Virus record (IMG/VR): IMGVR_UViG_3300029513_000230
Location: 1 to 64,000 of that record
Source of the DNA: a virus
Length of the DNA stretch: 64,000 nt
Strand: one strand, 5' to 3'
The notes beneath the pieces were generated by a model. The model did not search any database. It was not told where the DNA came from and was given only the letters and a program-made list of their open reading frames with translations. Every line of letters starts with the position of its first letter. Positions within the stretch are counted from its first letter, which is position 1. Positions 1 through 64,000 of this stretch are shown here, in pieces. The position numbers and the translations under genes are program-made.

Positions 1-3000
1 TTAATATTCTCCCACTGATACTATTTGTCCAATGTGGTTAATTCGGATCTTGACAACACTATTACCAAAAGAAAGTGTTTTATATTGTTTATAAGCAATA
101 TCTTTCAACTCTTTCATATCTTTCACTGTTGTTTCCAAATGATGTCTAAATTTATAATCTCGAACAACATTATTTCCATACATAACTTTTGACATAGTCT
201 GCACCCTAAATAAATTCGGACTAATCATTGCATAATTATCCGGATTCAACAAATCCACCTCCTTCGGATTGAAGCCTGTCTTTTCATTCGGGAACACGAA
301 ATATTCATTCTGCTTCATGCTAAACAAAAATTGCCAACCTTCACTTTTTCTGTAATCCTTATCAATAATAGGAAGTCCTAAATTAGCCCGTGTTACAGCC
401 TCAAAGAAGGGGACAACCACCTCGTCCAGTTCATACATCAGATTACCATCCTCATCAAACGTCACCTGTCCTTTCTTGTCTAAAACAGGTTTACGATAAA
501 TAGCCACATGATGGTTGTTTCCGGTATTTACAAAATCCACAGGGATTTGTTTTCCATTTTCATCCCATATCGGATTCCCATTCTTATCTTTCTTCACGTG
601 TATCGATTGGGCATTATTGATTCCTCGGATGCTAACCCGCTTGATACTTATCCCCTTTTCCTTATTCAGCCATATCGGATTTTCCCAAAAATTAACAAAT
701 GCCTTTTTGGGATCTCCACCGTATTCTTTCAAACGCCGTTCTAAAATAGCACGTACCTTTACATCAACTACTTTATCCACATTCAAAGCAGGATCGACCG
801 GTTTTCGGATAGTATAAATAGTTTCAAATTCAACTGTTTGTACCTTCTCCGGAACTCGTATGGTCTGATACTTATCAGCATAAAGCGGATTCTTTTCCAA
901 TGCATTTTTTCCTGTAAATGCTTTCTTTGGATCATTACCGAATGTTTCCAACCGTTTAAGTAAGGCATTTCGATAAGCCCGTTTACTCACAGTCGCTATT
1001 TTAGCCGCATCAAAAGAAGCATTCACCTTTTCTATTTTTGTCACATATTGTTTGTGACTACCATAAACCGTTTCCAAATGCAACTGACCTCGCGGAGTTT
1101 GCTGTATCTTCGTATTTTCACCCTTTCTCTTTTTTGTTCGATTAACATTGACAGTCACCACCTTGTTCTTAGCTTTAATAGATACCAGCAGTTTTTCCAA
1201 ATGCTGTTTGGCTTCTATCCGGAATTGCTCCAATGGAATAGGAGGCAAAGCTCTTCCTTTGTCAAAATAACGGGTCTTGATACCTATTATATTCGTATGG
1301 TTTCTATTGCCTGAATCTTGTGCCGCATTTTTATTATTGAAATACTGAATAAACGCATCCTTTGTAAAAGCTACCGTCAGCGCATCCATCGCATGATGCC
1401 GATGGTCATTCCTTTTTGTCCAATCCTTTATTCTTTTGATTTTTCTTCCGTCCTTATCTTCGTATGTTTCCACAAAACCCAAGGCTTCATATTTAGGCAG
1501 GTTCAGTTCTTTCATTACATCCACCAATTGCCAGTCTTCACGCAATTGATCTGTAATGGAACCGGTAGTTGCCACTACTCTACGGCAGATTTCGTTCAAC
1601 ATAGCGAGTGCTTTTTTCGCTATATATTGTGTATTTCTCAAATCCCTATCAATGAAACCATCCGGTATATCCTTCTGTTCCATTTTCAATTTCCGAAGTT
1701 TCGCCTTTTTGTCATTGAACAAGCTTTCGCAACGATTTATATATTGTTGCAAGCCTTCTTCTCCATATTTTTCTTTTACAAAATCATAAGCGGTCTTATT
1801 TCCCTTTTCTATATTAATAGCCTTATACTCCAATGTCTTGTTAGATAAAGAATCATCAAAAAGACGGGATTGTGGAATAATATGTTCTATATCTATCTCC
1901 TTACTGAAAATCTTTTCTTTAGGTATATATTGATTGGAATACAATGTTTTATATCCATTATCTTTCAACTCTTCATAAAGTTTGTAACGGATAATATCAT
2001 TGCGGCTCACGTTCATCATACCAAATTCATCTTGCAACAATTTACGGATCTCCTCATGCTCACGGGTACTCTTTGCGATAGCTTTCGTCAGTTCCTCACG
2101 TTCTTTGGCACTCTTCTTTAATTCACGAGCCAATTCCACTCGGATTTCATCAGGTTTTCCATACGTATCAATGATTGTATTGATTACATTCACCATCTGA
2201 CTCAAAATCTTTTCAACCACCGGATTTCGGAGACTGTTTTTAGGAAGAACCTCCAGCTTGCCCTTTAAAACCTTATTTTCTATCTCCTCCTTAGTCAGTG
2301 AAGATTTGGAATGACGATAACCGGCATATTCACAAGCCACATCATACAGATTACCCTCTTTCAAATAGGGTAAAATCCTTTTGATGGCTTTCGCGCTCAA
2401 ACTTCCGTAATCATCTTGAAACGAAAGACTGGCTAGCTCTACAGCATATTCTTTCTCAACTCCGCAAAGTTGCATGATCTTTTCAATCAGTTTGCCGTTA
2501 CCGGTCGACGTATTATCTCCTTCAAAAGAATACAACAGATGCCAAAGTCTGAAATAAGGTTGCATCTCGAGCTCTTTCCCCTCTTTGGTTAAGTCAATGG
2601 TAAACAGATTCGTATTCCAACCTAAATCGGTAAAGATAGTTCTTAGCTGTCCGATTATCTCATCTGCTGGTTTCTTAAAATCCAACGGTTCGTAGCCATA
2701 CTTTTCTATCATTTTGCTATAGGCAGAAAAGAGAGAAAACCCAGTACGATTTCCATCTATTTGTTTGAAGTTCAAATCCAATTCCTGTGGATTTTCAAAT
2801 AAGAGCTTCAACACATCTGCTTTCTTCATGTTTTCTTTTATCGCAAGTTCTCTTGCCAGTATTTCTTTTTCTTCTGGATACAAAGCCCTACTTTCGCTTG
2901 CCGACAAAGCATTTCTTTTCTTCTCTCTTCCCAATACCTTTATGTCATTCAATGTCTGCCATACCTTAAATTCCTGAAACAATGGATGCGAACGAGGTAT

Positions 3001-4275
3001 CACCTTGCATCCTATGACTTTGGTCTGTTTCTTTCCATCCTTTTCTACTACAATCTCCAACCTTTCAAACTCACAGAAACTAATCAAGCCTTTCTGACTT
3101 TTCAGACGTCGTTGGTAAAAGATGATCATATCGCGAATCTCTTTTTTCAATTCAGCTGTCAATTCCTTATGAAATTCTGCCTGCTTTTCCCAAATTCTAT
3201 CAAATTCATCCAAATAATCCTGCCGATAGAATACCATATTGCGCAAACTTGCATGGGGATTCTTGTCTAACTCAGCCATCTGATACTGTCCGACCGTTTG
3301 ATGATTAAAGTATAACACTTTGCTCCTATCACTAATGGCTCCCAAATAACCACTAGACGCATTTATCTGACCATTGATCTCTTGCAAGACTACGGCTATC
3401 TCTTCCAAACCTAATTGTTCAGTAAGAGCTTGCGCACGCCAACGATAATTTTCCTTTTTCAGTTCATACCCCTTAGTCGTCCGTTTAAGACCGACAAGTT
3501 TACATTCTTTTTCTATCGTTTCATTCTTTGCTTCTCTGTCATTCCAGCCAACCACTTCTTCTTTCCAAACAAAATAGTTAGCCAAGATAGCCCATGTCTG
3601 GCTTCTGTTTTTTCCTTTGATTTCTTCTTTGGCGGCATCACAGAAAACATCAGGATGAAATTGCTTTTGAACACTCCATATTCTATCCAACTCTTCTTGC
3701 AAATCAGAACGGTAAAAGTCTGGCAAAACTTTCTTGCCCGATTCAAGTAACTGCGAACAAAGTTGCCCCGGAGTCAAATCCTCCTCATACAGCTTTTTAG
3801 CAATCTCCATTCCATCAATCAAAACTCCATCTTCTTCCTTTTTTACCTTTCGACTACTTTTATATCCACGTTTTTTATTAATCATCAATAAGACACGGGA
3901 TAGTTCCTCTAAAGAAATCTCTTCTTCAGCAGCTTTAGCCCGTAAACGACAGGTTTCAAACGTAGTTCTGTTTCCTTGTTCCGAAAGGATAGTTTCGTCG
4001 GTAATAAAACCCAGCTCTTTCAAAAATTCAACCAACGCATCACGACGTAATTTATATCGCTGCAAATTACGGCGCATACTTCTTTTAAGAGTTCTTTCCG
4101 CATTTGTAGTGATACTTTTCCCTTTTTCAAAGTTCTGCGTTTCATCTACTGTCAAAGGATTTACTCTCACACCTAATCGGATGATTGACGAGACTTCCTC
4201 ATCTGTTTCAGCTTCGTTCACCAACGCCCACCCTATACTATTTGTCCCTAAATCCAAGCCTAAAATCCTTTTCAT
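1..4275 (-). CDS. cas9: Cas9 endonuclease, type II-C-like, complete (1424 aa)
   Basis: N-terminal RuvC-I motif ILGLDLGTNSIGWAL; HNH motif EIDIEHIIPQS...N; RuvC-III HHAMDALTVAF; length typical of Bacteroidetes Cas9. Stop codon sits at the window edge (1-3). Confidence 0.9.
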   Translation of the reverse strand: MKRILGLDLGTNSIGWALVNEAETDEEVSSIIRLGVRVNPLTVDETQNFEKGKSITTNAERTLKRSMRRNLQRYKLRRDALVEFLKELGFITDETILSEQGNRTTFETCRLRAKAAEEEISLEELSRVLLMINKKRGYKSSRKVKKEEDGVLIDGMEIAKKLYEEDLTPGQLCSQLLESGKKVLPDFYRSDLQEELDRIWSVQKQFHPDVFCDAAKEEIKGKNRSQTWAILANYFVWKEEVVGWNDREAKNETIEKECKLVGLKRTTKGYELKKENYRWRAQALTEQLGLEEIAVVLQEINGQINASSGYLGAISDRSKVLYFNHQTVGQYQMAELDKNPHASLRNMVFYRQDYLDEFDRIWEKQAEFHKELTAELKKEIRDMIIFYQRRLKSQKGLISFCEFERLEIVVEKDGKKQTKVIGCKVIPRSHPLFQEFKVWQTLNDIKVLGREKKRNALSASESRALYPEEKEILARELAIKENMKKADVLKLLFENPQELDLNFKQIDGNRTGFSLFSAYSKMIEKYGYEPLDFKKPADEIIGQLRTIFTDLGWNTNLFTIDLTKEGKELEMQPYFRLWHLLYSFEGDNTSTGNGKLIEKIMQLCGVEKEYAVELASLSFQDDYGSLSAKAIKRILPYLKEGNLYDVACEYAGYRHSKSSLTKEEIENKVLKGKLEVLPKNSLRNPVVEKILSQMVNVINTIIDTYGKPDEIRVELARELKKSAKEREELTKAIAKSTREHEEIRKLLQDEFGMMNVSRNDIIRYKLYEELKDNGYKTLYSNQYIPKEKIFSKEIDIEHIIPQSRLFDDSLSNKTLEYKAINIEKGNKTAYDFVKEKYGEEGLQQYINRCESLFNDKKAKLRKLKMEQKDIPDGFIDRDLRNTQYIAKKALAMLNEICRRVVATTGSITDQLREDWQLVDVMKELNLPKYEALGFVETYEDKDGRKIKRIKDWTKRNDHRHHAMDALTVAFTKDAFIQYFNNKNAAQDSGNRNHTNIIGIKTRYFDKGRALPPIPLEQFRIEAKQHLEKLLVSIKAKNKVVTVNVNRTKKRKGENTKIQQTPRGQLHLETVYGSHKQYVTKIEKVNASFDAAKIATVSKRAYRNALLKRLETFGNDPKKAFTGKNALEKNPLYADKYQTIRVPEKVQTVEFETIYTIRKPVDPALNVDKVVDVKVRAILERRLKEYGGDPKKAFVNFWENPIWLNKEKGISIKRVSIRGINNAQSIHVKKDKNGNPIWDENGKQIPVDFVNTGNNHHVAIYRKPVLDKKGQVTFDEDGNLMYELDEVVVPFFEAVTRANLGLPIIDKDYRKSEGWQFLFSMKQNEYFVFPNEKTGFNPKEVDLLNPDNYAMISPNLFRVQTMSKVMYGNNVVRDYKFRHHLETTVKDMKELKDIAYKQYKTLSFGNSVVKIRINHIGQIVSVGEY

Positions 4276-4335
4276 AGTATGTTATCTTTACATTTTCCCA
4301 AATATAAAAATTTTATTTCAGAAACACTTGCACGC

Positions 4336-4445
4336 AAGCATTCCATTTCATATATTTGTCATACTAAAATGAAGCAAATCACAATAAGGATTATTCCGTT
4401 GTGAAAACATTAGGTTCCCTCGCCCTTCTGCGGGGGATTTTTTTA
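4336..4445 (+). ncRNA. putative tracrRNA, divergent from cas9
   Basis: ~45-nt anti-repeat-like segment (4340-4384), then AAUAAGGAUUAUUCCGUU, which parallels the SpCas9 tracrRNA nexus AAUAAGGCUAGUCCGUU. Ends in a 7-bp GC hairpin CCCUCGC/GCGGGGG plus U7 (4419-4445). No overlapping ORF. Confidence 0.55.
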
Positions 4446-4777
4446 TGCTACGAAGTTCTAAAATCAGCCTAAATGCCAGCTTGGTAGAAACCCGTGGAAA
4501 GGACAGTATATCTTCTATGCCACTTGCAGTATATATTAAATGACAAAGTAAGTAGTACTTACTTTTACGGCATATTCCTCAATCCTGTCCATTCCTAAAA
4601 TCACTTGTCACTTTTGGGGTAGTTAAACAACTTTACTTGTCAATAAACTCATGATCCTCCTAGCTTACTTGTCACTCTCTGATAAAGCCTACCAAAAAGC
4701 CTGTCATCAAGAATGGACAATGGATATACCAGAGTGATCCATATTCTCGGCGTACAAATGTAAGGAATCAAAAAGAA

Positions 4778-5626
4778 TCAGGGTCTTTTTCGCCAAAGAT
4801 TTTTCCCCGGCAGTTTGCCTTTATACACCTCCATCGGGCACTCCATTCCGATGCTCATATGAGGTCTTCGGTTGTTATAAAAGTCAATCATACGATTGAT
4901 CTCATTGATCGCCTGTTCTTTATCCCTGTACATTTCCTGCTCGTATATCCATTCGACCTTGAAGATCCCGTTCTGTCTTTCCGCCATGGCGTTGTCTGTC
5001 GGCTCATATCCTTCTGTCATGCTTATCCGTATGTGATGCTCCATGAGGCAGCTGACGTAAGCCTCGCTGGCGTATTGTGACCCCCTGTCCGAGTGGTGTA
5101 TGGTACCGCAAAGGTTGCCGCCTCCGGCGATCCGGATCGCCATGCGCAAGGCCTCTGTCGTATGCGAGGCGCTGAGACTGTCGGATAGGCACCAGCCCAA
5201 TACGGCGTGCGAATAGGCGTCGGTGACAAGATGCAAGTACAACACGTCCCCCAATATCCACACGTACGTGATGTCCGACACCCATATATGGTTGGAATAC
5301 CGCGCGTCTTTTCCCTTGATAAGATTGGGGTACCTTTTATAGACATGATTGGAGTCTGTCGTACGCCTACGTTTGTTGGGATTGAGCTTAAAGCCTTTTG
5401 ATTCATAAACCTTTAAGAACGAGTCTCGCCCGAGGGTCACAGCATGTCCCAAATCCTTTTCCAGTAAATGGAACAGCTTGAAACCTCCGATACGGGGACA
5501 ACAAAGACGATAATAGCCTATCATGTCAGCAAGAAGCTTGACGCGTTGTCTCTCCGATACATCCGCCTTCATGTTCGCGTAATACCATTGGCGTTTCTTT
5601 CCAAACAGCCCGCAAAGGGTAGCCAC
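4778..5626 (-). CDS. IS3-family transposase OrfB (DDE integrase core)
   Basis: Integrase-core motifs WVSDITYV ... HSDRGSQYAS ... E typical of rve/DDE transposases. GTG start, presumably expressed as an OrfAB fusion. Confidence 0.85.
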   Translation of the reverse strand: MATLCGLFGKKRQWYYANMKADVSERQRVKLLADMIGYYRLCCPRIGGFKLFHLLEKDLGHAVTLGRDSFLKVYESKGFKLNPNKRRRTTDSNHVYKRYPNLIKGKDARYSNHIWVSDITYVWILGDVLYLHLVTDAYSHAVLGWCLSDSLSASHTTEALRMAIRIAGGGNLCGTIHHSDRGSQYASEAYVSCLMEHHIRISMTEGYEPTDNAMAERQNGIFKVEWIYEQEMYRDKEQAINEINRMIDFYNNRRPHMSIGMECPMEVYKGKLPGKNLWRKRP

Positions 5627-5658
5627 ACTCTCATGGGGATACTCCTCACGTAACGCCG

Positions 5659-6039
5659 TTACTGTTTGGCACCATCTTTTCTGAATATACTGATGCCTTC
5701 TTCCTCTTCCGCTATCTCTATCATCTTCTCGAAGGCACGGCTACGCATCTTCTCCAGCTCCAAAGAACGACGCAATTCCTCTATGCGCTTTTGAAGGGAC
5801 TCCATATCTGTCAAATCCGATTGCTTGGGAACCATCTGTAACCTCTCTTTTGTTTCTGATGGCAAAGGTAACTGGTCCGATCCCACTGGGTATTCTTTTA
5901 GCCATCTATATATGCAAGGAGGGCTCAAAGAATATTTCTTCGTTATCGCATACTTGCTCATTCCGCTACTGTAATACTCGCGTAACACGGATAATTTAAA
6001 GGGTTCCGTGAACACTCTTTTGGGCTTTCTTTTGATCAT
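5659..6039 (-). CDS. IS3-family transposase OrfA (HTH)
   Basis: 126 aa, HTH-like N-terminus and leucine-zipper-like C-terminus typical of IS3 OrfA; immediately upstream of orfB in the -1 frame. Confidence 0.8.
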   Translation of the reverse strand: MIKRKPKRVFTEPFKLSVLREYYSSGMSKYAITKKYSLSPPCIYRWLKEYPVGSDQLPLPSETKERLQMVPKQSDLTDMESLQKRIEELRRSLELEKMRSRAFEKMIEIAEEEEGISIFRKDGAKQ

Positions 6040-6195
6040 TTCTATACTTTTTAGCCCCTTAAAAGTGTCAAGCTATTTCAGGACAAGACACAGTCGGAAA
6101 AAGAAAGAACCTCTTGTCGATCCCTCCCCCCAAAAAAGTATCTTAAGTACATCGGCTCACGCACCTAAGATACTTTGCCAACGAAGTTATGACAC

Positions 6196-6224
6196 AAAAA
6201 AGGGAGACTCTTTTAGAATCTCCC
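6196..6224 (-). terminator. intrinsic terminator downstream of the tRNA remnant
   Basis: Hairpin GGGAGA-n11-TCTCCC (6202-6224) followed on the minus strand by a T6 run (6196-6201). Confidence 0.5.
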
Positions 6225-6227
6225 TCG

Positions 6228-6270
6228 TGATCGGGCTGGGATTCGAACCCAGGACCCACAGCTTAGAAGT
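6228..6270 (-). tRNA. partial tRNA (3' half from anticodon loop to acceptor end; loop CUUCUAA suggests Arg-TCT); putative prophage att core
   Basis: Minus strand reads ...cttctaa gctgt gggtc CTGGG TTCGAAT CCCAG CCCGATC A. Canonical T-arm and acceptor 3' strand, but the 5' half is replaced by unrelated sequence. Confidence 0.5.
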
Positions 6271-6382
6271 ATTTCTCCATTTTGTATCGTATCGATTTAT
6301 ACATCAAATATTTATTATCACGTTTTAACAGGGCAAGGATACGCTAAAGAACATCATATCATTTTTGCGTATGGCTTTCTCG

Positions 6383-7180
6383 TTAAAATCTCACGACTTT
6401 AGGCTTTTTCTGTAATACATAATATAAAGCCCTCACGCTATCTAGCGGTAAAGAGAAATCGGAAAACTCTGGAGATGGGTTTAGTGAGTGCAACGTTATC
6501 TTACCCTCGTCCATATCGCAGCCTGTCATCTGCTTTATGAGGACGGATGTCCCAAACACGACAACCCAATAAGGATGATCCTTATATCGCAGCCCATCTC
6601 TCCAATGCGATCTATCCAGCTCCCTAACAAGGACGACATCGCCTTCCTCAAAACTCTCTCTCGTCCCGTTGTCCATGCTGTCCCCTTTAACCTCAAAAGC
6701 TAAATATCTCCCATGGACAATCCGATCCCATTCGAAAGACTCGGTCTCCCAATCCTCCTTATCCGGATCAAGACGATCGCTTTCGTTAGCAAACCTGCCA
6801 TAAGCGCAAAACGGCACCTTGCTGACAGTCATACGATATCGACCATTTCCTAAGTCATAGAATTTAACGCCATTATTATTCTCAATTAAGAAATCTCCTT
6901 TTTTATCAGCAGACGCAGACACAGCTTCGACAACCACAGGAGAAGATTTTAGCATATCACCCTCTCCCGTAAAAAGCCATCCAGGGTTAACCGAGGGAAA
7001 GGTTGTCAGTATTTTATCCAATACCTTTTTACCATTATCCCTATTTATCCAATTTCCAACGACCTGCCTACTTACTCCTACCTTATCGGCAAAATCCGAA
7101 TTTGACTCACAAAAATGTGTGATAACTTTTAAAATCCTATCTCCGTTAGCTTCCATATTCATATATTTGTTTACACACAT
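6383..7180 (-). CDS. CI/LexA-like phage repressor (HTH_XRE + S24 peptidase)
   Basis: N-terminal HTH (ADKVGVSRQVVGNWIN); C-terminal S24 signature GDSM ... K (EVKGDSMDNG ... LIKQ). Confidence 0.8.
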   Translation of the reverse strand: MCVNKYMNMEANGDRILKVITHFCESNSDFADKVGVSRQVVGNWINRDNGKKVLDKILTTFPSVNPGWLFTGEGDMLKSSPVVVEAVSASADKKGDFLIENNNGVKFYDLGNGRYRMTVSKVPFCAYGRFANESDRLDPDKEDWETESFEWDRIVHGRYLAFEVKGDSMDNGTRESFEEGDVVLVRELDRSHWRDGLRYKDHPYWVVVFGTSVLIKQMTGCDMDEGKITLHSLNPSPEFSDFSLPLDSVRALYYVLQKKPKVVRF

Positions 7181-7405
7181 CCACTATAAATGATGTAGTA
7201 ATGATTATTCTGGCATGACTCAACAATATCCCGCAATCCTTCAACGACACAAGCTAAAGCCAATAAATTCAATAACAATATATTAATACCATATGACAAC
7301 ATAAATAATCATTACGTAATAAATATGGTATCAAGAGATAAAAACAGCATCTTTCGCTACATATATTTTAACAATACAAGCCTCATATAGTTAAACTATA
7401 CTTAT

Positions 7406-7490
7406 GTAAACATTATTGTTTAAAACAAACTTGCTATGTTCACATTTTTGTTTACCTTTGCAGTAAACAAAATAGATGAACATTGTTTAC
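7406..7490. promoter_or_regulatory. candidate repressor operators in the divergent early region
   Basis: GTAAACA-n4-TGTTTAA (7406-7423), TGTTTAC-n7-GTAAACA (7449-7469) and a third TGTTTAC half-site (7484-7490), between the repressor gene and the first + strand early genes. Confidence 0.4.
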
Positions 7491-7713
7491 TACAAAAATA
7501 ATAAAACAAATGAATAAAACAGCAATAAAGACAGTAAAAGTTAGAAGCTTAACATCAATACTGAGAGATCTCGGTATTGGAGACACAGTAAAAATCGATA
7601 ATAATATATTGAGTGTCAAGTCTATTGTATGTAGACTAAATAAAGAAGGATACACATTCGTGACTTCGACAAAAGGCTTAGAAAAAGGTATAAAGGTAAA
7701 ACGGGAAAAGTAA
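7483..7713 (+). CDS. hypothetical early protein (possibly starts at Met 7510)
   Basis: 76-aa basic ORF, first + strand gene after the operator region. Confidence 0.4.
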   Translation: MFTTKIIKQMNKTAIKTVKVRSLTSILRDLGIGDTVKIDNNILSVKSIVCRLNKEGYTFVTSTKGLEKGIKVKREK

Positions 7714-7916
7714 TGATAAACGAGGAAGCATTAAAAATAGTCCTTAACGATAAGACCTTTGGGCAAAGGACGGCAGCCTCCATAGTAGGAGGACGTGGAA
7801 GGCTCTACGATTTGGTAGGGAAGGGACTTATCAGATGCGAAAAACCAACAAAATCTCAGAACGGGAAATGGTTTTGTAACGCTTGGGATTGCATCAAATA
7901 CGCCACCTTAAAATAG
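7713..7916 (+). CDS. hypothetical protein
   Basis: 67-aa ORF; start overlaps the preceding stop. Confidence 0.35.
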   Translation: MINEEALKIVLNDKTFGQRTAASIVGGRGRLYDLVGKGLIRCEKPTKSQNGKWFCNAWDCIKYATLK

Positions 7917-7924
7917 GTGGATAA

Positions 7925-8010
7925 CGCCGGGTAGCACGTAGCAGGAAGCGTCCCTCTCTCCTAAAGAGGAGTAGAAATACCCCGTGGGTTCGAATCCCAC
8001 CCCGGTGACC
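7925..8010 (+). tRNA. tRNA-like element (T-arm GTGGG-TTCGAAT-CCCAC, 3' CCA; possible anticodon loop CUCCUAA, i.e. CCT) with non-canonical D region
   Basis: Acceptor pairing CGCCGGG/CCCGGTG; canonical T-loop; encoded CCA. The D-arm and variable region do not fold canonically by hand. Confidence 0.4.
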
Positions 8011-8311
8011 AAAAAAGAGTTCTTTGACTTATTGAGAAAAATCCTTATGGCTATCAAAAGGTATACGAGATATAAACGGGATAAGCGTAAGGTGAAAATA
8101 CAGGAATGGACGATAGTCCTTGCTCCCGATGTAGTTTAATCGGTTCCGGTATTGGATTTATACATATAATTAATAATGTATATATAATAAGTACGATCCC
8201 ATTCGGGTATCCTTGCGGTGGTTGGTAAAGAAGACCGTATCGTACTAAATAATACGACTTTTCCTACGAGTCGTATCTAAGATATAGCAGGAGGTTAATA
8301 CGCCCAAAAGT

Positions 8312-8485
8312 ATGACAGATTGGACAGACAATCATAAGATGACGACAGATCGGAAAGACGGTCAATCCGAGAACTACGGATTTACATTAGTGATTAATAC
8401 TCCCCCACCCGTCTATGATTCGAGTTCGAAACCGTTGGAGGTTGTGGGGGAGCGAACATTAAAATATAAAGAATATGGAAAATGA
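8312..8485 (+). CDS. small hypothetical protein (57 aa)
   Basis: ATG preceded by AGGAGG; below the ORF-track size cutoff. Confidence 0.3.
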   Translation: MTDWTDNHKMTTDRKDGQSENYGFTLVINTPPPVYDSSSKPLEVVGERTLKYKEYGK

Positions 8486-8684
8486 ATTACAAGGAAATAT
8501 CCTTGGCACAGGATTTACCGGCAATGGATTCGAGATCTCTCGAAATCCCAATGTAAGCAGCTTAGACGGTTTTTTCGTTAAAGAAAGATGCGATAGATTT
8601 TCAATGGCCTTTGCCTCATTATGTACAACGATCACTAGCGATAAAATCCATTTAATAAAAACGACAAAATTATTGAGAGTATGA
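8475..8684 (+). CDS. hypothetical protein
   Basis: ORF only. Confidence 0.3.
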   Translation: MENELQGNILGTGFTGNGFEISRNPNVSSLDGFFVKERCDRFSMAFASLCTTITSDKIHLIKTTKLLRV

Positions 8685-8986
8685 AAAAGATCCTTTCTAT
8701 CCTTAGGGGTAAAAAACAGACAGATCGACTGTCAGAGTTAAGGAGTCAAGAGATCATGAGAGCGCTTGACTCGGCGTTAAACAACGTAGAGGAGCAAAAG
8801 GTATTAGCCGACATCCGGTATCACGAGGAGATAAACAACCTAGGTGACGACGGGGTAGATTACAAGAGCAAGATCAATCAATTGATCGAGTATAAGGAGA
8901 CGATTATCAACGCGGAAAACACCATCCAAGCTATCAATGAGATCAAGAACGATCTCGAGAGCGAGGTTGAAGACATCAATCCATGA
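8681..8986 (+). CDS. hypothetical protein
   Basis: ORF with coiled-coil-like composition. Confidence 0.4.
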   Translation: MKKILSILRGKKQTDRLSELRSQEIMRALDSALNNVEEQKVLADIRYHEEINNLGDDGVDYKSKINQLIEYKETIINAENTIQAINEIKNDLESEVEDINP

Positions 8987-9341
8987 TACCATGAATGAGA
9001 TTTATTGGATCACAAGGTTAGATGCCATACAAACGTTGGCGATAATCGCAGTATTTATCTTGGGGATATTTACATTCTTGTATATTCTCTTCTGGATTAT
9101 GGAAGATGATGAAAAAGACAAGTCTAAGTTAAAAAAAATCATCTTAAAATTCGCAGCCTATATATCAATACCTGTTTTTTTACTAGTATTCATTCCGTCT
9201 AAAAGGGACATGTTGATGATTATCGGAATAGGCGGGACTATAGAATATCTCAAGTCTAATGATACCGCCAAGGAGTTGCCGGATAAGGTCATCATGGCTA
9301 TCGATAAGTTATTAGATGATACAATAGAGGAAGAAAAATGA
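8937..9341 (+). CDS. hypothetical membrane protein
   Basis: Two predicted TM helices (ILGIFTFLYILFWI, ISIPVFLLVFI). Confidence 0.4.
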   Translation: MRSRTISRARLKTSIHDTMNEIYWITRLDAIQTLAIIAVFILGIFTFLYILFWIMEDDEKDKSKLKKIILKFAAYISIPVFLLVFIPSKRDMLMIIGIGGTIEYLKSNDTAKELPDKVIMAIDKLLDDTIEEEK

Positions 9342-9610
9342 ATAAGACCGATTAACCAAGTTTTATAACAATGAAAGAAAGAAGAATCCCACCCTAGGAA
9401 ATGGCTAGGGCAGGTAGCTAACCATAATAAATTCATATTATTATTCAGGGTTACAGGGGGGTCGAGTTCCCCCCGGCTACCACATTAGCACTGTTTGAAA
9501 TGTTTATGTGTAATAAAGCTACCAAGACCTTACAATACCGCCGTGAGGCAGGCAATTAGGGAATATTAGTTTTTACTTAAACTGTGCCGGGGTGGGATTC
9601 CCCGGCAAAC

Positions 9611-9671
9611 GCTCCCTTAGCTCAGTTGGTCAGAGCCTTTGGGGTCGCCGGTTCAAGCCCGGCAGGGAGCA
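9611..9671 (+). tRNA. truncated tRNA-like element lacking an anticodon arm
   Basis: Perfect acceptor GCTCCCT/AGGGAGC, canonical D-arm GCTCAGTTGGTCAGAGC and T-arm GCCGG-TTCAAGC-CCGGC, but only 10 nt (CTTTGGGGTC) between D and T arms. 61 nt in total. Confidence 0.4.
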
Positions 9672-9787
9672 CGTTTCACCCTAACGGGTGCTTATTCAAT
9701 CAGAAAATCAGTCACAATTTACAAAGCAGGTCTCCGTCCGTGAGGATATGAGACCTTTTCACATCAAGAAATTTAAATCAACAACAT

Positions 9788-10018
9788 ATGATAAAGAGAA
9801 ACCAAGCATGGTTCTGGAAGATATTCCGGGCCATAAAGAGCATTACCATCTTTACTTTTAGGATGGTCTTAGCTACCGTACTAGGGCTAATGTCAATAGT
9901 GTCAATATTTGAGTGGTACGATAAGCCATTCAATATCCACCTCTTGATCCTAGGGATTATATCAGTTTTTATTGTGGTACATCAAATCGTGATCATGACC
10001 TATGAATCAGAAAAATGA
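9788..10018 (+). CDS. small membrane protein
   Basis: 76 aa, two TM segments. Confidence 0.4.
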   Translation: MIKRNQAWFWKIFRAIKSITIFTFRMVLATVLGLMSIVSIFEWYDKPFNIHLLILGIISVFIVVHQIVIMTYESEK

Positions 10019-10164
10019 TTCCGGGGTATTATACGTGGTACAAGCCCCTTCAAGACTTAACCGCTCAAGGAAAGACTATATACTAGACGAGTTAAAAGAG
10101 CTTAGTAAAGAGGAGCTTATAAAAATAAGAAAAGACATTGTAGAACTAATAAACGATAAATAAA

Positions 10165-11274
10165 ATGGCTGCTATAAAATCTTACAAGGGATTTGACAAA
10201 AATTTAAAATGCCGGGATTTTCAATATGAAATAGGCAAGGAATATGAGATGGATGGAGAGATCAAGGTGTGTAACAGAGGGTTTCACGCTTGCGAAAGCC
10301 CATTTGATGTTTTTGATCACTATACTATGATAGACTCTAGGTTTTGCGAAGTAGAGCAAGACGGGAATATATCCAAGGAGGATAGAGGGACAAAGATTTG
10401 CTCCTCGAAAATAAAAATAAAAGCAGAGTTAAAATTGGCTGACATGATCTATCTTGGAGTCGAATGGCTAAAAGAGATCACATCACCTGAAAAAATAAAA
10501 ACGAGCATAAAGGATAATTCATCCGGCTACGGTGCCAAGATAGGATCATCCGGCTACGGTGCCAAGATAGGATCATCCGGCAACGATGCCAAGATAGGAT
10601 CATCCGGCAACGATGCCAAGATAGGATCATCCGGCAACTATGCCCAGATAGGATCATCCGGCAACGATGCCCAGATAGGATCATCCGGCAACGATGCCCA
10701 GATAGGATCATCCGGCAACTATGCCCAGATAGGATCATCCGGCTACGGTGCCAAGATAGGATCATCCGGCTACGGTGCCAAGATAGGATCATCCGGCTAC
10801 GGTGCCAAGATAGGATCATCCGGCTACGATGCCCAGATAGGATCATCCGGCAACTATGCCCAGATAGGATCATCCGGCGACGGTGCCCAGATAGGATCAT
10901 CCGGCGACGATGCCCAGATAGGATCATCCGGCAACGATGCCCAGATAGGATCATCCGGCAACGATGCCAAGATAGGATCATCCGGCAACTATGCCCAGAT
11001 AGGATCATCCGGCAACTATGCCAAGATAGGATCATCCGGCGACGGTGCCCAGATAGACAGCACAGGCGAAGGCTGTGTCATCATGTGCGCAGGTATTAAC
11101 TCTGTAGCAAAAGCCTCAAAAGGATCATGGATAACATTATCCGAATGGTCTTATTCTGATAAAAAGCAAAGATATATCCCCGTTTGCGTAAAAACGGAAT
11201 TTGTTGATGGGGAGAAGATAAAGGCGGATACATATTACAAATTAGCTGGAGGGGTATTTAAAGAAATACAATAG
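10165..11274 (+). CDS. repeat-containing protein (N-terminal Cys/His-containing domain + 20 x 9-aa IGSSG-x-x-A-x repeats)
   Basis: 369-aa ORF. The central 540 nt consist of a near-perfect 27-bp tandem array. Confidence 0.7.
   Translation: MAAIKSYKGFDKNLKCRDFQYEIGKEYEMDGEIKVCNRGFHACESPFDVFDHYTMIDSRFCEVEQDGNISKEDRGTKICSSKIKIKAELKLADMIYLGVEWLKEITSPEKIKTSIKDNSSGYGAKIGSSGYGAKIGSSGNDAKIGSSGNDAKIGSSGNYAQIGSSGNDAQIGSSGNDAQIGSSGNYAQIGSSGYGAKIGSSGYGAKIGSSGYGAKIGSSGYDAQIGSSGNYAQIGSSGDGAQIGSSGDDAQIGSSGNDAQIGSSGNDAKIGSSGNYAQIGSSGNYAKIGSSGDGAQIDSTGEGCVIMCAGINSVAKASKGSWITLSEWSYSDKKQRYIPVCVKTEFVDGEKIKADTYYKLAGGVFKEIQ
10519..11058 (+). repeat. 27-bp tandem repeat array (~20 copies) inside CDS 10165-11274
   Basis: Unit ggatcatccggc-NAC-GNT-gcc-MAG-ata. 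Variation is confined to three codons (N/Y/D; D/G/Y; K/Q). Confidence 0.85.
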
Positions 11275-11427
11275 TCCCAAGGCATTGCTTATCGGAGGAT
11301 CGCATGAGAGACATCTACATCAAAGACCCCGACGGCGAACCGGAGTACGACGGGGAGGAGGACAACGAGGAATATGAGGAGAGCATGGAAGAGCTTAGGT
11401 TCCTGTTTGATTCTTATAATTGGTAAA

Positions 11428-11584
11428 CCTGCCCTTACGAGGTGCAACCCCGCCCCAGACCGGCAACCGATATCCTAGACAAGTGGTAGGCCATGACGAT
11501 ATCATTGGCCCGGTGGAAAGGGACACGGTAATAAGGGCAGGGCGGCCGATGGTCTTAGTCCGGGTTCGACTCCCGGAGGCTGAC
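11428..11584 (+). ncRNA. structured RNA/tRNA-like element (long-range stem CCTGCCCTTA...TAAGGGCAGG; T-arm CCGGG-TTCGACT-CCCGG)
   Basis: Canonical T-loop GGTTCGACTCC followed by 7 nt + C. No matching 5' acceptor strand found by hand. The overlapping ORFs (11395-11598 -, 11420-11635 +) look spurious. Confidence 0.3.
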
Positions 11585-11604
11585 GAATTTAAATACACGA
11601 TAAC

Positions 11605-12279
11605 ATGGACAAATCAGAAGAGATTGACAAATTAGCGATAGCGTTGGCCAAGTTCCAAGGATCGCTAGAGCAACCAAGCCTCAATTCCGAGGTTGAGGTA
11701 GAAACTAAAATGGGAGGAAAGTACAAGTTTAAATACGCAGACCTATCCGAATGCAAAAGGGCGGCGAAACAACCATTAGCTGAAAACGAACTTGCTGTAT
11801 GTCAGCTAATAGAGGATGATTACTCTATCCGTACCATACTGCTTCATTCCTCCGGTCAATGGATATCGTCCAAGGTAAGGATGCCATCTAATACGGCGAA
11901 CGCTCAATCCATCGGATCGGCCATCACGTACGCCAAGAGATACGCCTTTTGCGCCATCCTAGGCATCGTGGCTGACGATGACGAGGACGCTAACATAGCG
12001 AGCGGTAATTCCGCCCAAAAGGAGCAGCCTAAGGAGCAGCCTAAAAAAACGGCAAACTCCAGAGTAAAGAAAGAGCTTACGAGAGATCATCTAAACAATG
12101 AGAGCGCAATGAAATCCATATCGGAGTGGCTATACAATAAAGAGAAGATAGCCAAGGAGGCCAACCAGCCATTCTCCGTAGAAAGCGTTATCAGCAATGC
12201 TTACATTATAGGAAAGGTAGAGATGGATTCTTTCGTAGAGATATATAACAACTATAAAATAAACAATAACCTGTCATGA
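11605..12279 (+). CDS. erf: ERF-family single-strand annealing recombinase
   Basis: Conserved ERF core ...SAITYAKRYAFCAILGI...; acidic and Gln-rich C-terminal tail. Confidence 0.75.
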   Translation: MDKSEEIDKLAIALAKFQGSLEQPSLNSEVEVETKMGGKYKFKYADLSECKRAAKQPLAENELAVCQLIEDDYSIRTILLHSSGQWISSKVRMPSNTANAQSIGSAITYAKRYAFCAILGIVADDDEDANIASGNSAQKEQPKEQPKKTANSRVKKELTRDHLNNESAMKSISEWLYNKEKIAKEANQPFSVESVISNAYIIGKVEMDSFVEIYNNYKINNNLS

Positions 12280-12755
12280 GCAAAGAACTAGAGCTAAGCG
12301 GCAAGACCCCGCTAACGAAAAGCGATATCGAGGCTTTATCAGTAGACCTTTTGAACCCGGTACTAGAAGGAGAGGTAGATCCCGTATCACACGTCGTCAA
12401 GTTAAAGGCGATGCAAGAGACCATCAAGAGGACGCTGGACGATGACCGGATGAAGGACGCCGTCCTTTCCGAGATCGAGAAATACGGGAAGGAGCGCTCT
12501 TGGAACGGGGCCACGGTCAAGATAAAGGAGACAGGCGTATCCTACGACCACTCCAATTGCAATGATCCGGTCTACGCTAGGCTGATCGAGGAAAGGATGC
12601 TTCTCGATGCCAAGATAAAAGAACGGGAGGCGTTCCTGAAGACGGTGCCGGATAATACCACGGTCGTTGATGACGAGACCGGGGAGATATACACGATCCA
12701 TCCGGCGATAAGGATGGCTAAGATGTCATACTCTATAACATTCAACAAAAAATAA
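12276..12755 (+). CDS. hypothetical phage protein
   Basis: ORF overlapping the erf stop (ATGA). Confidence 0.5.
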   Translation: MSKELELSGKTPLTKSDIEALSVDLLNPVLEGEVDPVSHVVKLKAMQETIKRTLDDDRMKDAVLSEIEKYGKERSWNGATVKIKETGVSYDHSNCNDPVYARLIEERMLLDAKIKEREAFLKTVPDNTTVVDDETGEIYTIHPAIRMAKMSYSITFNKK

Positions 12756-12852
12756 TCCACGCATGCCGTGGCTACGGGACGGTGGTTATCCCCGCCGTAG
12801 CGAATAACCGACCGCCCCGCTTATAAATCTAAAATTTAAAATCATAAACATT

Positions 12853-13158
12853 ATGGCGAATTTATACGGCTCAATCTGCTTGAGCGACATACCGAAGGAG
12901 TTGATGAAAAAAGTAATGACGGCCAAGGGAGAGAAGATCTTCCTCAATATCTCGATCGGGGAGAAAAAAGAGCCTGTCACGTTCGACAACCGCACCTATA
13001 CGCATTATGTGTCTTGCGCCCCAAGGAAAGAGGAGCGAAAGGAAGGTGTTTATTACGGCATAGGTGACTTGATGGAATCCACGTTCAAGAACAACATCCC
13101 CTCACCGGAGGATATCAACAACGCCCCATCGGTCGATGATTCGGATCTCCCCTTTTAA
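12853..13158 (+). CDS. hypothetical protein
   Basis: ORF only. Confidence 0.45.
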   Translation: MANLYGSICLSDIPKELMKKVMTAKGEKIFLNISIGEKKEPVTFDNRTYTHYVSCAPRKEERKEGVYYGIGDLMESTFKNNIPSPEDINNAPSVDDSDLPF

Positions 13159-13160
13159 TC

Positions 13161-13595
13161 ATGGAACTATACTTGCTCAACACCGCCAGCGGATTGAGGC
13201 CATGCTATGATTCCGACTATGACGAGAAGAAAAAGCTCAAGCTAGGCAAGATCTACAAGGCCAAGATAACGCTGGCACGGAACATAGATTTCCATAGGAA
13301 GTATTTCGCCTTGATAAATTGCGCATGGTCTTACCAGAACGAGAAGACCACGGCGCATTTCAAGGAGAGCGTGGAGTGCTTCCGGAAGACTGTAGAGATC
13401 GCCGCCGGGCATTGCGATACGGCCTATAGTATATCACGTAAGGAATGGATAGAGATCCCGAAGTCGATAGCCTTCGACAAGATGGACGAGGCCGAGTTCA
13501 TGGATCTCTACGAGCGTGTGAAGGACGTGCTTTTCTCGGTATTCCTTCGGGGGATATCAGAATACGATTTCATGAGAAACCTATCTAATTTTTAG
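13161..13595 (+). CDS. hypothetical protein
   Basis: ORF only. Confidence 0.45.
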   Translation: MELYLLNTASGLRPCYDSDYDEKKKLKLGKIYKAKITLARNIDFHRKYFALINCAWSYQNEKTTAHFKESVECFRKTVEIAAGHCDTAYSISRKEWIEIPKSIAFDKMDEAEFMDLYERVKDVLFSVFLRGISEYDFMRNLSNF

Positions 13596-13881
13596 TCATG
13601 AGAAAAAGCGACAGGCCTCCAAATTACCTTATCAATAAGATCGTGAGGCATGCAAACATTATTATCACAGCCCCTTATGGCAGCGTCAGATACATGGATG
13701 CGGCCAGACTCCTTAAAAAGGAGGTCAAGAAGCTAGAAACCTATAAGAAAAATGAGAGATCTTAAATACTGCCTCAATGAGGATTGCTGTAAAAGACATT
13801 GCCTCTGCCATCAACGGCAAAAACATTGGAAAGACCCGTCTAAAAAAGATGGGGAAACTGTAAGGCCGGAATCGGCCTTAC

Positions 13882-14535
13882 TTGACGGGAATACTCCTTG
13901 CAAAGGGTATGTCCCACAATACGAAAGAAGAAAATATAATATTAAATATTAATGATATGGGAAAGAGAAAAGAAGGTTCTTACAACTTTGACAAGAACGT
14001 ACAAATGTTTTTGGCTTGCGCAAAGGACGATTACCGTCCCGCTATGGAATGCGTATATTTCAAGGGAGATTGGGCCTACGCCAGTGACGGACATATTATC
14101 GTTAAAAACAGGATATCCGAATGCTCAAACCTTGACGAAGCCATGATACAGGCGTTAGACGGCAAATTACTGCATAGTCTATTTTTTAAGGACATGTTGA
14201 AATATGATGACATCCTTATCTCTGATGACGGAATAGAGTGCCATAAGAAGAATGACAAGGCGTTCTTCTATTTCGCGGATGAGAACTTAAAATATCCAGA
14301 CGCAGAGAAAGTGATACAAAATTATCAGGCAAAACCCAGCGTTCCGCTTCCTCAAATATCCTTTAACATGGGCTTATTCGACATAATGAGGAAAGCTTTA
14401 TATGAATGCGAACGATGCACGGCTACTTTCAAGGGCGTTAACGATGCCATCATTTTTGACAGCATGGTAGAAGACGTAAGCAGTATCGGATTAATCATGC
14501 CTTTATACAATGAGGCACTAAACCAACAAATATGA
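13882..14535 (+). CDS. hypothetical protein
   Basis: ORF only. Confidence 0.45.
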   Translation: MTGILLAKGMSHNTKEENIILNINDMGKRKEGSYNFDKNVQMFLACAKDDYRPAMECVYFKGDWAYASDGHIIVKNRISECSNLDEAMIQALDGKLLHSLFFKDMLKYDDILISDDGIECHKKNDKAFFYFADENLKYPDAEKVIQNYQAKPSVPLPQISFNMGLFDIMRKALYECERCTATFKGVNDAIIFDSMVEDVSSIGLIMPLYNEALNQQI

Positions 14536-14691
14536 GAAATTTTATCAACAAACATTGGGTATTGATATTGGCCATAGCCTTTATTCCGGCAGGGAACAGA
14601 GTTTTTAACCATGTTGACGCATGGCTAGGAATAGTCATTATGTTAACTAGTTCATTATTTATAATTTACAAACTATTTAATTTTATCAAGA

Positions 14692-15504
14692 ATGAAAAGG
14701 ACAAGTTTTAAGTTTTTTACTATAGCGATAATCGCTATGGTATTTTTATCCTCTTGTGAACGTGTAGCACCTAATTACGCTGGGGTATTGATGGAAAATT
14801 ACGGGAAACAAGGGAAGGAGGATTTCAAGGTCGTATCAGGCAGGGTTTCAACTTGGGAATGGGGCACGGAATTATTTCAAGTCCCGCTATTCGACCAACG
14901 AGGCGAGTTCGGAAGCCCTGTCACGTTAAAAGCCGCAGACAATACGGAGTTTAACGCACGCCCCACTTACTCCTACAAGGTTATCAAAAACAGGGCAATA
15001 GACGTTGTTTTCGATAACAAGCACATAGACAAGGCCGATACGGAATCAGGCAAAGACGGTTTCATGCAATCATTGGAGGATAACATACTAGAACCTCGCA
15101 TCTATGACCTGATCAAGGAGGAAAGCCGTAAACATAAGACCGACAGCTTAATGGCAGACGGAGGTTCGCTTCTTTTTGAGAAACGCCTTGAGCAGATTGT
15201 AGATAAGGAATTCGAGAAAAGAGGTCTTCAATTACTCACATTCTCGGCGCAATTAGAGTTTTCCAAGGCGGTTCGCGAGAAAATTGATAGTAGGAATGAA
15301 GTTAACACCAATATTTCGGTTTTAGACCAGCAGATAGCGGAGCAACGGAAACGCAACGAGTTGGAGCAATTGAAAACGGAACAAGCGTTAATCACCTCGA
15401 GAGGATTGACTAAAGAAATTCTTTATAAGCAGTTTATCGACAAATGGGATGGTCGTACCCCCATTTATGGAGCGATACCCGATTTAATAAAGATTCAGAA
15501 CTAA
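14692..15504 (+). CDS. lipoprotein, possible SPFH/band-7-like
   Basis: Signal peptide plus lipobox (FLSSC); C-terminal coiled-coil with EAE/Q-rich segment resembling SPFH-family tails. Confidence 0.45.
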   Translation: MKRTSFKFFTIAIIAMVFLSSCERVAPNYAGVLMENYGKQGKEDFKVVSGRVSTWEWGTELFQVPLFDQRGEFGSPVTLKAADNTEFNARPTYSYKVIKNRAIDVVFDNKHIDKADTESGKDGFMQSLEDNILEPRIYDLIKEESRKHKTDSLMADGGSLLFEKRLEQIVDKEFEKRGLQLLTFSAQLEFSKAVREKIDSRNEVNTNISVLDQQIAEQRKRNELEQLKTEQALITSRGLTKEILYKQFIDKWDGRTPIYGAIPDLIKIQN

Positions 15505-15586
15505 GGATATTAATATTAGAGTGTGTTTTTCATGGTATTAGATTTAGTTTTTATCCCCGCCGTCCGTGAGGATACGCGGGGATTTC

Positions 15587-15664
15587 GGGCGGTAAGTATT
15601 CCGGGATGAAACGTTACGGAGTGCGCATGACGTAAAGAGGCCGGTTCGATCCCGGCACCGTCCA
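15587..15664 (+). tRNA. tRNA-like element with canonical T-arm/acceptor but aberrant anticodon region
   Basis: Acceptor GGGCGGT/ACCGTCC with one G-U pair; T-arm GCCGG-TTCGATC-CCGGC. The middle forms a TTACG/CGTAA stem with a 12-nt loop, i.e. no canonical 7-nt anticodon loop. Confidence 0.35.
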
Positions 15665-15809
15665 CGAATAACAAACATCTAATTATGGAAACAATACAGA
15701 ATTTAGATCACTTGACAATGGCCATGTACCTTATCACCGCAATACTCGGACTTATAGCAGTGATCTTGGCCATATTCTTACTAATAAACGATAAAGAAAG
15801 GAGGAATCC

Positions 15810-16307
15810 ATGGGAAAGAAAAGATACGAATTAGTGATAGCCGTTGACCCGGACATAGATAAATCCGGCGTATGCGTACTGTCTCCTTCAACGAGACAGC
15901 TAATTCTAAAGAGCCTCCCCTTCCCTTCCTTGATTGACTTTATCAAGGAGGCAAGAGAGAGATACAAGGGGATAGACATAGTGGTCATTGTCGAGGCCGG
16001 ATGGCTTAACGAAAAAAGCAACTACCATAAGGCTAGGGGTAAATCCGGCGAGAGGATAGCCAAGTATGTAGGTCGTAACCAGCAAACCGGGATATTGCTT
16101 CTCCAGATGTGCGAGCACATAGGGATTCCCTGCGAGGAGGTAAAGCCTTTGACCAAGCATTGGAAAGGGGACGAGGGCAAGATAACCCATGAGGAACTCT
16201 CCTACATAGTCGGTCCCTTGCCTAAGAGAACGAACCAAGACCAACGTGACGCTACGATTCTGGCTTGGTGGTACGCCGATCTACCAATAAAAATAAAGAC
16301 TTGGTGA
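15810..16307 (+). CDS. RuvC-like Holliday-junction resolvase
   Basis: N-terminal VIAVDPDIDKSGV and C-terminal DQRDATILAWW acidic motifs typical of phage RuvC-family resolvases. Confidence 0.7.
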   Translation: MGKKRYELVIAVDPDIDKSGVCVLSPSTRQLILKSLPFPSLIDFIKEARERYKGIDIVVIVEAGWLNEKSNYHKARGKSGERIAKYVGRNQQTGILLLQMCEHIGIPCEEVKPLTKHWKGDEGKITHEELSYIVGPLPKRTNQDQRDATILAWWYADLPIKIKTW

Positions 16308-16465
16308 TATGGCGAAGAAGAAAGACGAGCAAGAAAAGGTGAAATGTGGCGATTGCGCCAACGGACATCCTCACAAGGGGCTATGCGTTTGGTGCATCAT
16401 ACATGACGCTGGACGGGTAGCTAACTCCACGAGATTTTGTAACACTTTTAAAAAGAGAAAATAAT

Positions 16466-16786
16466 ATGGAACAAGAGAAATTTGATTTATGGTGCGTGGT
16501 CGAGTTATTCGGCCATTCAAGGATAGCGGGAAGATGTACGGAACAGAACGTGGCCGGTACCAATATGCTTCGGGTAGACGTTCCGGATACGAGTAACCAG
16601 CCCGGTTTCACCCGCTTTCTCTCATCGGGGGCCATATACGCTATAAATCCTGTCTCCGAGGAAGTGGCAAGGCAAATGGCGGAGAACCTGCAAATACAAC
16701 CTGTAAACATATGGGATGTAAACCACCTTGTAGACCAGAAACTAAAGTCCTTGCAGGGAGGAGAATCCCCAGATTTTGATTTTTAG
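16466..16786 (+). CDS. hypothetical protein
   Basis: ORF only. Confidence 0.45.
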   Translation: MEQEKFDLWCVVELFGHSRIAGRCTEQNVAGTNMLRVDVPDTSNQPGFTRFLSSGAIYAINPVSEEVARQMAENLQIQPVNIWDVNHLVDQKLKSLQGGESPDFDF

Positions 16787-16952
16787 TATATGGATAAGGG
16801 TTTCATAATGCTCTCTCGTAAGTTTTTTTCTAATGAAATGTGGGAAGCAGCCCGGACATTCTCGGAGTGCGAAGCGTGGCTTGATCTAATACAATCGGCA
16901 CGATTTGAGGCAACCGACACGATCGAATGTATCGGAGGTAGAGAAATAACAT

Positions 16953-17525
16953 ATGGGAGAGGATAATAAATCCTCTCTATTTTATAATAATCATTTAGAT
17001 AACTGTATGAAAAGAGGACTAAGCAAGCTTACCCCCAAGGAGCTATCTATGTTAAATAAGACTATTAAAGGGAAACGGATAGTATCCTTTTATTCTGAAG
17101 ATGGGGATATAATTAATGAAATGATGCCTTCTTGCGATAAACTTCGAAAATTCAAAATTAAGCATGCTATCATTTATGCACTTGATGGAACAATAGTAAA
17201 GCGCATTCCAATCGGTGGCAGAGCAATATATCTTTTTGCAGAGAATCATGGAATAAGCTCAAGAATGAGAGAGGCAATTCGTGAAGAGGCCATGAAACTA
17301 AATGACAGTATAAAAAGAAAAGTATTTGAAAGAGACGGTAGATATTGTGCTGTTTGTGGATGTTCTGAAAAACTCTGCATAGATCATATTATTCCTGTAT
17401 CAAGAGGAGGCTTTACAGTTTTGGACAATCTTCAAGTATTATGTGAGAAATGTAATTTACAGAAAAGCAATATGACAATGGAAGAATTTAAATTATGGAG
17501 AAATAAACATGGCACGACCAAATAA
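16953..17525 (+). CDS. HNH endonuclease
   Basis: CAVCGC...[11 protein letters not shown]...[10 protein letters not shown], an HNH motif with a zinc-binding Cys pair. Confidence 0.8.
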
Positions 17526-18372
17526 AGAAGGGCTAGACTATTTCCCTTTCGATGTTGATTTCTTTTCTGATGAAAAAATAGGCTCAATATCGGGTGAATT
17601 TGGCATTAAGGGTGAGATCACCGCTATAAAGCTGCTTTGTGCGATATACCGAAATGGGTATTTCATATTGTGGAATGATGCGTTAAAGATGTCACTGCTT
17701 AGAGGTTTACCCGGCATTAGCTTAGAATTACTGGAGCAGATAGTAACACGCTTGGTTAGGTGGGGATTCTTTGAACAGACTCTGTTTAGCACGGTAAGTG
17801 TTCTAACTAGCAAAGGTATTCAGGAGCGATATTTCAAGGCTATAAAAAGAAGAAAAGATTCATCTAATTATCCTTACCTACTAGTTAATGTGGACAATAA
17901 TAAGGTTAATGTAAGCAATAATGACATTAATGTAAGCACAAACCCTATAAAGGAAAGAAAAGGAAATAAAAATAGAGAGAGTCTTAATACGCGTGAGACG
18001 CTTTTCGAGAATTTCAAGAATGAGTTATTGGGGGACGAGGAATGGCGCAGATACGCTTGCCAGATATCAGGATTGAGCGTCGCTTTCAATGACCTCATTC
18101 CCGGCGAGCTGGATAACTTCCTCGCTTGGATGGTATCCACCGGGGAAGGCGATACGCTAAAAACGATAGATGACGTTAAGAGACGATTCACCTATTGGTG
18201 GCAGGGAACAGGACTAAGGGCTTATAATCAAAGACATAATGGAGGAACAAGAAAAGAAACTTTCGGAGGCTATACAAGCCATGCGGGGGCCTACGGAAAA
18301 AGAGAGGCTCCAGCAAAAACAGGTGTTCAACCTAGTGAAGAAGCACGCAAGGACTATACAGAACGTTTCTAG
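17509..18372 (+). CDS. phage replication initiation protein (DnaD-like/DUF4373-type N-terminal domain)
   Basis: N-terminal ...[17 protein letters not shown]..., as in Lin1244-type replisome-organiser N-terminal domains; positioned before a DnaC-like gene. Confidence 0.55.
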
Positions 18373-19027
18373 GTACGATCTCTCGGACGATACGGAGTAC
18401 ATCAGCCACGCCCGGATGATAAAGGCGCTAGGTTGTAATTACCTAGGGATCGAGAGGCGGCAATTCGAGACAGACAGGGGGAATGACAAGGTTTTGAGAT
18501 TCCTGTTGTATTATTTCAACGATTGCCCGTTGGCCGAATCCGTATTCCCGGAGGAGAACTATAAGCTGCACAAGAACCTCCTTATCGTGGGAGATCCGGG
18601 AACGGGCAAAACGCTCATGATGCAGATATTCGCCGATTACCTGAAATTGACGGATAACCCCAAACGCTTCGTGAACCTATCCGTGACCCAGATGATGAAC
18701 TATTACAAGATCCATGGTCACATAGACAGGTTCACGTACAACGAGGAGGCCGGGAAAGGGAGCATAGAAGGGAACCCGTTCGATATCTGCCTTAACGATA
18801 TCGGTCTTGAGACGGAGAACCAGAAAAGCTACGGCACCAGCCTTGACAGCGTAATAGACGAGTTCCTATACGCTAGGTACGAGATATACCAGTCCCATCA
18901 GAAGAAGTATCATATCACTTCCAACCTATCCGTCACGGATTTCAAGAATCGCTTCGGAGCTAGGCTGGTGGACAGGTTCAAGAGTTTTAACGTGATAATC
19001 CTAAACGGAGAAAGCAGGAGAAGATAA
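18239..19027 (+). CDS. DnaC/IstB-like AAA+ helicase loader (true start probably an internal Met)
   Basis: Walker A LLIVGDPGTGKTLMMQ; AAA+ spacing; overlaps the upstream gene by ~130 nt. Confidence 0.7.
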   Translation: MEEQEKKLSEAIQAMRGPTEKERLQQKQVFNLVKKHARTIQNVSRYDLSDDTEYISHARMIKALGCNYLGIERRQFETDRGNDKVLRFLLYYFNDCPLAESVFPEENYKLHKNLLIVGDPGTGKTLMMQIFADYLKLTDNPKRFVNLSVTQMMNYYKIHGHIDRFTYNEEAGKGSIEGNPFDICLNDIGLETENQKSYGTSLDSVIDEFLYARYEIYQSHQKKYHITSNLSVTDFKNRFGARLVDRFKSFNVIILNGESRRR

Positions 19028-19028
19028 C

Positions 19029-19262
19029 ATGGAAATAACAGAGAGATTGAGAAACACCCCTACCGGCTTTGTTATCCAAGTCGGGACAAACAGGGTGCAA
19101 GTCAAGCGCTTCGAGGCAATATACCAAGGGAAAGCGGTCGTATGCAGGGGATGCCTGTTCCGGGGCGATGGAGCTAGGGATTGCGAGTACAGCAAGGCTT
19201 GCATGGCCCATCTGAGGCCGGATCATGAGAGCGTAGTTTTTGCTAAAACAAATAAGGTTTAA
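19029..19262 (+). CDS. small Cys-rich protein
   Basis: VCRGC...C...C...H zinc-ribbon-like pattern. Confidence 0.4.
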   Translation: MEITERLRNTPTGFVIQVGTNRVQVKRFEAIYQGKAVVCRGCLFRGDGARDCEYSKACMAHLRPDHESVVFAKTNKV

Positions 19263-19322
19263 TCATTTATCATAGTTGAATACCGTATTCTCTATGATGA
19301 GAGTAAATAAAAATCAAATATT

Positions 19323-20006
19323 ATGGCTATAAGCGAAGTTTACAACGAGGATTGTATGGACTATATGAGAAACATTCCTGATAAATTCTTTGATCTAGCT
19401 ATCGTTGATCCACCGTATGGTATAGGAGAGGACTGGAAGAAAAGGAATAATGGGTATAAATTCAAGGATACATCCTATAAGAATAGCCCCATCAAGGATG
19501 CGTCATACTTCGATGAGTTAAAAAGAATTAGCAAGGATCAGATCATATGGGGATATAATTATTACACCCAATATCTAGGAAATACCAACTATTTGATTGT
19601 TTGGGATAAGATGAGCAACAATAACGATGTGTTTAAATACTCGAAATGTGAGATAGCCTACGTGTCAAAAAAAATCCCATGCAATCTTGTCTCCATTCCG
19701 TGGGATGGATATAGGATGGGACATGAGACCGGAAAGAGAAAGATACATCCACACCAAAAACCGCTCTCATTGTATTTATGGATTTTGAAAAATTACGCCA
19801 ATCCCGGTGACAAAATTTATGACTCTCATTTGGGGAGCGGAAGCAGCCGTATAGCCGCCTATAAAATGGGTTTTGATTTTTACGCAACCGAGATAGACAA
19901 GGAATATTTCAATGCCCAAGATAAAAGGTTTAAGGAAGAATGCCTAGGTGAAATCATATTACCTAGTGGTAAAAAGATAATACAGACATCAATGTTTCAA
20001 TTATAA
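19323..20006 (+). CDS. DNA N6-adenine/N4-cytosine methyltransferase (DPPY family)
   Basis: Catalytic motif IVDPPYG; amino-MTase fold size. Confidence 0.8.
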   Translation: MAISEVYNEDCMDYMRNIPDKFFDLAIVDPPYGIGEDWKKRNNGYKFKDTSYKNSPIKDASYFDELKRISKDQIIWGYNYYTQYLGNTNYLIVWDKMSNNNDVFKYSKCEIAYVSKKIPCNLVSIPWDGYRMGHETGKRKIHPHQKPLSLYLWILKNYANPGDKIYDSHLGSGSSRIAAYKMGFDFYATEIDKEYFNAQDKRFKEECLGEIILPSGKKIIQTSMFQL

Positions 20007-20017
20007 ATAAAACGATC

Positions 20018-20269
20018 ATGAAAATGGAAAAAGAAACTATAAAGAACAAAGTATTTGAGATCATTGAGAGTAAACGTTATCACAAAGGTCAGCCACTTAC
20101 GATGGAATCCAAGCTGGAGGATGATCTATGGATGGACAGTCTTGACGAGATAGAGTTATTAATGGAATTAGAGAAAGAGTTTGGCATATCGATCCCTGAT
20201 GATGATCCCGGACGATGCCTTACCGTAAAGGACGTTGTTGATTATATAATCCGGAGGATGAAAGAATGA
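20018..20269 (+). CDS. acyl carrier protein-like (phosphopantetheine-attachment DSL motif)
   Basis: LEDDLWMDSLDEIELLMELEKEFGISIPDDD aligns with the ACP helix II signature LGxDSLDxVELVMxLEEEF. Confidence 0.6.
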   Translation: MKMEKETIKNKVFEIIESKRYHKGQPLTMESKLEDDLWMDSLDEIELLMELEKEFGISIPDDDPGRCLTVKDVVDYIIRRMKE

Positions 20270-20913
20270 GACAATACAACGATTGGGAAGAGATCGACAA
20301 GGACACGAACGGCCTTGTCACCTCGCTAACATACATGGTACTTTTCGTTAACGACCAAGCGTATAACTACACGGTATCGCTCATGGAGGCCATTAGGAAT
20401 AGCGAGCACTACAGGCATAACGCCAAACGGACGGCCAACGCTATCGAAAAAGAGATAGACGCTTATAACACGAACATCTTCCGGATAGCCAAGGCCAATA
20501 AGGAGGCGTTCGCCGAGATAACGCAAAGCATGGAGGAGGACGTACAGCCTCATATTGAGAGGTATTATTACACGATCAGCCAGATATTGCTGGATCACGG
20601 GGTATCGGGCTCATCTAACCGGATCGCATCCCTGTCATCCACGATAAACATGCTGGCGCAGATGTCTAGGATCACGATAAGCGATTTCGGCGACAGGATG
20701 CGGGGGATCGTCCCGTTGGCGTACAATCCCCTTTCCTATCTGGCACTGGACAAGGTGGAGTACCTGAGCGATCGGTTATCAAGTGAGGTCACGGGGAAGG
20801 ACGTGAGAATAAACTTAAATGAGCAGCCCGGGATCGTGAAGGCGTTCACGGCGATAACGAACGCTATACTTAGGCCGGAGGTCTTTGAGAAGGCTTTTGA
20901 CAGGGCGGGATAA
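20266..20913 (+). CDS. hypothetical protein
   Basis: ORF; start overlaps the ACP-like stop. Confidence 0.45.
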   Translation: MRQYNDWEEIDKDTNGLVTSLTYMVLFVNDQAYNYTVSLMEAIRNSEHYRHNAKRTANAIEKEIDAYNTNIFRIAKANKEAFAEITQSMEEDVQPHIERYYYTISQILLDHGVSGSSNRIASLSSTINMLAQMSRITISDFGDRMRGIVPLAYNPLSYLALDKVEYLSDRLSSEVTGKDVRINLNEQPGIVKAFTAITNAILRPEVFEKAFDRAG

Positions 20914-21196
20914 TTTTTCAAGGATTTTATTTGGCGTTTTGGAAAGAAGTGGTACATTTGCAGCGAACTTCATACACATAGGCAAGCGGAAGCCTGCCAT
21001 ATATAGCGGGCATTTTTTATGCTTGTAAGATCGTTGCATCTATATGATATAGCGGTTGTTTCTCCCGTGTGGAGCGTTAATGCGCCCACTGCCTATGTGG
21101 TGAAGTTCAACGGGTCGGAAGCAACCGCTTTTCGCTTGCCCTGCTAAATAGGGATGCAGCACAAAACTTTCCTGTAATGCCTAAAGAACTTCAAAA

Positions 21197-21997
21197 ATGG
21201 CAGAAATTACAACAAACGTAGGGGCGTTAATCCCCATTAATGAGAGTAATGGCAAGAAAGCCGTTAGCGCAAGAGCTTTGTACGACTTTTTAGGTTGTAC
21301 AGAAAGATTCCAGTCTTGGTTTGATCGGCAACTACAGTACGGTTTCGACGAAAACAAGGACTATGTAGGGTGTAAAGTATTTAACACCCTTGCGAATCAA
21401 GAACTTCAAGATTACGCAATGACATTAAGCATGGCGAAAGAAGTATCAATGATCCAAAGAAGCGAGAAAGGGAAGCAAGCCCGCCGTTACTTCATCGCTT
21501 GCGAGGAAAGACTGAAAGAAAGCAAATCAATTAGCCAATCCAGACCATCGTCCGTCACCCCGACAAAAGTCCGTGCCGGAATCGAATGGGTGAAAGGCGT
21601 AAGTGAGATGCTGAACCTCAATGACGTTTCCAAGTTGTCATTACTGGAGAAGGTAGCCACGCCACTTGGATTGCCATTGCCCGATTACGTGCCGTCAAAA
21701 GGAGTGATGAAGTCGGCTACCGATCTACTCAACGAGAAAGGTTACAAGGTATCACGGAATCAATTCTACAAAAGGGCTATCGAGCTAGGATATATCGAAC
21801 GTATATCACGTAAATCATCTAAAGGCAAGATCAAATATTTCAACTCCATATCCAAGAAAGGACTCGAATACGGAGAGAATCAGATAAACAAGAACAACCC
21901 GAAGGAAACTCAACCGGAGTGGTATGTGGACAAATTCGATTCTCTTATGCTAGTATTGGGATTTTCAAAGATGGAGGAGTTGAACTATGCAGGCTAA
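21197..21997 (+). CDS. phage antirepressor (ORF6N/AntA-like N-terminal domain)
   Basis: ...VSARALYDFLGCTERFQSWFDRQLQYGFDENKDYVG..., an ORF6N-type motif. Confidence 0.6.
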   Translation: MAEITTNVGALIPINESNGKKAVSARALYDFLGCTERFQSWFDRQLQYGFDENKDYVGCKVFNTLANQELQDYAMTLSMAKEVSMIQRSEKGKQARRYFIACEERLKESKSISQSRPSSVTPTKVRAGIEWVKGVSEMLNLNDVSKLSLLEKVATPLGLPLPDYVPSKGVMKSATDLLNEKGYKVSRNQFYKRAIELGYIERISRKSSKGKIKYFNSISKKGLEYGENQINKNNPKETQPEWYVDKFDSLMLVLGFSKMEELNYAG

Positions 21998-22193
21998 AGA
22001 ATACGATTTCACGTCCTTCAACGAGTTCATTAACAAGGTTATCAATCCATCGGAAATGTGCGAACAATTGACAGACCTTGTATTCAATTACTCATGGTGC
22101 ATCAACGAGGAAACGGTGGATCGTTTCAAGGACGATATCGCCACGATCTATATGTTGCTAGGGGAGTTCAAGAAACTCGCAGAGCAGAACTAA
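21987..22193 (+). CDS. hypothetical protein
   Basis: ORF only. Confidence 0.35.
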   Translation: MQAKEYDFTSFNEFINKVINPSEMCEQLTDLVFNYSWCINEETVDRFKDDIATIYMLLGEFKKLAEQN

Positions 22194-22360
22194 TACTTAC
22201 CCGGGGTATTCCGTCCAAGGGATACCCCCTTAAATCAACAGGAGAAAATTAGCATGAGAAATAAAGAACTAATCGCTCTATTACAAGAGCAAGACCCGGA
22301 AGCGGAGGTAATGATCCGCACGTCCGATGGAGAGTATGAGTACGATCCGGTGGATGTAAC

Positions 22361-23002
22361 ATGGGACGAAGAGATAGAATGCACAATTATTCAGGAGGGG
22401 TAAATATGAAAAATGAAACAAAAATCCTCAATTTATTTGTCGGTAACGACAAGTATAGACCAGCATTAAACCAAGCGTTCAAGCAAGGGGACATGGTATG
22501 TGCCACTGACGCTATCACGCTTATAACAATACCTATATCCTTGATAGGTCTTAGGTATCCGTATCAAGACAAGCCAGATGTATCATCTGTGTTGAATATA
22601 AGGAAAGAATGCCATGAGATCATAGAATTGTCTTGGTTGAAGGAATTGTACGATGACGTTCCGATGATAAATGAAACGTATAAGTGCGATGCTTGCGCAG
22701 GTACCGGGATGGTTGATTATGAGTTTTGTTTTGATGATATAATCTATACAGAAGAGGAGGAATGCCCCGTATGTCGTGGAAATGGTCATTTAGGCGAGAC
22801 TGAGGAAATGATAAAAGATCCCCAATATGACATTGACATACACGGGAATCCTTTTAAATCCGGGCGTGTGCTTAAAATGATAAATCTCATGAAGCTTATT
22901 GATATCACCTCTTGTGTTCTTGTTTCGAACCCTTCATCTGAACCTAACCTGTTTAGGTTCGAGAATGGGATAAATGTAATATTAATGCCAAGTTTTAGAT
23001 GA
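22361..23002 (+). CDS. hypothetical protein with DnaJ-type CxxCxGxG zinc finger
   Basis: CDACAGTG and CPVCRGNG motifs. Confidence 0.4.
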   Translation: MGRRDRMHNYSGGVNMKNETKILNLFVGNDKYRPALNQAFKQGDMVCATDAITLITIPISLIGLRYPYQDKPDVSSVLNIRKECHEIIELSWLKELYDDVPMINETYKCDACAGTGMVDYEFCFDDIIYTEEEECPVCRGNGHLGETEEMIKDPQYDIDIHGNPFKSGRVLKMINLMKLIDITSCVLVSNPSSEPNLFRFENGINVILMPSFR

Positions 23003-23003
23003 T

Positions 23004-23420
23004 ATGAATCAGATTTGCACGAATAAAGAACAATCATCCCGGCTATTAGAGGCCGGGGTGAACCCGAAGACGGCGGACATGTATCTTGACGAGTTCGAAT
23101 GTCCGGTCGCATTTGAATATAGAAGGATTGAAGGGCACGTGGGTCAAGATATGGCATTCCCGGCTTGGTCTCTATCGGCTTTAATAGACATGATGCCAAA
23201 ATCGTACCAAGACGATATAGACGGAATGATTTATTACCTATCCGGAAATTTCGTTGAACTCATGTACGCATCGGACAAGATCGAGGATGAGGAAGGCGAC
23301 AAGACTTATACTTGCGCAAACTCCTTCAACAAGGAGAACTTGATGGACAATGTGATTGACGCTATAGAGTGGCTCATCAAGAGAGGTCACTTGAATAAGA
23401 AATTCCTAACAGATAAATAA
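23004..23420 (+). CDS. hypothetical protein
   Basis: ORF only. Confidence 0.4.
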   Translation: MNQICTNKEQSSRLLEAGVNPKTADMYLDEFECPVAFEYRRIEGHVGQDMAFPAWSLSALIDMMPKSYQDDIDGMIYYLSGNFVELMYASDKIEDEEGDKTYTCANSFNKENLMDNVIDAIEWLIKRGHLNKKFLTDK

Positions 23421-23422
23421 AT

Positions 23423-23617
23423 ATGAGCAAAGAATATAGAGTCGTAAGATACTTCTATGGTTATCCCGAATACACCATGTGTAAATGTGATACAATCGAA
23501 GAAGCGAGAGTTAAGCGCAAAGAGCATAACGATAAAGAGAACAAGCCTTATATCAGTTATCATATATTGGTAGATGGCGATGAGAAATTTAGTGGTAAAT
23601 CCTATAGAACTGAATGA
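23423..23617 (+). CDS. hypothetical protein
   Basis: ORF only. Confidence 0.35.
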   Translation: MSKEYRVVRYFYGYPEYTMCKCDTIEEARVKRKEHNDKENKPYISYHILVDGDEKFSGKSYRTE

Positions 23618-24039
23618 TTATGAATGAACAGGTATTATCAGTAGAACAAATGCAACACCTTATTAAATTAGGTATTGACGTGAGCAGTGCAAGCATGAAG
23701 TTTATAAGCACCCATCCAAGTTGTGATTATAGCGAAGATGATGAAATCGAGTTTATACCAGTCTGTGTTAATTTTTATGCTAAACAGTATAATGAGAGTG
23801 GCAAGACATTTACCTTGCAAGATATGTTGGCTCTCATGCCAAAACAGATAGATGACTATACATTGAATTGGTACATATCAGAAATGATTTTCAGATATGA
23901 TAAAATTGATTTATTTGGTAAGTTTGAGGTGTTAGAGGATTTATCGTTCTATTTCAACGAGAATGTAACAATCTTAAATGTAGCCTATGGTATGCTCTGT
24001 AAGCTTGCGGAATGTGGATATTTAAACAATAAGCATTAA
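23614..24039 (+). CDS. hypothetical protein
   Basis: ORF only. Confidence 0.4.
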   Translation: MIMNEQVLSVEQMQHLIKLGIDVSSASMKFISTHPSCDYSEDDEIEFIPVCVNFYAKQYNESGKTFTLQDMLALMPKQIDDYTLNWYISEMIFRYDKIDLFGKFEVLEDLSFYFNENVTILNVAYGMLCKLAECGYLNNKH

Positions 24040-24041
24040 CA

Positions 24042-24389
24042 ATGGAAAGAGATATTGATAAGAGACAGACGGTAGAAGAAGCGGCTCATTTCTTCGCTGA
24101 AAGCAGGAGTAGCGGTAGTGCATTCCCTGCGTATTATCAGGGATTTATAGCAGGTGCCGAATGGCAGGCAAAGCAATTACCGTGGATAAGCACAAAAGAT
24201 AAGTTACCTGATGATGAAGATCTGGTAATAACTGGCTGCTGGTGTACTGATTATTTTAAATACTTACAACAGGGTTGGTATTGCAGAGAATGTAATGAAT
24301 GGTATGATATTAATGGTGATAAAATTTGTGTTACCCATTGGATGCCTATACTCGATCTGAGGAATAGTATTAACCTAGCCTTCTCATGA
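24042..24389 (+). CDS. hypothetical protein (Trp/Cys-rich, DUF551-like?)
   Basis: ORF only. Confidence 0.35.
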   Translation: MERDIDKRQTVEEAAHFFAESRSSGSAFPAYYQGFIAGAEWQAKQLPWISTKDKLPDDEDLVITGCWCTDYFKYLQQGWYCRECNEWYDINGDKICVTHWMPILDLRNSINLAFS

Positions 24390-24414
24390 AGGCTCATAAT
24401 TGATGGAAATTGAA

Positions 24415-24648
24415 CTATTCAACCTCATTCCATGTCGTGCGACCATCCAACTCTTCCAATTTTTCCGTAATCTCCTTGTTTATGCGATAAGACCTAACCG
24501 CATTAAATATTGATATGAACGGCGATAGAATAATACCGATAAATGTTATGGTTGTACACTTATAAAACATCCCTATAACAGCGATCGCAAATGAGACTAG
24601 ATGTAGTATCAATAATATCCAATTCTTTTTAATAAAATCAAGATTCAT
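24415..24648 (-). CDS. small membrane protein
   Basis: Two TM helices; opposite strand within the early arm. Confidence 0.35.
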   Translation of the reverse strand: MNLDFIKKNWILLILHLVSFAIAVIGMFYKCTTITFIGIILSPFISIFNAVRSYRINKEITEKLEELDGRTTWNEVE

Positions 24649-24689
24649 ATTTATGTATTAAAATTTTAGATACAAAAATACTAAATTAA

Positions 24690-25481
24690 ATGGTAATAGC
24701 ATGGTTTTCTTGCGGAGCAACGTCCGCAGTCGCTTGTAAGATAGCGTTGAGCCTGTACAACGATGTACAGGTCTACTATATAGATACCGGATCCGGGCAT
24801 CCCGATAATACTCGCTTCCTCGCTGATTGCGAGGAGTGGTACGGTCGACCAATCCACACTATACGAAGCGATAAGTATAGCAGTGTGGCAGATGTGCTTC
24901 GGAAGGGATATATTAATGGCCCTACGGGTGCGGCCTGTACATTGAAGTTAAAAAAGGAAGTCCGGTATAAGCTCGAGAAAGAATTTGGTTGTTGGGATGG
25001 TCAAGTATGGGGATTCGATTTTGATCCTAAGGAGATAAACCGGGCGATCCGTCTAAAGCAGCAATATCCGGAAACAAAACCGCTATTTCCGCTTATAGAA
25101 CGACAGATCACGAAACAGGACGCAATGGGTATGCTATGGAAAGCGGGCATTGAGATCCCTGCCATGTATAAGCTTGGGTATAATAACAATAACTGTATAG
25201 GTTGTGTCAAAGGAGGAATGGGATATTGGAACAAGATAAGGAAAGATTTTCCAGATAAGTTCAACGAAATGGCAGAGATCGAAAGAAAGATCGGTGCTAC
25301 TTGTCTAAAAGACAATAAAGGTAAGATATACCTAGATGAGCTTAATCCTAATCGTGGTGATCCTGTACAAGAAATTATTCCGGATTGCTCTTTGATATGT
25401 CAGATCGAGTTTCAAGAGATACTAGATAGACAGGTAAAAAGAGTTCTTGATGGGGAAATAAGTATTAATGATGTAAAATAG
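24690..25481 (+). CDS. PAPS-reductase-family (PP-loop ATP pyrophosphatase-like) protein
   Basis: N-terminal AWFSCGATSAVA PP-loop variant plus YYIDTGSGHPD. Confidence 0.65.
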   Translation: MVIAWFSCGATSAVACKIALSLYNDVQVYYIDTGSGHPDNTRFLADCEEWYGRPIHTIRSDKYSSVADVLRKGYINGPTGAACTLKLKKEVRYKLEKEFGCWDGQVWGFDFDPKEINRAIRLKQQYPETKPLFPLIERQITKQDAMGMLWKAGIEIPAMYKLGYNNNNCIGCVKGGMGYWNKIRKDFPDKFNEMAEIERKIGATCLKDNKGKIYLDELNPNRGDPVQEIIPDCSLICQIEFQEILDRQVKRVLDGEISINDVK

Positions 25482-25529
25482 TATTAACCGAGCCTTCATG
25501 GGAAGGCTCATAATTAAGAATGAATAAGT

Positions 25530-25721
25530 ATGAAAACAGAAATTACAGTAGAAAAGGCTAAAAACGGCTTTATTATATCAAACGTAGCTACGGGCGTAAA
25601 GATTGTTGCCACAACAGAGAAGGACGCATCGGACATTATTTCGGAAGATTTGTCACATGTTTTTAATGGCATGAAAGACGGAGACAAAAAACTGATTGAA
25701 TTTCAAATAGCTAACAGCTAA
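25530..25721 (+). CDS. hypothetical protein
   Basis: ORF only. Confidence 0.35.
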   Translation: MKTEITVEKAKNGFIISNVATGVKIVATTEKDASDIISEDLSHVFNGMKDGDKKLIEFQIANS

Positions 25722-25737
25722 GAATATAAAGTACGAA

Positions 25738-26016
25738 ATGGTATTATCACCTGAAACAGTCAACGCCTACAAGGAACTGTTGACAAATCCCCAAAAACAT
25801 GGCTTACAATTTAAGCCATTGCATGAATGTTTTGAAGAAATAGAAGAAGTAACCCCCAAACATTTATTGTTTGAAGACTTCGCAAATTACCTTCAAAAGC
25901 CTTTACCCAAAGTGGTATTTTATATCATAATGGATGAATTGTACTCTCATCTGATAGATAAGGATGAGAAAACGAAAGATTTAGGATATAGATTGAAATT
26001 GATAGCAAAACAGTAA
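25738..26016 (+). CDS. hypothetical protein
   Basis: ORF only. Confidence 0.35.
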   Translation: MVLSPETVNAYKELLTNPQKHGLQFKPLHECFEEIEEVTPKHLLFEDFANYLQKPLPKVVFYIIMDELYSHLIDKDEKTKDLGYRLKLIAKQ

Positions 26017-26022
26017 GAAATC

Positions 26023-26238
26023 ATGGAAGAAAACAAAGAAAAATCGATCAAACTAGCTATAGAAGCTATGAGGCCCTTACCGGTAAACTCTTTCGCCGGA
26101 TATTGCAGCGTAACCGATGATCGGTCTCCGGAAGAGAAACATCGGGATAATATGAGGTTCTGCAAAGAGATAAATGAACTTCAATCAGATATGCTCATAA
26201 CCTTGGCCAGCAAGATAGAAACATTCCTTAATGGATAA
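26023..26238 (+). CDS. hypothetical protein
   Basis: ORF only. Confidence 0.35.
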   Translation: MEENKEKSIKLAIEAMRPLPVNSFAGYCSVTDDRSPEEKHRDNMRFCKEINELQSDMLITLASKIETFLNG

Positions 26239-26436
26239 AAAGAAAAAAATGACATGGAAATACTTGTAAAGTATATGCGTCTAGTCTATCGTGCAAGATA
26301 TCATAACAGGCACATCAAATGCCGTATCCGGGCCATCACCTCATGGAAGTTTATAGGCTCGAACGACAACGATTCTATAAGGCGGTCTATCTCCCGTCTT
26401 ACAGAATCGTTTCTTTTCTTGTTATGTGATCGTGTC

Positions 26437-26928
26437 CTAGTCATCCATGGCACACATATAAATCCAAACCTTGCCTTCAGGAGCGTCATCGTCAAGGAAA
26501 TAGAAATTTATAGCGTCCTCGATGATTTTCTTTTCAGCGTCATGGTCAAACCATTCCGAGAACTTCACCTCCTTGTCGTGCCAGTTCGCATTAAGAGCGA
26601 CGTACACATCCCATATGTTAGCGTTGCCCGGTACGCTCATGCCTTTAGCGACGGCGGTTACTTGCTGGATGTTCCAGTGCTCACCCTTATCCTCCCCCGA
26701 CTTGCCTTTATGGTGCATTGCCGCCACGTCCATCTTAGCGAAATGCTCATTATAATGAGGACCGCAAAAAACCTCATGTATATCACGTATGGTCTCGTCA
26801 TACGTGTCGGGATCTTTTTCCTTTAGACACTCCATCGCCTCGTCCAGTTCTCCTATGGCCTCCCACATCTTTTTTTCGGATACCATCCCTTTTGAGTGGT
26901 AATCCTTCATCAGTTCTTTGTAACGCAT
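26437..26928 (-). CDS. hypothetical protein
   Basis: 163-aa ORF in a GC-richer block. Confidence 0.45.
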   Translation of the reverse strand: MRYKELMKDYHSKGMVSEKKMWEAIGELDEAMECLKEKDPDTYDETIRDIHEVFCGPHYNEHFAKMDVAAMHHKGKSGEDKGEHWNIQQVTAVAKGMSVPGNANIWDVYVALNANWHDKEVKFSEWFDHDAEKKIIEDAINFYFLDDDAPEGKVWIYMCAMDD

Positions 26929-26954
26929 GATCTTGCATTTTAAACATTAATGAA

Positions 26955-27371
26955 TCAAGCGCCGGGAGCCGCTGGAAAGGTAGCGGAAATAGTCAATGGG
27001 GTAGCCAAACTTACACCGTAGGCACGGTTACAACACTTGACGTTCTCGGGCGTGACTTGGGTGACGAGAGGGGTAAGAGATATCGTGGGAACAGCACCAG
27101 CGGCCCCGATAAAAGCTACCTTGAATTGCTCGACCCATTGCTTGGTAACCGTCCTGCAGGATCCCTTGGGCGTATAAGCCACAAGTACGGCGGCATTGAT
27201 CGTAACCGTCGTTTGCGTATTCACCGTACTTTGCTCGGCGACGGTGAAATTGACTATGCCGGTAGGCTGTACGCCATTGTCTGCGCAATAGGCCTGACAT
27301 AAATTCTCCACTACATTAGTCAAGTATTGTTGGCTGGTAGCGGCGATCGCAATTGGTGTTAATTGAATCAT
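26955..27371 (-). CDS. hypothetical Ala/Thr/Val-rich protein
   Basis: ORF only. Confidence 0.4.
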   Translation of the reverse strand: MIQLTPIAIAATSQQYLTNVVENLCQAYCADNGVQPTGIVNFTVAEQSTVNTQTTVTINAAVLVAYTPKGSCRTVTKQWVEQFKVAFIGAAGAVPTISLTPLVTQVTPENVKCCNRAYGVSLATPLTISATFPAAPGA

Positions 27372-27393
27372 GATCGTAATTATTATTGATTAT

Positions 27394-27864
27394 TTATTTA
27401 TCCACATCATCACCTTGTGGAATAGGTTCCTCTGTCAATACCTCGTATGAGCCGGTCTTTTCCGGGACCGGAAGATTGTAACGCAACAACGTCCTTAGTT
27501 CCTCCAAGTCATCGGTCTCGAACTCGACCTTTCCCTCAAACAGGGAAAGCCCGCCGTTTCTTATAGCGTCCTCCACCACCTTGTGCGCCAACTCCGGGAT
27601 AGCCTCATCGGGGATGCCTTGAAGGTACCGAGCCAACATCGGCTCAACTAATGAGGATGACAATCCGTCTAGCAATGGGGATATCTCCTTGGATATGCTC
27701 CACATGGGACTTACCCAACCCGTGGAGCGTAACTTAGCGTCTATGTTCGCTATGAAAGGAAGTTGTCCCAACCGAGTTCCCAAGAGACCTTGGATAGCGG
27801 GCTGTGCCCACTTATTGAGCACAGCCGCCAGTTTTTGAGCGTTAGAGTACATGGCCATCATCAA
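27394..27864 (-). CDS. hypothetical protein
   Basis: ORF only. Confidence 0.45.
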   Translation of the reverse strand: MMMAMYSNAQKLAAVLNKWAQPAIQGLLGTRLGQLPFIANIDAKLRSTGWVSPMWSISKEISPLLDGLSSSLVEPMLARYLQGIPDEAIPELAHKVVEDAIRNGGLSLFEGKVEFETDDLEELRTLLRYNLPVPEKTGSYEVLTEEPIPQGDDVDK

Positions 27865-28361
27865 TTACATCCGCAACATCCCGTATCACAAACCTTACGC
27901 TGCGGGATCACCAACTCGCTCAATGCCGCTAGATCCGCAATCTGCTGTTGCATGCACTTCAATGTAGCGGTGTTAGTCCCATTGTAAACGGCTTGGTTCA
28001 TGTTAATTGAGGCTTGTTCCTCCTTGTTCCTGTTGATGATTGTCAACAAGCGGTCATAAACATCCGCCAACTTTTGGTCAGTGTAAGTGTTGGATTTCAA
28101 CAAGGCGATCTCCGAGTCCTTAGCGGAAATCTTATCCATCATCCCAGCCTCATAGCGGGAAATAGGCCTGTCTTCGGATGTGATTACCTCAACCGGACCG
28201 CCATATCCAGCGTTCCTTACGTTGCCACAACCACCCAAAAGATTCCCGGCGTTCAATCCCAAGAAAGAAGCGATACCTGCGGAAGCTCCCACGGTGTTGT
28301 AATTACCTTGGCCTTGCCCGGTGACACTGTACTCCTCACCATTCATTCCTTTAATTCTCAT
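27861..28361 (-). CDS. hypothetical Gly-rich protein with C-terminal CDTGCCGCN
   Basis: Gly/Asn-rich N-terminal third; C-terminal Cys cluster. Confidence 0.45.
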   Translation of the reverse strand: MRIKGMNGEEYSVTGQGQGNYNTVGASAGIASFLGLNAGNLLGGCGNVRNAGYGGPVEVITSEDRPISRYEAGMMDKISAKDSEIALLKSNTYTDQKLADVYDRLLTIINRNKEEQASINMNQAVYNGTNTATLKCMQQQIADLAALSELVIPQRKVCDTGCCGCN

Positions 28362-28802
28362 AACCTAGATTTTTTTAATGATCATATCCGGGTTATCCCG
28401 GACACCACAAAAATCCACAGAAGTGCCTTGCTAAATAAATATCTCATTGCTAGCTTGTTGCGAGGTTGTTGCTAGTTCTTTGCGGAAGGGGATGAGACAA
28501 AAAAACGCCGCCAATTTGTATTGACGACGCTTTTACCTTTTAAGGGAGGCTTTATAATGATATGGAAAGGAGCTCTTCTCCTAATTTATGCAAGGCTTAT
28601 TTTTTATGGTTGGTTACTTTTTATATCTACCGGTTCCACCTGTTTCCAATACATGCATTGTAGCGTGGTTGGACTAGATATATGTTTTTTTCTATCTGAG
28701 TATTTATCGAAACTATTCCTTTCTAGGAATTCATCATACTCCTTAGCTTTTGGTTCATCTAAATTTTTCATATCATTCTATTTTATATAGCATGAAATAA
28801 TT

Positions 28803-29162
28803 TTATATGGTAGACAGGAACTCTGACAATGAATCCATGTCCGAAAATTCTTTAACCTCACTGTCCTCATGCATATTCCTCGGTTTATTTCTATTACCTT
28901 TTACTATTTTCATCATCAGATCTATAGAGTCGCTCTCATTCTCCATAGAGACCCTCACTTTATCCAAGGCCAAAGCCTCTATTGTATTGCATAACTCATC
29001 CGCAAATGATCGAGACATAAAATATACATCCTTAAAATCTATACGTACACATGGGCTATTCAAATCCTTAGCCCTCATATAGATTTTTTTAGCTTCTGTC
29101 CTAGAACGAAGCTCTCCCCTTATCAATTCTGATATCACAATTGTCTTTTCCATGATCTTCAT
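28803..29162 (-). CDS. STAS-like (DUF4325-type) protein
   Basis: 119 aa. Its size and a 4-bp overlap with an upstream GHKL-ATPase gene match the known DUF4325/HATPase pairing; the domain call itself rests on this context and on recalled family knowledge. Confidence 0.45.
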   Translation of the reverse strand: MKIMEKTIVISELIRGELRSRTEAKKIYMRAKDLNSPCVRIDFKDVYFMSRSFADELCNTIEALALDKVRVSMENESDSIDLMMKIVKGNRNKPRNMHEDSEVKEFSDMDSLSEFLSTI

Positions 29163-29659
29163 TCTAAATATTCATAAAAATTAAACATCCTTTCCTCTTT
29201 ATATGGTATCCTTAATGCCACTATAGTTCCATCCCATTTTATATAATCAGGAAGTCCTATATATGATGTCTCTTCCTCTGACATAAGATGAAACGCTTGC
29301 CCAGACAGCAAAAAATATGTTCCTCCAAGTCCCTTAGACAACATTCTCTTGCAAGTACTTATACCATAACCACGATTCTCGGTATCTGGTAAATTTTTAG
29401 TCGATATACCCTTTCCAGCGCTTTTTAAAGCCTCCACATCGTTAGTTATACCTCCCTTGCCAGACTTAACATAACTACCCAGTATACTTATACCATTATC
29501 CGCTATGCAAATGTCTATATAACTCTTTGACGGATAATACTGAGCAAATATATAACCAAATTCACTCTCTGAATGTTCAGATATATTGTCAATCGTCTCA
29601 GTCAGCATATAAGATAAAGCCTTTCTCAACTCTCCTTCAATATTTAATTGCCTTATCAT
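29159..29659 (-). CDS. GHKL/histidine-kinase-like ATPase (RsbW/SpoIIAB-like)
   Basis: TETIDNISEHS (N-box-like) and NRGYGISTCKRM (G-box-like) motifs; 166 aa. Confidence 0.5.
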   Translation of the reverse strand: MIRQLNIEGELRKALSYMLTETIDNISEHSESEFGYIFAQYYPSKSYIDICIADNGISILGSYVKSGKGGITNDVEALKSAGKGISTKNLPDTENRGYGISTCKRMLSKGLGGTYFLLSGQAFHLMSEEETSYIGLPDYIKWDGTIVALRIPYKEERMFNFYEYLE

Positions 29660-29670
29660 TATATTCTCTG

Positions 29671-30093
29671 CTACAGACAGTATATCGTTTTTATGCTATC
29701 CTTGCTTTTACATCCCGGAAACTTTATTATAGGAATATATTTTTTCATAGAAAAATATTCCATATAATTATGAAAATCACTAACACTGTCAGCTACTACA
29801 CCTCCTTCAAAATGAATAGAGTCCAGATAGCTTTTAACACTGTCCGATATATTCTTGCAAACCACATTCTTACCGCACTTATCTCTATAAAGCATAAGAG
29901 GCAATAAGAAAAATGGAGTCACAAATGCCGTATATTGGAAGTTCCATATGAAATCATCATCATCGGAATTCTCCATTTTCAGGATTATCCTGAATAGATG
30001 ATTGAAGGCTTCTCCTATCCTAATATCATTTACCGCATGTGGCATATATATTTCCATAATGAAACTTTTCGTATACAACAAAGCCTCTGCCAA
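29671..30093 (-). CDS. hypothetical protein
   Basis: ORF immediately upstream of the ATPase gene. Confidence 0.4.
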   Translation of the reverse strand: MAEALLYTKSFIMEIYMPHAVNDIRIGEAFNHLFRIILKMENSDDDDFIWNFQYTAFVTPFFLLPLMLYRDKCGKNVVCKNISDSVKSYLDSIHFEGGVVADSVSDFHNYMEYFSMKKYIPIIKFPGCKSKDSIKTIYCL

Positions 30094-30210
30094 GGCTGGT
30101 TACTTGACGAGGCTACAAAATCACCTTTTACGCCGCAAATGTCGCAAAAAATTTTGTTATATGAAAATTTTTTCATAGACAAATCACATGCCTTACAACA
30201 TAACGCACCC

Positions 30211-30507
30211 TCAGAGCGTACCGGATAGCTCCTCTTTGACGCTCTCCACCGTCCTTCTCAGATAGTAACTCCTCCTTATCCTGTCCGGATACAAGTTCCG
30301 CATCCGGTTGACGGCTTGCCTCGTCATTCCCGTCAGATCGGATATGATATTGTCGCTCAACTTGCGATCGGCCAGTATGGTTATAGCCACTCCCCGAGCG
30401 TCAACATTGCGCTCCTTGTTGTTGCTAAACATCATTACCGGATCGGTCCCGCACTCCTTGCAGACTGTCTCTATCACTTTTTTGTAAAAAATTTCCACCT
30501 TATTCAT
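30211..30507 (-). CDS. HTH-domain protein (DnaA-C/sigma-region-4-like)
   Basis: ...ISDLTGMTRQAVNRMRN... HTH. Confidence 0.4.
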   Translation of the reverse strand: MNKVEIFYKKVIETVCKECGTDPVMMFSNNKERNVDARGVAITILADRKLSDNIISDLTGMTRQAVNRMRNLYPDRIRRSYYLRRTVESVKEELSGTL

Positions 30508-30795
30508 AAACTTTTTATTTCGTGGTTTGTTTTACTATCAAGCCGGGCAAAAAAATGCACGGCAGAAAGACATATAAGAATCTTCCCGTCGTGCGTGGCA
30601 TGAAAAAATAATCAAACTTCCGATCCGATTATTTAGGGAAGATTCTTTTTCTTTATCCTCCCTTTCCGGCTCGTTCTCACGAAGTCACCATCAAACTAAT
30701 ATAAATTATCATGAACAAAAAACGTCAGCCCTTGTTATTCATATAACGCATTCATTCTATTATCAGAGGTTTCCCGGGTGTGAGCCACGGAAGCC

Positions 30796-31263
30796 TCACC
30801 AAATCCTATAGAACCCGCCTATCCCTACATAGGGAGACAACCCGTGTTTACCGATCCCATAACCGGCTATCGCACCGATTCCCCATCTACGTGGGGTGAT
30901 CGTCTTGGTTATATACTCAGTCTTGCGATAAACCTCGATGTAATCAAGATTAGGCTTGTAACCCGAAATTGAAAGCCGGTAATCATCCGTCTTGTACTCC
31001 TTGCTGGTTATGGGTACCGGAACATATACAGGTTCCTTTACCGTGTCACCGTCCAACGTGATATAAACAGGGAACGGCTCCGGTATCGTCTGCACCAATG
31101 TCTCGTAAACAGGATACGGGATACTGTCATGGATCGTGTCGGTTATTAATACGGTATCGGATTTAGACACGACTTTATCAGTCACATCCCCCCGGATATG
31201 GTAGCCAGCCGTGAAACTGGCTACCAAGCACACTAGTATTAATATTATATGCCACGGCTTCAT
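30796..31263 (-). CDS. membrane-anchored protein (possible spanin/lysis accessory)
   Basis: N-terminal TM helix; sits downstream of the lysis genes. Confidence 0.35.
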   Translation of the reverse strand: MKPWHIILILVCLVASFTAGYHIRGDVTDKVVSKSDTVLITDTIHDSIPYPVYETLVQTIPEPFPVYITLDGDTVKEPVYVPVPITSKEYKTDDYRLSISGYKPNLDYIEVYRKTEYITKTITPRRWGIGAIAGYGIGKHGLSPYVGIGGFYRIW

Positions 31264-31647
31264 CTATCGAACGATCATCCAATCCGTAGCTAGCATATCC
31301 GTTTGAGATGCTAACCAGCCATTTACGATAGTATCATCAGCGGCTTTCATACACAAATAAGCCGTGAACTTGATCTTGTCCGTTTCCGAGTCACCATATT
31401 TATTAGCAACCCATTTCTTTACTGCATCAGGTAAGGATTTAACCTTATTCACGACCATGTCTGTAGACAAATAGTCTTCAGGACGCTGAAAGATAAACAT
31501 GCCTTTTCCATTCCATCCTTCACGACAAACCAACTCCCCTTTTTTGATAGCCTCTAAAGCTTCTCCAAATGTCATGTTTTTAGTTTTCATTTTATTTACG
31601 CTTACCTCTACAGCATTAGGTCTTGTTATTGTTAAAGTAAATTCCAC
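31264..31647 (-). CDS. DUF2829-family protein (Tad2-like)
   Basis: ...[29 protein letters not shown]...[21 protein letters not shown] matches the DUF2829 pattern (GW and W..sq.DllAeDW). Confidence 0.55.
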
Positions 31648-32042
31648 CCAGCTATAACGTCCGGCATTTCAGCCTCCCTACCATTCTCCACCTTGCTCAT
31701 CCCGCCCACGATCCGGATCATCTGCTCACGATCGTTGATGTTGATAGGATCATCAGCCGGGATACCAGCATAATCTGATACGGCCTTAATGTAAGCGTCC
31801 GTATCGTTCTCGTTTTCCGGTGCCCAGCGACCTATCATCTTGCGGATCGTGTCCAGCTTATAGTTCCGGTAATAGTTAGACAGGATCTTGAAGATCGCCC
31901 TGTAACCGTATGCCATCGATTTAAATTGCTTAAACGACTTGTCCTTGCTTGGGCGTATCTCACCTTGGAACAAGTCTCCGTTGATCCGGATGTTTCCCGG
32001 GTTGTTGTTCCGATACCCACGAGGTAAATTATTTTTCCCCAT
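31632..32042 (-). CDS. putative endolysin/peptidoglycan hydrolase
   Basis: [12 protein letters not shown] motif family seen in Bacteroidales phage lysins; adjacent to a holin. Confidence 0.45.
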
Positions 32043-32045
32043 ATT

Positions 32046-32522
32046 TTACTCTCCTTTCTTCTTTTTATTCATGGCATTGGATAAAGCGTTTGTCAAAGCG
32101 TCCTCCAAAACCTTTTGCGTTACAACCTTACCGATCATGTCGGCTGTCTTACTCGCCTGCCTCCTTTGTTTGGCGTCAGCCTTCTCCCAGATAGACCTAA
32201 CCTCCGTTATCAAGATAAATACGGTCACTATCGAGGATACGACCGGGACATTGGTCAAGAAAGGCAGATGGATAAATTCCCAGAACCGACACACGTAGCA
32301 AACCGAGTCTATCCCGCACGCTATACATACGCTACCAGCGTAAAGTATGAACTTACTGACCGTCCTACGCATGCCATACGAATTACGCTCCTCGCCCCTC
32401 AATTTAGCCTTGTAATAACCCGAGGCGAAATCCCACCCCATCGCCACCATAACGATGAACATCTCAAACACGACTACAGTCAGTAGCTCCCTCATACTGC
32501 AAATCATTTTAAAAAATTCCAT
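32046..32522 (-). CDS. holin-like membrane protein
   Basis: Three TM segments plus a charged C-terminal tail; immediately upstream of the lysin. Confidence 0.5.
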   Translation of the reverse strand: MEFFKMICSMRELLTVVVFEMFIVMVAMGWDFASGYYKAKLRGEERNSYGMRRTVSKFILYAGSVCIACGIDSVCYVCRFWEFIHLPFLTNVPVVSSIVTVFILITEVRSIWEKADAKQRRQASKTADMIGKVVTQKVLEDALTNALSNAMNKKKKGE

Positions 32523-32547
32523 TCTTCCGATCCTTTTTTTTATTTAG

Positions 32548-32940
32548 TTATAAAACCACTATGCTCTCCTCCTCTCTCGCCGCCTCCCACTCGGCGAAAT
32601 CGCTATCCACACGGTCTTTCAACGCCTTCCTCTCGTTAAGGAACGTCTTATAAGACTCCACGTATGACAAGTCCAGTATGCCTAGCTGGGCGGCGTTGTA
32701 GTCGTTCAGCTTCTTTTGCTCCACGTCCTTGTCCCATAGGGCGTTGATACAGGCCTCCAATATCTTGTTGGCCGTCAACGTGGGCCATACCCTGACCTCG
32801 TTGTAACTATAGGAGATCACGGGGGCCATATCGTCACCCATCTCCCTTGTCTCCTCTCTAACGTCCCACCGGTACAGGTAGGAACCGTCACCGTCCCGCT
32901 CTATTCTAGGCGGCATTGTGTCGCTCCATGATCGCTTCAT
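32548..32940 (-). CDS. hypothetical acidic protein
   Basis: ORF; start overlaps the RT stop. Confidence 0.4.
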   Translation of the reverse strand: MKRSWSDTMPPRIERDGDGSYLYRWDVREETREMGDDMAPVISYSYNEVRVWPTLTANKILEACINALWDKDVEQKKLNDYNAAQLGILDLSYVESYKTFLNERKALKDRVDSDFAEWEAAREEESIVVL

Positions 32941-34000
32941 AAAACTCTGGTTTTAAAATTTTCTTAGCTAAATGCTTGCTATCGCTATCATATATCCAGC
33001 CCAGCCAACCGGCTAGACCTGCCTTGTATTCCGTTAAGGATATATTCGGGACTTTATTCAATCTAGCCGCCGCACGACATAGATTTTGCTTAGTCCTCTT
33101 CCTTATCCGTATATGCTCCTTGTAAAATACGAAACCCACGAAATCTACACCACGGCCGCTTTTATCCGATCTTCTCTCAGCGATCTTAAATATCTGGTAA
33201 TTCCCTTTCAGCTCCAACTTCAACACGGCCAATCTATCGATAAGCCACGGAAGTAATACGTTTCTCAAGAAACACTTATCATGATGGAAAAAAGTCATGT
33301 CATCCGCGTATCTGATATAATGCCTTATATCTATAATCTCCTTTATCTCGTGATCCAGATAGGCGAGATAAAGATTCGCAAGATATTGGCTAAGATAGTT
33401 CCCGATCGGAACGCCGGGAGCGGAATCGATGATCTCATCCAACAACATAAGCAAGCGATCGTCCTTGATCTTCTTCCGAGCGATGCCTTTTAACACCTCA
33501 TGGTCTATTGACGGATAGAATTTGCGGATATCAACCTTGAGGCAATAGACGGATTCACGATCGGACAAAGCCCGTCTTGTCCTCTTATACGCCTCCGTTA
33601 TTCCTCTTCCCTTGATACATGATGTCGTATCAGCCGTGAACACGGAAACCCATATAGGTTCCATGACGTTCATTATGGCATGATGCAATATCCTGTCCGG
33701 ATAATAAGGGAGCTTGAAGATGATCCTTTCTTTTGGCTCATAGATGGTATCAGTCCGGTACTTGGAAGTCTTGAACGTGCCATCCAGCAGAGACTTTAGC
33801 AAACGGCTTAGATTACCTTCTTTGTCCTTGTCAAACAACCTTATGCCGTATGAATCCTTCTTTCCCCTTCGGGCTTTCATGTCCGCAAGTATCAAGTTGT
33901 CCATATTCGCTATCTTATCAAATAAATTCCCTGTTCTCTTCATTTTATTGTCATTAATTTGCTTTTTATCATAGGGAGTCTTCGGTTTCCCTACCAACAC
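32906..34000 (-). CDS. DGR reverse transcriptase
   Basis: RT motifs: N-terminal RTGNLFDKIANMDNLILADMKARRGKK; motif 4 IGNYLSQYLANLYL (DGR-specific SQ); catalytic YIRYADDMTFF; thumb DFVGFVF. Confidence 0.85.
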   Translation of the reverse strand: MLVGKPKTPYDKKQINDNKMKRTGNLFDKIANMDNLILADMKARRGKKDSYGIRLFDKDKEGNLSRLLKSLLDGTFKTSKYRTDTIYEPKERIIFKLPYYPDRILHHAIMNVMEPIWVSVFTADTTSCIKGRGITEAYKRTRRALSDRESVYCLKVDIRKFYPSIDHEVLKGIARKKIKDDRLLMLLDEIIDSAPGVPIGNYLSQYLANLYLAYLDHEIKEIIDIRHYIRYADDMTFFHHDKCFLRNVLLPWLIDRLAVLKLELKGNYQIFKIAERRSDKSGRGVDFVGFVFYKEHIRIRKRTKQNLCRAAARLNKVPNISLTEYKAGLAGWLGWIYDSDSKHLAKKILKPEFYEAIMERHNAA

Positions 34001-34080
34001 CCTTTATATGGGGAGACTTTTTTCGCCAAGAGGCGAGGCCACCATCCCTGTTTGTTATCTAAATATCTTTTCCCCCTCTC

Positions 34081-34198
34081 TAAAAGTATAGGCGTGAACC
34101 GATGTTACGATTCGCATCGGAAGGCGCATTATTCGTATTCACGTTAGCGAGGCCTGCATTCGACCTGTTGTCCGCGTTACCGCCAACCAGCACCACCT
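34081..34198 (-). repeat. DGR template repeat (TR)
   Basis: 118-bp noncoding copy of 34643-34760. 19 mismatches, all at + strand T (= A on the transcribed strand). Confidence 0.8.
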
Positions 34199-34221
34199 AG
34201 GGATGATCGACCCTCATTCCG

Positions 34222-34575
34222 TCATTCGAGATAATACCTGTTCCCGGAGGCTCGCATCGTCACTTTCCTAGGGAACTTGTCCATCTCCTTTATCTTACCA
34301 AGAACGTACTTGATCTCTTGGGAGTTCGTAAAGAATTTCTTGGCATCACTATCCTTATCCTCTAGATTCTCCTTGATCATGACAAGCGCCCTGTCTTTCC
34401 CGAACTTGGTGGACACGCCATCCATGTAATCAATTACCCAGAACGTGAGATTCGTCAACTTCTGTTGGGTGATCTCCGGACAATTAAAATGCCTTGAGTT
34501 CTTATCCCTTGGGATATTCAAGAACGACAAGCTGCCGTCATCTTTATTCTTTTCTTCTTCCATTTTTATCCTCAT
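34222..34575 (-). CDS. candidate DGR accessory variability determinant (Avd) by position
   Basis: 117-aa Lys-rich ORF located between target gene and TR, as in the BPP-1 mtd-avd-TR-brt layout. No sequence similarity to Avd is claimed. Confidence 0.35.
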   Translation of the reverse strand: MRIKMEEEKNKDDGSLSFLNIPRDKNSRHFNCPEITQQKLTNLTFWVIDYMDGVSTKFGKDRALVMIKENLEDKDSDAKKFFTNSQEIKYVLGKIKEMDKFPRKVTMRASGNRYYLE

Positions 34576-34614
34576 TAAACGTTATACAAAAAATTCCCGA
34601 CGTGATACGTGCGG

Positions 34615-36753
34615 CTACGCCGACGTTTTACGATATTCGGGGAAAAAGCAAAGGCGTGAACCGACGTCACGATCCGCAGCGGAAGGCGCAGAACCCGTAT
34701 ACACGTCAGCGAGGCCCGCATACGACCCGGTGTCCGCGCGACCGCCAACCAGCACCACCTGCATGCGGTTAGCCGATGTGTAGGTGTAGTAGTAGTCGCA
34801 CCAGTAGGTAGAACTACTACCGCCGATCTCCGTAGCTACGATATCACCATCCTCACCTAGGAGCATCTTCTTGGCATAACCATTGGTACGGCAGATGTTG
34901 CCTTTCTTGTTATAGCCTGTGTAAGATGTATCGCTGAAGTTTGACGGGTCATCGGTAGTCCATAATATGGATAATCCCGCATCGCCCGTGGTGACCTGTA
35001 TATTGGCCCCGTCGGTGTATTTCCAGATATGGCCGAACGGATTCTCTATGCCACGATACCTGTTAGCCATCAACGTGGCGTGAGTACCGCCGGAAGCGTT
35101 CTTCACGACATATGCCTTCTCTCCCGAGCCGTTCCCGAACTCGTTGGTATAGCCGCATGGGATAAGTGGATTGATCTTGTTGAAGTTAGTCCAATCCGTC
35201 ATTTGCGTTGGTCCCGGACCTAGGCCACCTTGGGCGAAACCGTTTGCGTCCTTCTGGGCGTTGAAAGGCTTCTGGCTGTCCAGCGTGGCGTACTCGACGG
35301 CGAATAGCCAGAACAGGGTCTTGTGGGCGTTGTAGGTGTACATCTCCCAACCGCTGCCACGTTTCCTTGCGGCTTGCCGGAATTGGTCTCGGGTGAGGTT
35401 GGTGACGGGACGGCCTAGCAAGGAACGGTAGGTTCCGTCCCATTCGGCGGTGTTGTCGCCGCCTCTTGTATCAGTAGAGTTTGTTTTATCCGACATCAAT
35501 AACCCTAAAGATCTAAGCATTTGCGCCTCACTTGAGCCTATATAGAATTTGCTTATATGCTTGTATCCGGGCAATGGAATCGAAGATAACATCATTTTAA
35601 ATTTAGTCCCAGTTATGTATATTCTATACCAATGATCGGGAATCTCTACCATTGACGCATAATCTTTAGACGCAAATGTCATCTTCCATGCCGTTGGTTC
35701 ATGATAATAATATACTCCTCCATTATTATCTAACACGACTCCTCTCATCCCGCTCTGCACCGGCAACTCCCTATGCAGTTGCATATTTCCAACACGCTTC
35801 CCGTCCGGGCTTGACGATGCCATGTCCCACTCTACACCATAGGCGTACCGCTCCTCGATGTCGGGGATGTCCTCCCAAGCGGGGGTCCACTCGGTGGAGA
35901 TGTCGCCGTACTCGAGCTTGATCTTGTGGATGGTGGAAGTTGATGTGCCAGTTTTAGGAGAACTAAATACAACCATATGTGTATTATCAGCTACTGCATC
36001 TCCGATATTAGTAATCCATTTAAAAGCCTTACTGGCCTTCCCATTCACAAAGTCAGTCTTACTGAACTGAACCATAGAACCTACTGCACCAGTAGAGTTA
36101 TATATAGTGAACATTTCCTTATCATCACCCAATTCTCCAAAAATAGTCAATGTTACTTGTGTTCCTTTAGATATCGGTTCAGTTAGCCAATAATCAGCGA
36201 TATTGTAATTCGAATTACTCACCTCCTTCCCTGATCCCAGCAACAGGTTCCTGCCGTACACGGGCAGCTTGCGGTACTTGCCATCAGCCATCAGAGACTT
36301 ATCCTTGTCCCCCTTGGTCTCCAGCGTTATCGACACGTCCGGATCGTCATTTTTTGCCTTGTCCGGCGTTATGGTTATCTGACCGTTAGACGGGGTGGAT
36401 GTGACAACGGGCTTTAACTTATCAACGTCCGTCCTTAGACCGGTGACCAGATTCCGGATATCCGTATCGTCGTAATGGTCACGCAAGTTAGGCGTGGTTA
36501 TGGTTCCCTCAGCGGAGGTTATCTCCAAGACGTATTCCGTATCCGTGTTAGTCTTTATCCTCACCTTGATGTCTTGCATCACCAATGGAAGCTCGGCGTA
36601 CGTATGGATACCGTCCGAGAACTTCATGTTTAAATTGCCGTTCGCCAACCGCTCGAAAAGCCATAGCGACGGCGGGTATATGGTGCTGTCAGCCGTCCAC
36701 TCGGCGGTGGACTGCTCTATCTGTTGGTATACGTAAGCTCCTCTCTTGCTCAT
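34615..36753 (-). CDS. DGR target protein, tail-fibre-like with C-terminal CLec-type variable region
   Basis: 712 aa; C-terminus ...RMQVVLVGGRADTGSYAGLADVYTGSAPSAADRDVGSRLCF carries the VR; lies in the tail-fibre module. Confidence 0.7.
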   Translation of the reverse strand: MSKRGAYVYQQIEQSTAEWTADSTIYPPSLWLFERLANGNLNMKFSDGIHTYAELPLVMQDIKVRIKTNTDTEYVLEITSAEGTITTPNLRDHYDDTDIRNLVTGLRTDVDKLKPVVTSTPSNGQITITPDKAKNDDPDVSITLETKGDKDKSLMADGKYRKLPVYGRNLLLGSGKEVSNSNYNIADYWLTEPISKGTQVTLTIFGELGDDKEMFTIYNSTGAVGSMVQFSKTDFVNGKASKAFKWITNIGDAVADNTHMVVFSSPKTGTSTSTIHKIKLEYGDISTEWTPAWEDIPDIEERYAYGVEWDMASSSPDGKRVGNMQLHRELPVQSGMRGVVLDNNGGVYYYHEPTAWKMTFASKDYASMVEIPDHWYRIYITGTKFKMMLSSIPLPGYKHISKFYIGSSEAQMLRSLGLLMSDKTNSTDTRGGDNTAEWDGTYRSLLGRPVTNLTRDQFRQAARKRGSGWEMYTYNAHKTLFWLFAVEYATLDSQKPFNAQKDANGFAQGGLGPGPTQMTDWTNFNKINPLIPCGYTNEFGNGSGEKAYVVKNASGGTHATLMANRYRGIENPFGHIWKYTDGANIQVTTGDAGLSILWTTDDPSNFSDTSYTGYNKKGNICRTNGYAKKMLLGEDGDIVATEIGGSSSTYWCDYYYTYTSANRMQVVLVGGRADTGSYAGLADVYTGSAPSAADRDVGSRLCFFPEYRKTSA
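34643..34760 (-). repeat. DGR variable repeat (VR) at 3' end of target gene
   Basis: Matches TR apart from 19 A-position substitutions; ends 26 nt before the stop codon. Confidence 0.8.
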
Positions 36754-38090
36754 GATAATATCCCTTTATCTATTATTGTTACTGATTCATTGTAGTAATT
36801 CGCCCCGGTCAAGTAGACGTTCCCCGGCAAGGCGGCACCGGAAGACTCCTCCCATATGGCCTTACCCTCCACTATGTCGTGGAGCTTGTAGAACGTAACG
36901 TCTCCGGGAGACTCCCTTAGATAGACCTCACCGCCTATAGGGTAGCTCTTGGTCTCGCCGCCCTCCTCGTAGGTCACGTCGTTCGCCCCCGGGACATGGT
37001 CGATCTCCCTTGTCTTGTATACGCCGGCCACCGCCCCGTCCTGTCCTTGCGGGATGGTAAGATCTAATTCCGCCAATGGTACCCCTTCCTCGGTCTCTCC
37101 CTTCTCGGTTATCGTGGCTTGGGCCGCCGTTCCCGGGAGACCGGTCGTCACCTTGCCGATCGATATCTTTGGGGAGAATCCCCTAGGGCCTCTCTGCAAC
37201 ACGAAGTTCATCCTGTATACGGGGTTGCCGGATGCGTCCGTGCCCCCGTCGGACAACGATACGGAAGGATACGTGCCCGCCGTTATGGTGCCTATGGAGA
37301 ATTGCGGGGTCTTCCCGGTGAAGCCTCTCATACCGGAAACGTCCACGATATAGTCGTAGCCCGTCGATGTCCTCAGATACAGCTTTCCGGTATCCTCCTC
37401 CTCCACGCTGCCCGTGTTGATGATGACGAACTTCCCCTCCGGGACGCTAGACTTGTCCGCCTCCATAGCCGAGACGGACTTATAGACCTTGTAGATCGTG
37501 AACGCCTCCGGTTTCAGTATCCTGTCCGTCTTGATATAGGCCCCGGTAGCGTAATCCCACGTGTAGACATGGAAGTCATCGCCGATATAGCCCGGGTGGT
37601 CAGACACCGACTTGGCGTTCTCAGCCGCCGTGTTCGCTTTCTCGGTTGCCGCGTCCGCCCTCTCCAAGGCGTGCCTCACGTCGTTCTCGAACTGGGTCTT
37701 CAAGGCGTTCACCTCGCTCACGATAGCGTTCATCCTCTCACGCACATCGGCGGCGGCTTCCGTGGCCGGCCTCTTCAAGTCGGCGAGCGGTATGAGGTTC
37801 TGCCACATCCCGTCCTCGTAACGCCACTGTATGTAATCTGCGGTGACCTGCAAGACGATCTGCTTCCCGTCAACGCCCCTCAACAAGGATATGGCCACAC
37901 GCACGAGATCATAAGCCGAGCCGGATTGCCTGAACACCGGCAAGGACGATATACCTTGCAGGCTATCGGCCTCCTCGTACTGCCCCGGGTCTTTCGACGT
38001 GGTCAGCAAGAGGTCGTTGACCGCCGACGCTATCTTCTGGATGTCCTCGGGGGTCACCTCGGTGCCCGATGATAGGATGATGCTTTCCAT
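36750..38090 (-). CDS. tail fibre/structural protein
   Basis: 446 aa, GC-rich; start overlaps the downstream target gene (ATGA). Confidence 0.5.
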   Translation of the reverse strand: MESIILSSGTEVTPEDIQKIASAVNDLLLTTSKDPGQYEEADSLQGISSLPVFRQSGSAYDLVRVAISLLRGVDGKQIVLQVTADYIQWRYEDGMWQNLIPLADLKRPATEAAADVRERMNAIVSEVNALKTQFENDVRHALERADAATEKANTAAENAKSVSDHPGYIGDDFHVYTWDYATGAYIKTDRILKPEAFTIYKVYKSVSAMEADKSSVPEGKFVIINTGSVEEEDTGKLYLRTSTGYDYIVDVSGMRGFTGKTPQFSIGTITAGTYPSVSLSDGGTDASGNPVYRMNFVLQRGPRGFSPKISIGKVTTGLPGTAAQATITEKGETEEGVPLAELDLTIPQGQDGAVAGVYKTREIDHVPGANDVTYEEGGETKSYPIGGEVYLRESPGDVTFYKLHDIVEGKAIWEESSGAALPGNVYLTGANYYNESVTIIDKGILS

Positions 38091-38091
38091 A

Positions 38092-38379
38092 TTACTCCAC
38101 CGCTTGACTGTTCAACATCCCGTAAGTGTCGTTAAAGAATTGAGTGGCGATGGCCACCGCATCCTCCTTGCTCGTTATCACGCCGGGCTTGTCCACCGAC
38201 ATGAAGAATTGCCCGTTACGCTCGTAGGCCAGAGATCCCACACGTACCCCGTCCTTGATAAAAGAGCCTGTTATCCGGTCTATCCGCTCATCGGTCTTGA
38301 CCGAGGCGGAATACTGTATCTTGATACCGGCTACTTCCGAGTAGCCGTTTATTGTCCTAGTATCGCTCGTTATCTCCAT
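38092..38379 (-). CDS. hypothetical tail-associated protein
   Basis: ORF only. Confidence 0.4.
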   Translation of the reverse strand: MEITSDTRTINGYSEVAGIKIQYSASVKTDERIDRITGSFIKDGVRVGSLAYERNGQFFMSVDKPGVITSKEDAVAIATQFFNDTYGMLNSQAVE

Positions 38380-38383
38380 GGTC

Positions 38384-38674
38384 TCATACGTTTAAAATGT
38401 TAAAGATCTGACCGAAGGCCCCTGCGGTCAACGTCTTGTCGCAACATTTCTTTATCAATACTGATTCCTTGTCGCTGATATCTAATTCACCCTCGGCGGC
38501 GTTGATCCGTGTCATGAGGTTGTAAGCCTCGAACTTCTCGTCTTGATTCATGTCATCGCCGGACGAGTAAAGCCTAGCGCATACTATATCCTTGATGATT
38601 TGTACTTTTCCGAACTCGTCCTTCATGTCTTCCCCCTTGAATGTCTTTAGGGGCTTGTTGAAATTTACTTTCAT
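38384..38674 (-). CDS. hypothetical tail-associated protein
   Basis: ORF only. Confidence 0.4.
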   Translation of the reverse strand: MKVNFNKPLKTFKGEDMKDEFGKVQIIKDIVCARLYSSGDDMNQDEKFEAYNLMTRINAAEGELDISDKESVLIKKCCDKTLTAGAFGQIFNILNV

Positions 38675-38700
38675 GATTTACTGTATTTTAATTGTTAATA

Positions 38701-41700
38701 TTATCCCAAAGATATTTTAAGCATATTCCCATCCCGCCATATAGCTCCTTTCACCTTTGGATCTACTGTTGACATATACGGAAATGTCATTAATCCCGAT
38801 GGGGAGATATTAAACAAGACATTTCCTCCATTATCGTAAGATCCAAATCCGAAATATCCCATGGAAACTCGATAATTGGAGACACCTGAAGATGCGTTTC
38901 TCATATAAATATGGAATGCGGGTAATGACTGATATCCAGTCATATCATTAAACAAGATCTCTCCTGTTAAGGAGTTTTTATCATTAATCATACGAATACT
39001 TCTCGTCGATGGGTCTATTATGATTCTATTCCCATTATCTGAGGTTTGTATTTTGCCTATTATACTTAAATCTCCAGATGTATTCCAAGAGATATTCTTA
39101 TTAGCTAGGAATCCTGACCCATCATGCCGTAAGACAATCTTAGCTTTATTATTCACGGCTTGTCCATATGTACCTCCAGTCCAAAAACATACGTTATTTA
39201 CATCTGGTGAAATGCCTCCTTTCACGGAGAGATTATCAATAGAACCGGAACCAACCTCTATCCTACGATTCAAACTCATGCCATCGTTACTAAACCGATA
39301 GAAAGCACTCGTTATATCGGAAGCTTTATTTACATCAAAGACTGTGTCATTAATAGTATCACGCAAGTTACTATCAAGCATTGATATAGTTACCACACCA
39401 ACAAGGTCAATCCTCTCCGCCTTGATCGTGGTGGTGGTTGCCGTCTGGTTGATATACGATATGATATTATCGCCGTTCTCCAAGCTCTTGGCGGCGAACA
39501 ACGTATTTCCCTGCGTAGTGTTGATCCATCCCGCCGTGTCTATCTCATTCCTTATATTGTCCACCCTAGTGGAGATACCCGTGATTTGTCCCGCCTGTAC
39601 CGACAAGTCCGACTCCAGCTTCACCTTCACTTGGTTTGTCGCCGTATCGGTATAGTCCTTCAACTTGTCCTGTATATACTTGTTCGCCGTCTCCACGGCG
39701 CTCTCGAACGAGGACATGGCAGTGTTGAAGGCCGCAAATTTCTTATCCACGTCGGCCGTCTCCGAGGCCGTGGTCTTTCCGTCCGCTATGGCCGTGTTGA
39801 TACTGCTTATCAAGGCGCTTATAGACGAGTCCAAGACATCCTTGGCCGATTTAAGACCGGTCTTGGCCGCACCGTCAAGGTACGTGTTGGAATACAACTT
39901 CGTATAAGTGGCGGTCACGCTGTCCTTGGACGTGTTCACCGTATTCAGGTACTTCTCTATGGCCTTGGCCTCGGCCTCCGTTATGATACCGTCGGCGAAA
40001 GCGCCGTCAACGTATGTGTTAAGGCTTGTCACGGACTGGTTAGCGTTATCGGCGGCGGTCTGGGCGGCCTTGGCGGCGTTATTGGCCAGCGTTATGGCCT
40101 CTTGCGCCGTGGCGAATTGCTCCTCCGTCACACGGGCGGATATCTCCTCGGCCATGACCGACAACTCAGCGTCATACTTGGTATATATCGCACCTGTCTC
40201 CGAGTCCACGTACTCCTTAGTGGCCAGCAACTTTATATATTCCTCCGTCTGCAAGATCCGCGTCTCAAGCTTTATCACGGCATCGGCCAATCGGTCGTTG
40301 AACAACGACACTCCATATATCAATATCTCGCCGGTGAATCCGATCCTGAAATCCCCGGTACCGTCCCATTTGCCGGCTTTTGACAGCTTGACGTACTCGT
40401 CGGACGGATCGAGGGTCAAGGAGTCGTACAACTCCTGCCCGGCGAAACCCACCGTCAAAACACCTCGTCTCATGACCTTGTAAAACAAGGAGAAGGAGAA
40501 CGTATGACCCTCATCGCTCTCTTCCAACTCAGGAACTTTCATCACGTCGTTACGCTGGAATATATACGTGTCCTTGATGCGAAGCACGTTCCTGTTGCCA
40601 TCCCTATAGATATCGGAAACCTTCCTCTTGTCCGAGTAAAAAGAACCGCCCACCCACAGGAGATTGCCGCTCACGTTGATGAAATGGATGTCGTTGGCCT
40701 CCGCCCAATAATTCGTGTCCTTCCCGAACGTGGAATTGACAAGTATATTCCCGGATTCCAGAGACATGTCGTTCCTCACCCCCTCAATCTCGCTCCTCAG
40801 CTCCCCGTTCATCACGTAGAACTGCTGCTCCACGGTCATGCCGTTATCGAGGTATATGGACGAGTTCTCTATATAGATCCCGTTCAGGTAAGCCCCGTAA
40901 CCCTTCAGCTGGGTCCCGTTCTTGGTACGGATCATGGAGAGGTTGCCTAGCTGGGCCTTCAGCGTGTCTTGCGTGGAAACGCCCGTGATACCGTCATATA
41001 CGGCAATGAACGGCGCTCCTTGATCCGCCGATGTCAGGTAGATAAGGCCCTGCCTAGTGGTATCCCTGTCGTTACCCCATCGCATGGCGAAATCCCCAGC
41101 CTCTGGCTCGCCGGTACCCTCTATCAGCGGGTAGGCCACGTCGAAATAGTCGGATGAGATACCGATACAGCGACCGAATAGATATTTAGTGGACGTGATA
41201 CCGTTCCTTCTCTGTATCCTCACTCCGTCACCTTCCCTGAGGTTCATCAGCATGAGACCGTCCATGTCGTCCATGTAGCATCTCCAACGATCGGACAGCC
41301 TCTCGACCCTCCCTATCTTGTTGATATCGGACACGATCTGGTTGCCGCCCAACCCGTATATCTGGGAATACACTATCTCGTAGGCCGTGAAGGTCTTCCT
41401 AGCGAATATGTTGTCAAAGGTTCCCGTGGCCGTGGGGATGTCTATCTCCGTGCCCCAGCCGGTGAAGCCGGGGGCGAACGATATGGAGCCGATCTTGTTG
41501 CCAGCGTATATGTCGGAACGCACCTTCAACGCCTCCATGATACCGGAACCGTCGGCCTTGATCTCCCAGCCCTTACCGTCCATGCCGTCAAGAAAGATGG
41601 AGGAGCCTATCTTCTTGTCGAAGATGATCTCCCCCACCGCCTCGTCGTTGATATCCTTGCGAAGATACCTCTTATCCAAGTCCTCAAGATCGAGTATGTC

Positions 41701-42132
41701 ACAGGTATCCAAGCCCGTGACATGGCCGAAGTCATCTAGCAATACGGACGCAATACCTTTCTTCTTCGTCTTATTTATACTCTCTTGAGAAGAGGTATCC
41801 TTATGGGAAATCGTATATATATTATTGATATCCGATTTTATCTCTATACCCGGACCTTGTGCCAAGGAGAAATCGCCGCCTCCCCCCTCACCTCCGCTTC
41901 CGGAACCTTGACCTCCTATCCTTCGCACCTTATTATCACTGGCAAGGATGAACAAGGCGGGGTCTCCGGCGTAATCATTCACGAACAACTCGCCCCTCGT
42001 CAATCCGGAGAGGTGCCATTCCTTGGTCCCGTCATTTATAGCGACGGGAGGAGGAGCTGCTTGCAGCTTACCCTCGGACATCACCGTATCCGACCCGTAC
42101 CATATATGTTTGGTCAATTTCTTTTTGCTCAT
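38701..42132 (-). CDS. large distal tail/host-specificity protein (1143 aa)
   Basis: Gly-rich linker GQGSGSGGEGGGGD; size and position typical of central tail-fibre or host-specificity proteins. Confidence 0.55.
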   Translation of the reverse strand: MSKKKLTKHIWYGSDTVMSEGKLQAAPPPVAINDGTKEWHLSGLTRGELFVNDYAGDPALFILASDNKVRRIGGQGSGSGGEGGGGDFSLAQGPGIEIKSDINNIYTISHKDTSSQESINKTKKKGIASVLLDDFGHVTGLDTCDILDLEDLDKRYLRKDINDEAVGEIIFDKKIGSSIFLDGMDGKGWEIKADGSGIMEALKVRSDIYAGNKIGSISFAPGFTGWGTEIDIPTATGTFDNIFARKTFTAYEIVYSQIYGLGGNQIVSDINKIGRVERLSDRWRCYMDDMDGLMLMNLREGDGVRIQRRNGITSTKYLFGRCIGISSDYFDVAYPLIEGTGEPEAGDFAMRWGNDRDTTRQGLIYLTSADQGAPFIAVYDGITGVSTQDTLKAQLGNLSMIRTKNGTQLKGYGAYLNGIYIENSSIYLDNGMTVEQQFYVMNGELRSEIEGVRNDMSLESGNILVNSTFGKDTNYWAEANDIHFINVSGNLLWVGGSFYSDKRKVSDIYRDGNRNVLRIKDTYIFQRNDVMKVPELEESDEGHTFSFSLFYKVMRRGVLTVGFAGQELYDSLTLDPSDEYVKLSKAGKWDGTGDFRIGFTGEILIYGVSLFNDRLADAVIKLETRILQTEEYIKLLATKEYVDSETGAIYTKYDAELSVMAEEISARVTEEQFATAQEAITLANNAAKAAQTAADNANQSVTSLNTYVDGAFADGIITEAEAKAIEKYLNTVNTSKDSVTATYTKLYSNTYLDGAAKTGLKSAKDVLDSSISALISSINTAIADGKTTASETADVDKKFAAFNTAMSSFESAVETANKYIQDKLKDYTDTATNQVKVKLESDLSVQAGQITGISTRVDNIRNEIDTAGWINTTQGNTLFAAKSLENGDNIISYINQTATTTTIKAERIDLVGVVTISMLDSNLRDTINDTVFDVNKASDITSAFYRFSNDGMSLNRRIEVGSGSIDNLSVKGGISPDVNNVCFWTGGTYGQAVNNKAKIVLRHDGSGFLANKNISWNTSGDLSIIGKIQTSDNGNRIIIDPSTRSIRMINDKNSLTGEILFNDMTGYQSLPAFHIYMRNASSGVSNYRVSMGYFGFGSYDNGGNVLFNISPSGLMTFPYMSTVDPKVKGAIWRDGNMLKISLG

Positions 42133-43019
42133 AACGAATCCAAGTTTGATTGATTGACAAAGGCCCCCACGGAATCATCATACACCAGAACCTGCCCGTC
42201 CTTGGCGTTTGCCACGTTCACGCTTATGGAACCCGTGACCCAAGATCCGTCCGACTGTTCCGTGAACCCGTTAAAGGAGATATTCTCCGCTCTCTCAACG
42301 TTAAACGTATAATCAAACAACGGGTATCTCTCGGCTATCACTTGCCTCTCGGGTACGCTGGACTCGCTCCGGACATACCTAACGCCGTTTATCCTCACCT
42401 CGGACAGACAGAATATGTTATTGATCAAGCGGGCCATCTCGAAAGGTACCCCCTCGTTATCCCCTATCGTGAGCGTGTCCACCTGATACGGTACGGCGTA
42501 AAGCTCTATGATCTCTTGCCCCTGTGTCCTGAACTGCTCGTTGCTAACGTTAAGGGAATGCCCATCCGACTTGAACCCTCCCTCTATCCATAGCTTGAAA
42601 GTCCTTTGATTGTTTCCAACCTCAAATACCGCCCCGAACGAGGTGATATTATCCCTGTTGGTATAGGACACCTCCGTCAGCCCCTCCAATTCCCCGTTAT
42701 CGCAAAACCGGAAGGGGAGACTGCTTATCTGCCCCTCACTCCCGATTATGGAAGCCCTATAAAGGCTATTCCCTCTTGGAACGATAAACTCCAGAAGCTT
42801 ATTCGAGTCGTTGATCTCATAGGATATGGGGGATATGACGAAGCTATCGTTGGCGCAAAGGTCGAACAACCTCATAGACAAAGTGGTGGAAGGGGATACT
42901 ACGCATTGCACGGTTATATTCTCGGCATTAGAGAAGCGTTGTATATACTCACGCTCCATCTCGATGCCGTTATAGCCCACGTCAAAAAGCAATGGTGATA
43001 TCTTGCTCACGTTTATCAT
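42129..43019 (-). CDS. tail protein
   Basis: 296-aa ORF, translationally coupled to the downstream gene. Confidence 0.45.
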   Translation of the reverse strand: MINVSKISPLLFDVGYNGIEMEREYIQRFSNAENITVQCVVSPSTTLSMRLFDLCANDSFVISPISYEINDSNKLLEFIVPRGNSLYRASIIGSEGQISSLPFRFCDNGELEGLTEVSYTNRDNITSFGAVFEVGNNQRTFKLWIEGGFKSDGHSLNVSNEQFRTQGQEIIELYAVPYQVDTLTIGDNEGVPFEMARLINNIFCLSEVRINGVRYVRSESSVPERQVIAERYPLFDYTFNVERAENISFNGFTEQSDGSWVTGSISVNVANAKDGQVLVYDDSVGAFVNQSNLDSL

Positions 43020-43029
43020 ACGCCTATAA

Positions 43030-43130
43030 ACGCCAAAAGAGCCATACCCCGCAGGATACGACTCCCGCCGGGTATGGCTCTTAGGCTCTAATTTCTTTTT
43101 TGTTATGTCCTACAAATATAGGGGATAAGG
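43030..43130 (-). promoter_or_regulatory. repeat family, copy A (TATATTTG box - AGAGCC-NN-AGAGCC - hairpin - T-run)
   Basis: Same ~90-nt architecture as copies at 61728-61816 and 51990-52075; partial similarity at 45118-45195. Confidence 0.55.
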
Positions 43131-43149
43131 ATCAATTGTCAAAACAAAT

Positions 43150-45108
43150 TCATGTAATTTTAGACAATATCAGCGAATAGGATGCCGTTTGGTATTTCCC
43201 TATCTTCTCCGTTATCTCGCTAACCCATCCCTCGTACGATCTCCCTGCGTACGAGAACGATAATTTGCCCCTGTAATTACCCGGGAACGGGGATAACCCC
43301 GGGGTCTCCAAGGACACCTTATCAATCCTAATCCTCCGGTCGTTAACCGGCAGGGATATAGGAAGGGTCTCCGATACGCCTCCTATCGATATTGAGGAGT
43401 TTCCGTCCGAGGCCGTGAAAGACAGGTAATCCGTGCATATCCCGAGCCTTTCCTTATTGACGAGAAGCATATTTCTCGGCGAGTAGGAGGCGTTAAAGAT
43501 AGTGTCGGGGAACAATACTCCCGTAACGGCATATATAGCTCCCCCATTCTCTTCTCTTACCAGAACTAACCTATCCCCATCTTTCCTAGCGTGGACAATA
43601 AATATGTCATTGTCGGAATCCGTATCCTTCGATTCCTCGTCACGCTCGTTAGCGAGAAACTCCAATCCGTAGCAATCTGCCCTATACGGGCTTATCAATG
43701 ACAATATGTTGTCCTTTATGTCCAATCCCGTGCTGAAACTGCTCTTGAAGTGAAACTCGTCACGCCCGTTTATCTCATCATAGTCCTGCTTGTCGAATCC
43801 AATTTCAACCCCAGAGTATATCAACGACTCATCCACGGATAGCTCCATATTGCTCACGTGATCCAATTCTTTCGTCTCATTGACGAAGAAATCATTCATA
43901 TGCCGGAAACGCACGCTATTATCCAGTATCTCGTAATCATACCCAAGCAACGCCTTGGCGAAATCACAGAACTTGGAGAAGGACGTATGGACCTTCGCGT
44001 CCTTTATTCCTCTCACGCTCTCAGCGGCCATCATCCAAGGTATAGGCATGGAACCGGAGACGATATCGCCGGACAATGACACGCCCATCCTTGATAATAA
44101 CGAGGATAATAGTTTTTTAGGGGAGAAAGCATCTATATTTACGGGCTTGTTGCGAGCCGAGTAATCGATATATAAATCGTAGTCCCTTGATATCTTGATG
44201 ATCTCATCGATATCCTCCCCTATAGACGTTACGCACAATATGTAGGCGATCAGCCTGTCACCATCCCTCATAGCGTAGGAAAGGCTCTCATCTACAGATG
44301 TAACGCCCGCTGACGATCCATCTTTGCTTAGCAGTATGGCTTTGTCGGACTTCAGCTTATTGTCGGCAGACATATGCCTTATGTGCAACGATGTCACCGC
44401 CGTGGTCAGCAAGTCTACGACCATTCGTATCCTTAGATTTATCTCGATCTTATCGACAAGGCACAAGGCGAAATAACCTGTCTTCCCGGCGTTATCGTAC
44501 GGGATATCCATACCTACGTCGTAGACCTCCATCACTCCCTTTACAGGCGTGCTTATCTCCCCGTAAGCCAAAGGTAATAACGTCTCCCTGCTCTGAAGCC
44601 TTAAAGCCATGAACCGATCGTAATCGGGCATCAACTCGTTCTCGAAGTTTGGGGTTATATACATCGTTGACTTGTTAAGTAGCTTTATCCTGTCATAATA
44701 CAATGTATCCTCCTTTAACTCCGACACCGGGATATCGTATACCTGCGACTTATTGGCGTTGATGATGGACGCTACGCTATCGTCAATGGCGTTTATGGAT
44801 ATCGTATACCCGTCGCTCTGGTACGTGGAGAAATCGAGCTTGCAACGAAACTTCTCGTTATACCCCCAGCTATCGTTCAACACGCCTATCACCAATATGG
44901 CCGAGGCTTTCGTATAATTGGATAGGTACTCGGCCTCAAGAAGGTCGTATGCCCCCTTCACGAACTCGAACTTGTTGGAGAAGGATCGAACGACACCGCC
45001 AATATCCTTCCTCTTAGCCGATATCTCCACGTCCTCCCAGTTCTTTAGGTGATCGGTCACGTCATACCTCTTCCCCCCTATCAATAATACCGCTTTTATC
45101 ATACGCAT
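43150..45108 (-). CDS. distal tail/baseplate-like structural protein (652 aa)
   Basis: Large ORF in the tail module. Confidence 0.45.
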   Translation of the reverse strand: MRMIKAVLLIGGKRYDVTDHLKNWEDVEISAKRKDIGGVVRSFSNKFEFVKGAYDLLEAEYLSNYTKASAILVIGVLNDSWGYNEKFRCKLDFSTYQSDGYTISINAIDDSVASIINANKSQVYDIPVSELKEDTLYYDRIKLLNKSTMYITPNFENELMPDYDRFMALRLQSRETLLPLAYGEISTPVKGVMEVYDVGMDIPYDNAGKTGYFALCLVDKIEINLRIRMVVDLLTTAVTSLHIRHMSADNKLKSDKAILLSKDGSSAGVTSVDESLSYAMRDGDRLIAYILCVTSIGEDIDEIIKISRDYDLYIDYSARNKPVNIDAFSPKKLLSSLLSRMGVSLSGDIVSGSMPIPWMMAAESVRGIKDAKVHTSFSKFCDFAKALLGYDYEILDNSVRFRHMNDFFVNETKELDHVSNMELSVDESLIYSGVEIGFDKQDYDEINGRDEFHFKSSFSTGLDIKDNILSLISPYRADCYGLEFLANERDEESKDTDSDNDIFIVHARKDGDRLVLVREENGGAIYAVTGVLFPDTIFNASYSPRNMLLVNKERLGICTDYLSFTASDGNSSISIGGVSETLPISLPVNDRRIRIDKVSLETPGLSPFPGNYRGKLSFSYAGRSYEGWVSEITEKIGKYQTASYSLILSKIT

Positions 45109-45117
45109 ATAAATAAG

Positions 45118-45195
45118 AAGAGCCGTCCGGGGACAAATACGTCTCCGGTACGGCTCTTTGGCTCTGTCACAAAGATAATGACTATTAAGATAATA
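45118..45195 (-). promoter_or_regulatory. repeat family, copy D (variant)
   Basis: AGAGCC-AA-AGAGCC + hairpin GAGCCGTACCGGAGACG...CCGGACGGCTC + T-rich tail; TATCTTTG box immediately upstream. Confidence 0.4.
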
Positions 45196-45199
45196 TCAA

Positions 45200-45502
45200 C
45201 TAATCAATCGTATTATCTTTCTCGATCACCCGCAAGAAATCCCTCACGCATGACACGGCCCTCATCTTGTCCATGATATACCCGTCCTCGTAATTACCCT
45301 CGCAACTCAAATTGATAAGCGTATCTATCATATCGTCCATATCCTTAGAGAACAGGCAAGTGGACATACTCTTTATCTCTCTCATCATTTCCGGGGTTAT
45401 GGTCAAGTTCCCTATTACCAACTCATGCGCATGATCAACCTTGATCTCGTTACCGTCGGCTCTCACGACGATGCTTTTAATCTCGTTCTCTTTCATATTC
45501 AA
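45200..45502 (-). CDS. hypothetical protein
   Basis: ORF only. Confidence 0.4.
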   Translation of the reverse strand: MNMKENEIKSIVVRADGNEIKVDHAHELVIGNLTITPEMMREIKSMSTCLFSKDMDDMIDTLINLSCEGNYEDGYIMDKMRAVSCVRDFLRVIEKDNTID

Positions 45503-45633
45503 TCAATCTTTTAATATTTCACAATTATTTTCAAGTCACAAAATGTTAAAGTCTTGGGTATACGTACTAAATCCGTACATCTAATCTATTTAGGTCACAT
45601 TTTATACTTGGCATAGTCAAGGAAAGGAATCTT

Positions 45634-46479
45634 TCAAACAATCCTAGTAATCTTACCGTCACCGGGATCACCTCCCAGAAGATGGTTTATGTAAGCCAGC
45701 CCCTTCTGGGTTACGAGTACCTTCGTCACGACAAAGCCCGGATGATTCTCCCTCTCAATAAACTTCTCGGTCATCTCGAAATACCCGGCGTTGATGTACT
45801 TCTGTTTCGGCTCGTTCCGGTTGGAGAAGAACACGCCTATTTCTTTAAGCTTCTTGAAGAGGATGTTTCTTCCGAACCCTAATTTCAATATCTTCGCAGC
45901 CATACCGATATCAACCTTGTCCGAGGTCTCGAAAGCCTTGTCCGCAAAATCGGCCTTGGGCTGGAGCTTGCTGATAGTTCTATTTGCCTGTTCTATCTGC
46001 TCTTGCTGCTTGGCCGCCAACATCAACGCCTCCGAGAAAGATTGTGGAATCTGGAAACCTCCAGTCTTGATCTGCTCTTCCATACGGTTGAAAGCCTCAA
46101 TATAATCTAACTTGAATTGAAGGGCCTTATCACCAGTAAAGCCCATGGTCAAAAGAGTAAATCCATCACGATTCATAACATACATTATATTACTTTTCCC
46201 ACTACTATCAACGTAAGTAGTTGAAACAAAGTACTGAGCCGAAATATCGGCTGAGTCAATTATTCTTTTTATCGACTCTATCACATGCTTATGCTGTTTA
46301 TTAAATTTCTCAGCGACCAATAAGCTGTTCGTGAAAATGCGATTATTATCGCCTTTAAATACTAATTCTTTCATGATCTTAATATATTTGTTATTGAAAA
46401 TTCCATCAAACCCTCCGGCGATATTACCGGAGGGGCATCTACTTCCGATCCTCTCCCCATCGTTCGAGTTATCCCGCAA
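45634..46479 (-). CDS. Rha-family phage regulatory protein with C-terminal antirepressor-like domain (start likely Met ~46377)
   Basis: ...ELVFKGDNNRIFTNSLLVAEKFNKQHKHVIESI... Rha N-terminal signature. Confidence 0.6.
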   Translation of the reverse strand: MRDNSNDGERIGSRCPSGNIAGGFDGIFNNKYIKIMKELVFKGDNNRIFTNSLLVAEKFNKQHKHVIESIKRIIDSADISAQYFVSTTYVDSSGKSNIMYVMNRDGFTLLTMGFTGDKALQFKLDYIEAFNRMEEQIKTGGFQIPQSFSEALMLAAKQQEQIEQANRTISKLQPKADFADKAFETSDKVDIGMAAKILKLGFGRNILFKKLKEIGVFFSNRNEPKQKYINAGYFEMTEKFIERENHPGFVVTKVLVTQKGLAYINHLLGGDPGDGKITRIV

Positions 46480-46756
46480 GCCTTACGCAAGTCATGTCGC
46501 TTATCACGCTCATGAACCGATCGTAGGTCTTTTTATTCCATTCCTTATGATCCGGCATCCAGTCATTGAATATCTCCATGTAGACCACCTCGTGAGACCT
46601 GTCTTGTACGGTGACGCATAAACCGCCCGTCTCCGGCATAACGCCTACATTTATATGTACCGGTTTCCTTCCGATCATACACTCCAACGCAATCCTTTGT
46701 ACGTTCTTCAATACTTCTATCGTTTCCATATTCCTTATATTATTAATGTATATCAA
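46469..46756 (-). CDS. hypothetical protein
   Basis: ORF only. Confidence 0.35.
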   Translation of the reverse strand: MIYINNIRNMETIEVLKNVQRIALECMIGRKPVHINVGVMPETGGLCVTVQDRSHEVVYMEIFNDWMPDHKEWNKKTYDRFMSVISDMTCVRLAG

Positions 46757-46947
46757 TCACCCGAATAAACCCTGTTAGCATAAAGGCTAGCCATACCGAC
46801 ATGAGTAAGTCTTACAGCATGGGATCTTTCCGCAAGTTGCACCATCGCTTTCGCCGATCCCCAAGCCTGTTTAAGGCACGAGCCGAATGTACGTCCGTAT
46901 ATTGCTTCCTTCATGATCTCACTCTTGTTGTATTTCTGTGTTGCCAT
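46753..46947 (-). CDS. hypothetical protein
   Basis: ORF only. Confidence 0.35.
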   Translation of the reverse strand: MATQKYNKSEIMKEAIYGRTFGSCLKQAWGSAKAMVQLAERSHAVRLTHVGMASLYANRVYSGD

Positions 46948-47149
46948 TGTACTGTTGTTTTATTTTGATGATGCAAATGTATAGTTAAACCTAACGAAAC
47001 ACAAGTAAATCGTTAGGTTTAACTAATCTTTAACACAAGTCCAATGTTTAATTAAAATATATCAAAAACTATATTTCGAATAGTTATTCCTAATCATATA
47101 TCATTTTTATATTTATCTTTGCCGTTAGTAATAACTAAACATTCATCTG

Positions 47150-47428
47150 ATGGACATAAAATCAATTATTAAGGCTCAAGGTTATACTATCGAACGTATA
47201 GCTGCGGAATGGGAAAGCAAAAACGGTAAGCCTATAACACGAGGTGCTTTATCTCAATCAATTAATAAAAACCCAACGGTGGAAACACTTCAAAAGATAG
47301 CAAATGTGATAGGGTGTAAAGTCGGGGATTTCTTTTCTGATGAAATCAATAGTAGCAAAACGATCATTTGCCCCCATTGTCAAAAATCAATATCTGTTGA
47401 AGTGGATGTTAAGATTAAGATGGAATGA
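47150..47428 (+). CDS. HTH_XRE transcriptional regulator with C-terminal Cys pair
   Basis: ...IERIAAEWESKNGKPITRGALSQSIN... HTH. Confidence 0.6.
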   Translation: MDIKSIIKAQGYTIERIAAEWESKNGKPITRGALSQSINKNPTVETLQKIANVIGCKVGDFFSDEINSSKTIICPHCQKSISVEVDVKIKME

Positions 47429-47520
47429 TATAACCTGCAATCCTCTAAATAAAAATCATGAAAGTTTGTTTTATGCATACAATACATTACCTTTGCGATA
47501 CAATATAATACATAAGTAAT

Positions 47521-47763
47521 ATGGAAGCAGTAATAAGAAAGCAAACCTCGTTCCGTTTACGTGAAGACTTGTTGCAAGTCTTGCAGGAACAAGCCAAGAA
47601 AGCGAATAGGAGTTTGAATAATTTTGTAGAGAGCACCTTGATGGACGCTGTATACTCCGAACCGAATACGGAAACGATCGCGGCTATAAGGGAAGCACAC
47701 ACGACCAAGAATAAAGAAACGTTCGACAGCGTGGATAGTTTGATGGAGGAATTAATGAAGTGA
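47521..47763 (+). CDS. RHH antitoxin (DinJ/RelB-like)
   Basis: SFRLREDLLQVLQEQAKKANRSLNNFV ribbon-helix-helix pattern; stop overlaps the GTG start of the toxin remnant. Confidence 0.55.
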   Translation: MEAVIRKQTSFRLREDLLQVLQEQAKKANRSLNNFVESTLMDAVYSEPNTETIAAIREAHTTKNKETFDSVDSLMEELMK

Positions 47764-48037
47764 AAAAGAAATTACACCCAACAAGCCAGTTTAAGAAAGA
47801 TTTCAAACGTATTCAGAAATTCCCAAAAAAATCGCAGCTTTTGAATATATCGCAAATCTGCTTATAAATGACCATCCGATTCCACAAGAATACAAACCTC
47901 ACATGTTGAAAGGTGAGTATAAAGGTTGTATGGAATGCCATATAGAAGGGGATTTTCTTCTTATTTGGATTGACGGAGAAATAATCGACTTGCTTAGAAT
48001 TGGTAGTCATTCCGAGTTGTTCGGGAAAAAGAGGTAG
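47757..48037 (+). pseudogene. YafQ/RelE-family toxin gene disrupted by a frameshift in an A7 tract
   Basis: Frame 1 gives ...FKKDFKRIQKFPKK then stop. The +1 frame after the A7 run (47826-47832) gives ...LLINDHPIPQEYKPHMLKGEYKGCMECHIEGDFLLIWIDGEIIDLLRIGSHSELFG, the YafQ C-terminal consensus. Confidence 0.6.
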
Positions 48038-48161
48038 ACAAGGTTTGTACTACTTAAATTAAGAAATATGTTATCGAACATGTAATTTTCTCCTATACCA
48101 TTTGCTTTTGTTAACACTATTATCTACTTTTGCCCCGTCATTAATTAAACTAAATCAAGTC

Positions 48162-49166
48162 ATGAGGAAAATGCTATTTTTTGTCCTAGCGGCAATATTT
48201 TTGCTAGGATGTGAGAAAGAATTTGTCGATATCCCACCTAAAGCTAGTATAACTGAAGACAATGAGCCTATTTTAACTTTCTTGGAGGAAGAAGGACTAA
48301 GGCCATCCCAATCTGATAAAATAAGCGATATATTGGGAGATATAGAAGAGGAAGGCTATAGGCTGTTATTAGGCAGGAGGTCTGATAATGCTTGGTTTTC
48401 AAAATTAGATCCATCAGGCAATGAAATTTGTTGTTTTGAATTACCTCCTTTAAAAAAATGGAAATATTCTCATTATAATATGAACTCTGTTCTATTTAAA
48501 TCCAAAGACCATATTTTTGTTAGAGGATGGTATTCCAATCAAAATGATCCATCTATAATGGGTTATGATTATGATGAGATAGTATCTATTGTTGATTTTA
48601 ACAAAGGTGTCGCAACAGACCATCTGGATATTGTTTCAAACGATACGCAAAACAATGACTATAGATATACACTCATGGAGTCTAATTATAGGACTCTAGT
48701 ACTTAGATCGACTTCGTCTTTTAAGAATCAACATCTATACGTAGTTGGCTCCGAAGGTAAAATATTATATCATAGAGACTATGATAATAAGATCGAAGGG
48801 CCTTATTTAGAAAATGGGGTCATATTTATTGATGACGAAATAGCATGTCCAATTATAGAGAAAGGTATAAACATGTATTCTTCTATAGCCAAATTACCAA
48901 TATTTAATTTAAGGACATGGACATTGATAAAAAAATTAGATTCTGAAAATGGATTGATCCCAAAAGGGGATAGATACAACGAGCCTAATATTTCATATAA
49001 GACAGACACGGTATATCTTGAGAAAAACAATATAATATACGCATATGGAGAATACAAAAACAAAAAAGATCCAATATCAGACACCAATATTGAGACATTG
49101 CTTGATAAATATTATTATGAAATAAATATTGGATCTTATAATGTTGAAGGCCCATTCAAGTATTAA
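48162..49166 (+). CDS. lipoprotein (accessory 'moron' gene)
   Basis: Signal peptide + lipobox LLGCEKE; ATG at 48162 preceded by the same TAAATCAAGTCATGA leader as the next gene. Confidence 0.55.
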   Translation: MRKMLFFVLAAIFLLGCEKEFVDIPPKASITEDNEPILTFLEEEGLRPSQSDKISDILGDIEEEGYRLLLGRRSDNAWFSKLDPSGNEICCFELPPLKKWKYSHYNMNSVLFKSKDHIFVRGWYSNQNDPSIMGYDYDEIVSIVDFNKGVATDHLDIVSNDTQNNDYRYTLMESNYRTLVLRSTSSFKNQHLYVVGSEGKILYHRDYDNKIEGPYLENGVIFIDDEIACPIIEKGINMYSSIAKLPIFNLRTWTLIKKLDSENGLIPKGDRYNEPNISYKTDTVYLEKNNIIYAYGEYKNKKDPISDTNIETLLDKYYYEINIGSYNVEGPFKY

Positions 49167-49191
49167 AACAATTCAAATCATAAATCAAGTC

Positions 49192-50652
49192 ATGAAAAAA
49201 GTTTTACCTATTTTTCTTCTATTAATGCTATTTTGTTCTTGCAGTAATAAAGACGATTATACCATAACTTCTATTTCTATTGATAAAACAAAGCTAGAAT
49301 TGAAGATTGGTGAAAGTTATGATTTCCAAATGTCCCATTTCCCTTCGGAGGCTCCTTCTCCCCGATATAAATGGGTTACATCTAAATATTTTCCGATAAA
49401 TGGCCCCGAAGATGGCTATGAAATAGCATCTATTGATCAAAACGGAACTATAAAAGCTTTAAAAGAAGGTGTTACAATTGTAAGCGTAGAGACAATTGAT
49501 GTTTTTGATCCCGAAAAAGGTTATCCTTTTTTTCAGTCATGCAAAGTAACCATAAAACCCATAGTAGGTGAATCCATAACATTATCCAAGACAGATCTTG
49601 ATATGAAGCCCGGAGAAACGGCTTCGTTGACGTATACCATATCACCGGATAACGCCACAAGTAAAGATGTCATATGGAAAACCAGTGACCCTAAAGTAGC
49701 TTCGATATCCTATGGTGGCTTCACATCCAATGCCGAGATTACAGCAAAAGGCCAAGGTGAGGCAACAATCACCGTAAGCCTAAAGGATAACCCCAAGGTG
49801 TCTGCTACTTGCAAGGTCAAGGTAGGAGCGGCAAAGCTTGAAAGTATCAGCTTTGAGGAAAAAGAAAAGACAATCATGCAAGGTGAATCAACCAAGTTAA
49901 ATCTTGTGTTTACGCCTTCTTATGCTACTAATAAAAACGTACAATGGACATCCTCTAATAAGGATATAGCGGTCGTTGATAAGGAAGGTAACGTTACTGG
50001 AGTTCATTTCGGGGAATGTACGATAACCGCCAAAGCCGAGGATGGAGGATTTGAGACGGCTTGTAAGGTCATAGTAAAGCCTATTCCGGTAGAAAACATA
50101 TCTTTTCCCTCACGTTACTATGATATCGAGATAGGAGGGGAAAAACAATTAATTGTAAATTTTACTCCGGAGAATGCGGGAAACCGTAATCTTACATGGT
50201 CTTCCTCTAATCCTATAGCCGTGTCTATTGACAAGACCGGAAAGGTGAAAGGGAATACGTCTGGAAGTTCAACAATCACAGCTACCAGCGAAGATGGTGG
50301 GCATAAGGCATCCGTAGAAATATATGTAGTTGAAATAGATCGTTTGATGAACGTGTACTTCCCTTCTTCATCCGTCGTTATTCTCAATGGATATTACACG
50401 GGAAGTATATCATGCGCCATCCGAAATAATAGTTCTCATGCCGTAAACCTAAGCAAATTCTACGTCGTTGAATCTAATACCTATAAGACTGTATTAGAGA
50501 CTACGGATATGTCTATATTAGGAGAATTAAAGCCCGGAGAAACAAAAACGCTTAATGCTAGATTAAACTCGGTGTATGAGCCAATATTCCGTTGGGAGTT
50601 TGAATATAATGGAAATTCATATTCTACGTGGACTAAATATGGAGATAAATAA
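49192..50652 (+). CDS. surface lipoprotein with tandem bacterial Ig-like (Big_2) domains
   Basis: Lipobox LFCSCSN; 4-5 repeats of ~85-aa Big_2-like units (e.g. ...GEATITVSLKDNPKVSATCKVKV). Confidence 0.65.
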   Translation: MKKVLPIFLLLMLFCSCSNKDDYTITSISIDKTKLELKIGESYDFQMSHFPSEAPSPRYKWVTSKYFPINGPEDGYEIASIDQNGTIKALKEGVTIVSVETIDVFDPEKGYPFFQSCKVTIKPIVGESITLSKTDLDMKPGETASLTYTISPDNATSKDVIWKTSDPKVASISYGGFTSNAEITAKGQGEATITVSLKDNPKVSATCKVKVGAAKLESISFEEKEKTIMQGESTKLNLVFTPSYATNKNVQWTSSNKDIAVVDKEGNVTGVHFGECTITAKAEDGGFETACKVIVKPIPVENISFPSRYYDIEIGGEKQLIVNFTPENAGNRNLTWSSSNPIAVSIDKTGKVKGNTSGSSTITATSEDGGHKASVEIYVVEIDRLMNVYFPSSSVVILNGYYTGSISCAIRNNSSHAVNLSKFYVVESNTYKTVLETTDMSILGELKPGETKTLNARLNSVYEPIFRWEFEYNGNSYSTWTKYGDK

Positions 50653-50674
50653 GCCTTGTAAGTAATACTCTAAA

Positions 50675-50711
50675 ATCCCCTCCACCCAAAAGGCTCTGGA
50701 GGGGATTTTTT
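50675..50711 (+). terminator. rho-independent terminator
   Basis: CCCCTCCA-n9-TGGAGGGG followed by T6. Confidence 0.6.
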
Positions 50712-50987
50712 ATCCCCCTTGCTGTCTCACGACATGAGGGAGGATTATGAAAACTAAACCAAATCATGTCTATATTTTGCAAACATGGGGTCAGCCTAAT
50801 TTTCGGCACACCCCTTTCTCTCTGATCATATTGGAGATAATATTGTAGATATACTCAATAAAACGATGCTTCTCCTGTAGAATCCTCATAAGTATCTATA
50901 ACAAAGGCTAAACGCATTTTTGCGTTCAGTTCTTCATCAGATGAATTTAGTGAATTTTCGATTGAACTTCATTATCTGTTTATGTTT

Positions 50988-51785
50988 TTAACAAGCCTCT
51001 TTATTTCCTAAGAACTTGTTCACGAAGTAAACCTGCCCTTTTCCGGTGACCTTCGGCGTGATAGTAGTATGTAACACCCCGTTATTACCAGATCTTACGC
51101 CTTTCTTCAACTCGAACAAGCCTTGCTCCACGTATTGCTGGTTAGGGATATTGTATCTCTCACCATGCTTTCCGAGATATCCATTGTCACGCATCCATGC
51201 GAACAATCTTTTCTCCCCGATGGAATACCCGTTTTGAGCGATCAGCTTGGCGAGTTCACCGATCAGGCAGGAACTGTTCGCCGATTGAACGGCGTTAGTA
51301 AAAGCAACGGCGGGAGCGGCCTCGGTTACTTTCCGTTCGGCCTCGATACGCTTTCGTTGTTCCTCTTTAAGGTTTGTGGCCAATTGGATCAAGAAATCGG
51401 GCGAGGTCAAGGCTTTCTCCAGTGTATCGTTTGTCATATACGCTCCATGTTTGCGGATGGAAGGGAGAACCTCTCCGCATACCCAGTCTTGGAATGGTTC
51501 GGCTTGCGGTTTGTCGGATCGCATGATTACCTTGTAAAGGTTCTGCTCATTGATAAAAGTTAACGTAACTTCTTGCTCTGTTGTGATACCATATTGATTA
51601 GTAGTCTTTGAGACCCCGTCGGTCAAAACTACCCCCTCTGGTTTTAATCTTGATTTGCAGTCTCTTGGATTTTTTATTTCCAAAACCCGGCAAACGTCCA
51701 CAAGGCAAAATAAAGGATTCTCACTTGTCCCGGCTACTCTCACTTCACCGAAACGATCGTTCTCAAAAATTTTAATTGCTTCCAT
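50988..51785 (-). CDS. Bro-N/KilA-C-type phage antirepressor
   Basis: N-terminal ...IFENDRFGEVRVAGTSENPLFCLVDVCRVLEI..., a Bro-N-like domain. Confidence 0.6.
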   Translation of the reverse strand: MEAIKIFENDRFGEVRVAGTSENPLFCLVDVCRVLEIKNPRDCKSRLKPEGVVLTDGVSKTTNQYGITTEQEVTLTFINEQNLYKVIMRSDKPQAEPFQDWVCGEVLPSIRKHGAYMTNDTLEKALTSPDFLIQLATNLKEEQRKRIEAERKVTEAAPAVAFTNAVQSANSSCLIGELAKLIAQNGYSIGEKRLFAWMRDNGYLGKHGERYNIPNQQYVEQGLFELKKGVRSGNNGVLHTTITPKVTGKGQVYFVNKFLGNKEAC

Positions 51786-51989
51786 ATCTTAAAATTTTAA
51801 TTGTTCAAAATATTTTCTCCCGCAATTTTAGCCATAAGATCAAAACGACTTTGTTATTTTGATTACTTCGGCACCTCTTAATGAAAAAGCCTCCCCGACA
51901 CGAGCCACAACACATCGTATCAAGGAGGCTGTTAGCGACCGCTGTCGCCCAAAATCTTCCTAGCCTGTCGTGGTAGGCTGACCAGTAAA

Positions 51990-52075
51990 AACAAAAAGAG
52001 CCACACCCCATAGACGTGACTCTATCGGGTATGGCTCTAAGGCTCTACTGTCTTCTTGTATGTCCAGCAAATATA
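51990..52075 (-). promoter_or_regulatory. repeat family, copy C
   Basis: TATATTTG ... AGAGCC-TT-AGAGCC-ATACCC ... GGGGTGTGGCTC-TTTTTGTTTTT. Confidence 0.5.
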
Positions 52076-52107
52076 ACTAGAAAGAATAAGAAAAGCAAGT
52101 TTTACGC

Positions 52108-55100
52108 TCAATTCATCCTTGATCTCTTGTAATTCTCGAAATCGATGCTCTTACTACTCTTGGATATGGTTTTAGATAGCTTGCCTATCTCCTTTTTTAT
52201 ATCATTATTAGCCCTTATTATCCCCTCGGCGTCGAAATTATTGACGATCTGAACCGGCTCGCCTCTCTTGTTGTGGGTGATCCAATACATGTTATCCACG
52301 AAGCGACTGAGGAAAGCCGGATCATTGAGATCCGGAACGACCTCGGCTCCCGCCGGCAATGACAGCAAGGTGGGCTTATCCGGGGTAATGTACGCTTTAT
52401 CTCCTACCAATACCGCCTCGCTACGGCCTCCATCGCCAACGATAGCCAAACCGCCGGGGTGATTGTCGGTACCATGGGCGTATTTGGGGATGGGTTGGGC
52501 TATGATCGTGGCGAGTTGCACGGCTCCGGTAGCCGCTATCATTGCTGCAAAGATAGCTCCAGCGATAGGTCCCGTTTCTTTGTAAGCTACCATTATCGCC
52601 CGTGCCGTGGCCGCAATAGTCTGAGCTATATCTATAGACTTTTGGAACTTGGCCTGTCTAGTCTGCAACTCAGCTTTTTTCTTCTCCAGTTCCTTGTTCT
52701 TGCGGCTGGTCTCTTCCTCCGCCGCACGCTTGCGGGCCTCGGCCTCCTCTGTCGTTATTATATCCTTCTCGGCAAGAGCGTCTATAGTCTCAACCTTAGC
52801 GTCATACTCATCTTGGTTAGCCTCTATTTCAGCATCTACATTATCTATTTGACGTTGAAATAATGAATTACCGATTGATATGATAGCAGATATAGATTCT
52901 TGTATCAAGCGCTTTTTAGCCTGTTCTACTTTTTTTCGCTCCTCTTCCTCTCGTTTGGCATCCTCTATGATTTTATCGCTGGTCTCTTTCGATAACTGAA
53001 CACGGAGGCGAGCGATCTCCTTCTCTTTCTCTAGCCTCTCATCGCCTTCAAACAAATAAAGATTTGATTCAAGTATACTTAATTGACTTTGTAATGACTC
53101 CATAGCATACTGATGCTCCAGATCCGATTTCTGTTTCTCATACTCTTTTTTCTTGATAATCCCTTGCTCATATTGTTTAGTCAAGGCATTAAGCTCTTCG
53201 TTTATCTCTATCTGTCTTTGAGAAAGGAGTATCTCGTTCTGAGACTGCTCCGTAGACATAAGACGTTTTCCGTAATCATTGTATAGAGTCTCTATTTGCT
53301 TTAGATACTTTTCCTCTATCAACGCCCTGTCTTGGCCTGTTTTGTCCGCCTCTCTTAATTCTTTATCCTTTTGTAGTTGTAATATATCCAAGCGAGCGTC
53401 AAGCTCTTGCAAACTTCCCTTTTCTGCAATCGCAAGACGATTTTGAGCCTCCTCGTTAGCCCTTTGCTCCGAGATCTTACGGTCGAATTCCGCCAATTTC
53501 TTGCTTCTCTCAGCCTCTATAGCCTCAATTTGCTCATTAACCCTTACGCCTTTCGTCTTTACGTCGTCGATACGCTTTTGGAAAGATTGCTCCAAGAGAA
53601 GACGGTCTTTCTTATACCCCTCATCCATCACATTAAGACGGGCCTCCTGAATATTCCGTTCGGCCTCCATCTCTAATTTCTCCCTACGCTTGGCCTCTCG
53701 TTCTATCTGCTCCTGCTGTCGTTTAAGTTTCTCCTCGTTAGAGGATTCTCTTATACCTGCGCTCTCTAATTCACTCCTTGCGGCTTCCATCTGCTTTTTG
53801 TTATAGTTGAAATAAGCGAATCCTGCCTCATCAAGAGCATCAGCTTGATCATTCAAAGATTTAACATCCACTTCTATAGCCTTCGCATTCTCCTCAGCAA
53901 GTTCTTTCACTGATTTTACGCCAAATCTAGTATCTTGCATAACAGCCGTAGCCGCATATTGCCCTTTTTCTCTTGCCTCATCTGCTTTTTTTTGTAGATT
54001 TTCGGCTTCAATCCTTTTTTGTAAAGCCTCAGCATATTTTTCTTGAGCTAATTTTTGCGCAGCTGCCGCTTGTGCCCTTAATGACATAGCATTAATAAAG
54101 GCCTCCGTATTATCTACTAGCAGATTCTCTGCGTCATTAACATCCGTAACTGACACATCTAATTTCTTAAATTCAGAGGCATTGTCGATGATAAATTGCT
54201 TCTGCTTATTGAGATTACCTCCTAAATTATTCCATTCAGCTTGTAAGTTGCGTAATGTTACAAGATTCTCCCCATATGATGATGTCGAGTTCTTTAAAGC
54301 CTTGGCATAATCCCCGGTGGATGAATTCAAGTCTCTCTGGGCTTCCGAAGCGGCCTTAGCCGAGCTAGAGGATGACAATAAGTTTTTACCCCACTCAAAG
54401 ATATCCTTACCATATACGGTAAGTAGAGTTATACCAACCGACAACAAGGTATTCCAAGACAAAGCGGACTTAGCTATCTGCTTCCACACAGGAACACCTT
54501 TCAGTCCCTCCTCCCGTAAGGCGGCGTTCTCCTTCCTTATCCGAGATATTTGGTCTACCAATATAGGGATATTGTTAGAGATAGCGAGAAAGCCGGTCTG
54601 TAGAGATACCGAGAATGCGGGAAACTCACGGGTTAATTGATTGATTGCGTTTCCCATTCCATCCCATGTGGAGACATAATTACCCACGTTTCTCTGATGC
54701 TGTCCCAGACTTTTATCAACAGATTTTACCTGAGTGTCCAAAGCCGCTATATTCTTTTGCAACTCTACTCCTAACTTGCTGTTAGCGGCTTCCGTGGAAA
54801 GCATCCGATACGCCTTTCTCAGCCTCTCCAATTGCAACGATTGCTCTTGATAACTATCGTTGGCCGAGTTGATCATTTTTGTCTCATTCGTAAGAATGTT
54901 CAACAGCTCTCTCAAGGATTCTCGATGAAGCAATTCAGACCTTACCAGATCCTGCCTCTTTTGCACGGCATCTTTAGTTGAGATAGCCCCGCTTTTCTCC
55001 ATTTTATTCAATTGGCTTTTCTCCTTGGATAGTTGGGCCAATATCGTCCTTTCTTGAGCGACCCTGCGTATATTCTCCTCCCTAGATCCCAATGTCTGGT

Positions 55101-55530
55101 CAATGAGTCCCTTCAATTCCTGACTTATGACAACCTCTTGTTGCTTGGCTTTCATGTTCTCCGAGATAGCGTTTGATTCCTTGGCTATGGAAGAGGATGA
55201 TTGATCTAAACTATTTTGAACTTTCCCAGCTGCTTCCGCATATCTCTTGTTAACCTCTATCAGCTCATCAATCTTTCTCTTGTACTGGTCATTGGTCTTA
55301 TTGAGAGTGTCAATCGTGCTTTTAAGCGCTGATACATTTTTCTTGTACTCCTCGATCTTGGCGTTCAACTCTGACAAGCTTGAGGGATTTATCGTCAACC
55401 CTTTCCCTATCTCTTTTACCAACCCGATATAGACATTCTGCGTATCCGCTAATTTCCTATCCAGACGCTCCAGTTGATCAAACGCCTCTTTCCCTACTAT
55501 ATCAGTGATCTTAGTCTCGTTTCCCGCCAT
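52108..55530 (-). CDS. tail tape measure protein (1140 aa)
   Basis: Long coiled-coil E/K/Q-rich protein downstream of tail assembly chaperone-like genes. Confidence 0.7.
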   Translation of the reverse strand: MAGNETKITDIVGKEAFDQLERLDRKLADTQNVYIGLVKEIGKGLTINPSSLSELNAKIEEYKKNVSALKSTIDTLNKTNDQYKRKIDELIEVNKRYAEAAGKVQNSLDQSSSSIAKESNAISENMKAKQQEVVISQELKGLIDQTLGSREENIRRVAQERTILAQLSKEKSQLNKMEKSGAISTKDAVQKRQDLVRSELLHRESLRELLNILTNETKMINSANDSYQEQSLQLERLRKAYRMLSTEAANSKLGVELQKNIAALDTQVKSVDKSLGQHQRNVGNYVSTWDGMGNAINQLTREFPAFSVSLQTGFLAISNNIPILVDQISRIRKENAALREEGLKGVPVWKQIAKSALSWNTLLSVGITLLTVYGKDIFEWGKNLLSSSSSAKAASEAQRDLNSSTGDYAKALKNSTSSYGENLVTLRNLQAEWNNLGGNLNKQKQFIIDNASEFKKLDVSVTDVNDAENLLVDNTEAFINAMSLRAQAAAAQKLAQEKYAEALQKRIEAENLQKKADEAREKGQYAATAVMQDTRFGVKSVKELAEENAKAIEVDVKSLNDQADALDEAGFAYFNYNKKQMEAARSELESAGIRESSNEEKLKRQQEQIEREAKRREKLEMEAERNIQEARLNVMDEGYKKDRLLLEQSFQKRIDDVKTKGVRVNEQIEAIEAERSKKLAEFDRKISEQRANEEAQNRLAIAEKGSLQELDARLDILQLQKDKELREADKTGQDRALIEEKYLKQIETLYNDYGKRLMSTEQSQNEILLSQRQIEINEELNALTKQYEQGIIKKKEYEKQKSDLEHQYAMESLQSQLSILESNLYLFEGDERLEKEKEIARLRVQLSKETSDKIIEDAKREEEERKKVEQAKKRLIQESISAIISIGNSLFQRQIDNVDAEIEANQDEYDAKVETIDALAEKDIITTEEAEARKRAAEEETSRKNKELEKKKAELQTRQAKFQKSIDIAQTIAATARAIMVAYKETGPIAGAIFAAMIAATGAVQLATIIAQPIPKYAHGTDNHPGGLAIVGDGGRSEAVLVGDKAYITPDKPTLLSLPAGAEVVPDLNDPAFLSRFVDNMYWITHNKRGEPVQIVNNFDAEGIIRANNDIKKEIGKLSKTISKSSKSIDFENYKRSRMN

Positions 55531-56107
55531 AATTCTTCATGTCCTCTAATTGGTTAAACATAATCCTTATCATATTCCCGTACTCGGCCGCGGTGAACGT
55601 GTCAGGATCGATACGCATCTTGAAATAGGTGGACACGATCATCCTCTCACGGGTGAAATCTTTATCCTTGGGGTCTACCACCTTAGACTTGTTCCTATCC
55701 AGAACGCTCAGGCTATATTTCACCTGCGACATCTTGGACTGGATTCTCTTTTTAGCGACGATCAGATCTTGCTCTCCCGGCTCCTCCGGCATGCGGATAC
55801 CTACCCTGCCAAGAATATCCGAAGCGTCAGCGTACATCATAGCGTCTATCAAATGATCTGCTGACTCCAACAGGATAAGCTTGATATTGCAATCCACCGC
55901 CCTTGACCGATCCTCTATCTCGATAGCGATATTCTTGTTACCGGTTATAACGGAATACTCGTCAATAAGCCCCATCGCCGCTTTCCTTAACTCCCCTTCG
56001 GTGGGCTTGGTCCTCCCTCCTTTTATAAGGGCGTTAAGATTTCCCTTGTACATCTCGATGAACTTGCATAAGGGTATCTCGTCGCATGTCGTGTATATAT
56101 TCGCCAT
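55511..56107 (-). CDS. tail assembly chaperone-like protein
   Basis: Position immediately upstream of the tape measure gene. Confidence 0.45.
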   Translation of the reverse strand: MANIYTTCDEIPLCKFIEMYKGNLNALIKGGRTKPTEGELRKAAMGLIDEYSVITGNKNIAIEIEDRSRAVDCNIKLILLESADHLIDAMMYADASDILGRVGIRMPEEPGEQDLIVAKKRIQSKMSQVKYSLSVLDRNKSKVVDPKDKDFTRERMIVSTYFKMRIDPDTFTAAEYGNMIRIMFNQLEDMKNYGGKRD

Positions 56108-56112
56108 ACTAT

Positions 56113-56313
56113 TTATAAATAATGGATATATTCAACAATATCGCCTTTAGATACCATGGCATCTAAAGGCTCGAAGGCAAACGTGCCATCCGTTTTACGG
56201 ATAAGCACGTAAATGCGTTTATCGGAAACGGCCATCTTGATAGCCAGCCTCCTTATGTTCTCGTATGTGGCCATCGCCTTGTTCTGCGAGGCGCAATTGC
56301 ACGGCTTTATCAT
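56113..56313 (-). CDS. small tail-module protein
   Basis: ORF only. Confidence 0.35.
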   Translation of the reverse strand: MIKPCNCASQNKAMATYENIRRLAIKMAVSDKRIYVLIRKTDGTFAFEPLDAMVSKGDIVEYIHYL

Positions 56314-56858
56314 TTGAACCCGTATTTCTTGAATAACTTATCCAACGCGGGAACAACCCGCTCCTCAATCAAATAAGCCCTAGCCTCCGGGGTCAAACCC
56401 AGATGACCGGGGCCGTATTTCTTCTCTAAAGCGTCGTCACCGGCATAGAAACCGATGGATCTCGTGACTATCTTGCCACCATCCTTGCCGCCTTGCACGA
56501 TCGGCGTTATACTGGCGTGGTAATCGCCTCGTATGATAAGGTTGGGGGTGTTAGGGTCCCGTGGCGGAAGATGGAGTATGTCGGAGGACCTAGGCGGGGT
56601 TATGCTTTCCTTCATCGCCTTATACCATCTGGCCTTGGCCCTCGCCGCCTTTGGGGTCTTCGTCGTCTCCACGAAATACGGGTCATCCAGATAGGTAGGC
56701 TTCAAAGGCTCCTTGTTCTCGTCTAGCCCGGACATGAGTTGATCAGTGATCAAGTCATGGATCAATCCCTCGCTCTCCCTCAAGCTGTTCGTAACCTCCG
56801 GCCAGAAGTTCTTCTCCAGCGTCCTCACGGCGTTCGCCACTCCCGCTATTGTCCCCAT
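56310..56858 (-). CDS. tail/head-tail joining protein
   Basis: ORF only. Confidence 0.4.
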   Translation of the reverse strand: MGTIAGVANAVRTLEKNFWPEVTNSLRESEGLIHDLITDQLMSGLDENKEPLKPTYLDDPYFVETTKTPKAARAKARWYKAMKESITPPRSSDILHLPPRDPNTPNLIIRGDYHASITPIVQGGKDGGKIVTRSIGFYAGDDALEKKYGPGHLGLTPEARAYLIEERVVPALDKLFKKYGFK

Positions 56859-57005
56859 GGTTCCTCTCCATTATATCATAAGCGTCACCTAATATCCTCC
56901 TTCGATCCGCCATTCCCCGGTCAAGGAAGAAAGATCCCTCGTGAGCCTTCACGAAAACCTTCCTTCCCATACCGAGACAAGCCTCATCATTGAACGATAC
57001 CCCGT

Positions 57006-57854
57006 TTATGACCATTGCTCTATACCTTTAACGTCCTCTGCGTATAACTCGGACGGTCTCTTGAGCGCGGGAGTACCGGAGGACGGGGTAAGAGACAACG
57101 TGCCGTCATCGGGATTATACGTGGCGGCTGTCACGTTATTCCACACGGAGGAGGAACCTAATAGCGTACCGTACATCTCTGTCAAGTCAAAACCGCCATA
57201 ATGCTCCACGACCTTGTACTTATTCTCGCCTGTAGCCAATTTCTTGACATCCACCCAGACCAATCCCTTCGCCTCGTCCAAGATATCGATATCGCTGGTG
57301 AAAGATATAGCGTTCATCCATGCTTTCTCAACATCCTTATAAACGAGGTTGATCGTAAGCGATGCGTTCTCTCCGGAGCTCTTGAACCTCTGTCCGCCCG
57401 GATAAACGGCACCGAGCTCATATCCCCTGAAATCACCTTCCGTATCGGTCTTCTCGCCATATACGACATTATTCTTGTCGATGAAGATCACCCTCATGCT
57501 CTCGTTCTTGAGCTTCATGAGATTGGTTCGCAAGCCCTCGTCATAATCGTTCATCGTGTAAGTCTCGACAAGCTCGCTATAACCCGTGATCTTGGACGAG
57601 CCATAACCGGTAGCCGATGTCTGTGCCTCGCCTCCGGAAGTGGCGTACTCCGCTATCGTCGAGATCGGATATACACGGTTCGGACGGTCGGCGTGGGCGT
57701 ACTCTCCCAGCTTCGTGTCAAAATCGGATATCTTGAACATCATACCTACCGGAGTGAGTATGATCGCCTTGATATAGTCGGGAACGAACGGACACTTGCT
57801 CGTGCCGGTATTGAAAATCTCGGAACCGCAGTCCCTGAACATTTTTACTGCCAT
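57006..57854 (-). CDS. putative major tail protein
   Basis: 282 aa; sits between connector genes and the chaperone/tape-measure block. Confidence 0.45.
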   Translation of the reverse strand: MAVKMFRDCGSEIFNTGTSKCPFVPDYIKAIILTPVGMMFKISDFDTKLGEYAHADRPNRVYPISTIAEYATSGGEAQTSATGYGSSKITGYSELVETYTMNDYDEGLRTNLMKLKNESMRVIFIDKNNVVYGEKTDTEGDFRGYELGAVYPGGQRFKSSGENASLTINLVYKDVEKAWMNAISFTSDIDILDEAKGLVWVDVKKLATGENKYKVVEHYGGFDLTEMYGTLLGSSSVWNNVTAATYNPDDGTLSLTPSSGTPALKRPSELYAEDVKGIEQWS

Positions 57855-57856
57855 AA

Positions 57857-58369
57857 TTATCTACATGTTATATTTTTTACATTTAATCTTAAATCCTTAA
57901 TATCAATAGCATCTATGCGATCGTCGAACTCGCTTTTCCCCTCGCCATACACGCCAGCCCTTCCATACCTGAAATTATCGGTCTTCACATGGGATACTAT
58001 CGCCCCGGGGCCTATATCAAACTTGCGATCGTTGGATATCCTCCTTATAAGGCTGTCATATACCGGATACAACGTAGCCTTGAAGGACTTCTCCAATCGC
58101 TCCTCATTGGTATAATTCCCCAACGTATTCACGGCTATTATCAAGGAAAGGCTCACGGACGTTAATGAAGGGTTGGACTTGTCCTCGTCGAACGGGGAAT
58201 ATAACCCTATCATAGGATATTTCCTTCCCGCCGTTACGGGTGCCTTCCCCATGGCGGAAAGCGTCTTGGCCATATATTGCCAATCACCGAATTGGTAATT
58301 GACCATATACCCAACGTCTTTTGAAACGCCAGCGACGATATCCCTGAATATATCCACCAAGACATTCAT
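57857..58369 (-). CDS. head-tail connector/completion protein
   Basis: Position only. Confidence 0.4.
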   Translation of the reverse strand: MNVLVDIFRDIVAGVSKDVGYMVNYQFGDWQYMAKTLSAMGKAPVTAGRKYPMIGLYSPFDEDKSNPSLTSVSLSLIIAVNTLGNYTNEERLEKSFKATLYPVYDSLIRRISNDRKFDIGPGAIVSHVKTDNFRYGRAGVYGEGKSEFDDRIDAIDIKDLRLNVKNITCR

Positions 58370-58866
58370 ATATTCATCTCATTTATATGGGTCAATATAT
58401 TCCTGTCAATATCCATGTCCTCCTTGAAAGACTCCCTTACGCGATCCGATATCCCGATGTTGATATCCACCATATTATTCCAAGCTTGGGTCATCATCCG
58501 TGAGGTATGCGCCAATATCCGCCTCACGTCCACGTCATCGGACGTGGAGGATACGGATATTAGCGTCTCGTTTCTCTGGTAATGAAAATAGACATACATA
58601 GCCATGGGAGACCTATCCGATCTCAATATCCCTAGGATATAATCAAACATGTCGTTTCCCTTCCTGCCATTATCGGCGTAATCGACGAATGAGTCATAAT
58701 ATCCTCCCATGAGCGAGACGAGGTACTCTTCCCCGTAGGTCTCGATATACCATCCCACGTTCTCCGATATGGCTCTGGAAGCCTCATTGGAGAATCCCCC
58801 GTCCTCCGGTATCACGAGTCCCTGTATCCTAAGGTCTCCCTTGAAGTACGCATTGTCTATTATCAT
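58366..58866 (-). CDS. head-tail connector/completion protein
   Basis: Position only. Confidence 0.4.
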   Translation of the reverse strand: MIIDNAYFKGDLRIQGLVIPEDGGFSNEASRAISENVGWYIETYGEEYLVSLMGGYYDSFVDYADNGRKGNDMFDYILGILRSDRSPMAMYVYFHYQRNETLISVSSTSDDVDVRRILAHTSRMMTQAWNNMVDINIGISDRVRESFKEDMDIDRNILTHINEMNI

Positions 58867-58868
58867 CG

Positions 58869-59138
58869 CTATTTATCTTTATCAAGTGACATTTTCGAGT
58901 CCCCGAAGACGGATGTCTTGGTATCCGTGTCCGGGATGCTCTTTCTTGTCCCAACCGGGGTCTTTGAGGATATATCGATCATGCCAAGCTCCTTTCGTAT
59001 GGAATTCTCCTGAATGACCTTGTCGACCTCCATCTCCTCACCCGTTATAATTATAGAAACCCTCATGTCATTATGTATTAAGAGGATTTCTTGATAGCGG
59101 TCAATACGTCGGATAACTTGCCATAGGCGAACGCCCAC
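58869..59138 (-). CDS. small head-associated protein
   Basis: Position only. Confidence 0.35.
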   Translation of the reverse strand: MGVRLWQVIRRIDRYQEILLIHNDMRVSIIITGEEMEVDKVIQENSIRKELGMIDISSKTPVGTRKSIPDTDTKTSVFGDSKMSLDKDK

Positions 59139-60748
59139 GGGTTGTATACCGGCATGATAACCTCCTCGTCCACGATCACCGCCGTCTGGTTTTTCAATCG
59201 GCTCTCGATATCATCGGCGAACTCGATATTGATAGAGGTATAATCCACCAAGGAGGCCCCGTTAACCATATCCCCGACGAAATAATACCCCGGCATGATA
59301 CAAGTGGTCTCGACAACGGGTCTTCCGGCCACGTACTTCACGCCGTTCACCAACGTCACGAGATTCAAATCCCGCCCCGACGTGTCCTTCAAGGTCTCGA
59401 TCTCAAACAAGGTGGATGGGTTCATGGCGATCATATTCGGGGTATACTCAGCGTACGTCATGACACCGAAGATAGCCTTGACAGCGTCCCCTAGGTTCGG
59501 GGATGCGACGGTGTTGAAGAAATTATTCTTAACCTCGAAGGTAGCGGCGGTGAATACGCCGGAAGCCGTGAAAGCCACCTCTACCATGATCTCCCGATCG
59601 TTCATCTTATGGATATCGAAAGTTCCGTTCAGGTCCGTGAATGTGGTTACGCCCTCGATCTTGATCTTCTGGCCGTCAACGATCTTGTCCTGCGGGTTGG
59701 TAAACTCCACGATAGTGGCTTTTCCGCCATTGTAGCTTCTCGCTCCCTTGATAGATCCGGCCTCTCCGCTGACAACCGCGTCGGTTATGATATCGGATAC
59801 GCATTTAACGCCATCGTATTTGGTGATACCCTTCAGGTTATCCCCCGTCCCATCGCCGAACATGATCTGGAAATCCTCGGCCATCCTCACCCAAGAGGAT
59901 AAGCGATTGATCAACCATGAGCGGACATATACCCTAGACTTGAGCAATCTCTTGGACAAATAAAGGAAGGTACCGACACGCTTAACCTCCGAGCTCTCCT
60001 CCTTTAACTTGAAGGATGATTGGGATAACCGCCCGTTCTCGGACACGAAAGTGGCGTTACGATCCAAGTCGTAGATCAACTGCCATGTCAACATCGGGAA
60101 GGCGGGATCACCCTGATCGACGCTCATGAGATTACGGAAATTGATCTTTTTCTCGCTTACCTGCGTAACGACCCTGTTTTGCTGCTGACTGATCAAGATA
60201 TTGCCCGTATAACTATCCGTCATACTGACCACGTCCTTCAAATCCAAATGGAAATTCCCGGAGGACTTCGTCTTACCATCTACATATTGCTTGAATTTCT
60301 CAGAGTCAAGGAACTCATTGATACTTTTCTCAAGAGGGCTATCCCCCCCCAAGGTGATGCCACGCCCCTTCATTTGCTCAATCTCCTTGCCCATGGACTT
60401 GATGATATCACGAATCTCTGTGACTTCCTTATTGTTATTACCGGAACCTAGGGATTTAAGCTTCTCGCTAATCCCGGACATCGTCTCCTCGTACTCCTTC
60501 CTGTCTATGACATTAGCTCCGTAATCCTCCAGACACTTGTTGACCATCTTCTCGATAGTCCCAAGCGTTTGTTTCTCCTCGTCACTCAACTCACTCTCCT
60601 TCTTGGCGAAACCGGAGAAGGACAATACCGGCGCAACCGCCAAGGCATAGGCCGGATCGCCCACGCATGCGATAACGGCAAAAACCACCAAGGTCAACGC
60701 CATGATAGCGAGACCTCCTAAATTCTCATAAAAACCTTTCTTCAACAT
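59078..60748 (-). CDS. major capsid protein (HK97-like, with N-terminal scaffold/delta-like region)
   Basis: 556 aa; N-terminal coiled-coil region then capsid-fold-sized domain; directly downstream of the prohead protease. Confidence 0.6.
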   Translation of the reverse strand: MLKKGFYENLGGLAIMALTLVVFAVIACVGDPAYALAVAPVLSFSGFAKKESELSDEEKQTLGTIEKMVNKCLEDYGANVIDRKEYEETMSGISEKLKSLGSGNNNKEVTEIRDIIKSMGKEIEQMKGRGITLGGDSPLEKSINEFLDSEKFKQYVDGKTKSSGNFHLDLKDVVSMTDSYTGNILISQQQNRVVTQVSEKKINFRNLMSVDQGDPAFPMLTWQLIYDLDRNATFVSENGRLSQSSFKLKEESSEVKRVGTFLYLSKRLLKSRVYVRSWLINRLSSWVRMAEDFQIMFGDGTGDNLKGITKYDGVKCVSDIITDAVVSGEAGSIKGARSYNGGKATIVEFTNPQDKIVDGQKIKIEGVTTFTDLNGTFDIHKMNDREIMVEVAFTASGVFTAATFEVKNNFFNTVASPNLGDAVKAIFGVMTYAEYTPNMIAMNPSTLFEIETLKDTSGRDLNLVTLVNGVKYVAGRPVVETTCIMPGYYFVGDMVNGASLVDYTSINIEFADDIESRLKNQTAVIVDEEVIMPVYNPWAFAYGKLSDVLTAIKKSS

Positions 60749-60759
60749 AAATAAATTAA

Positions 60760-61740
60760 TTAATTGTTATTAATAAGATCACCTAGAGACCCTAAAGTGC
60801 ATCTAGCGGCTTTATGTTTCTCTATCTGAGTGGAGTCTTCCGGCTCAGATATAAGGGTGTTGCTTCTATATATTCTGGAATAACATTTAGGACAGCGGAC
60901 ATAAGAGGCGAAATCATCAACGGATTTCTTGGAGTTGATTATCTCCAAGATACGGTCTTGCAACTCCGGCTTGATCTTTTCCATCTCCTGATATACCACA
61001 TCCTCCGTTATCCATCGTGAATAGTCACCGACGGCATCGATCACTTGGCTCTCCAACGTGTGTTCCGGTACTGACCCATAATCGAAAGCCAGCCCGCAAT
61101 GAGGGCACTGTACTATATTAGATCCGATCAACGCTTTCTCTACGATAGATATGTTAGCCTCAAGAGCCTTGAGCTTATCTCCGCTATATCTCTTATTTAA
61201 AGCGTCACGCATCATATTTATATGATCTCTCAAGTCACTACCCCTCAATTCCTTTATATCCATCAAGAATGTCTGAGGATTAGCACCCCAATGGGTCAGC
61301 GTGCTATACTCGCCCAAGAACCACTCCTTAACGATAGCCGGGTTATTGGAATCCCGCTTCACGGCCCTGACGCCCACGGAATGCTCCAAGGTCTTGCCAT
61401 GATCCCTGTATAGCTTGTAATCCTCCAGCGTCTCTACGCCTATCTGCTTCTTTAGATTGATCTGCCCGGTCATGACCAGATTGCCATCCTCCTCCACTCC
61501 CTCTATAGGGCAGCCAAGAAGCTTGGTCTTGTCATGGTTGAGAAACCACTTGCACCTGTTGAAATTCTCTTGGAGCGTCTTGGAGAAAGAACCGGGAGAC
61601 GATATATCGCCGTCGCTGTCCTTTATCCCGATACCATTAACGGCCACCTTGACTATTCCTTTCTCATCCACGTCCGTGGACTTGGTCTTAAATAATATGC
61701 TTCTATACGGTTCCATGTCGGTATAAATAAAAAGAGCCAT
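60760..61740 (-). CDS. prohead serine protease (HK97 family) with C-terminal Cys4 zinc-ribbon extension
   Basis: ...AVNGIGIKDSDGDISSPGSF... prohead-protease motif; CPHCG...CPKCYSRI zinc ribbon. Confidence 0.6.
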   Translation of the reverse strand: MALFIYTDMEPYRSILFKTKSTDVDEKGIVKVAVNGIGIKDSDGDISSPGSFSKTLQENFNRCKWFLNHDKTKLLGCPIEGVEEDGNLVMTGQINLKKQIGVETLEDYKLYRDHGKTLEHSVGVRAVKRDSNNPAIVKEWFLGEYSTLTHWGANPQTFLMDIKELRGSDLRDHINMMRDALNKRYSGDKLKALEANISIVEKALIGSNIVQCPHCGLAFDYGSVPEHTLESQVIDAVGDYSRWITEDVVYQEMEKIKPELQDRILEIINSKKSVDDFASYVRCPKCYSRIYRSNTLISEPEDSTQIEKHKAARCTLGSLGDLINNN

Positions 61741-61816
61741 ACCCCGCAGGATACGACTCCCGCCGGGTATGGCTCTCAGGCTCTAATTTCTTTTTTGTTA
61801 TGTCCTACAAATATAG
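61728..61816 (-). promoter_or_regulatory. repeat family, copy B
   Basis: Near-identical to copy A: TATATTTG-TAGGACATAACAAAAAAGAAATT-AGAGCC-TG-AGAGCC-ATACCCGGCGGGAGTCGTATCCTGCGGGGTATGGCTC-TTTTT. Confidence 0.55.
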
Positions 61817-61847
61817 GGTTAATATATTAAAAAGCAAAACTATAGAA

Positions 61848-63299
61848 TCATTTTTTATCATCATCAACATCACCCCTATCGTCATCGCCCTCGTCGGACG
61901 GTTTTTTATTATCAGAAGTCCCTCCAGAAGAGGATGAGACGCTCCTTGATGGACCGCCAGACCTAGCTAAGGATATGATCTCCTTGACCAAGGCCAATTC
62001 CTCGGTAGACATATCGTAAACCAACTTGTCATACAAGGGGTTCCCTACCTTGCTCTCCCCTATCTGCGCTCTCCAGTCATTCAGCGTCAATACGCCTCCC
62101 ACGAATTCCTTCTGGCATTTCTCCGATACGATACGCCTCTTCTCTACCATATCCTTATCACGTACTTGCAATACGCTTACGCCACTAAAATCCACGTCTA
62201 TATACATGCCGGACTTATCAAGGCCAAGAAAGGAGGTCATCGATCGGCAGAATTTCCGGGCCTCAGGAATAACGATATTGGAATAAACGGATATCTCGGC
62301 GATATCCTGATTGTCGTATTTGGCCATATCCTTGCGTGGAATCAGCACTGAAGGTATACCATATATACCGGCTATCTGTATAGCGTCCGCCAAAGTCTCC
62401 TCGAAAGGCATAAGTTCTTGGATGGACATGTTTATCCTCACGAACTCCGTAGGGACATCCACTATGCTCATCTGGGACCTGTCATTAGTCAACCCATAAT
62501 TGTCATTCCACTCCTTCCTTATGTTTCTCTTCTCCTTGTCGGTGAGAGGAAGGGAACCATCAGCGTCATATTTCTTGCTTATCAGCAATCCCAAGGCCCC
62601 CCTTTTAACGTATATGACATTCCTTGCCTCGTACACGGCGACCAAGTTGGCGATAGGATAACGTTGGGTCTCCAACCTGCTACGTCCCTTTAGGTATGAG
62701 CTATTCAATCGCATATTTATATCCTTGTAGTGGATGACCAGAGACGGGTCTATATCCATAAGTCCCGAGCTGGTGGAAATACGATAGCTGTTGATTATAT
62801 CCTCCTTTGTTGACGGCTGGAACAAGGGAATGGACATCGGGCTGTTTATCACGACCTGATCACTTGGCAAAACCCAATAGGTATCGCACCATTTCCATAG
62901 CTCCTTAGGCTTTATCCCCCCTACAGACGGGGAGGCCTGCCAGAATCCATTACCTGTCACATACTTATAGACAAAAAACATCTTAACCAAATCCTCGAAC
63001 GAGAATAAAGGGTTAGGATCGCTAAAAAAACGGTTCATCTCCTCGTTATTGAACACCACGGAATCATCCTTCGCCAATTTTAATTGATAATTGCCGCCCG
63101 CTATCCTGCTAGCCAAGAAATCCACGGGGAAAAAGACCTCTCCCATGGTCTCGAAAGCCTCGATAAAATTCCCGGAACAGGTATAGGGGCTGAACACCCC
63201 CAGATAACCGGACAAATCCACGAGTCCTCTCGACCTTGGAGGACGATCGGGCACATTCGCCACCTTATCCTCTTTCCTGAAAAAATCAAACAAACCCAT
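61848..63299 (-). CDS. portal protein
   Basis: 483 aa, located between the terminase and prohead protease genes. Confidence 0.6.
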   Translation of the reverse strand: MGLFDFFRKEDKVANVPDRPPRSRGLVDLSGYLGVFSPYTCSGNFIEAFETMGEVFFPVDFLASRIAGGNYQLKLAKDDSVVFNNEEMNRFFSDPNPLFSFEDLVKMFFVYKYVTGNGFWQASPSVGGIKPKELWKWCDTYWVLPSDQVVINSPMSIPLFQPSTKEDIINSYRISTSSGLMDIDPSLVIHYKDINMRLNSSYLKGRSRLETQRYPIANLVAVYEARNVIYVKRGALGLLISKKYDADGSLPLTDKEKRNIRKEWNDNYGLTNDRSQMSIVDVPTEFVRINMSIQELMPFEETLADAIQIAGIYGIPSVLIPRKDMAKYDNQDIAEISVYSNIVIPEARKFCRSMTSFLGLDKSGMYIDVDFSGVSVLQVRDKDMVEKRRIVSEKCQKEFVGGVLTLNDWRAQIGESKVGNPLYDKLVYDMSTEELALVKEIISLARSGGPSRSVSSSSGGTSDNKKPSDEGDDDRGDVDDDKK

Positions 63300-63311
63300 A
63301 ATATATTCGTT

Positions 63312-64000
63312 TTAAATATTGTTTCGTACCAAAATCTCCGCTATAGCGGATAGGCAACACAGCGACTCCCCTCCATCCTTGCCTCCATAATCCAGCATAT
63401 TCTCGACAAACGACAGATAATCATCCTTATCCTCGTAATTGTCGAGAAAATAAAATCGATCTCTCACGGTCTCAGAATGGGCGGATATCCTCAGCCTTGC
63501 ATCGGAGGCCCTCCTTCTTATCCTTATATCGCACTCCCCGGTCTCCCTTATCTCCCTAGCGATAGGGAAATAAGCCTTGTCGCTCTCAAACACGACATCA
63601 CTCCATCCTATAGGGCGCAAGAAATCCCTTAGAACCCCAGCCTCCGTGATATCCCTCAACGAGGCATCCAGAACGTACGCCTTCCCGTCCATCAATGCCA
63701 CCTTTGCCATACCCGCAAGCCCGTCAGGATTGACCGCCACATAAACTATCCTCGTGGCGTTCGATATATCCAATTTTACGTGATCGTAATATCTCATATC
63801 CTCCTCCTTATTTTTATTGTGCCTTCTTCTTAACGAGAAAGACGTATACCTATCCTTTAATATCTCCGTGACAAAATAGCGCTTGGCATCGCTAAGGTGA
63901 CCGGCCTTCTCGTAGGACTGACCCGTAATCTTGTCCTTTACCCTCTGCTTGAGCATCGCCCCGTTGATATCCTTTTTTACGGTAATATAATCGTTTATCG
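63312..64000 (-). CDS. terminase large subunit, C-terminal nuclease part (partial; continues beyond window edge)
   Basis: ...IVYVAVNPDGLAGMAKVALMDGKAYVLDA..., an RNase-H-like nuclease motif. The frame stays open through 64000. Confidence 0.55.
   Translation of the reverse strand, partial: INDYITVKKDINGAMLKQRVKDKITGQSYEKAGHLSDAKRYFVTEILKDRYTSFSLRRRHNKNKEEDMRYYDHVKLDISNATRIVYVAVNPDGLAGMAKVALMDGKAYVLDASLRDITEAGVLRDFLRPIGWSDVVFESDKAYFPIAREIRETGECDIRIRRRASDARLRISAHSETVRDRFYFLDNYEDKDDYLSFVENMLDYGGKDGGESLCCLSAIAEILVRNNI

Follow-up and report, generated by a model that had tools for sequence, protein, structure and literature searches.

The Cas9 proteins of the Bacteroidetes form a subcluster whose associated repeats can be as long as 48 nt, and type II-C arrays are transcribed in the direction opposite to the cas operon (PMC3737331). 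In the type II-C systems of Flavobacterium, the repeats contain promoters and cas9 is preceded by a TAnnTTTG box (PMC10309648). We analyzed a 64,000-nt stretch of DNA (the window), whose positions 1–4445 very probably represent the tracrRNA–cas9 end of a type II-C CRISPR-Cas9 locus that is complete, canonical and of the Bacteroidota kind. Parabacteroides distasonis is the most likely host, as judged from the hosts of the matched phages and from the nearest Cas9 relatives, which are those of Parabacteroides (81–83%), rather than from a taxonomic marker.

The locus shares with the type II-C systems of Neisseria meningitidis and Campylobacter jejuni an operon consisting only of cas9, cas1 and cas2, an array transcribed opposite to the cas genes (PMC3737331), a predicted promoter in each repeat, cas-proximal spacer entry and a PAM located 3′ of the protospacer. 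By contrast, its Cas9 is much larger (1424 aa), its repeat is 47 nt long instead of 36, its candidate promoters are of the TAnnTTTG type, its PAM is NN(T)TTT, and its tracrRNA gene, which lies upstream of cas9 in divergent orientation, has a short nexus resembling that of Streptococcus pyogenes. With the Bacteroidota systems of F. columnare and F. psychrophilum (Fp2Cas9) it has in common the Cas9 subcluster and long repeats (PMC3737331), and, with those of Flavobacterium, putative repeat promoters, array transcription toward the variable end, a TAnnTTTG box before cas9 and insertion sequences adjoining the locus (PMC10309648). The genus differs, however, as does the PAM, which is NNAAAG for Fp2Cas9. 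Furthermore, whereas the Flavobacterium study left tracrRNA transcription unresolved (PMC10309648), the promoter and extent of the tracrRNA can here be read from about 40 loci.

The cas9 gene (1–4275, − strand) is a complete open reading frame of 1424 codons for amino acids, as had been predicted; its product contains HNH_4 and RuvC_III domains (Pfam) and scores 506 bits against NCBIfam TIGR01865, and an index of public assemblies lists the identical protein in 10681 blocks. The stop codon occupies window bases 1–3, and cas1, cas2 and the array would therefore lie beyond the left edge. The original remark that they are not found within 60 kb on this side is thus literally true and at the same time uninformative, the downstream side of cas9 being off the window. 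A search of both strands of the window for 24-mers of the repeat, with up to four substitutions allowed, gave no match, and the window therefore holds no array.

The three elements are nevertheless very probably not missing, contrary to what had been proposed. In all 16 public contigs examined that encode this Cas9 or a near-identical one (15 identical or differing by one residue, the other with a single-base frameshift in cas1), cas1 lies 115 nt downstream of cas9 and is followed by cas2 and by an array containing 3–22 copies of the 47-nt repeat; neither csn2 nor cas4 is present at the locus in any of them. One array contains an assembly gap, and cas1, frameshifted in contig L006, is intact in the other 15. 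Positions 1–6269 of the window are 99.8–100% identical to these contigs, eight of which are lysogens sharing the prophage junction of the window. The contig closest to the window, L066, is 99.995% identical to it over 21 kb, the compared stretch ending inside cas9. Extrapolating from these relatives to this exact genome, cas9 would read leftwards into cas1, cas2 and a 47-nt-repeat array situated just past window base 1. The arrays differ from one another at the end next to cas2, whereas a degenerate repeat and old spacers at the opposite end are shared.

Directly upstream of cas9, and divergent from it, lies a tracrRNA gene of about 83 nt (4362–4444, + strand), whose start we infer to be at about 4362. 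It comprises the anti-repeat (4362–4385), the nexus GGAUUAUUCC (4388–4397), the invariant segment GUUGUGAAAACAUU (4398–4411), a stem recognized by a terminator scan (4416–4437) and, directly after it, a run of seven T (4438–4444). The RNA would not differ in plan from what had been announced, namely a + strand tracrRNA with an AAUAAGG-type nexus and an intrinsic terminator; it is real, but shorter than originally read. Of the 45 nt first assigned to the anti-repeat, positions 4362–4385 pair with the real repeat, whereas positions 4341–4361 correspond to the tracrRNA promoter region. As in the S. pyogenes tracrRNA (RF02348), the anti-repeat is followed by an AAUAAGG-N-UCCGUU nexus and a 3′ terminator hairpin; in the transcript, these parts would appear as a Spy-like nexus (AAGGAUUAUUCCG), an invariant linker and an intrinsic terminator. 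The covariance-model search that had been suggested aligned the Rfam model RF02348 over its full length, but with a weak score of 22 bits (E = 0.38), below the gathering threshold of 70. Unlike its S. pyogenes counterpart, the tracrRNA has no clear stem-loop 2, its anti-repeat would begin at the transcription start, and its processing, probably by RNase III, is presumably II-C-like.

The real repeat, taken from the arrays of the related contigs, is GTTGTGATTTGCTTTCATTTTAGTAACTTTGAGCCATTGGAAACAGC (47 nt). The repeat originally predicted agrees with its first 24 nt, apart from one indel; only this part is right because the 5′ half of the proposed anti-repeat is the putative TAnnTTTG promoter, and the remainder of the predicted repeat was thus derived from promoter DNA. 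By duplex calculation, the anti-repeat and the real repeat form 12 bp, a one-base bulge and 12 bp; accordingly placed, the first 24 nt of the tracrRNA may pair with repeat nt 1–25, leaving one bulged U. In a scan of duplex energies over 6394 sub-windows, the tracrRNA site came first, with −33.3 kcal/mol (mean −15.4, sd 3.8). This energy does not by itself settle the matter, because three G-U-rich, interrupted duplexes scored −31.7 to −33.1 kcal/mol; what is decisive is covariation. In about 20 species of Bacteroidota, repeat and anti-repeat change together: CAUUUUAGU with ACUAAAAUG is replaced by CAAAUUAGU with ACUAAUUUG, GAUUUGC with GCAAAUC by GAAUUGC with GCAAUUC, and a further pair is formed by CAUCUUAGU with ACUAAGAUG. 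A nearly invariant tracrRNA core of 29 nt is kept in about 40 loci while the sequence of the terminator hairpin varies, the position and orientation of the gene upstream of cas9 are fixed in about 40 species, and positions 4276–4450 (175 nt) show no difference among the strains compared (17/17).

The 86-nt intergenic region would carry two back-to-back TAnnTTTG promoters, one for cas9 and one for the tracrRNA. The candidate Bacteroidota −7 box for the tracrRNA, TATATTTG (4351–4358, + strand), conforms to a conserved pattern: a strict TAnnTTTG box is present in 33 of 40 distinct tracrRNA-upstream sequences and, in 30 of these 33, it ends 25–29 nt before the end of the anti-repeat. The same sequence, TATATTTG, read on the − strand at 4299–4306, is the candidate −7 box for cas9, with 23 nt between its end and the ATG. 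Among 48 relatives, 36 have such a box at most 90 nt upstream of the cas9 ATG, ending 19–30 nt before the ATG in 31 of them. The box is also found inside the repeat in 25 of 26 repeat variants, and crRNAs antisense to the cas operon would each start from the box of the preceding repeat (nt 24–31).

The question had been raised whether this system targets the adjacent prophage. The prophage family is indeed a target, in other strains: the prophage is matched by spacers of non-lysogenic strains, four of them from the single strain L007 (CP103176.1). L007 spacer 15 matches 14681–14710 (+ strand, 30/30), spacer 7 matches 14571–14599 (+ strand, 28/29), spacer 20 matches 10301–10329 (− strand, 28/29) and spacer 4 matches 30480–30509 (+ strand, 28/30), with the 3′ flanks AGTTTT, AGTTTT, GGCTTT and ACTTTT, respectively. 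A degenerate protospacer for L001 spacer 14 (26376–26405, − strand, 26/30) has the 3′ flank GAATCG and no PAM. Spacers also match phages isolated on P. distasonis (PDS1, PD482P1, PD491P1, PD691P4 and YZ-2015a). Over thirteen independent protospacers, T occupies 3′ positions 4 and 5 in all cases, position 6 in 12 and position 3 in 10; a comparable signal is absent from the 5′ flank, and the deduced PAM is NN(T)TTT. A Cas9–crRNA–tracrRNA complex would be expected to cut protospacer DNA followed on the 3′ side by 5′-NN(T)TTT-3′.

As predicted, the locus is flanked by an IS3 element and a large prophage. The IS3-family insertion sequence (approximately 4583–6098, − strand) contains orfA (5659–6039) and orfB (4778–5626), with HTH_Tnp_1, rve and rve_3 domains (Pfam); local alignment of its ends revealed imperfect terminal repeats at about 4585–4625 and 6055–6098, and the element occupies the identical place in all related contigs. 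The CRISPR locus and this IS3 copy would together form an accessory island, about 10 kb long, that is bordered by tRNA-Arg(TCT) on one side and by a thioredoxin gene on the other. The 3′ 43 nt of tRNA-Arg(TCT) (6227–6269, − strand) represent the att core and displaced tRNA end at the prophage junction: identity to non-lysogen loci is 99.8–100% up to 6269 and is lost from 6270, inside the tRNA gene, and the attP-type contig L069 carries the same 45 nt. From 6270 to 64000, PHROGs matches identify a temperate tailed prophage with genes for a repressor, Erf, NinB, a resolvase, a replication initiator, a methyltransferase, an endolysin and a reverse transcriptase, and structural genes for tail proteins, tape measure, major head protein, protease and portal. 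The right edge of the window cuts it within the large terminase gene; L069 supplies the genes beyond (integrase, small and large terminases). A temperate phage with an estimated length of about 62 kb has integrated into tRNA-Arg(TCT) in this genome. Its position beside the CRISPR locus is an ordinary neighbourhood coincidence, since tRNA-Arg is the att site of the phage.

An AcrIIC-type anti-CRISPR had been expected among the small prophage ORFs, should a spacer target this prophage. The two candidates put forward (46469–46947 and 25530–26238) have no match in Pfam, PHROGs or PDB sequences. A relative of a named Acr is present, but it belongs to the AcrIIA7/Tad2 family: the 103-aa DUF2829 protein predicted at 31264–31575 (− strand, adjoining the endolysin gene) matches PDB 8kbi, 'Inhibitor of Type II CRISPR-Cas system' (E = 1e-53), PDB 9kzr AcrIIA7 (E = 4e-54) and Pfam PF11195 Tad2-like (86 bits). 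Like HgmTad2, meAcrIIA7 and pdAcrIIA7, it is of the 103-aa, headless form, and it shares 79 of 102 residues (77%) with HgmTad2/meAcrIIA7; genes for members of this family occur in Bacteroidales phages. By homology, the prophage thus encodes a relative of a disputed Cas9 inhibitor. AcrIIA7 is reported to block Cas9 by binding tracrRNA stem-loops 1 and 2 (PMC13133391), whereas another group found HgmTad2 to have no Acr activity and to act as a sponge that sequesters gcADPR and cyclic dinucleotides (bioRxiv 10.1101/2023.11.15.567273). Published AcrIIA7 assays used II-A enzymes, while the neighbouring Cas9 is of type II-C.

It could be imagined that the host array carries a spacer against its own prophage, tolerated because this homologue silences Cas9 by sequestering the tracrRNA. 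CRISPR pressure of this system on the phage family is real, the similarity to meAcrIIA7/HgmTad2 is high, and the nexus of this tracrRNA resembles that of type II-A tracrRNAs. However, we consider this very unlikely: the prophage is matched by no spacer in the arrays of the eight lysogens carrying the prophage family at this site, one of them 99.88% identical to the window, so an Acr is not required to explain lysogeny. Moreover, all reported gcADPR- and cGG-contact residues of HgmTad2 are kept, the RNA-binding K66 of pdAcrIIA7 is a glutamate (and R101 a lysine), the only type II-C tracrRNA tested, that of H. parainfluenzae, was not bound by AcrIIA7 (PMC13133391), and the gene lies in the lysis/late region with no Aca-type regulator beside it. 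Spacers against the phage being found in other strains and absent from the lysogens, lysogeny is most likely attributable to a lack of immunity rather than to an anti-CRISPR.

Also very unlikely is a decaying system that kept cas9 and the tracrRNA but lost cas1/cas2 and/or the array after the IS3 and prophage insertions, leaving a non-immune or repurposed Cas9. The window shows no array, cas1 is frameshifted in L006, and in the related lysogen L075 the entire island, IS3 through array, is absent, so loss does happen in this species. In L075, however, cas9 is gone too, making the observed loss all-or-nothing; the parts in question would be off-window, downstream of cas9, and IS3 and the prophage are on the opposite flank, beside the tracrRNA gene. 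Furthermore, cas2 and the array accompany this cas9 in all 16 contigs, the eight lysogens included, as does an intact cas1 except in L006. That the 'tracrRNA' is a degenerate solitary repeat, born of array decay or duplication and devoid of RNA function, is extremely improbable. The Rfam model CRISPR-DR49 does align weakly to the minus strand of 4341–4385 (19 bits), and an origin from repeats is assumed for tracrRNA genes; yet a stray repeat would not account for the fixed placement, the conserved promoter box, the near-invariant core and terminator, an anti-repeat that tracks repeat changes, or identity in every strain compared. We therefore favor a complete type II-C locus, which would be active in interference: a known kind of system, ordinary for a common gut Parabacteroides.

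The cas9 gene occupies positions 1–4275 of the minus strand (the longest ORF within 1–8000, 1424 aa), bases 1–3 forming its stop codon. Its product contains RuvC_III (1e-53) and HNH_4 (2e-17) domains in Pfam, scores 506 bits against the NCBIfam model TIGR01865 'type II CRISPR RNA-guided endonuclease Cas9' (cut-off 100) and shows the DLGTNSIGWA motif at its N-terminus. Because cas9 is read towards base 1, the genes downstream of it fall beyond the window edge. The exact Cas9 protein is present in 10681 blocks of public assemblies, as determined by look-up, and is among the commonest Cas9 sequences in public gut assemblies; in eight places among the matches listed, cas1 begins 115 nt past cas9 and is followed by cas2. 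The gene order cas9, cas1, cas2, array, thioredoxin gene was found in 16/16 contigs whose Cas9 is identical or nearly so, to which window positions 1–6269 are 99.8–100% identical. The array that the original prediction reported as missing is thus accounted for by the window edge, since cas1, cas2 and the array directly follow the same cas9 in relatives. This correction is the main value of the analysis. What the original prediction observed largely holds; its interpretation calls for four corrections, which concern the array, the length of the anti-repeat, self-targeting in the closest lysogens, and the position and family of the Acr-like gene.

In these relatives, cas1 encodes a 309-aa product that matches TIGR03639 cas1_NMENI (323 bits), with a frameshift in one contig (L006), and cas2 encodes a 110-aa product. 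Neither csn2 (II-A) nor cas4 (II-B) occurs in these 16 contigs, and cas1 and cas2 are the sole adaptation module, which is a type II-C arrangement. The array starts ~100 nt beyond cas2, extends to the thioredoxin gene and comprises a 47-nt repeat in 3–22 copies, separated by spacers of 29–31 nt (one array, in contig L002, contains an assembly gap). Arrays are variable at the cas2-proximal end and have in common, at the far end, old spacers and a terminal repeat that is degenerate. The repeat belongs to the Rfam family CRISPR-DR49 (a weak match at relaxed thresholds). A search of the window for repeat 24-mers with up to four substitutions revealed no copy of it; three sites detected by a duplex-energy scan (11681, 21481 and 19141, about -32 kcal/mol) were rejected as phage-borne repeat mimics because their duplexes are interrupted and G-U-rich and contain no repeat 24-mer at ≤4 substitutions. 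The locus falls within a lineage that has already been described, that of Bacteroidota type II-C systems whose repeats are 47 nt long, and as a type II-C system it is standard and very widespread in gut Parabacteroides.

Array spacers match phages isolated on Parabacteroides distasonis (PDS1, PD482P1, PD491P1, PD691P4 and YZ-2015a). From the hosts of these phages, and from the nearest Cas9 relatives being Parabacteroides, we infer that the host is P. distasonis. Two contigs, L006 (spacer 2) and L008 (spacer 5), have in common a spacer that matches the major capsid gene of the prototypical crAssphage at 29/29 positions (Carjivirus communis BK010471.1, 84553–84581, 3' flank GAGTTT). An early crAssphage host prediction reportedly cited a spacer in 'Bacteroides sp. 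20_3', and the match may already be known.

Between cas9 and the prophage lies an IS3-family element, as judged from its two ORFs, orfA (5659–6039, HTH_Tnp_1) and orfB of the DDE type (4778–5626, rve and rve_3; Pfam), enclosed by imperfect terminal inverted repeats of ~35–40 nt at about 4585–4625 and 6055–6098. A related contig carrying the prophage at the same tRNA, L075, is devoid of the whole ~10-kb segment comprising the IS3 element, tracrRNA, cas9, cas1, cas2 and array (L075 4932–5340 compared with L001 8083–18106). In L075, the tRNA is followed, after ~113 nt, by the thioredoxin gene, and the CRISPR locus is therefore an accessory island.

To the right of cas9, an 86-nt intergenic region precedes an RNA-like segment with a terminator at its end. 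For comparison, we scanned for Cas9, keeping one genome per species, and found 56 related loci in Bacteroidota with 52–83% Cas9 identity, the nearest being those of Parabacteroides massiliensis (83%) and a Parabacteroides MAG (81%). In about 40 of them, cas9 is preceded by the same divergently oriented module: a TAnnTTTG box, a few nucleotides later an anti-repeat of ~24 nt, then the core AAUAAGGAUUAUUCCGUUGUGAAAACAUU and a terminator hairpin. The core is nearly invariant across these loci and the sequence of the terminator hairpin varies between lineages. The nexus GGAUUAUUCC is conserved, its loop variants keeping the stem. In the window, a terminator scan placed an 8-bp stem at 4416–4437, followed by seven T, and the 175-nt stretch 4276–4450 is invariant across the 17 strains compared. 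At relaxed thresholds, the covariance-model search that had been proposed as a check aligned the Rfam tracrRNA model RF02348 over its full length to 4356–4443, matching the UAAGG...UCCGU nexus, with a score (22 bits, E 0.38) below the gathering score of 70. At gathering thresholds, Rfam reported neither a tracrRNA nor a CRISPR repeat in the window, the only hit being an RT-17 RNA. Literature searches on the Parabacteroides distasonis tracrRNA returned nothing useful.

The repeat reads GTTGTGATTTGCTTTCATTTTAGTAACTTTGAGCCATTGGAAACAGC on the crRNA-sense strand, and its nucleotides 1–25 pair with window positions 4362–4385 as 12 bp, one bulged U and 12 bp; 23 of the 26 first positions are paired. 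The repeat of the arrays in the relatives is complementary to the tracrRNA over this 24-bp duplex, and the same is extrapolated from them to the window's own array. The anti-repeat of the original prediction is real at 4362–4385 and half as long as had been read. Indeed, a candidate promoter box, TATATTTG, is present at 4351–4358 on the plus strand; a strict TAnnTTTG box is found in 33 of 40 distinct upstream sequences, and in 30 of these 33 its end lies 25–29 nt before the anti-repeat end. The position of the box and its conserved spacing in the relatives argue that bases 4341–4361 are probably a promoter and not anti-repeat. A longer tracrRNA would gain a distal 5-bp pairing (UUCCA/UGGAA), and was rejected on the ground that the upstream sequence, bases 4341–4361, is not conserved in other species. 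With these bases read as a promoter, in the light of the relatives, the repeat deduced in the original prediction agrees with the real one over about its first 24 nt and diverges in the remainder.

The strongest evidence that the predicted RNA is functional is the covariation of anti-repeat and repeat in other species: CAUUUUAGU with ACUAAAAUG versus CAAAUUAGU with ACUAAUUUG, GAUUUGC with GCAAAUC versus GAAUUGC with GCAAUUC, and CAUCUUAGU with ACUAAGAUG. On 25 tracrRNAs, RNAalifold detected zero covariation within the RNA, since the core hardly varies and the terminator failed to align. The conserved promoter box is the evidence that the tracrRNA may be expressed and may be required for crRNA maturation and interference. 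The comparison yields, as a by-product, a cross-species tracrRNA anatomy for this Cas9 lineage, consisting of promoter box, 24-nt anti-repeat, nexus and terminator.

The minimum-energy structure predicted for the tracrRNA alone contains a helix (4379–4404) between UCACAAU, at the 3' end of the anti-repeat, and GUUGUGA, which is identical to the first 7 nt of the CRISPR repeat. The nexus is enclosed by this predicted helix, which would compete with crRNA pairing; being invariant in 25 relatives, it lies beyond judgement by covariation.

A second TATATTTG box, also a candidate promoter, lies on the minus strand at 4306–4299 and ends 23 nt before the cas9 ATG. A TAnnTTTG box is found within 90 nt upstream of the cas9 ATG in 36 of 48 relatives, ending 19–30 nt before the ATG in 31 of these 36. 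The same motif occupies repeat nucleotides 24–31 in 25 of 26 repeat variants, and therefore each repeat could start its own crRNA, which would be antisense to the cas operon and extend into the following spacer and repeat. crRNA production of this kind has been published for type II-C systems (PMC3737331) and for Bacteroidota systems (PMC10309648), and it is most likely, judging from its anatomy, that the locus works in this way. The crRNA polarity is confirmed by the PAM. Among 13 independent protospacers (four in the window and nine in named phages), the 3' side shows a T at positions 4 and 5 in 13/13, at position 6 in 12/13 and at position 3 in 10/13, and the 5' side of the same 13 shows no comparable signal. 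Given this 3' T enrichment, the PAM is 5'-NN(T)TTT-3', an empirical by-product of the analysis (n=13 protospacers).

The window diverges from contigs with the same locus and no prophage at 6270, within tRNA-Arg(TCT), whose 3' 43 nt (6227–6269) form the prophage junction. From 6270 onwards, PHROGs matches identify a prophage that continues to the window end, which falls within the large terminase gene. These matches include an S24 repressor (6383–7156), early functions (Erf, NinB, a resolvase, an HNH nuclease, a replication initiator, a DnaC-like loader and a methyltransferase), several Ant/Rha regulators, an endolysin (31632-42), a reverse transcriptase and virion functions (tail proteins, tape measure, major head protein, protease and portal). 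In a 59-kb contig the size of a phage genome, L069 (ENA ERZ27278225), the repressor end is joined to an integrase, the small and large terminases and the portal, the integrase and terminases being located outside the window. The L069 junction contains the same 45-nt tRNA core, which corresponds to an attP arrangement and implies an excised or free form with a ~62-kb genome; this suggests that the phage also occurs excised or as a virion in a gut metagenome. With its structural, lysis, replication and lysogeny modules and its site-specific integration, it is a temperate tailed phage.

A megablast search of named phages with 24 kb of the prophage gave a single match, a 1.1-kb Ant/Rha stretch of Bacteroides phage BF1-TP2. 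This stretch, 93% identical to that of the Bacteroides fragilis phage, belongs to an accessory region (45634–47763 and 50807–51903) that interrupts the virion genes and contains Ant/Rha-type regulators, two small unmatched ORFs, an HTH protein (47150–47428) and a weakly HicB-like protein (47521–47763). A spacer common to four lysogens, i.e. related contigs with this prophage family at the same tRNA, targets BF1-TP2 outside the Ant/Rha stretch. The prophage also harbors a diversity-generating retroelement (32906–36753): a reverse transcriptase (32906–34000, minus strand; phrog_1423, 2e-104), an RT-17 RNA (33955–34040; Rfam, 43 bits, above threshold) and a 117-nt template repeat (34082–34198) that is 85% identical to a variable repeat (34644–34760) at the 3' end of the gene for a 712-aa tail protein. 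ARAGORN reported a tRNA-Arg(CCT), unusually long at 87 nt, in the early region (7925–8011, plus strand). A 369-aa ORF (10165–11274) contains tandem repeats within 10519–11056, with self-alignment offsets in multiples of 27 nt; its product varies from 261 to 369 aa among lysogens, and it contains one of the protospacers targeted by L007.

The original prediction had also raised the question of whether spacers target the prophage. They do so in a strain without it: among 75 unique spacers from eight non-lysogens, four spacers of L007 (CP103176.1) match the window prophage at 30/30, 28/29, 28/29 and 28/30 positions, each match being followed by NNNTTT. One decayed match (26/30) without PAM was found for L001. 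A look-up of the repressor protein (192 blocks) retrieved lysogens that share the window's prophage junction; in 8/10 lysogen places among the matches listed, cas9, cas1 and cas2 are intact and the arrays contain 7–17 repeats. None of the spacers of these eight lysogens matches the window prophage or the related prophage fragments in hand. One of the eight, L067, shares 99.88% identity with the window over 17 kb; the nearest match to the window, L066, is 99.995% identical over 21 kb, the stretch compared ending within cas9. The simplest reading, which is drawn from the spacers of relatives and not from the window's own array, is that the lysogens lack immunity to this phage. A phage–host pair comes as a by-product: four spacers of CP103176.1 are directed against a temperate phage found integrated in sister strains, at the tRNA adjoining the CRISPR island.

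As for an anti-CRISPR among the small prophage ORFs, the candidates originally proposed (46469–46947 and 25530–26238) gave zero matches in PHROGs, Pfam and PDB sequences. An Acr-like gene was found at another position and from another family than the AcrIIC-type expected: a Tad2/AcrIIA7 homologue in ORF 31264–31647 of the minus strand, with a likely start at 31575 (103 aa). No other small prophage ORF gave an Acr-like match in PHROGs, Pfam or PDB sequences, the PDB queries omitting a few spurious-looking prophage ORFs. Over its whole length, the 103-aa protein aligns with 8kbi 'Inhibitor of Type II CRISPR-Cas system' (HgmTad2, E 1e-53; 79/102 residues identical, 77%) and with 9kzr AcrIIA7 (E 4e-54), and matches Pfam PF11195 Tad2-like (86 bits). 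By sequence, it is thus a member of the Tad2/AcrIIA7 (DUF2829) family with an HgmTad2-type insertion domain. Its gene adjoins that of the endolysin, and no regulator is found beside it.

One study showed that HgmTad2 sequesters gcADPR and cyclic dinucleotides, and detected no anti-Cas9 activity (bioRxiv 10.1101/2023.11.15.567273). The residues listed there as contacting the nucleotide (ligands cGG and gcADPR), namely W21, N22, G23, R31, S47, F70, M76 and A78 as well as V84, N85, W87, L88, S90, T92 and D93, are all identical in the window protein, whose best-supported role would be that of a signal sponge against Thoeris or CBASS. The tracrRNA-binding residues of the RNA groove of pdAcrIIA7, K58, K66, K71, K93 and R101 (PMC13133391), correspond to K, E, K, K and K: three of the five are identical, R101 is replaced by lysine, and K66, whose mutation abolished sgRNA binding, by glutamate, i.e. 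one charge reversal. A later study reports binding of headless AcrIIA7 to stem-loops 1 and 2 of type II-A tracrRNAs, prior to RNP assembly, and no binding to the Haemophilus type II-C tracrRNA, the sole type II-C one tested (PMC13133391); even for SpyCas9, anti-Cas9 results conflict (PMC13133391 versus bioRxiv 10.1101/2023.11.15.567273). An effect on the neighbouring type II-C Cas9 is possible but unsupported, and we consider it quite unlikely. By contrast with the Haemophilus II-C tracrRNA, that of Bacteroidota type II-C systems has a II-A-like nexus (AAGG-N-CCGUU) followed by a hairpin; that it may be the natural target of AcrIIA7/Tad2 from Bacteroidales phages is a long shot. If this were true, the window would be a natural matched set, in which a phage with a headless 'active' protein, targeted by the same Cas9 elsewhere, is integrated ~1.8 kb from the tracrRNA gene that it would sequester. 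The phage homologue would offer a natural setting for the published dispute as to whether these proteins act on Cas9 or only on Thoeris/CBASS signals.

Follow-up and report, generated by a model that had tools for sequence, protein, structure and literature searches.

A Bacteroides prophage is the source of an early operon in which four intergenic loci (A to D) lie co-oriented with the genes, and comparison with relatives indicates that these loci are conserved 'tRNA slots', with canonical tRNAs in related phages. Every locus has a hairpin and a small RNA coupled to it. The slots, this coupling and the much wider class to which locus B belongs all went unrecognized in an earlier note on the same window (the whole 64,000-nucleotide stretch of DNA analysed here). 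We document the anatomy and conservation of the elements, the selection on their stems and their linkage to hairpins and small RNAs. We give about even chances to the proposal that they are RNase P/Z processing marks, similar to t-elements, that release the neighbouring small RNAs; the cleavages themselves we infer. The relevant features, in window coordinates, are:

6228-6270, minus strand: att-type remnant at the prophage/host junction, comprising the 3' part of a tRNA and its terminator
6383-7180, divergent from the promoter box at 7453-7460: repressor-like gene with Peptidase_S24 and CI HTH domains
7453-7460, plus strand: consensus Bacteroides -7 promoter box (TACCTTTG), the only one on this strand between 7000 and 17000
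7903-7920, plus strand: hairpin CCACCT-TAAAAT-AGGTGG, ending 4 nt 5' of locus A
7925-8011, plus strand: locus A, tRNA-Arg(CCU) of 84 nt plus an encoded CCA (8009-8011), found with ARAGORN and the Rfam tRNA model
9586-9606, plus strand: hairpin GCCGGGG-TGGGATT-CCCCGGC followed by AAAC, directly before locus B
9611-9671, plus strand: locus B, tRNA-like and 61 nt long; acceptor, D arm and T arm are present and the anticodon arm is missing
9672-9759, plus strand: conserved trailer small RNA of slot B, about 90 nt
11281-11303, plus strand: dead remnant of a 68-nt tRNA-like element, of which the 5' acceptor strand and D arm survive and the 3' half is deleted
11428-11541, plus strand: conserved non-coding stretch of about 115 nt with a long-range closing helix, ending 7 nt before the locus C minihelix
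11549-11584, plus strand: core minihelix of locus C (acceptor, UAG, T arm), located by T-loop match and homology
15523-15546, plus strand: 24-nt sequence (GUGUUUUUCAUGGUAUUAGAUUUA) identical to the 5' seed of the FopS/GibS small RNAs and unique in the window
15553-15583, plus strand: hairpin CCGUCC-GUGA-GGAUA, whose loop is conserved; it lacks a U-run and ends 3 nt 5' of locus D
15587-15664, plus strand: locus D, a 78-nt mimic of the tRNA top half with a non-tRNA core
32906-34000: reverse transcriptase

The T-loop motif GGTTCRANYCC occurs five times in the window against an expectation of 0.58, and none of 100 shuffles contained five or more. Four of the matches are loci A, B, C and D; one further match lies on the minus strand (6239-6249). 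The earlier description of these loci as non-canonical tRNA-like elements holds for three of the four, to which standard tools give no ordinary tRNA fold, and the loci are not chance matches. A stable hairpin stands 3-7 nt upstream of each element, and each element abuts a small RNA. Among 38 clusters, 71% have a hairpin ending at this distance, compared with 10.7% of control windows, a statistic with some circularity, as hairpin motifs served to fetch many of the loci. For most elements outside slot B, the discriminator is 15-28 nt from the next start codon. The box at 7453-7460 is the probable early rightward promoter, and since it is the single consensus box on the plus strand between 7000 and 17000, internal RNAs would need processing.

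Locus A, although odd in shape, is probably a functional decoding tRNA-Arg(CCU). ARAGORN reports a tRNA-Arg(CCT) of 87 nt, the Rfam tRNA model scores it at 40 bits (gathering score 29), and its anticodon arm is intact, with a 5-bp stem and the 7-nt loop CUCCUAA. The CCT anticodon loop, long variable arm (12-13 nt) and CCA noted previously are all present, but the middle judged non-canonical by hand folding is not, as both tools fold the locus as a tRNA, albeit with an irregular D region. Relatives carry canonical tRNA-Arg(CCT) genes of 73-75 nt in this slot, in three sequence types, and AGG accounts for 36% of Arg codons in the late genes.

Locus B is exactly as first described, with 10 nt (CTTTGGGGTC) between the D and T stems and perfect acceptor (7 bp), D (4 bp) and T (5 bp) stems. 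It is not called by ARAGORN, and scores 44.9 bits with the Rfam tRNA model, above the gathering threshold, with a few nucleotides replacing the anticodon arm. Of 79 loci, 26 have a full tRNA(CAU) in slot B and 29 have the armless form; the slot can be filled by elements whose acceptor sequences are unrelated (GCTCCCT, GGATGGG, GGATGTA), and in L149-type loci the 5' half alone remains. The preceding hairpin is kept in 79 viral contigs, with its loop inverted in some relatives. Locus B descends from, or is allelic with, a tRNA(CAU). Stems in the slot are 99.6-100% paired (56 units), and the tRNA(CAU) shows compensatory changes at four of its five anticodon-stem pairs. The armless form has diversified into 13 variants (36 loci), spread over several recombinant backgrounds, in which none of 208 pair cells is broken and G18G19 and UUCRA are retained; 2 of 32 paired columns vary, compared with 9 of 29 unpaired columns (p=0.018).

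The trailer RNA is present in 80 of 80 units, whatever tRNA or tRNA-like element stands before it, and in all of its 52 distinct versions it abuts the 3' end of that element. It opens with a 5' hairpin (CACCC-UAAC-GGGUG) that shows covariation, continues with CUUAUUCAAUCA as a single-stranded segment, and closes with a terminator made of the hairpin at 9729-9755, whose loop is CCGUCCGUGAGGAUA, and a UUUU run.

Locus B belongs to a class of armless phage tRNAs, about 60 bases long, that is widespread and apparently undescribed. Diverse viral contigs contain about 40 further examples of 59-65 nt; their acceptor stems are of many kinds, and most stand alone beside unrelated neighbours. In Vibrio phage K476 and its relatives, an armless tRNA with an encoded CCA lies inside a tRNA cluster. 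The position after the D stem is C in 44 of 65 armless sequences and in 1 of 34 full-length ones (p=7e-11).

At locus C, previously taken to be a 150-nt structured RNA ending in a T arm (11428-11584), the T arm is real (CCGGG-UUCGACU-CCCGG), but the stability of the larger fold is ordinary (z=-1.14). The acceptor, AUGGUCU/AGGCUGA (11549-11555 with 11577-11583), is weak, with 6 pairs of which 3 are G.U; pairing is kept through an A-U to U.G change. Homology to a 68-nt tRNA-like element (AAGGTCTTAGC...CCGGGTTCGACTCCCGGAGGCCT) in three related loci (L006, L015 and L105) indicates that the 36-nt minihelix is derived from that element, and alignment with L015 and L105 also identified the remnant at 11281-11303. 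The start codon of an ORF with an ERF domain (Erf) is 20 nt past the locus C discriminator. The stretch at 11428-11541 is 95-98% identical across 11 loci, with a helix register that shifts between variants, and is unlikely to be coding: a single ORF (11420-11635) overlaps it, and a 2-nt indel falls close to where that ORF starts.

Locus D is unseen by ARAGORN, and by the Rfam tRNA model even at E<=10. Its acceptor has 7 bp (GGGCGGU/ACCGUCC, including G1-C72, G2-C71 and G3.U70, with A73), its T stem 5 bp (T arm GCCGG-UUCGAUC-CCGGC), and its core loop contains UGCGCA. Two folds are possible: the 12-nt loop originally proposed, in which TTACG/CGTAA enclose GAGUGCGCAUGA, and the fold of minimum free energy, in which GUAUUCCG pairs with CGGAGUGC instead. 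The next ORF starts 20 nt 3' of the element. In relatives the slot holds at least nine unrelated tRNA-like types, none of which has a canonical anticodon arm; the top half is always kept (acceptor 6-7 bp, T stem 5 bp, GGTTCGANNCC-type loop) and the core can vary freely. Copies of the D type hardly differ from one another (4 variants), and within-type covariation is therefore absent for D. One variant (L075) encodes CCA, which is absent from loci B, C and D, and the element is lost altogether in L089 and L183.

The seed copy upstream of locus D partially matches Rfam RF04319 and RF04182. Anchoring on the seed alone, we collected 132 phage loci in 87 distinct contexts: 63 have a tRNA-like element without a U-run, 59 a U-run terminator without a tRNA-like element, 1 has both and 9 have neither. 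The terminator and the hairpin plus tRNA-like element are thus almost mutually exclusive (Fisher p=3e-16), which places the tRNA-like element in the terminator's position.

In the proposed mechanism, the four slots sit in one long early transcript of a temperate Bacteroides phage, with a decoding tRNA-Arg(CCU) still present in slot A. Slots B, C and D retain only the top half, in which the acceptor stem stacks on the T arm (in B with the D/T-loop elbow as well), and this half is what the host RNase P, RNase Z and CCA-adding enzyme read. The 5' end of an element would be an RNase P cleavage site, and the cut would leave the upstream RNA with a protective hairpin 3-7 nt away; at locus D the RNA so released would be the phage copy of the FopS seed RNA. 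Cutting at the 3' end would free the terminator-ended small RNA of about 90 nt at locus B, and at loci C and D an mRNA with a leader of about 20 nt. RNase P accepts pre-tRNA mimics that lack the anticodon stem-loop, and changes in the T loop inactivate them (PMC4693268); the tRNA-like processing signals of plant mitochondria, the t-elements, offer a precedent (PMC1920247). Several observations fit these cutting marks less well. The start-codon spacing of about 20 nt could be the minimum room for a ribosome in a compact genome, the recurrent palindromic UGCGCA loop of D-like cores is unexplained by a pure processing role, and some armless tRNAs are found where a cutting mark would seem superfluous: the Vibrio phage copy lies within a tRNA cluster, and others stand alone in phages of many unrelated kinds, before genes that are likewise unrelated.

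Those last occurrences suggest a role for the excised armless RNA itself. The top-half RNAs could be the functional product, acting in trans as small stable tRNA mimics, for example decoys, a role that the earlier note had raised, or sponges for defence nucleases such as Cas12a3, MenT/AbiE-type nucleotidyltransferase toxins or host tRNA enzymes, and we regard this as possible though rather unlikely. The many mostly solo armless tRNAs in diverse contigs, the Vibrio phage copy with its CCA and the derived C shared across the class, which points to a coherent design, argue for it. Known defences also aim at the acceptor end, as with Cas12a3, for which acceptor stem, T arm and CCA tail are the bound parts (PMC12851939), and the MenT toxins (PMC7450476). 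However, such mimics leave unexplained the unrelated acceptor sequences that fill slot B, the strict alternation with terminators after FopS seeds and the narrow range of hairpin distances. We identified no cognate defence gene, and B, C and D do not encode CCA. It is less likely still that B, C and D are functionless, decaying pseudogenes, with stems intact from recent deletion and hairpin-shaped arms lost by replication slippage. Decay is clear at 11281-11303, in L149-type loci and in L089 and L183, and acceptor covariation in the armless class could come from different parent tRNAs. Yet armless B has diversified across recombinant backgrounds with no pair broken, the D slot always retains its top half while its core changes, and simple excision of an arm would not give the shared C where ordinary tRNAs have a purine.

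AlaRS requires the acceptor helix only. Locus D, and other elements of its kind that carry G3.U70 and A73, might be charged with alanine outside decoding, like the tRNA-like domain of tmRNA or charged minihelices. The identity set of D recurs in L043-type elements and in the armless L311 and L318, and the L075 variant encodes CCA. We consider this improbable, as G3.U70 is absent from most D-slot types, chance could give G.U at position 3, and the elements have no mRNA-like or tag-coding part; ARAGORN found no tmRNA in the window. Least probable, at a very low level, are other roles suggested in the earlier note, in which the loci would be satellite att sites, remains of tRNA-targeted integration, or primers. 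Although tRNA genes are common integration targets of phages and other mobile elements, all four loci own a 5' acceptor strand and lie inside the early operon, with an order conserved across relatives and no adjacent integrase. The prophage junction is elsewhere, with the repressor to one side of it and Cas9 plus an IS element to the other, and the genuine att remnant is the tRNA 3' fragment at 6228-6270. Nothing supports a primer role, and nothing links the reverse transcriptase to the loci. The suggestion of introns likewise fell away: Rfam scans of the window and related loci gave no group I intron match, and 'introns' of 4-9 nt appear in ARAGORN only under the forced intron option.

The putative cutting marks have parallels in several known systems. 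In E. coli 3'ETS(leuZ), a trailer small RNA, in the MHV68 TMERs (tRNA-miRNA units) and in MALAT1-mascRNA, where mascRNA is a tRNA-like by-product of about 61 nt, a tRNA or tRNA-like fold sets the end of an adjoining regulatory RNA via RNase P or RNase Z. Those systems use full tRNAs or eukaryotic or herpesviral machinery, whereas the phage tRNA lacks an anticodon arm and is yet maintained, and the RNA presumed to be released carries a host small-RNA seed. The C4 antisense RNA of P1/P7 and the stable RNAs of the T4 tRNA cluster are matured by RNase P, with ends that depend on acceptor mimicry; C4 lacks both the T arm and the D arm, and the T4 RNAs are set in a tRNA cluster rather than in repeated slots between protein-coding genes. 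Compared with ordinary phage tRNA genes (RF00005), of which A is one, B lacks the anticodon arm, C the D and anticodon arms, and D a recognisable tRNA core. Plant mitochondrial t-elements share non-canonical cloverleafs with a perfect GGTTCRANYCC T arm and acceptor stem, and adjoin mRNA ends within long transcripts; their cutting by RNase P and RNase Z was proposed and partly shown (PMC1920247). Unlike them, the phage elements are in an operon, are coupled to hairpin-ended small RNAs, and include further reduced forms (the 61-nt armless element and the 36-nt minihelix). The seed copy is identical to the FopS 5' seed of Bacteroides (24/24; FopS/GibS, RF04319 and RF04182), which represses susC-type mRNAs and whose sequence was noted in one phage (PMC11697453). 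It differs from FopS in scoring 30.1 bits where the gathering score is 56, in its hairpin, and in having no U-run terminator and apparently no promoter of its own, with a tRNA-like element following instead. If the elements are cutting marks, they would provide small RNAs from inside an operon without ending transcription.

The window is a prophage in a Bacteroides-type host genome. The earlier note had drawn attention to four early loci with tRNA-type T-loops, and these are real: the T-loop motif GGTTCRANYCC occurs five times in the window against 0.58 expected. The four loci (A to D) lie on the coding strand in intergenic gaps of the early arm, and everything right of the repressor is on the plus strand to ~26 kb. 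Each marks a conserved position, here called a slot, that holds tRNAs or tRNA derivatives in related viral contigs, which were obtained by motif scans (individual related loci carry L numbers). Bacteroides phage BF1-TP2, the nearest cultured relative and the sole one in the phage collection searched, is 95% identical to window positions 10548-13958 and has B, C and a D-slot element. Only one plus-strand match to the Bacteroides -7 box consensus, TAnnTTTG, occurs in 7000-17000 outside the repressor gene, at 7453, so the early arm is probably one long transcript. The main features are as follows.

1-4275, minus strand: Cas9 gene with RuvC_III and HNH_4 domains, extending beyond the window start
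4778-6039, minus strand: IS3-type transposase pair
6196-6226, minus strand: terminator belonging to the tRNA 3' fragment below
6228-6270, minus strand: 3' part of a tRNA, from the anticodon loop CUUCUAA (Arg-UCU-like) to the discriminator, with no 5' half
6383-7180, minus strand: CI/S24-type repressor
7925-8011, plus strand: locus A
9611-9671, plus strand: locus B
11549-11584, plus strand: locus C
15587-15664, plus strand: locus D
32906-34040, minus strand: reverse transcriptase ORF (RVT_1), its start overlapped by an RT-17 RNA motif (Rfam RF03020, 43.4 bits)

The Cas9 gene and the transposase pair directly adjoin the prophage end, and the reverse transcriptase ORF is probably a diversity-generating retroelement of the late region. 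On the minus strand at 10511-10808, inside the plus-strand ORF 10165-11274, promoter-scan matches (TTGGCA...TATCTT) recur every 27 nt because the DUF7666 protein encoded there, which has a collagen-like region, contains 9-codon units in tandem; L006, L015 and L105 have 24-nt repeats at this position.

Locus A is called by ARAGORN as an 87-nt tRNA-Arg(CCT) with CCA, the one encoded CCA that had been noticed among the four loci, and scores 40 bits against Rfam RF00005 (gathering threshold 29 bits). The non-canonical middle attributed to it holds for a 12-13-nt variable arm and an irregular D region, but its anticodon arm (CCUCU-CUCCUAA-AGAGG, a 5-bp stem and a 7-nt loop) is normal, which is true of A alone among the four. 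Slot A in relatives carries canonical 73-75-nt tRNA-Arg(CCT) genes of three unrelated sequence types, and AGG makes up 36% of Arg codons in the late genes of the window versus 11% in the Cas9/IS genes; A is therefore most simply a working though unusual tRNA. Each canonical slot A tRNA has a hairpin upstream and a common downstream sequence. A short, very basic ORF (MAIKRYTRYKRDKRKVKIQEW...), read by eye and below the cut-off of the ORF list, lies at 8046-8141 on the plus strand and starts 38 nt past the tRNA-Arg.

Locus B is armless, that is, a tRNA without an anticodon arm, as had been proposed. It scores 44.9 bits against the Rfam tRNA model with that arm missing, about 5 nt replacing it in the alignment, and receives no ARAGORN call; like A and D, it has a 7-bp acceptor stacked on a 5-bp T stem whose loop is of the UUCRANY type. 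Among 79 slot B loci, anchored on the upstream hairpin only, 29 have the 61-nt armless form and 26 a full tRNA(CAU). A 68-nt tRNA-like element occupies nine and tRNA-Leu-like ends around inserts twelve (elements of 104 or 162 nt); two retain a 5' half only, and one is a chance anchor match in an unrelated contig. The full tRNA(CAU) is a putative tRNA-Ile2, which it resembles, and the phage often uses ATA codons.

Across 56 distinct slot B units, 99.6-100% of positions in the acceptor, D and T stems are paired, and the covariation check proposed in the earlier note found compensatory changes at four of the five anticodon-stem pairs of the full tRNAs. The armless form occurs as 13 variants on several recombinant backgrounds, with 2 of 32 paired columns variable versus 9 of 29 unpaired ones (p=0.018) and none of 208 pair cells broken, a pattern that free decay would not give. 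A coding explanation for slot B was rejected: armless and full forms differ by 13 nt in length, yet the downstream sequence is conserved. Directly after the slot B element, all 80 units have a conserved ~90-nt trailer RNA that begins with a covarying hairpin, continues with conserved single-stranded sequence and ends in a U-run terminator, and it is kept regardless of which tRNA or tRNA-like element precedes it. The 7-nt loop of the hairpin before B (9593-9599) exists in either orientation on identical stems, as TGGGATT or as the reverse complement AATCCCA depending on the phage, a loop inversion within a palindrome (compared with L010, L089, L117 and L063).

At locus C, a 150-nt structured RNA had been suggested, but the stability of that fold is unremarkable (z=-1.14); the T arm stands, and the tRNA-like part is the minihelix 11549-11584 only. 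This has six acceptor pairs (three of them G.U), five T-stem pairs and no anticodon arm, and gave neither an Rfam tRNA match, even at E<=10, nor an ARAGORN call. The T arm of C recurs in a 68-nt tRNA-like element of L006, L015 and L105. The window segment 11281-11303 is the dead 5' half of one copy of that element, and in the minihelix copy at 11549-11584 acceptor pairing has been preserved through a change from A-U to U.G. Variants of the long-range helix at C shift register and show no clean covariation. Coding was likewise discarded here, as the sole ORF over C has a 2-nt indel past its start.

Locus D escapes both ARAGORN and the Rfam tRNA model, even at E<=10, while having a 7-bp acceptor and a perfect T arm. 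The 12-nt loop reported for its core is one possibility (11-12 nt), but an alternative fold was also found. G3.U70 and A73 of D make up the alanine identity set. Within-type covariation of D could draw on only four near-identical variants. In both C and D the next start codon lies 20 nt past the discriminator, and for element clusters other than those of slot B the spacing is mostly 15-28 nt.

Upstream of D, positions 15523-15546 match the 5' single-stranded seed of the Bacteroides small RNAs FopS and GibS (RF04319 and RF04182) at 24 of 24 nt, and the 5' R1' seed feature of RF04319 is present. This seed represses susC-type mRNAs in B. thetaiotaomicron, and a FopS sequence in a phage has received a single passing mention (PMC11697453). 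Over the whole RF04319 model the window RNA scores 30.1 bits, below the threshold of 56 that would call for the seed together with a Rho-independent terminator hairpin; its hairpin differs from that of the model and is followed by AUUUC and D, without a U-run. After the shared FopS-like seed and hairpin, slot D of relatives holds at least nine unrelated tRNA-like types of ~60 to >150 nt, all combining an acceptor of 6-7 bp with a 5-bp T stem and canonical T loop, and none with a canonical anticodon arm.

For the classification of U-runs and tRNA-like elements, a cruder hairpin-motif anchor was replaced by the seed, and 132 loci were obtained via the FopS seed alone. In 63 of these, a hairpin without a U-run is followed by a tRNA-like element, whereas 59 have an ordinary terminator without such an element; one has both and nine have neither, five of the nine showing an imperfect tRNA-like element by eye. 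This mutual exclusion (Fisher p=3e-16 on distinct contexts) indicates that the tRNA-like element replaces the terminator where the seed RNA is intra-operonic.

Several further features of the tRNA-like elements deserve mention. The sequence UGCGCA, usually within an 8-10-nt palindrome, lies in the core of 6-7 of 41 element types versus 0.64 expected (P ~5e-6) and, where the fold is clear, sits in a hairpin loop (15622-15627 in D); a search of the rest of the window for kissing partners gave 12 sites versus 9.1 expected, nothing notable. Many relatives have elements with tRNA-Leu-like ends (GGTGGTATGGCGGAATTGGTAGACGC ... T arm ... acceptor) in which inserts of 60-190 nt replace the anticodon and variable arms (L001 3829-3944, L064, L089, L006, L007 11246-11500 and L029). 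Two of them share a common ~190-nt insert in different acceptor frames, and one corresponds to gp8 in the BF1-TP2 annotation; gp8, annotated over the D-slot element, is probably spurious. A 75-nt D-slot element in L026 (11788-11862) and L250 has an 8-nt "anticodon" loop (CCAAAAGA) on a stem with compensatory changes between the two, and this arm may be quadruplet-type or non-decoding and under selection.

Each of the four elements starts 3-7 nt past a stable hairpin, and such a hairpin is found in 71% of 38 element clusters versus 10.7% of control windows, a figure that is partly circular as some loci were obtained through hairpins. In the 15-nt loop motif CCGUCC-GUGA-GGAUA, a short inner helix carries a GNRA tetraloop; the motif does not vary, whereas the outer stems are free to. 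It occurs in >100 viral contigs (noted at 9735-9748 and 15561-15574 of the window and at loci L002-L120), both in terminators and upstream of tRNA-like elements, and resembles a binding site for a protein or an RNA, perhaps of boxB type, more than a simple terminator.

What the reduced elements keep is the acceptor/T-arm stack and, in B, also the D/T-loop elbow. These are the recognition parts for RNase P, RNase Z and the CCA-adding enzyme. The elements also have a conserved T arm and acceptor with a non-canonical remainder, placed between cistrons of a long transcript, which is the anatomy of the t-elements with which plant mitochondria form mRNA ends (PMC1920247) and to which we liken B, C and D as processing signals. 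RNase P accepts pre-tRNA mimics without an anticodon stem-loop, and T-loop changes inactivate them (PMC4693268). From these retained parts and precedents, B, C and D are read as processing marks for RNase P/Z, with predicted cleavage, a reading to which we give an even chance and which the mutual exclusion of terminator and tRNA-like element and the hairpin 3-7 nt upstream support indirectly. They would release flanking small RNAs and separate cistrons while transcription is not stopped, and A would do likewise while still decoding. Processing punctuation coupled to small-RNA production is the most likely candidate function of the elements.

Other roles raised in the earlier note fared less well. 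An intron-containing tRNA would have a model match inside the anticodon loop and an insert of roughly at least 200 nt; Rfam found no group I intron in the window or in the 14 related loci scanned, and the extra nucleotides of D number only 4-5. D can be called by ARAGORN as "tRNA-Arg(GCG), 4-nt intron" only with introns forced, which we regard as an artefact. Neither ARAGORN nor Rfam detected a tmRNA in the window, whose tRNA-like ends would enclose a tag-peptide frame and pseudoknots, and a primer role is among the interpretations mostly not supported. Att sites or leftovers of integration were rejected: each of the four loci retains its two acceptor strands and is internal to the prophage. 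A tRNA 3' part alone, at the prophage/host junction, is found instead at 6228-6270 (minus strand), between the IS/Cas9 side and the repressor, and is the probable attL remnant of a host tRNA gene used for prophage integration.

Armless elements also occur more widely. A distant BLAST search with B matched Vibrio phage K476 and six relatives, in which an armless element of 60 nt shares the acceptor stem of B, encodes CCA and sits between tRNA-Met(CAT) and tRNA-Arg(CCT); its annotation is that of a tRNA, but ARAGORN does not call it. A pattern scan in which only 9-18 nt separate a common D arm from a T arm matched 82 viral contigs from many environments, including ~40 distinct elements of 59-65 nt with many different acceptor stems. 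We define the armless class by a length of 59-65 nt, a 7-bp acceptor, a canonical D arm, a C after the D stem, a short U-rich linker, a variable-loop-like GGGUC and a 5-bp T stem; B fits every feature, and C and D fall outside. In an alignment of 43 armless elements, 98% of stem cells are paired and all seven acceptor pairs show compensatory variation, although the alignment was prefiltered for intact stems and different parent tRNAs would yield the same pairing picture. A C follows the D stem in 44 of 65 armless elements versus 1 of 34 full-length tRNAs in that data set (p=7e-11), which is harder to explain by independent deletions. Armless elements are mostly solo, intergenic and co-oriented with their neighbours, many directly 3' of a terminator; their downstream genes are unrelated, and no common one was found. 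Scans of representative bacterial genomes gave no match to the armless junction or the FopS-type hairpin, and the literature searched held no description of the window's tRNA-like elements or of armless phage tRNAs.

It is possible, if rather unlikely, that these elements form a coherent, undescribed ~60-nt armless tRNA family in phages of many hosts and that the excised RNAs act in trans. If so, the family would combine a D stem capped by C and a short U-rich loop with variable but paired acceptor and T stems, and Bacteroides phages would use the tRNA top half (acceptor stem stacked on T arm) as a scaffold in which other modules, UGCGCA-palindrome loops or 60-190-nt inserts, replace the anticodon arm. 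Such RNAs could act as sponges for immunity factors or toxins directed against the tRNA acceptor end, could carry an amino acid (D has G3.U70) or could base-pair among themselves via palindromic loops, and processing would merely be their production route. Cas12a3 is an acceptor-end-directed defence and a possible target of armless RNAs (PMC12851939). The punctuation reading is a known principle in a new variant; the armless phage tRNA class is unexpected and possibly overlooked.

If the punctuation reading is correct, a common gut Bacteroides phage group uses stripped-down tRNA shapes as punctuation that allows small RNAs to be made from inside an operon, and the tRNA-punctuation principle of mitochondria extends to bacteriophages. 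With the exact 24-nt FopS/GibS seed and its own hairpin (15523-15583), the phage would be able to repress susC-type transporter mRNAs of the host, and by shutting down SusC-type nutrient transporters it would gain a direct handle on host surface proteins and glycan metabolism. The armless phage tRNAs are a side result that may outweigh the main one in importance: since they have been ignored or annotated as tRNAs in phages of many environments, phages may contain an entire class of small RNAs that has escaped notice.

Follow-up and report, generated by a model that had tools for sequence, protein, structure and literature searches.

The window analysed here, a 64,000-nucleotide stretch of viral DNA, contains a phage gene whose 369-aa product carries a central array of near-identical nine-residue units, in which all but three codons are kept uniform at the DNA level. 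The combined description of this protein as a member of the DUF7666 family, with a solenoid whose units evolve in concert while three sites stay variable, is very likely to be correct. The protein has three parts, namely a DUF7666 head, a beta-solenoid of 9-residue units, and a C-terminal cap with a small beta domain shared with Escherichia coli YdhT. For the whole explanation, which blends this descriptive part with an ADP-ribosyltransferase (ART)-like fold of the head and an effector function, the balance tips modestly in favour.

The repeat gene, its neighbourhood and its family

The complete coding sequence, taken from the ORF list, occupies 10165..11274 on the plus strand (369 aa plus the stop codon) and comprises a DUF7666 head, a nonapeptide solenoid and a YdhT-like tail. 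All parts lie on the plus strand: the DUF7666 domain (aa 4-95, 10174..10449; Pfam match), whose predicted fold resembles the ART superfamily; a helical linker from the head to the array (aa 96-118, 10450..10518), where AF2 places helices at aa 91-105 and 108-115; 20 tandem 27-bp units encoding SSG-[N/Y/D]-[G/D/Y]-A-[K/Q]-I-G (10519..11058; Tandem Repeats Finder and unit table); and a C-terminal module of capping units followed by a small beta domain (aa 299-369, 11059..11271; phrog_27197 and YdhT alignment). Tandem Repeats Finder delimits the array at 10519-11056, with a period of 27, 19.9 copies, 94% matches, no indels and a score of 866, and finds no other strong array of this kind anywhere in the 64 kb. 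In the codon register, 20 units are found at 10519-11058, each reading SSG-x-x-A-x-IG, so that the ORF list, the repeat finder and the unit table all bear out the 369-aa ORF with a near-identical 20-copy array described in the initial annotation. A 185-aa ORF on the minus strand (10478..11035) arises from the repeat itself and was rejected as a gene, its "protein" being the repeat read backwards (MILSWHS/RCR...).

Apart from the end of the last unit, variable nucleotides are confined to unit positions 10 (A in 11 units, T in six, G in three), 13 (G in 15, T in five), 14 (A in 13, G in seven) and 19 (C in 11, A in nine). The final unit also deviates at positions 26-27 and ends in ID, while the other units end in IG. 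The four positions fall into three codons, as had been noted from the sequence, but the second of these is GAT, GGT or TAT (KRT) and not GNT. All between-unit differences in this array are nonsynonymous and none is synonymous.

Upstream, a 53-aa ORF (10002..10163, plus strand) has its stop codon one base ahead of the ATG of the repeat gene, which places both in one operon; a 76-aa and a 53-aa gene precede the repeat gene likewise in the related contigs L117 and L120-L127. Downstream lies a very acidic 40-aa ORF (MRDIYIKDPDGEPEYDGEEDNEEYEE...; 11304..11426, plus strand) that matches gp2 of phage BF1-TP2 and is kept beside the repeat gene in relatives, as ORFs of 39-40 aa in L123, L124 and L127. 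The next sizeable gene encodes an Erf single-strand annealing recombinase (11605..12279, plus strand; Pfam ERF, E=1e-19). On the other side, a CI-like repressor with an S24 peptidase domain (6383..7180, minus strand; Pfam Peptidase_S24 and Phage_CI_repr), whose counterpart gp78 of BF1-TP2 carries a repressor annotation, marks the lysis-lysogeny switch, and the rightward early operon with the repeat gene starts there. The early-region location given in the initial annotation is thereby confirmed, the gene lying between the CI/S24-type repressor and Erf. A scan of the 369-aa sequence detected neither a signal peptide nor a hydrophobic stretch. The repeat gene belongs to a temperate gut Bacteroides phage related to BF1-TP2, and its product is a cytoplasmic early protein.

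The 369-aa protein is a member of a very large family (DUF7666, PHROG 4433) that has been catalogued without a function. It matches PHROG 4433 over its full length (E=4.7e-50, aa 3-367 against profile positions 12-309 of 312), and its N-terminal part, previously described as a separate Cys/His domain, was recognized in an HMM search as Pfam DUF7666 (PF24703; aa 4-95 against profile positions 1-93 of 95, 120.4 bits versus a cutoff of 27, E=4.8e-35). More than 8000 close database matches were found; clustered at 50% identity, the relatives form 454, 3140 and 10942 clusters at E<1e-30, 1e-10 and 1e-3, respectively, and DUF7666 is present in 145 of the 150 best representatives. In addition, relatives are encoded in 418 IMG/VR stretches, the head domain has matches in 187 GenBank phage records, and species-representative genomes contain 32 loci in at least five phyla, the closest of which is 67% identical. 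Phages and prophages of several bacterial phyla carry members, and homologues come from Bacteroidota, Firmicutes, Proteobacteria, Terriglobia and Saccharibacteria; the family is present in gut Bacteroides, Segatella and Alistipes, in Firmicutes, in Salmonella ES18-like and Pseudomonas phages and in marine phages. Our literature searches yielded no paper that names DUF7666 or PF24703, and searches on YdhT, hypervariable phage tandem-repeat solenoids and the Rheinheimera pentapeptide gene returned nothing on this family; the PADLOC defence models gave no match.

Diversity within the array and change in copy number

Diversity was analysed in 81 arrays with 1186 units, with differences scored against the consensus of each array. 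Nonsynonymous differences numbered 518, 565 and 456 at unit codons 4, 5 and 7, respectively, and at most 36 at any other codon. At silent third positions (3, 6, 9, 12, 18, 24 and 27), diversity was 0.007-0.12 within arrays versus 0.20-0.66 between them (Fst-like values of 0.82-0.99), whereas at nucleotides 10, 14 and 19 it was 0.58, 0.42 and 0.47 within arrays versus 0.67, 0.57 and 0.50 between them (Fst-like values of 0.05-0.27). Since silent sites are uniform within arrays and different between them, the units undergo concerted evolution, which agrees with the earlier proposal that ongoing gene conversion or recombination keeps them identical. Silent differences are thus erased, yet the three sites keep nearly the full diversity of the population, suggesting that their heterogeneity is maintained by selection and does not simply reflect tolerance. 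From these diversity patterns in sequences we infer that selection on the three sites is diversifying or balancing; site-specific hypermutation may be an alternative source of the diversity.

The three variable residues are mixed within every array examined, and their family-wide alphabets are N/D/Y(H) at the first site, G/D/Y/S/N and others at the second, and K/Q, or R/Q in GC-rich hosts, at the third. The same three positions vary in homologues of five phyla, suggesting that the family has long had this pattern and that selection has kept it; the very recent expansion invoked in the initial annotation is therefore not the whole story. The three sites are near linkage equilibrium and the order of units is near random, the sole order signal being that basic residues are weakly avoided at a spacing of two units (z=-3.4); accordingly, stacking rules along the solenoid were considered and rejected. 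The near-random order, together with the lack of a conserved array sequence among close relatives, argues against a precise "reading code".

The same two features, along with linkage equilibrium among the three sites and a wide range of copy numbers, would also be expected if the array were a neutral spacer of variable length, with three unconstrained surface residues and units that owe their identity to recent slippage. We consider this unlikely, although it fares best among the alternatives, because neutral sites should be homogenised like silent ones, and in the window's lineage within-array diversity is 0.00-0.04 at silent sites versus 0.43-0.63 at the variable sites. Moreover, the alphabets are restricted across phyla (D/N/Y/H at one site, a basic residue versus Gln at another), and the pattern recurs on another type of repeat in the Barba phages of Rheinheimera.

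Selection for heterogeneity would thus act on arrays that also change in length. Across arrays, most of them from short-read assemblies, which are prone to collapse or misorder such repeats, the number of units ranges from 7 to 28, and the lengths of homologues step by 9 aa. The best 120 database matches, with 7-20 units, contain 118 distinct arrays versus 47 distinct N-domains and 36 distinct C-domains. Loci L019 and L033 have 3000 bp of flanks that are 100% identical and arrays of 22 versus 16 units, and block duplications were seen in L013, L010, L046 and L048. The expectation that repeat number and sequence vary among relatives is therefore well supported by the distinct arrays and by the identical flanks with different unit numbers.

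The further suggestion that the gene behaves like a contingency locus is not supported by these data. Units of 27 bp keep the reading frame, so that the array provides no on/off switch; neither on/off nor frame switching was found, while polymorphism between related strains is present. The signs of clonal length change are mixed: next to identical flanks with different arrays, there is an 11-unit allele whose DNA is 100% identical across 10 independent metagenome assemblies, with flanks only 93-95% identical or replaced. Most of the 115 Rheinheimera phage isolates share one version of the analogous array, and the four genomes examined in detail show the loss of one unit, the gain of one with a few others changed, and the conversion of one (in which an NR unit became DW and now matches both neighbours). 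During laboratory evolution of Serratia, an in-frame deletion of 54 bp (2 x 27) in the prophage gene "ydhT_1" was called by breseq (PMC12505973). The change of the array is thus VNTR-like and not a demonstrated fast contingency switch.

Such comparisons raise the question of whether short-read assembly artefacts account for most of the variability seen among relatives; we regard this as improbable. Several records do look damaged: that of BF1-TP2 breaks inside the array, with poly-C and adapter-like junk at both ends, so that the genome is split at the repeat gene and one half is annotated as "c-type lectin precursor"; many IMG/VR and genome contigs end within the array; and in the Logan and ENA assemblies, 207-aa "2-unit" forms appear by the dozen, their N and C domains being 100% identical, as expected for a collapsed repeat. 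Many of the short arrays in public assemblies are probably such assembler collapses. However, the variable sites barcode the units, and the longest exact repeat inside the window array, at 75 bp, is within reach of long k-mers. The exact 369-aa protein was found on three public contigs, and L117, the one assembly contig shown with this exact gene, was assembled at k=141; as the longest exact repeat is shorter than this, the window array itself is unlikely to be an artefact. The 11-unit allele is identical in assemblies at k = 109, 119, 127 and 141 and with SPAdes, the residue variants themselves are necessarily present in the reads, and the unit-level differences among Barba isolate genomes and the 54-bp deletion in a cultured strain also speak against an artefact. 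Curators of gut virome catalogues should be aware that short-read phage assemblies break or collapse at the array and that it leads to wrong annotation.

Intragenic recombination, by unequal exchange, slippage and unit-to-unit conversion, homogenises the units of one array, including their silent sites, and also leads to the gain or loss of whole units and blocks of units. In the explanation that we favour, selection would keep three positions on the putatively exposed surface of the solenoid mixed, against homogenisation. The phage's own Erf may speed this shuffling; a role of Erf as the catalyst of unit gain, loss and conversion is plausible but unproven. Of 115 related loci, 17 have an ERF-like ORF downstream, so that constant linkage to Erf was rejected as a rule of the family and is suggestive for the window phage.

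The solenoid and comparison with known repeat systems

The initial annotation had raised the question of a solenoid, and AF2 predicts one: a beta-solenoid rod of 9-residue strand-turn units, in which each unit contributes a strand of four residues ([K/Q]-I-G-S) and a turn of five (S-G-x-x-A). The mean pLDDT of 10-residue blocks along the solenoid is mostly 70-91, the first block being at 60. Two of the three variable positions lie in the predicted turn and one at the start of the strand. The C-terminal module, of which aa 274-368 are matched by phrog_27197 together with the end of the array, opens with degenerate capping units (STGEGCVIM CAGINSVAK ...) and closes with a small beta domain ending in ...CVKTEFVDGEKIKADTYYKL, a motif kept in representatives of many clusters.

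The closest known relative of the solenoid and tail is the uncharacterised E. coli protein YdhT (b1669; NF007410), which contains the same 9-residue unit (for example GDSSRIANT, GANARIANS) in about 14 copies and whose C-terminal domain is related. BLASTP aligns the two proteins with 32% identity over 184 aa (E=1e-27), and the HMM match has E=1.9e-30; the score of 106.4 bits lies below the curated equivalog cutoff of 300, and only the repeats and the C-terminus align. The window protein is accordingly, on the strength of these alignments, a repeat protein related to YdhT via a shared module and not an equivalog. YdhT differs in having a helical N-terminal region of its own with no DUF7666 match, units that are degenerate at the protein level and not near-identical, and a chromosomal gene that ends the ydhYVWXUT cluster.

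A second relative is found in the Rheinheimera Barba phages, whose proteins (annotated as "pentapeptide") have the same head domain (tblastn, E=3e-6) and 24 tandem units that are identical in DNA except at two codons (NTG-[N/D/F/Y]-[R/Q/W/L]), the gene again lying within a block of small genes. They differ in their C-terminal region, in their units, which measure 15 bp (5 aa) where those of the window array measure 27 bp (9 aa), and in their host, a gammaproteobacterium.

With regard to evolutionary mode, the array resembles TAL effector repeats, in which units are likewise near-identical in DNA, the variable positions are fixed, and copy number varies through intragenic recombination. TAL effector repeats are helical hairpins of 33-35 residues that each read one DNA base, whereas the window units are 9-residue beta strand-turn units with three variable positions, and in the window family the order of units is near random and not kept among close relatives. 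The window array thus has near-identical units with fixed variable residues and lacks helical repeats of 33-35 residues; the resemblance is an analogy in the mode of evolution of the array and not family membership.

The predicted fold class and the early position of the gene also bring to mind a DNA mimic or a decoy for gyrase or restriction enzymes, like the pentapeptide-repeat proteins Qnr and MfpA, or like ArdA/Ocr; the solenoid would imitate B-DNA. Anti-restriction genes often occupy early positions, and the Barba homologue, with its pentapeptide-type units, has a canonical pentapeptide-repeat protein encoded two genes away. Nevertheless, the charge of the array is almost neutral (12 acidic and nine basic residues per 180 aa), Lys is present in half of all units, and the conserved head domain would be left unexplained; the idea was rejected on the grounds of charge, and we give it a low probability.

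Lower still is the probability of an RTX-type calcium-binding beta-roll or a collagen-like or tail-fibre virion protein. The nine-residue period, the Gly-rich turn, the short predicted strand and a weak but repeated sequence similarity are shared with RTX beta-rolls: there are weak matches to the RTX beta-roll structures of hemolysin (9p6c, E=1.2e-4) and CyaA (7usl, E=8e-4), a match to NCBIfam RTX_toxin (E=1.2e-5), and one between the giant genuine RTX protein P0131 and the query (E=2e-87), as well as matches to Pfam Collagen (E=2.8e-5) and, weakly, to PHROG tail fibres. However, the unit is G-S-S-G-x-x-A-x-I and not GGxGxDxUx, with Ser in place of the second Gly, the position of the calcium-binding Asp variable (D/G/Y) and the hydrophobic residue shifted by one, so that the calcium motif is lost and the strand register displaced; Pfam HemolysinCabind gave no match at E<=1. 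The collagen match scores 24.2 bits, below the cutoff of 27.2, Gly occurs only at unit positions 3 and 9 and not at every third residue, and AF2 predicts beta strands. Neither the RTX sequence pattern with a HemolysinCabind match nor the collagen pattern is therefore found in the window protein, which is cytoplasmic and lacks a secretion signal as well as any hydrophobic segment. Its gene lies in the early operon, in the interval from the repressor to the recombination genes and far from the structural genes. The lack of a signal peptide and the early position speak against secretion.

The window also contains a complete DGR, with a reverse transcriptase (32906..34000; RVT_1, E=8e-13), a template repeat TR at 34082-34198, a variable repeat VR at 34644-34760 and a target ORF of 712 aa (34615..36753); every one of the 18 mismatches between TR and VR falls on an adenine of TR. 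Although the residues N/D/Y/S/G resemble typical DGR outputs, a targeted mutator (this DGR or a similar one) that writes the three-codon variation is the least probable of the alternatives and was rejected, because the DGR has its own target, TR and the repeat gene share at most eight consecutive bases with no cognate template for the array, substitutions are not adenine-specific (two of the four variable nucleotides are consensus adenines, 13 and 19 are not, and six of eight consensus adenines are invariant), homologues from many phyla show the three-site pattern, and the observed changes resemble unit conversion and unit indels.

The head domain and a possible role in phage-host conflict

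Conserved residues of the head include K8, C16, C36, G39, H41, C43, P46, Y53, V63, E64 and K77, with H41 in 94%, Y53 in 90% and E64 in 82% of head sequences. The AF2 model of the head has a pLDDT of 92.5, and its top Foldseek match is a PARP domain, at a non-significant level (E=0.41). The full-length model, built from a shallow alignment, represents the head poorly (pLDDT about 30), and for this reason its Foldseek search against the PDB gave only non-significant matches, all to beta-helices. In profile searches, no ART family or ART structure matches the head by sequence, and no solved structure or Pfam family besides DUF7666 is linked to it in this way.

Judging from the predicted models, the head probably adopts an ADP-ribosyltransferase-like fold, the similarity being at the level of fold only. 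The ART superfamily (SCOP d.166.1) includes BC2332-like proteins, PARP, Tpt1/KptA, Arr, diphtheria-toxin-like proteins and AcrF11. Compared with typical ARTs, the DUF7666 head is smaller, its candidate H-Y-E residues (H41/Y53/E64) are spaced by only 12 and 11 residues, and its three conserved Cys suggest a metal site, which is atypical of ARTs. C16, C36, H41 and C43 may possibly form a metal site that stabilises the head; H41 and the three conserved Cys could instead be a purely structural site of this kind, with no catalytic part.

In a relative of the window protein, P0246, a domain swap has joined the solenoid and tail to a genuine macrodomain of the DarG/SCO6735 type (PDB 5e3b, E=2.3e-17; NCBIfam DarG, E=3.3e-15), a fusion that is represented by a single cluster. 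The DUF7666 profile gave a non-significant hhalign result against the middle region of P0246, and the claim that this protein carries both a macrodomain and DUF7666 was dropped.

NAD/ADP-ribose biology features in phage-host conflicts, as with DarTG, CmdTAC, AcrF11 and the T4 Alt/Mod enzymes. The proposed mechanism assigns to the head a target related to NAD or ADP-ribose, on which it would act or to which it would bind. The solenoid, variable in length and surface, would be the part caught up in an arms race and would serve either to recognise a host partner that varies or to evade recognition by one. An early effector of this kind, directed at the host or against its defences, is a tentative possibility for the protein. 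More speculative is the broader proposal that proteins with DUF7666 and a solenoid are a widespread, undescribed class of early effectors, in which an ART-like head, or by domain swap a macrodomain, is combined with a solenoid surface that recombination within the gene continually re-deals at two or three "repeat-variable" positions of each unit.

The family is very common, with thousands of clusters, and the ART-like predicted head together with the macrodomain relative would link it to NAD/ADP-ribose biology, which provides a testable hypothesis for a "dark" family. The array may also serve as a clean natural case of concerted evolution and selection for diversity within one gene. If the broader proposal of an early effector class is true, these proteins would represent a diversification device, analogous to the repeat shuffling of TAL effectors and variable lymphocyte receptors, that operates in the intracellular arms race between phage and host.

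The repeat gene and its family

The repeat gene (10165..11274, +; 369 aa) combines an N-terminal head, a central tandem array and a YdhT-like tail. One strong array was detected in the window by Tandem Repeats Finder (10519-11056, period 27, 19.9 copies, 94% matches, no indels, score 866), with no second array of like strength in the 64 kb. In codon register, positions 10519-11058 are read as 20 units of S-S-G-x-x-A-x-I-G, the final unit having ID in place of IG. The 20-copy, near-identical 27-bp coding array described in the initial annotation is therefore borne out by both Tandem Repeats Finder and the codon-register unit table. Its proposal that variation is restricted to three codons (unit codons 4, 5 and 7) also holds, except that the second of these is GAT/GGT/TAT and not "GNT". 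Variable nucleotides are limited to unit positions 10 (A/T/G), 13 (G/T), 14 (A/G) and 19 (C/A), and every difference between units changes an amino acid, silent differences being zero. A 185-aa antisense ORF was rejected as a gene, since it is the repeat read in reverse.

The suggested HMM search of the N-terminal domain assigned aa 4-95 to Pfam DUF7666 (E=4.8e-35), and PHROG 4433 (function unknown) aligns over the full length of the protein. At least 8000 relatives were found by word-indexed search, and an exhaustive search of 50%-identity cluster representatives matched 454, 3140 and 10942 clusters at E<1e-30, 1e-10 and 1e-3, respectively. The DUF7666 head is present in 145 of the 150 best representatives, and the tail ...CVKTEYVDGERIKADTWYKL.NGEFVE is common to nearly all family representatives. 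Homologous loci occur in 418 IMG/VR stretches and in the genomes of Segatella, Alistipes, Prevotella, Butyricimonas, Lachnospiraceae, Ruminococcus, several Alphaproteobacteria, Paraburkholderia, Terriglobia, Saccharibacteria and Trabulsiella. Taken by itself, the head finds matches in 187 GenBank phage records, among them Salmonella ES18-like, Pseudomonas, Vibrio, Ralstonia, Blautia and Clostridioides phages. E. coli YdhT, itself uncharacterised, has a homologous repeat-plus-tail module (BLASTP E=1e-27), although the window protein scores 106 bits against the YdhT NCBIfam model, far below the equivalog cutoff of 300. No PADLOC model matched the repeat protein, and no mention of DUF7666 or PF24703 was found in the literature searched. 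The gene is a new member of a catalogued, uncharacterised family.

The gene belongs to a temperate phage and sits in its rightward early operon. On one side lies a CI/S24-type repressor (6383..7180, -), separated from it by small ORFs, one of which ends 1 base ahead of the repeat gene ATG; on the 3' side are a 40-aa acidic ORF, Erf (11605..12279, +) and a NinB/DUF1367 gene. The nearest cultured relative is BF1-TP2, a 68-kb B. fragilis phage with 94.9% identity over the aligned part (56% of the query, 8000-14000). Several other features of the window were recorded. A tRNA-Arg (CCT) gene (7925-8011, +) is flanked by the repressor gene and the early operon. A 1424-aa ORF, open at the window start (1-4275, -), is Cas9-like judging from its HNH_4 and RuvC_III domains; it adjoins the repressor side of the prophage, where BF1-TP2 has a tyrosine integrase instead, and an IS3-type transposase pair (HTH_Tnp_1 and rve; 4778-6039, -) separates it from the repressor. 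No CRISPR array was detected in the window by tandem-repeat scan. Two ORFs on the minus strand, 38701-42132 and 52108-55530, are of near-equal length (1143 and 1140 aa) and lie approximately 13 kb apart.

Concerted evolution and retained variation

Comparison of the DNA of 81 arrays (1186 units) revealed that the synonymous codons of constant residues differ by lineage (TCA/TCG/AGC for Ser, ATA/ATT/ATC for Ile and GGA/GGT/GGC for Gly), whereas within most arrays one synonymous choice is shared by all units. At silent third positions (3, 6, 9, 12, 18, 24 and 27), diversity was 0.007-0.12 within arrays versus 0.20-0.66 between them (Fst-like 0.82-0.99); for the 20 arrays (270 units) of the window's lineage, the silent within-array value was 0.00-0.04. 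At nucleotides 10, 14 and 19, diversity was 0.58, 0.42 and 0.47 within arrays versus 0.67, 0.57 and 0.50 between them (Fst-like 0.05-0.27). Nonsynonymous departures from an array's own consensus numbered 518, 565 and 456 at unit codons 4, 5 and 7, and at most 36 at any other. The arrays thus undergo concerted evolution by frequent unit-to-unit conversion and unequal exchange while diversity is kept at exactly three codons, in agreement with the gene conversion among units anticipated earlier.

The residues retained at these codons form a small set that is shared across phyla. Unit codon 4 encodes N, D or Y, rarely H (NAY codons); codon 5 a small lineage-specific set (G/D/Y/N in the window lineage, and S/Y, G/D/L or A/D elsewhere); and codon 7 K or Q in approximately equal shares, or R or Q in GC-rich hosts. 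Three divergent arrays (L058, L060 and L067) carry many silent differences with the protein pattern unchanged, and the three-site pattern is therefore a property of the protein and not only an accident of the DNA. The three sites are near linkage equilibrium and the order of units is near random, with basic residues two units apart weakly avoided (z=-3.4). A strict TAL-like "code" is unlikely, given this near-random order and the lack of any array sequence common to close relatives. It might be argued that the array is a neutral spacer, for which such an order could be expected; yet conversion wipes out silent differences and spares the three variable sites, which suggests that the mixture at these codons is maintained by selection.

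Array turnover among relatives

The proposed comparison with relatives showed that repeat number and sequence both differ: the 120 best matches contain 118 distinct arrays versus 47 distinct N-domains and 36 distinct C-domains, and most arrays have 10-16 units. In one pair of loci (L019 and L033), flanks 100% identical over 3000 bp enclose arrays of 22 and 16 units, the gap consisting of insertions of two and four units; a second pair (L016 and L022) differs in a similar way, and block duplications of 5-8 units are present in several arrays. In a laboratory evolution study of Serratia symbiotica CWBI, clone LT-05 carried a 54-bp (2 x 27) in-frame deletion in "ydhT_1" (1413 nt), placed at 782,372 in the mutation table (PMC12505973). 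This position is within the prophage that mitomycin induces (772-819 kb), and the available excerpts of that article contain no discussion of the deletion by its authors.

Variability of this kind might be an assembly artefact. Many public contigs stop inside the array, and the BF1-TP2 record (GenBank PQ571263.1, "complete genome") is split exactly within it, beginning with approximately 80 C residues and adapter-like sequence (L001 1-160) and ending in adapter-like sequence (L002 4200-4351); the gene halves carry separate labels ("c-type lectin precursor" and "hypothetical protein"). Versions of 207 aa with two units and 100% identical flanking domains, abundant in Logan and ENA assemblies, are probably collapsed repeats, and copy numbers from short reads are thus lower bounds. 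The window array itself is accepted as assembled because its longest internal exact repeat is 75 bp and three public contigs, among them L117 (a k=141 assembly), encode the identical 369-aa protein. Furthermore, ten ENA metagenome contigs (L120-L129), assembled with varied k-mers and assemblers, carry one 11-unit allele (P0060) without a single difference in its 867 nt. Its upstream 700 bp have 93-95% identity in most of them, and in several the downstream module (either Erf or a 278-aa protein together with an FtsK-like one) is swapped after approximately 90-100 bp; because an identical allele has diverged upstream and replaced downstream sequence, the gene ends look like mosaic recombination junctions.

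A different repeat is found on the same head in Rheinheimera Barba phages, where 24 units of a 15-bp pentapeptide repeat, NTG-[N/D/F/Y]-[R/Q/W/L], are DNA-identical apart from two variable codons (Barba18A gp041, L131 2986-3963). Fusion of this head with an array bearing repeat-variable residues thus recurs as a design. Of 115 Barba isolates, 112 have at least 99% identity across the homologous gene region, and most of the 60 listed records match the reference exactly. Among four genomes compared in detail (L131-L134), one unit was lost, one was gained with a few changed, and one NR became DW, now matching both neighbours, which is a conversion signature. A canonical pentapeptide-repeat protein is encoded two genes downstream of Barba18A gp041.

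The array was initially likened to a contingency locus. Variation in length and sequence among relatives supports this in part, but the P0060 allele is stable in ten assemblies, the Barba gene region is little changed among most isolates, and in-frame units provide no on/off switch. In our reading, the array evolves as a coding minisatellite in which units are now and then gained, lost or converted, not as a rapid contingency switch.

Predicted structure and possible role

The structure prediction suggested earlier was carried out with AF2 on the full-length protein and 23 close homologues, a run in which the head was poorly modelled. The repeat region (10-residue block mean pLDDT mostly 70-91; first block 60) is strictly periodic, each unit forming a four-residue strand, [K/Q]-I-G-S, and a five-residue turn, S-G-x-x-A, and degenerate capping units prolong the pattern and lead into a small beta domain. 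This pattern, together with hydrophobic periodicity (A and I inward), would place two variable residues in the turn and one at the strand start, all facing outward. Foldseek of this model returned only non-significant beta-helix proteins.

An RTX, collagen-like or tail-fibre structural protein might also be considered. The unit weakly resembles RTX nonapeptides, and the score of one giant true RTX protein against the query, summed over its repeats, is high; however, the RTX Ca-binding motif is not retained and Pfam HemolysinCabind does not match. No hydrophobic segment was found in the repeat protein. A DNA mimic would have to accommodate an array charge that is near neutral (12 acidic and 9 basic residues in 180 aa). 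DGR-driven variation is very unlikely, as the 27-bp array and the window's diversity-generating retroelement (DGR) are unrelated. The latter is a textbook element (32906-36753, -), comprising a 364-aa reverse transcriptase (32906..34000; RVT_1 E=8e-13), template repeat (TR, 34082-34198), 117-aa ORF in the accessory (Avd-like) position (34222..34575), and variable repeat (VR, 34644-34760) at the 3' end of a 712-aa ORF (34615..36753) among virion structural genes, all on the minus strand; 18 of 18 TR-VR mismatches are at TR adenines. BF1-TP2 gp52, at the position matching the reverse transcriptase, is labelled "transposase".

For the head (aa 1-118), AF2 with a diverse 20-sequence alignment (27-54% identity) gave a pLDDT of 92.5. 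Its top Foldseek match was a PARP domain, not significantly (E=0.41), and no sequence-level link to ADP-ribosyltransferases (ARTs) was found. Residues conserved in 146 members are K8 (96%), C16 (94%), C36 (85%), G39 (92%), H41 (94%), C43 (89%), P46 (97%), Y53 (90%), V63 (90%), E64 (82%) and K77 (85%). The order of strand H41, helix, Y53 and E64 recalls the H-Y-E arrangement in a more compact form. Alternatively, a metal may be bound by C16, C36, H41 and C43; the two readings could both hold. BC2332 belongs to the ADP-ribosylation superfamily (SCOP d.166.1.6), structure-based prediction indicating diphtheria-toxin-type resemblance (PMC3000352, PMC3024214). The head is probably ART-like. A second, independent pointer to ADP-ribose biology, from one cluster, is the representative P0246 (490 aa), in which a genuine DarG/SCO6735-type macrodomain (aa ~10-140; PDB 5e3b E=2.3e-17, DarG model E=3.3e-15) is joined to the same kind of YdhT-like solenoid and tail. 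Its middle region has a "CGKGLHG" motif recalling the DUF7666 "C..GFHAC", although the hhalign match to DUF7666 was not significant. Two other relatives have a weak PcfJ-like region.

Tandem-repeat solenoid proteins evolving by intragenic recombination are a known kind. Two properties of this family have no description in the literature searched, namely that three repeat-variable positions are kept against homogenisation across phyla, and that a putative ART-like head has a macrodomain-bearing relative. The repeat protein would be a cytoplasmic early effector, on whose solenoid surface a host partner or sensor would exert diversifying pressure, and units may be shuffled with the help of the Erf recombinase encoded nearby.
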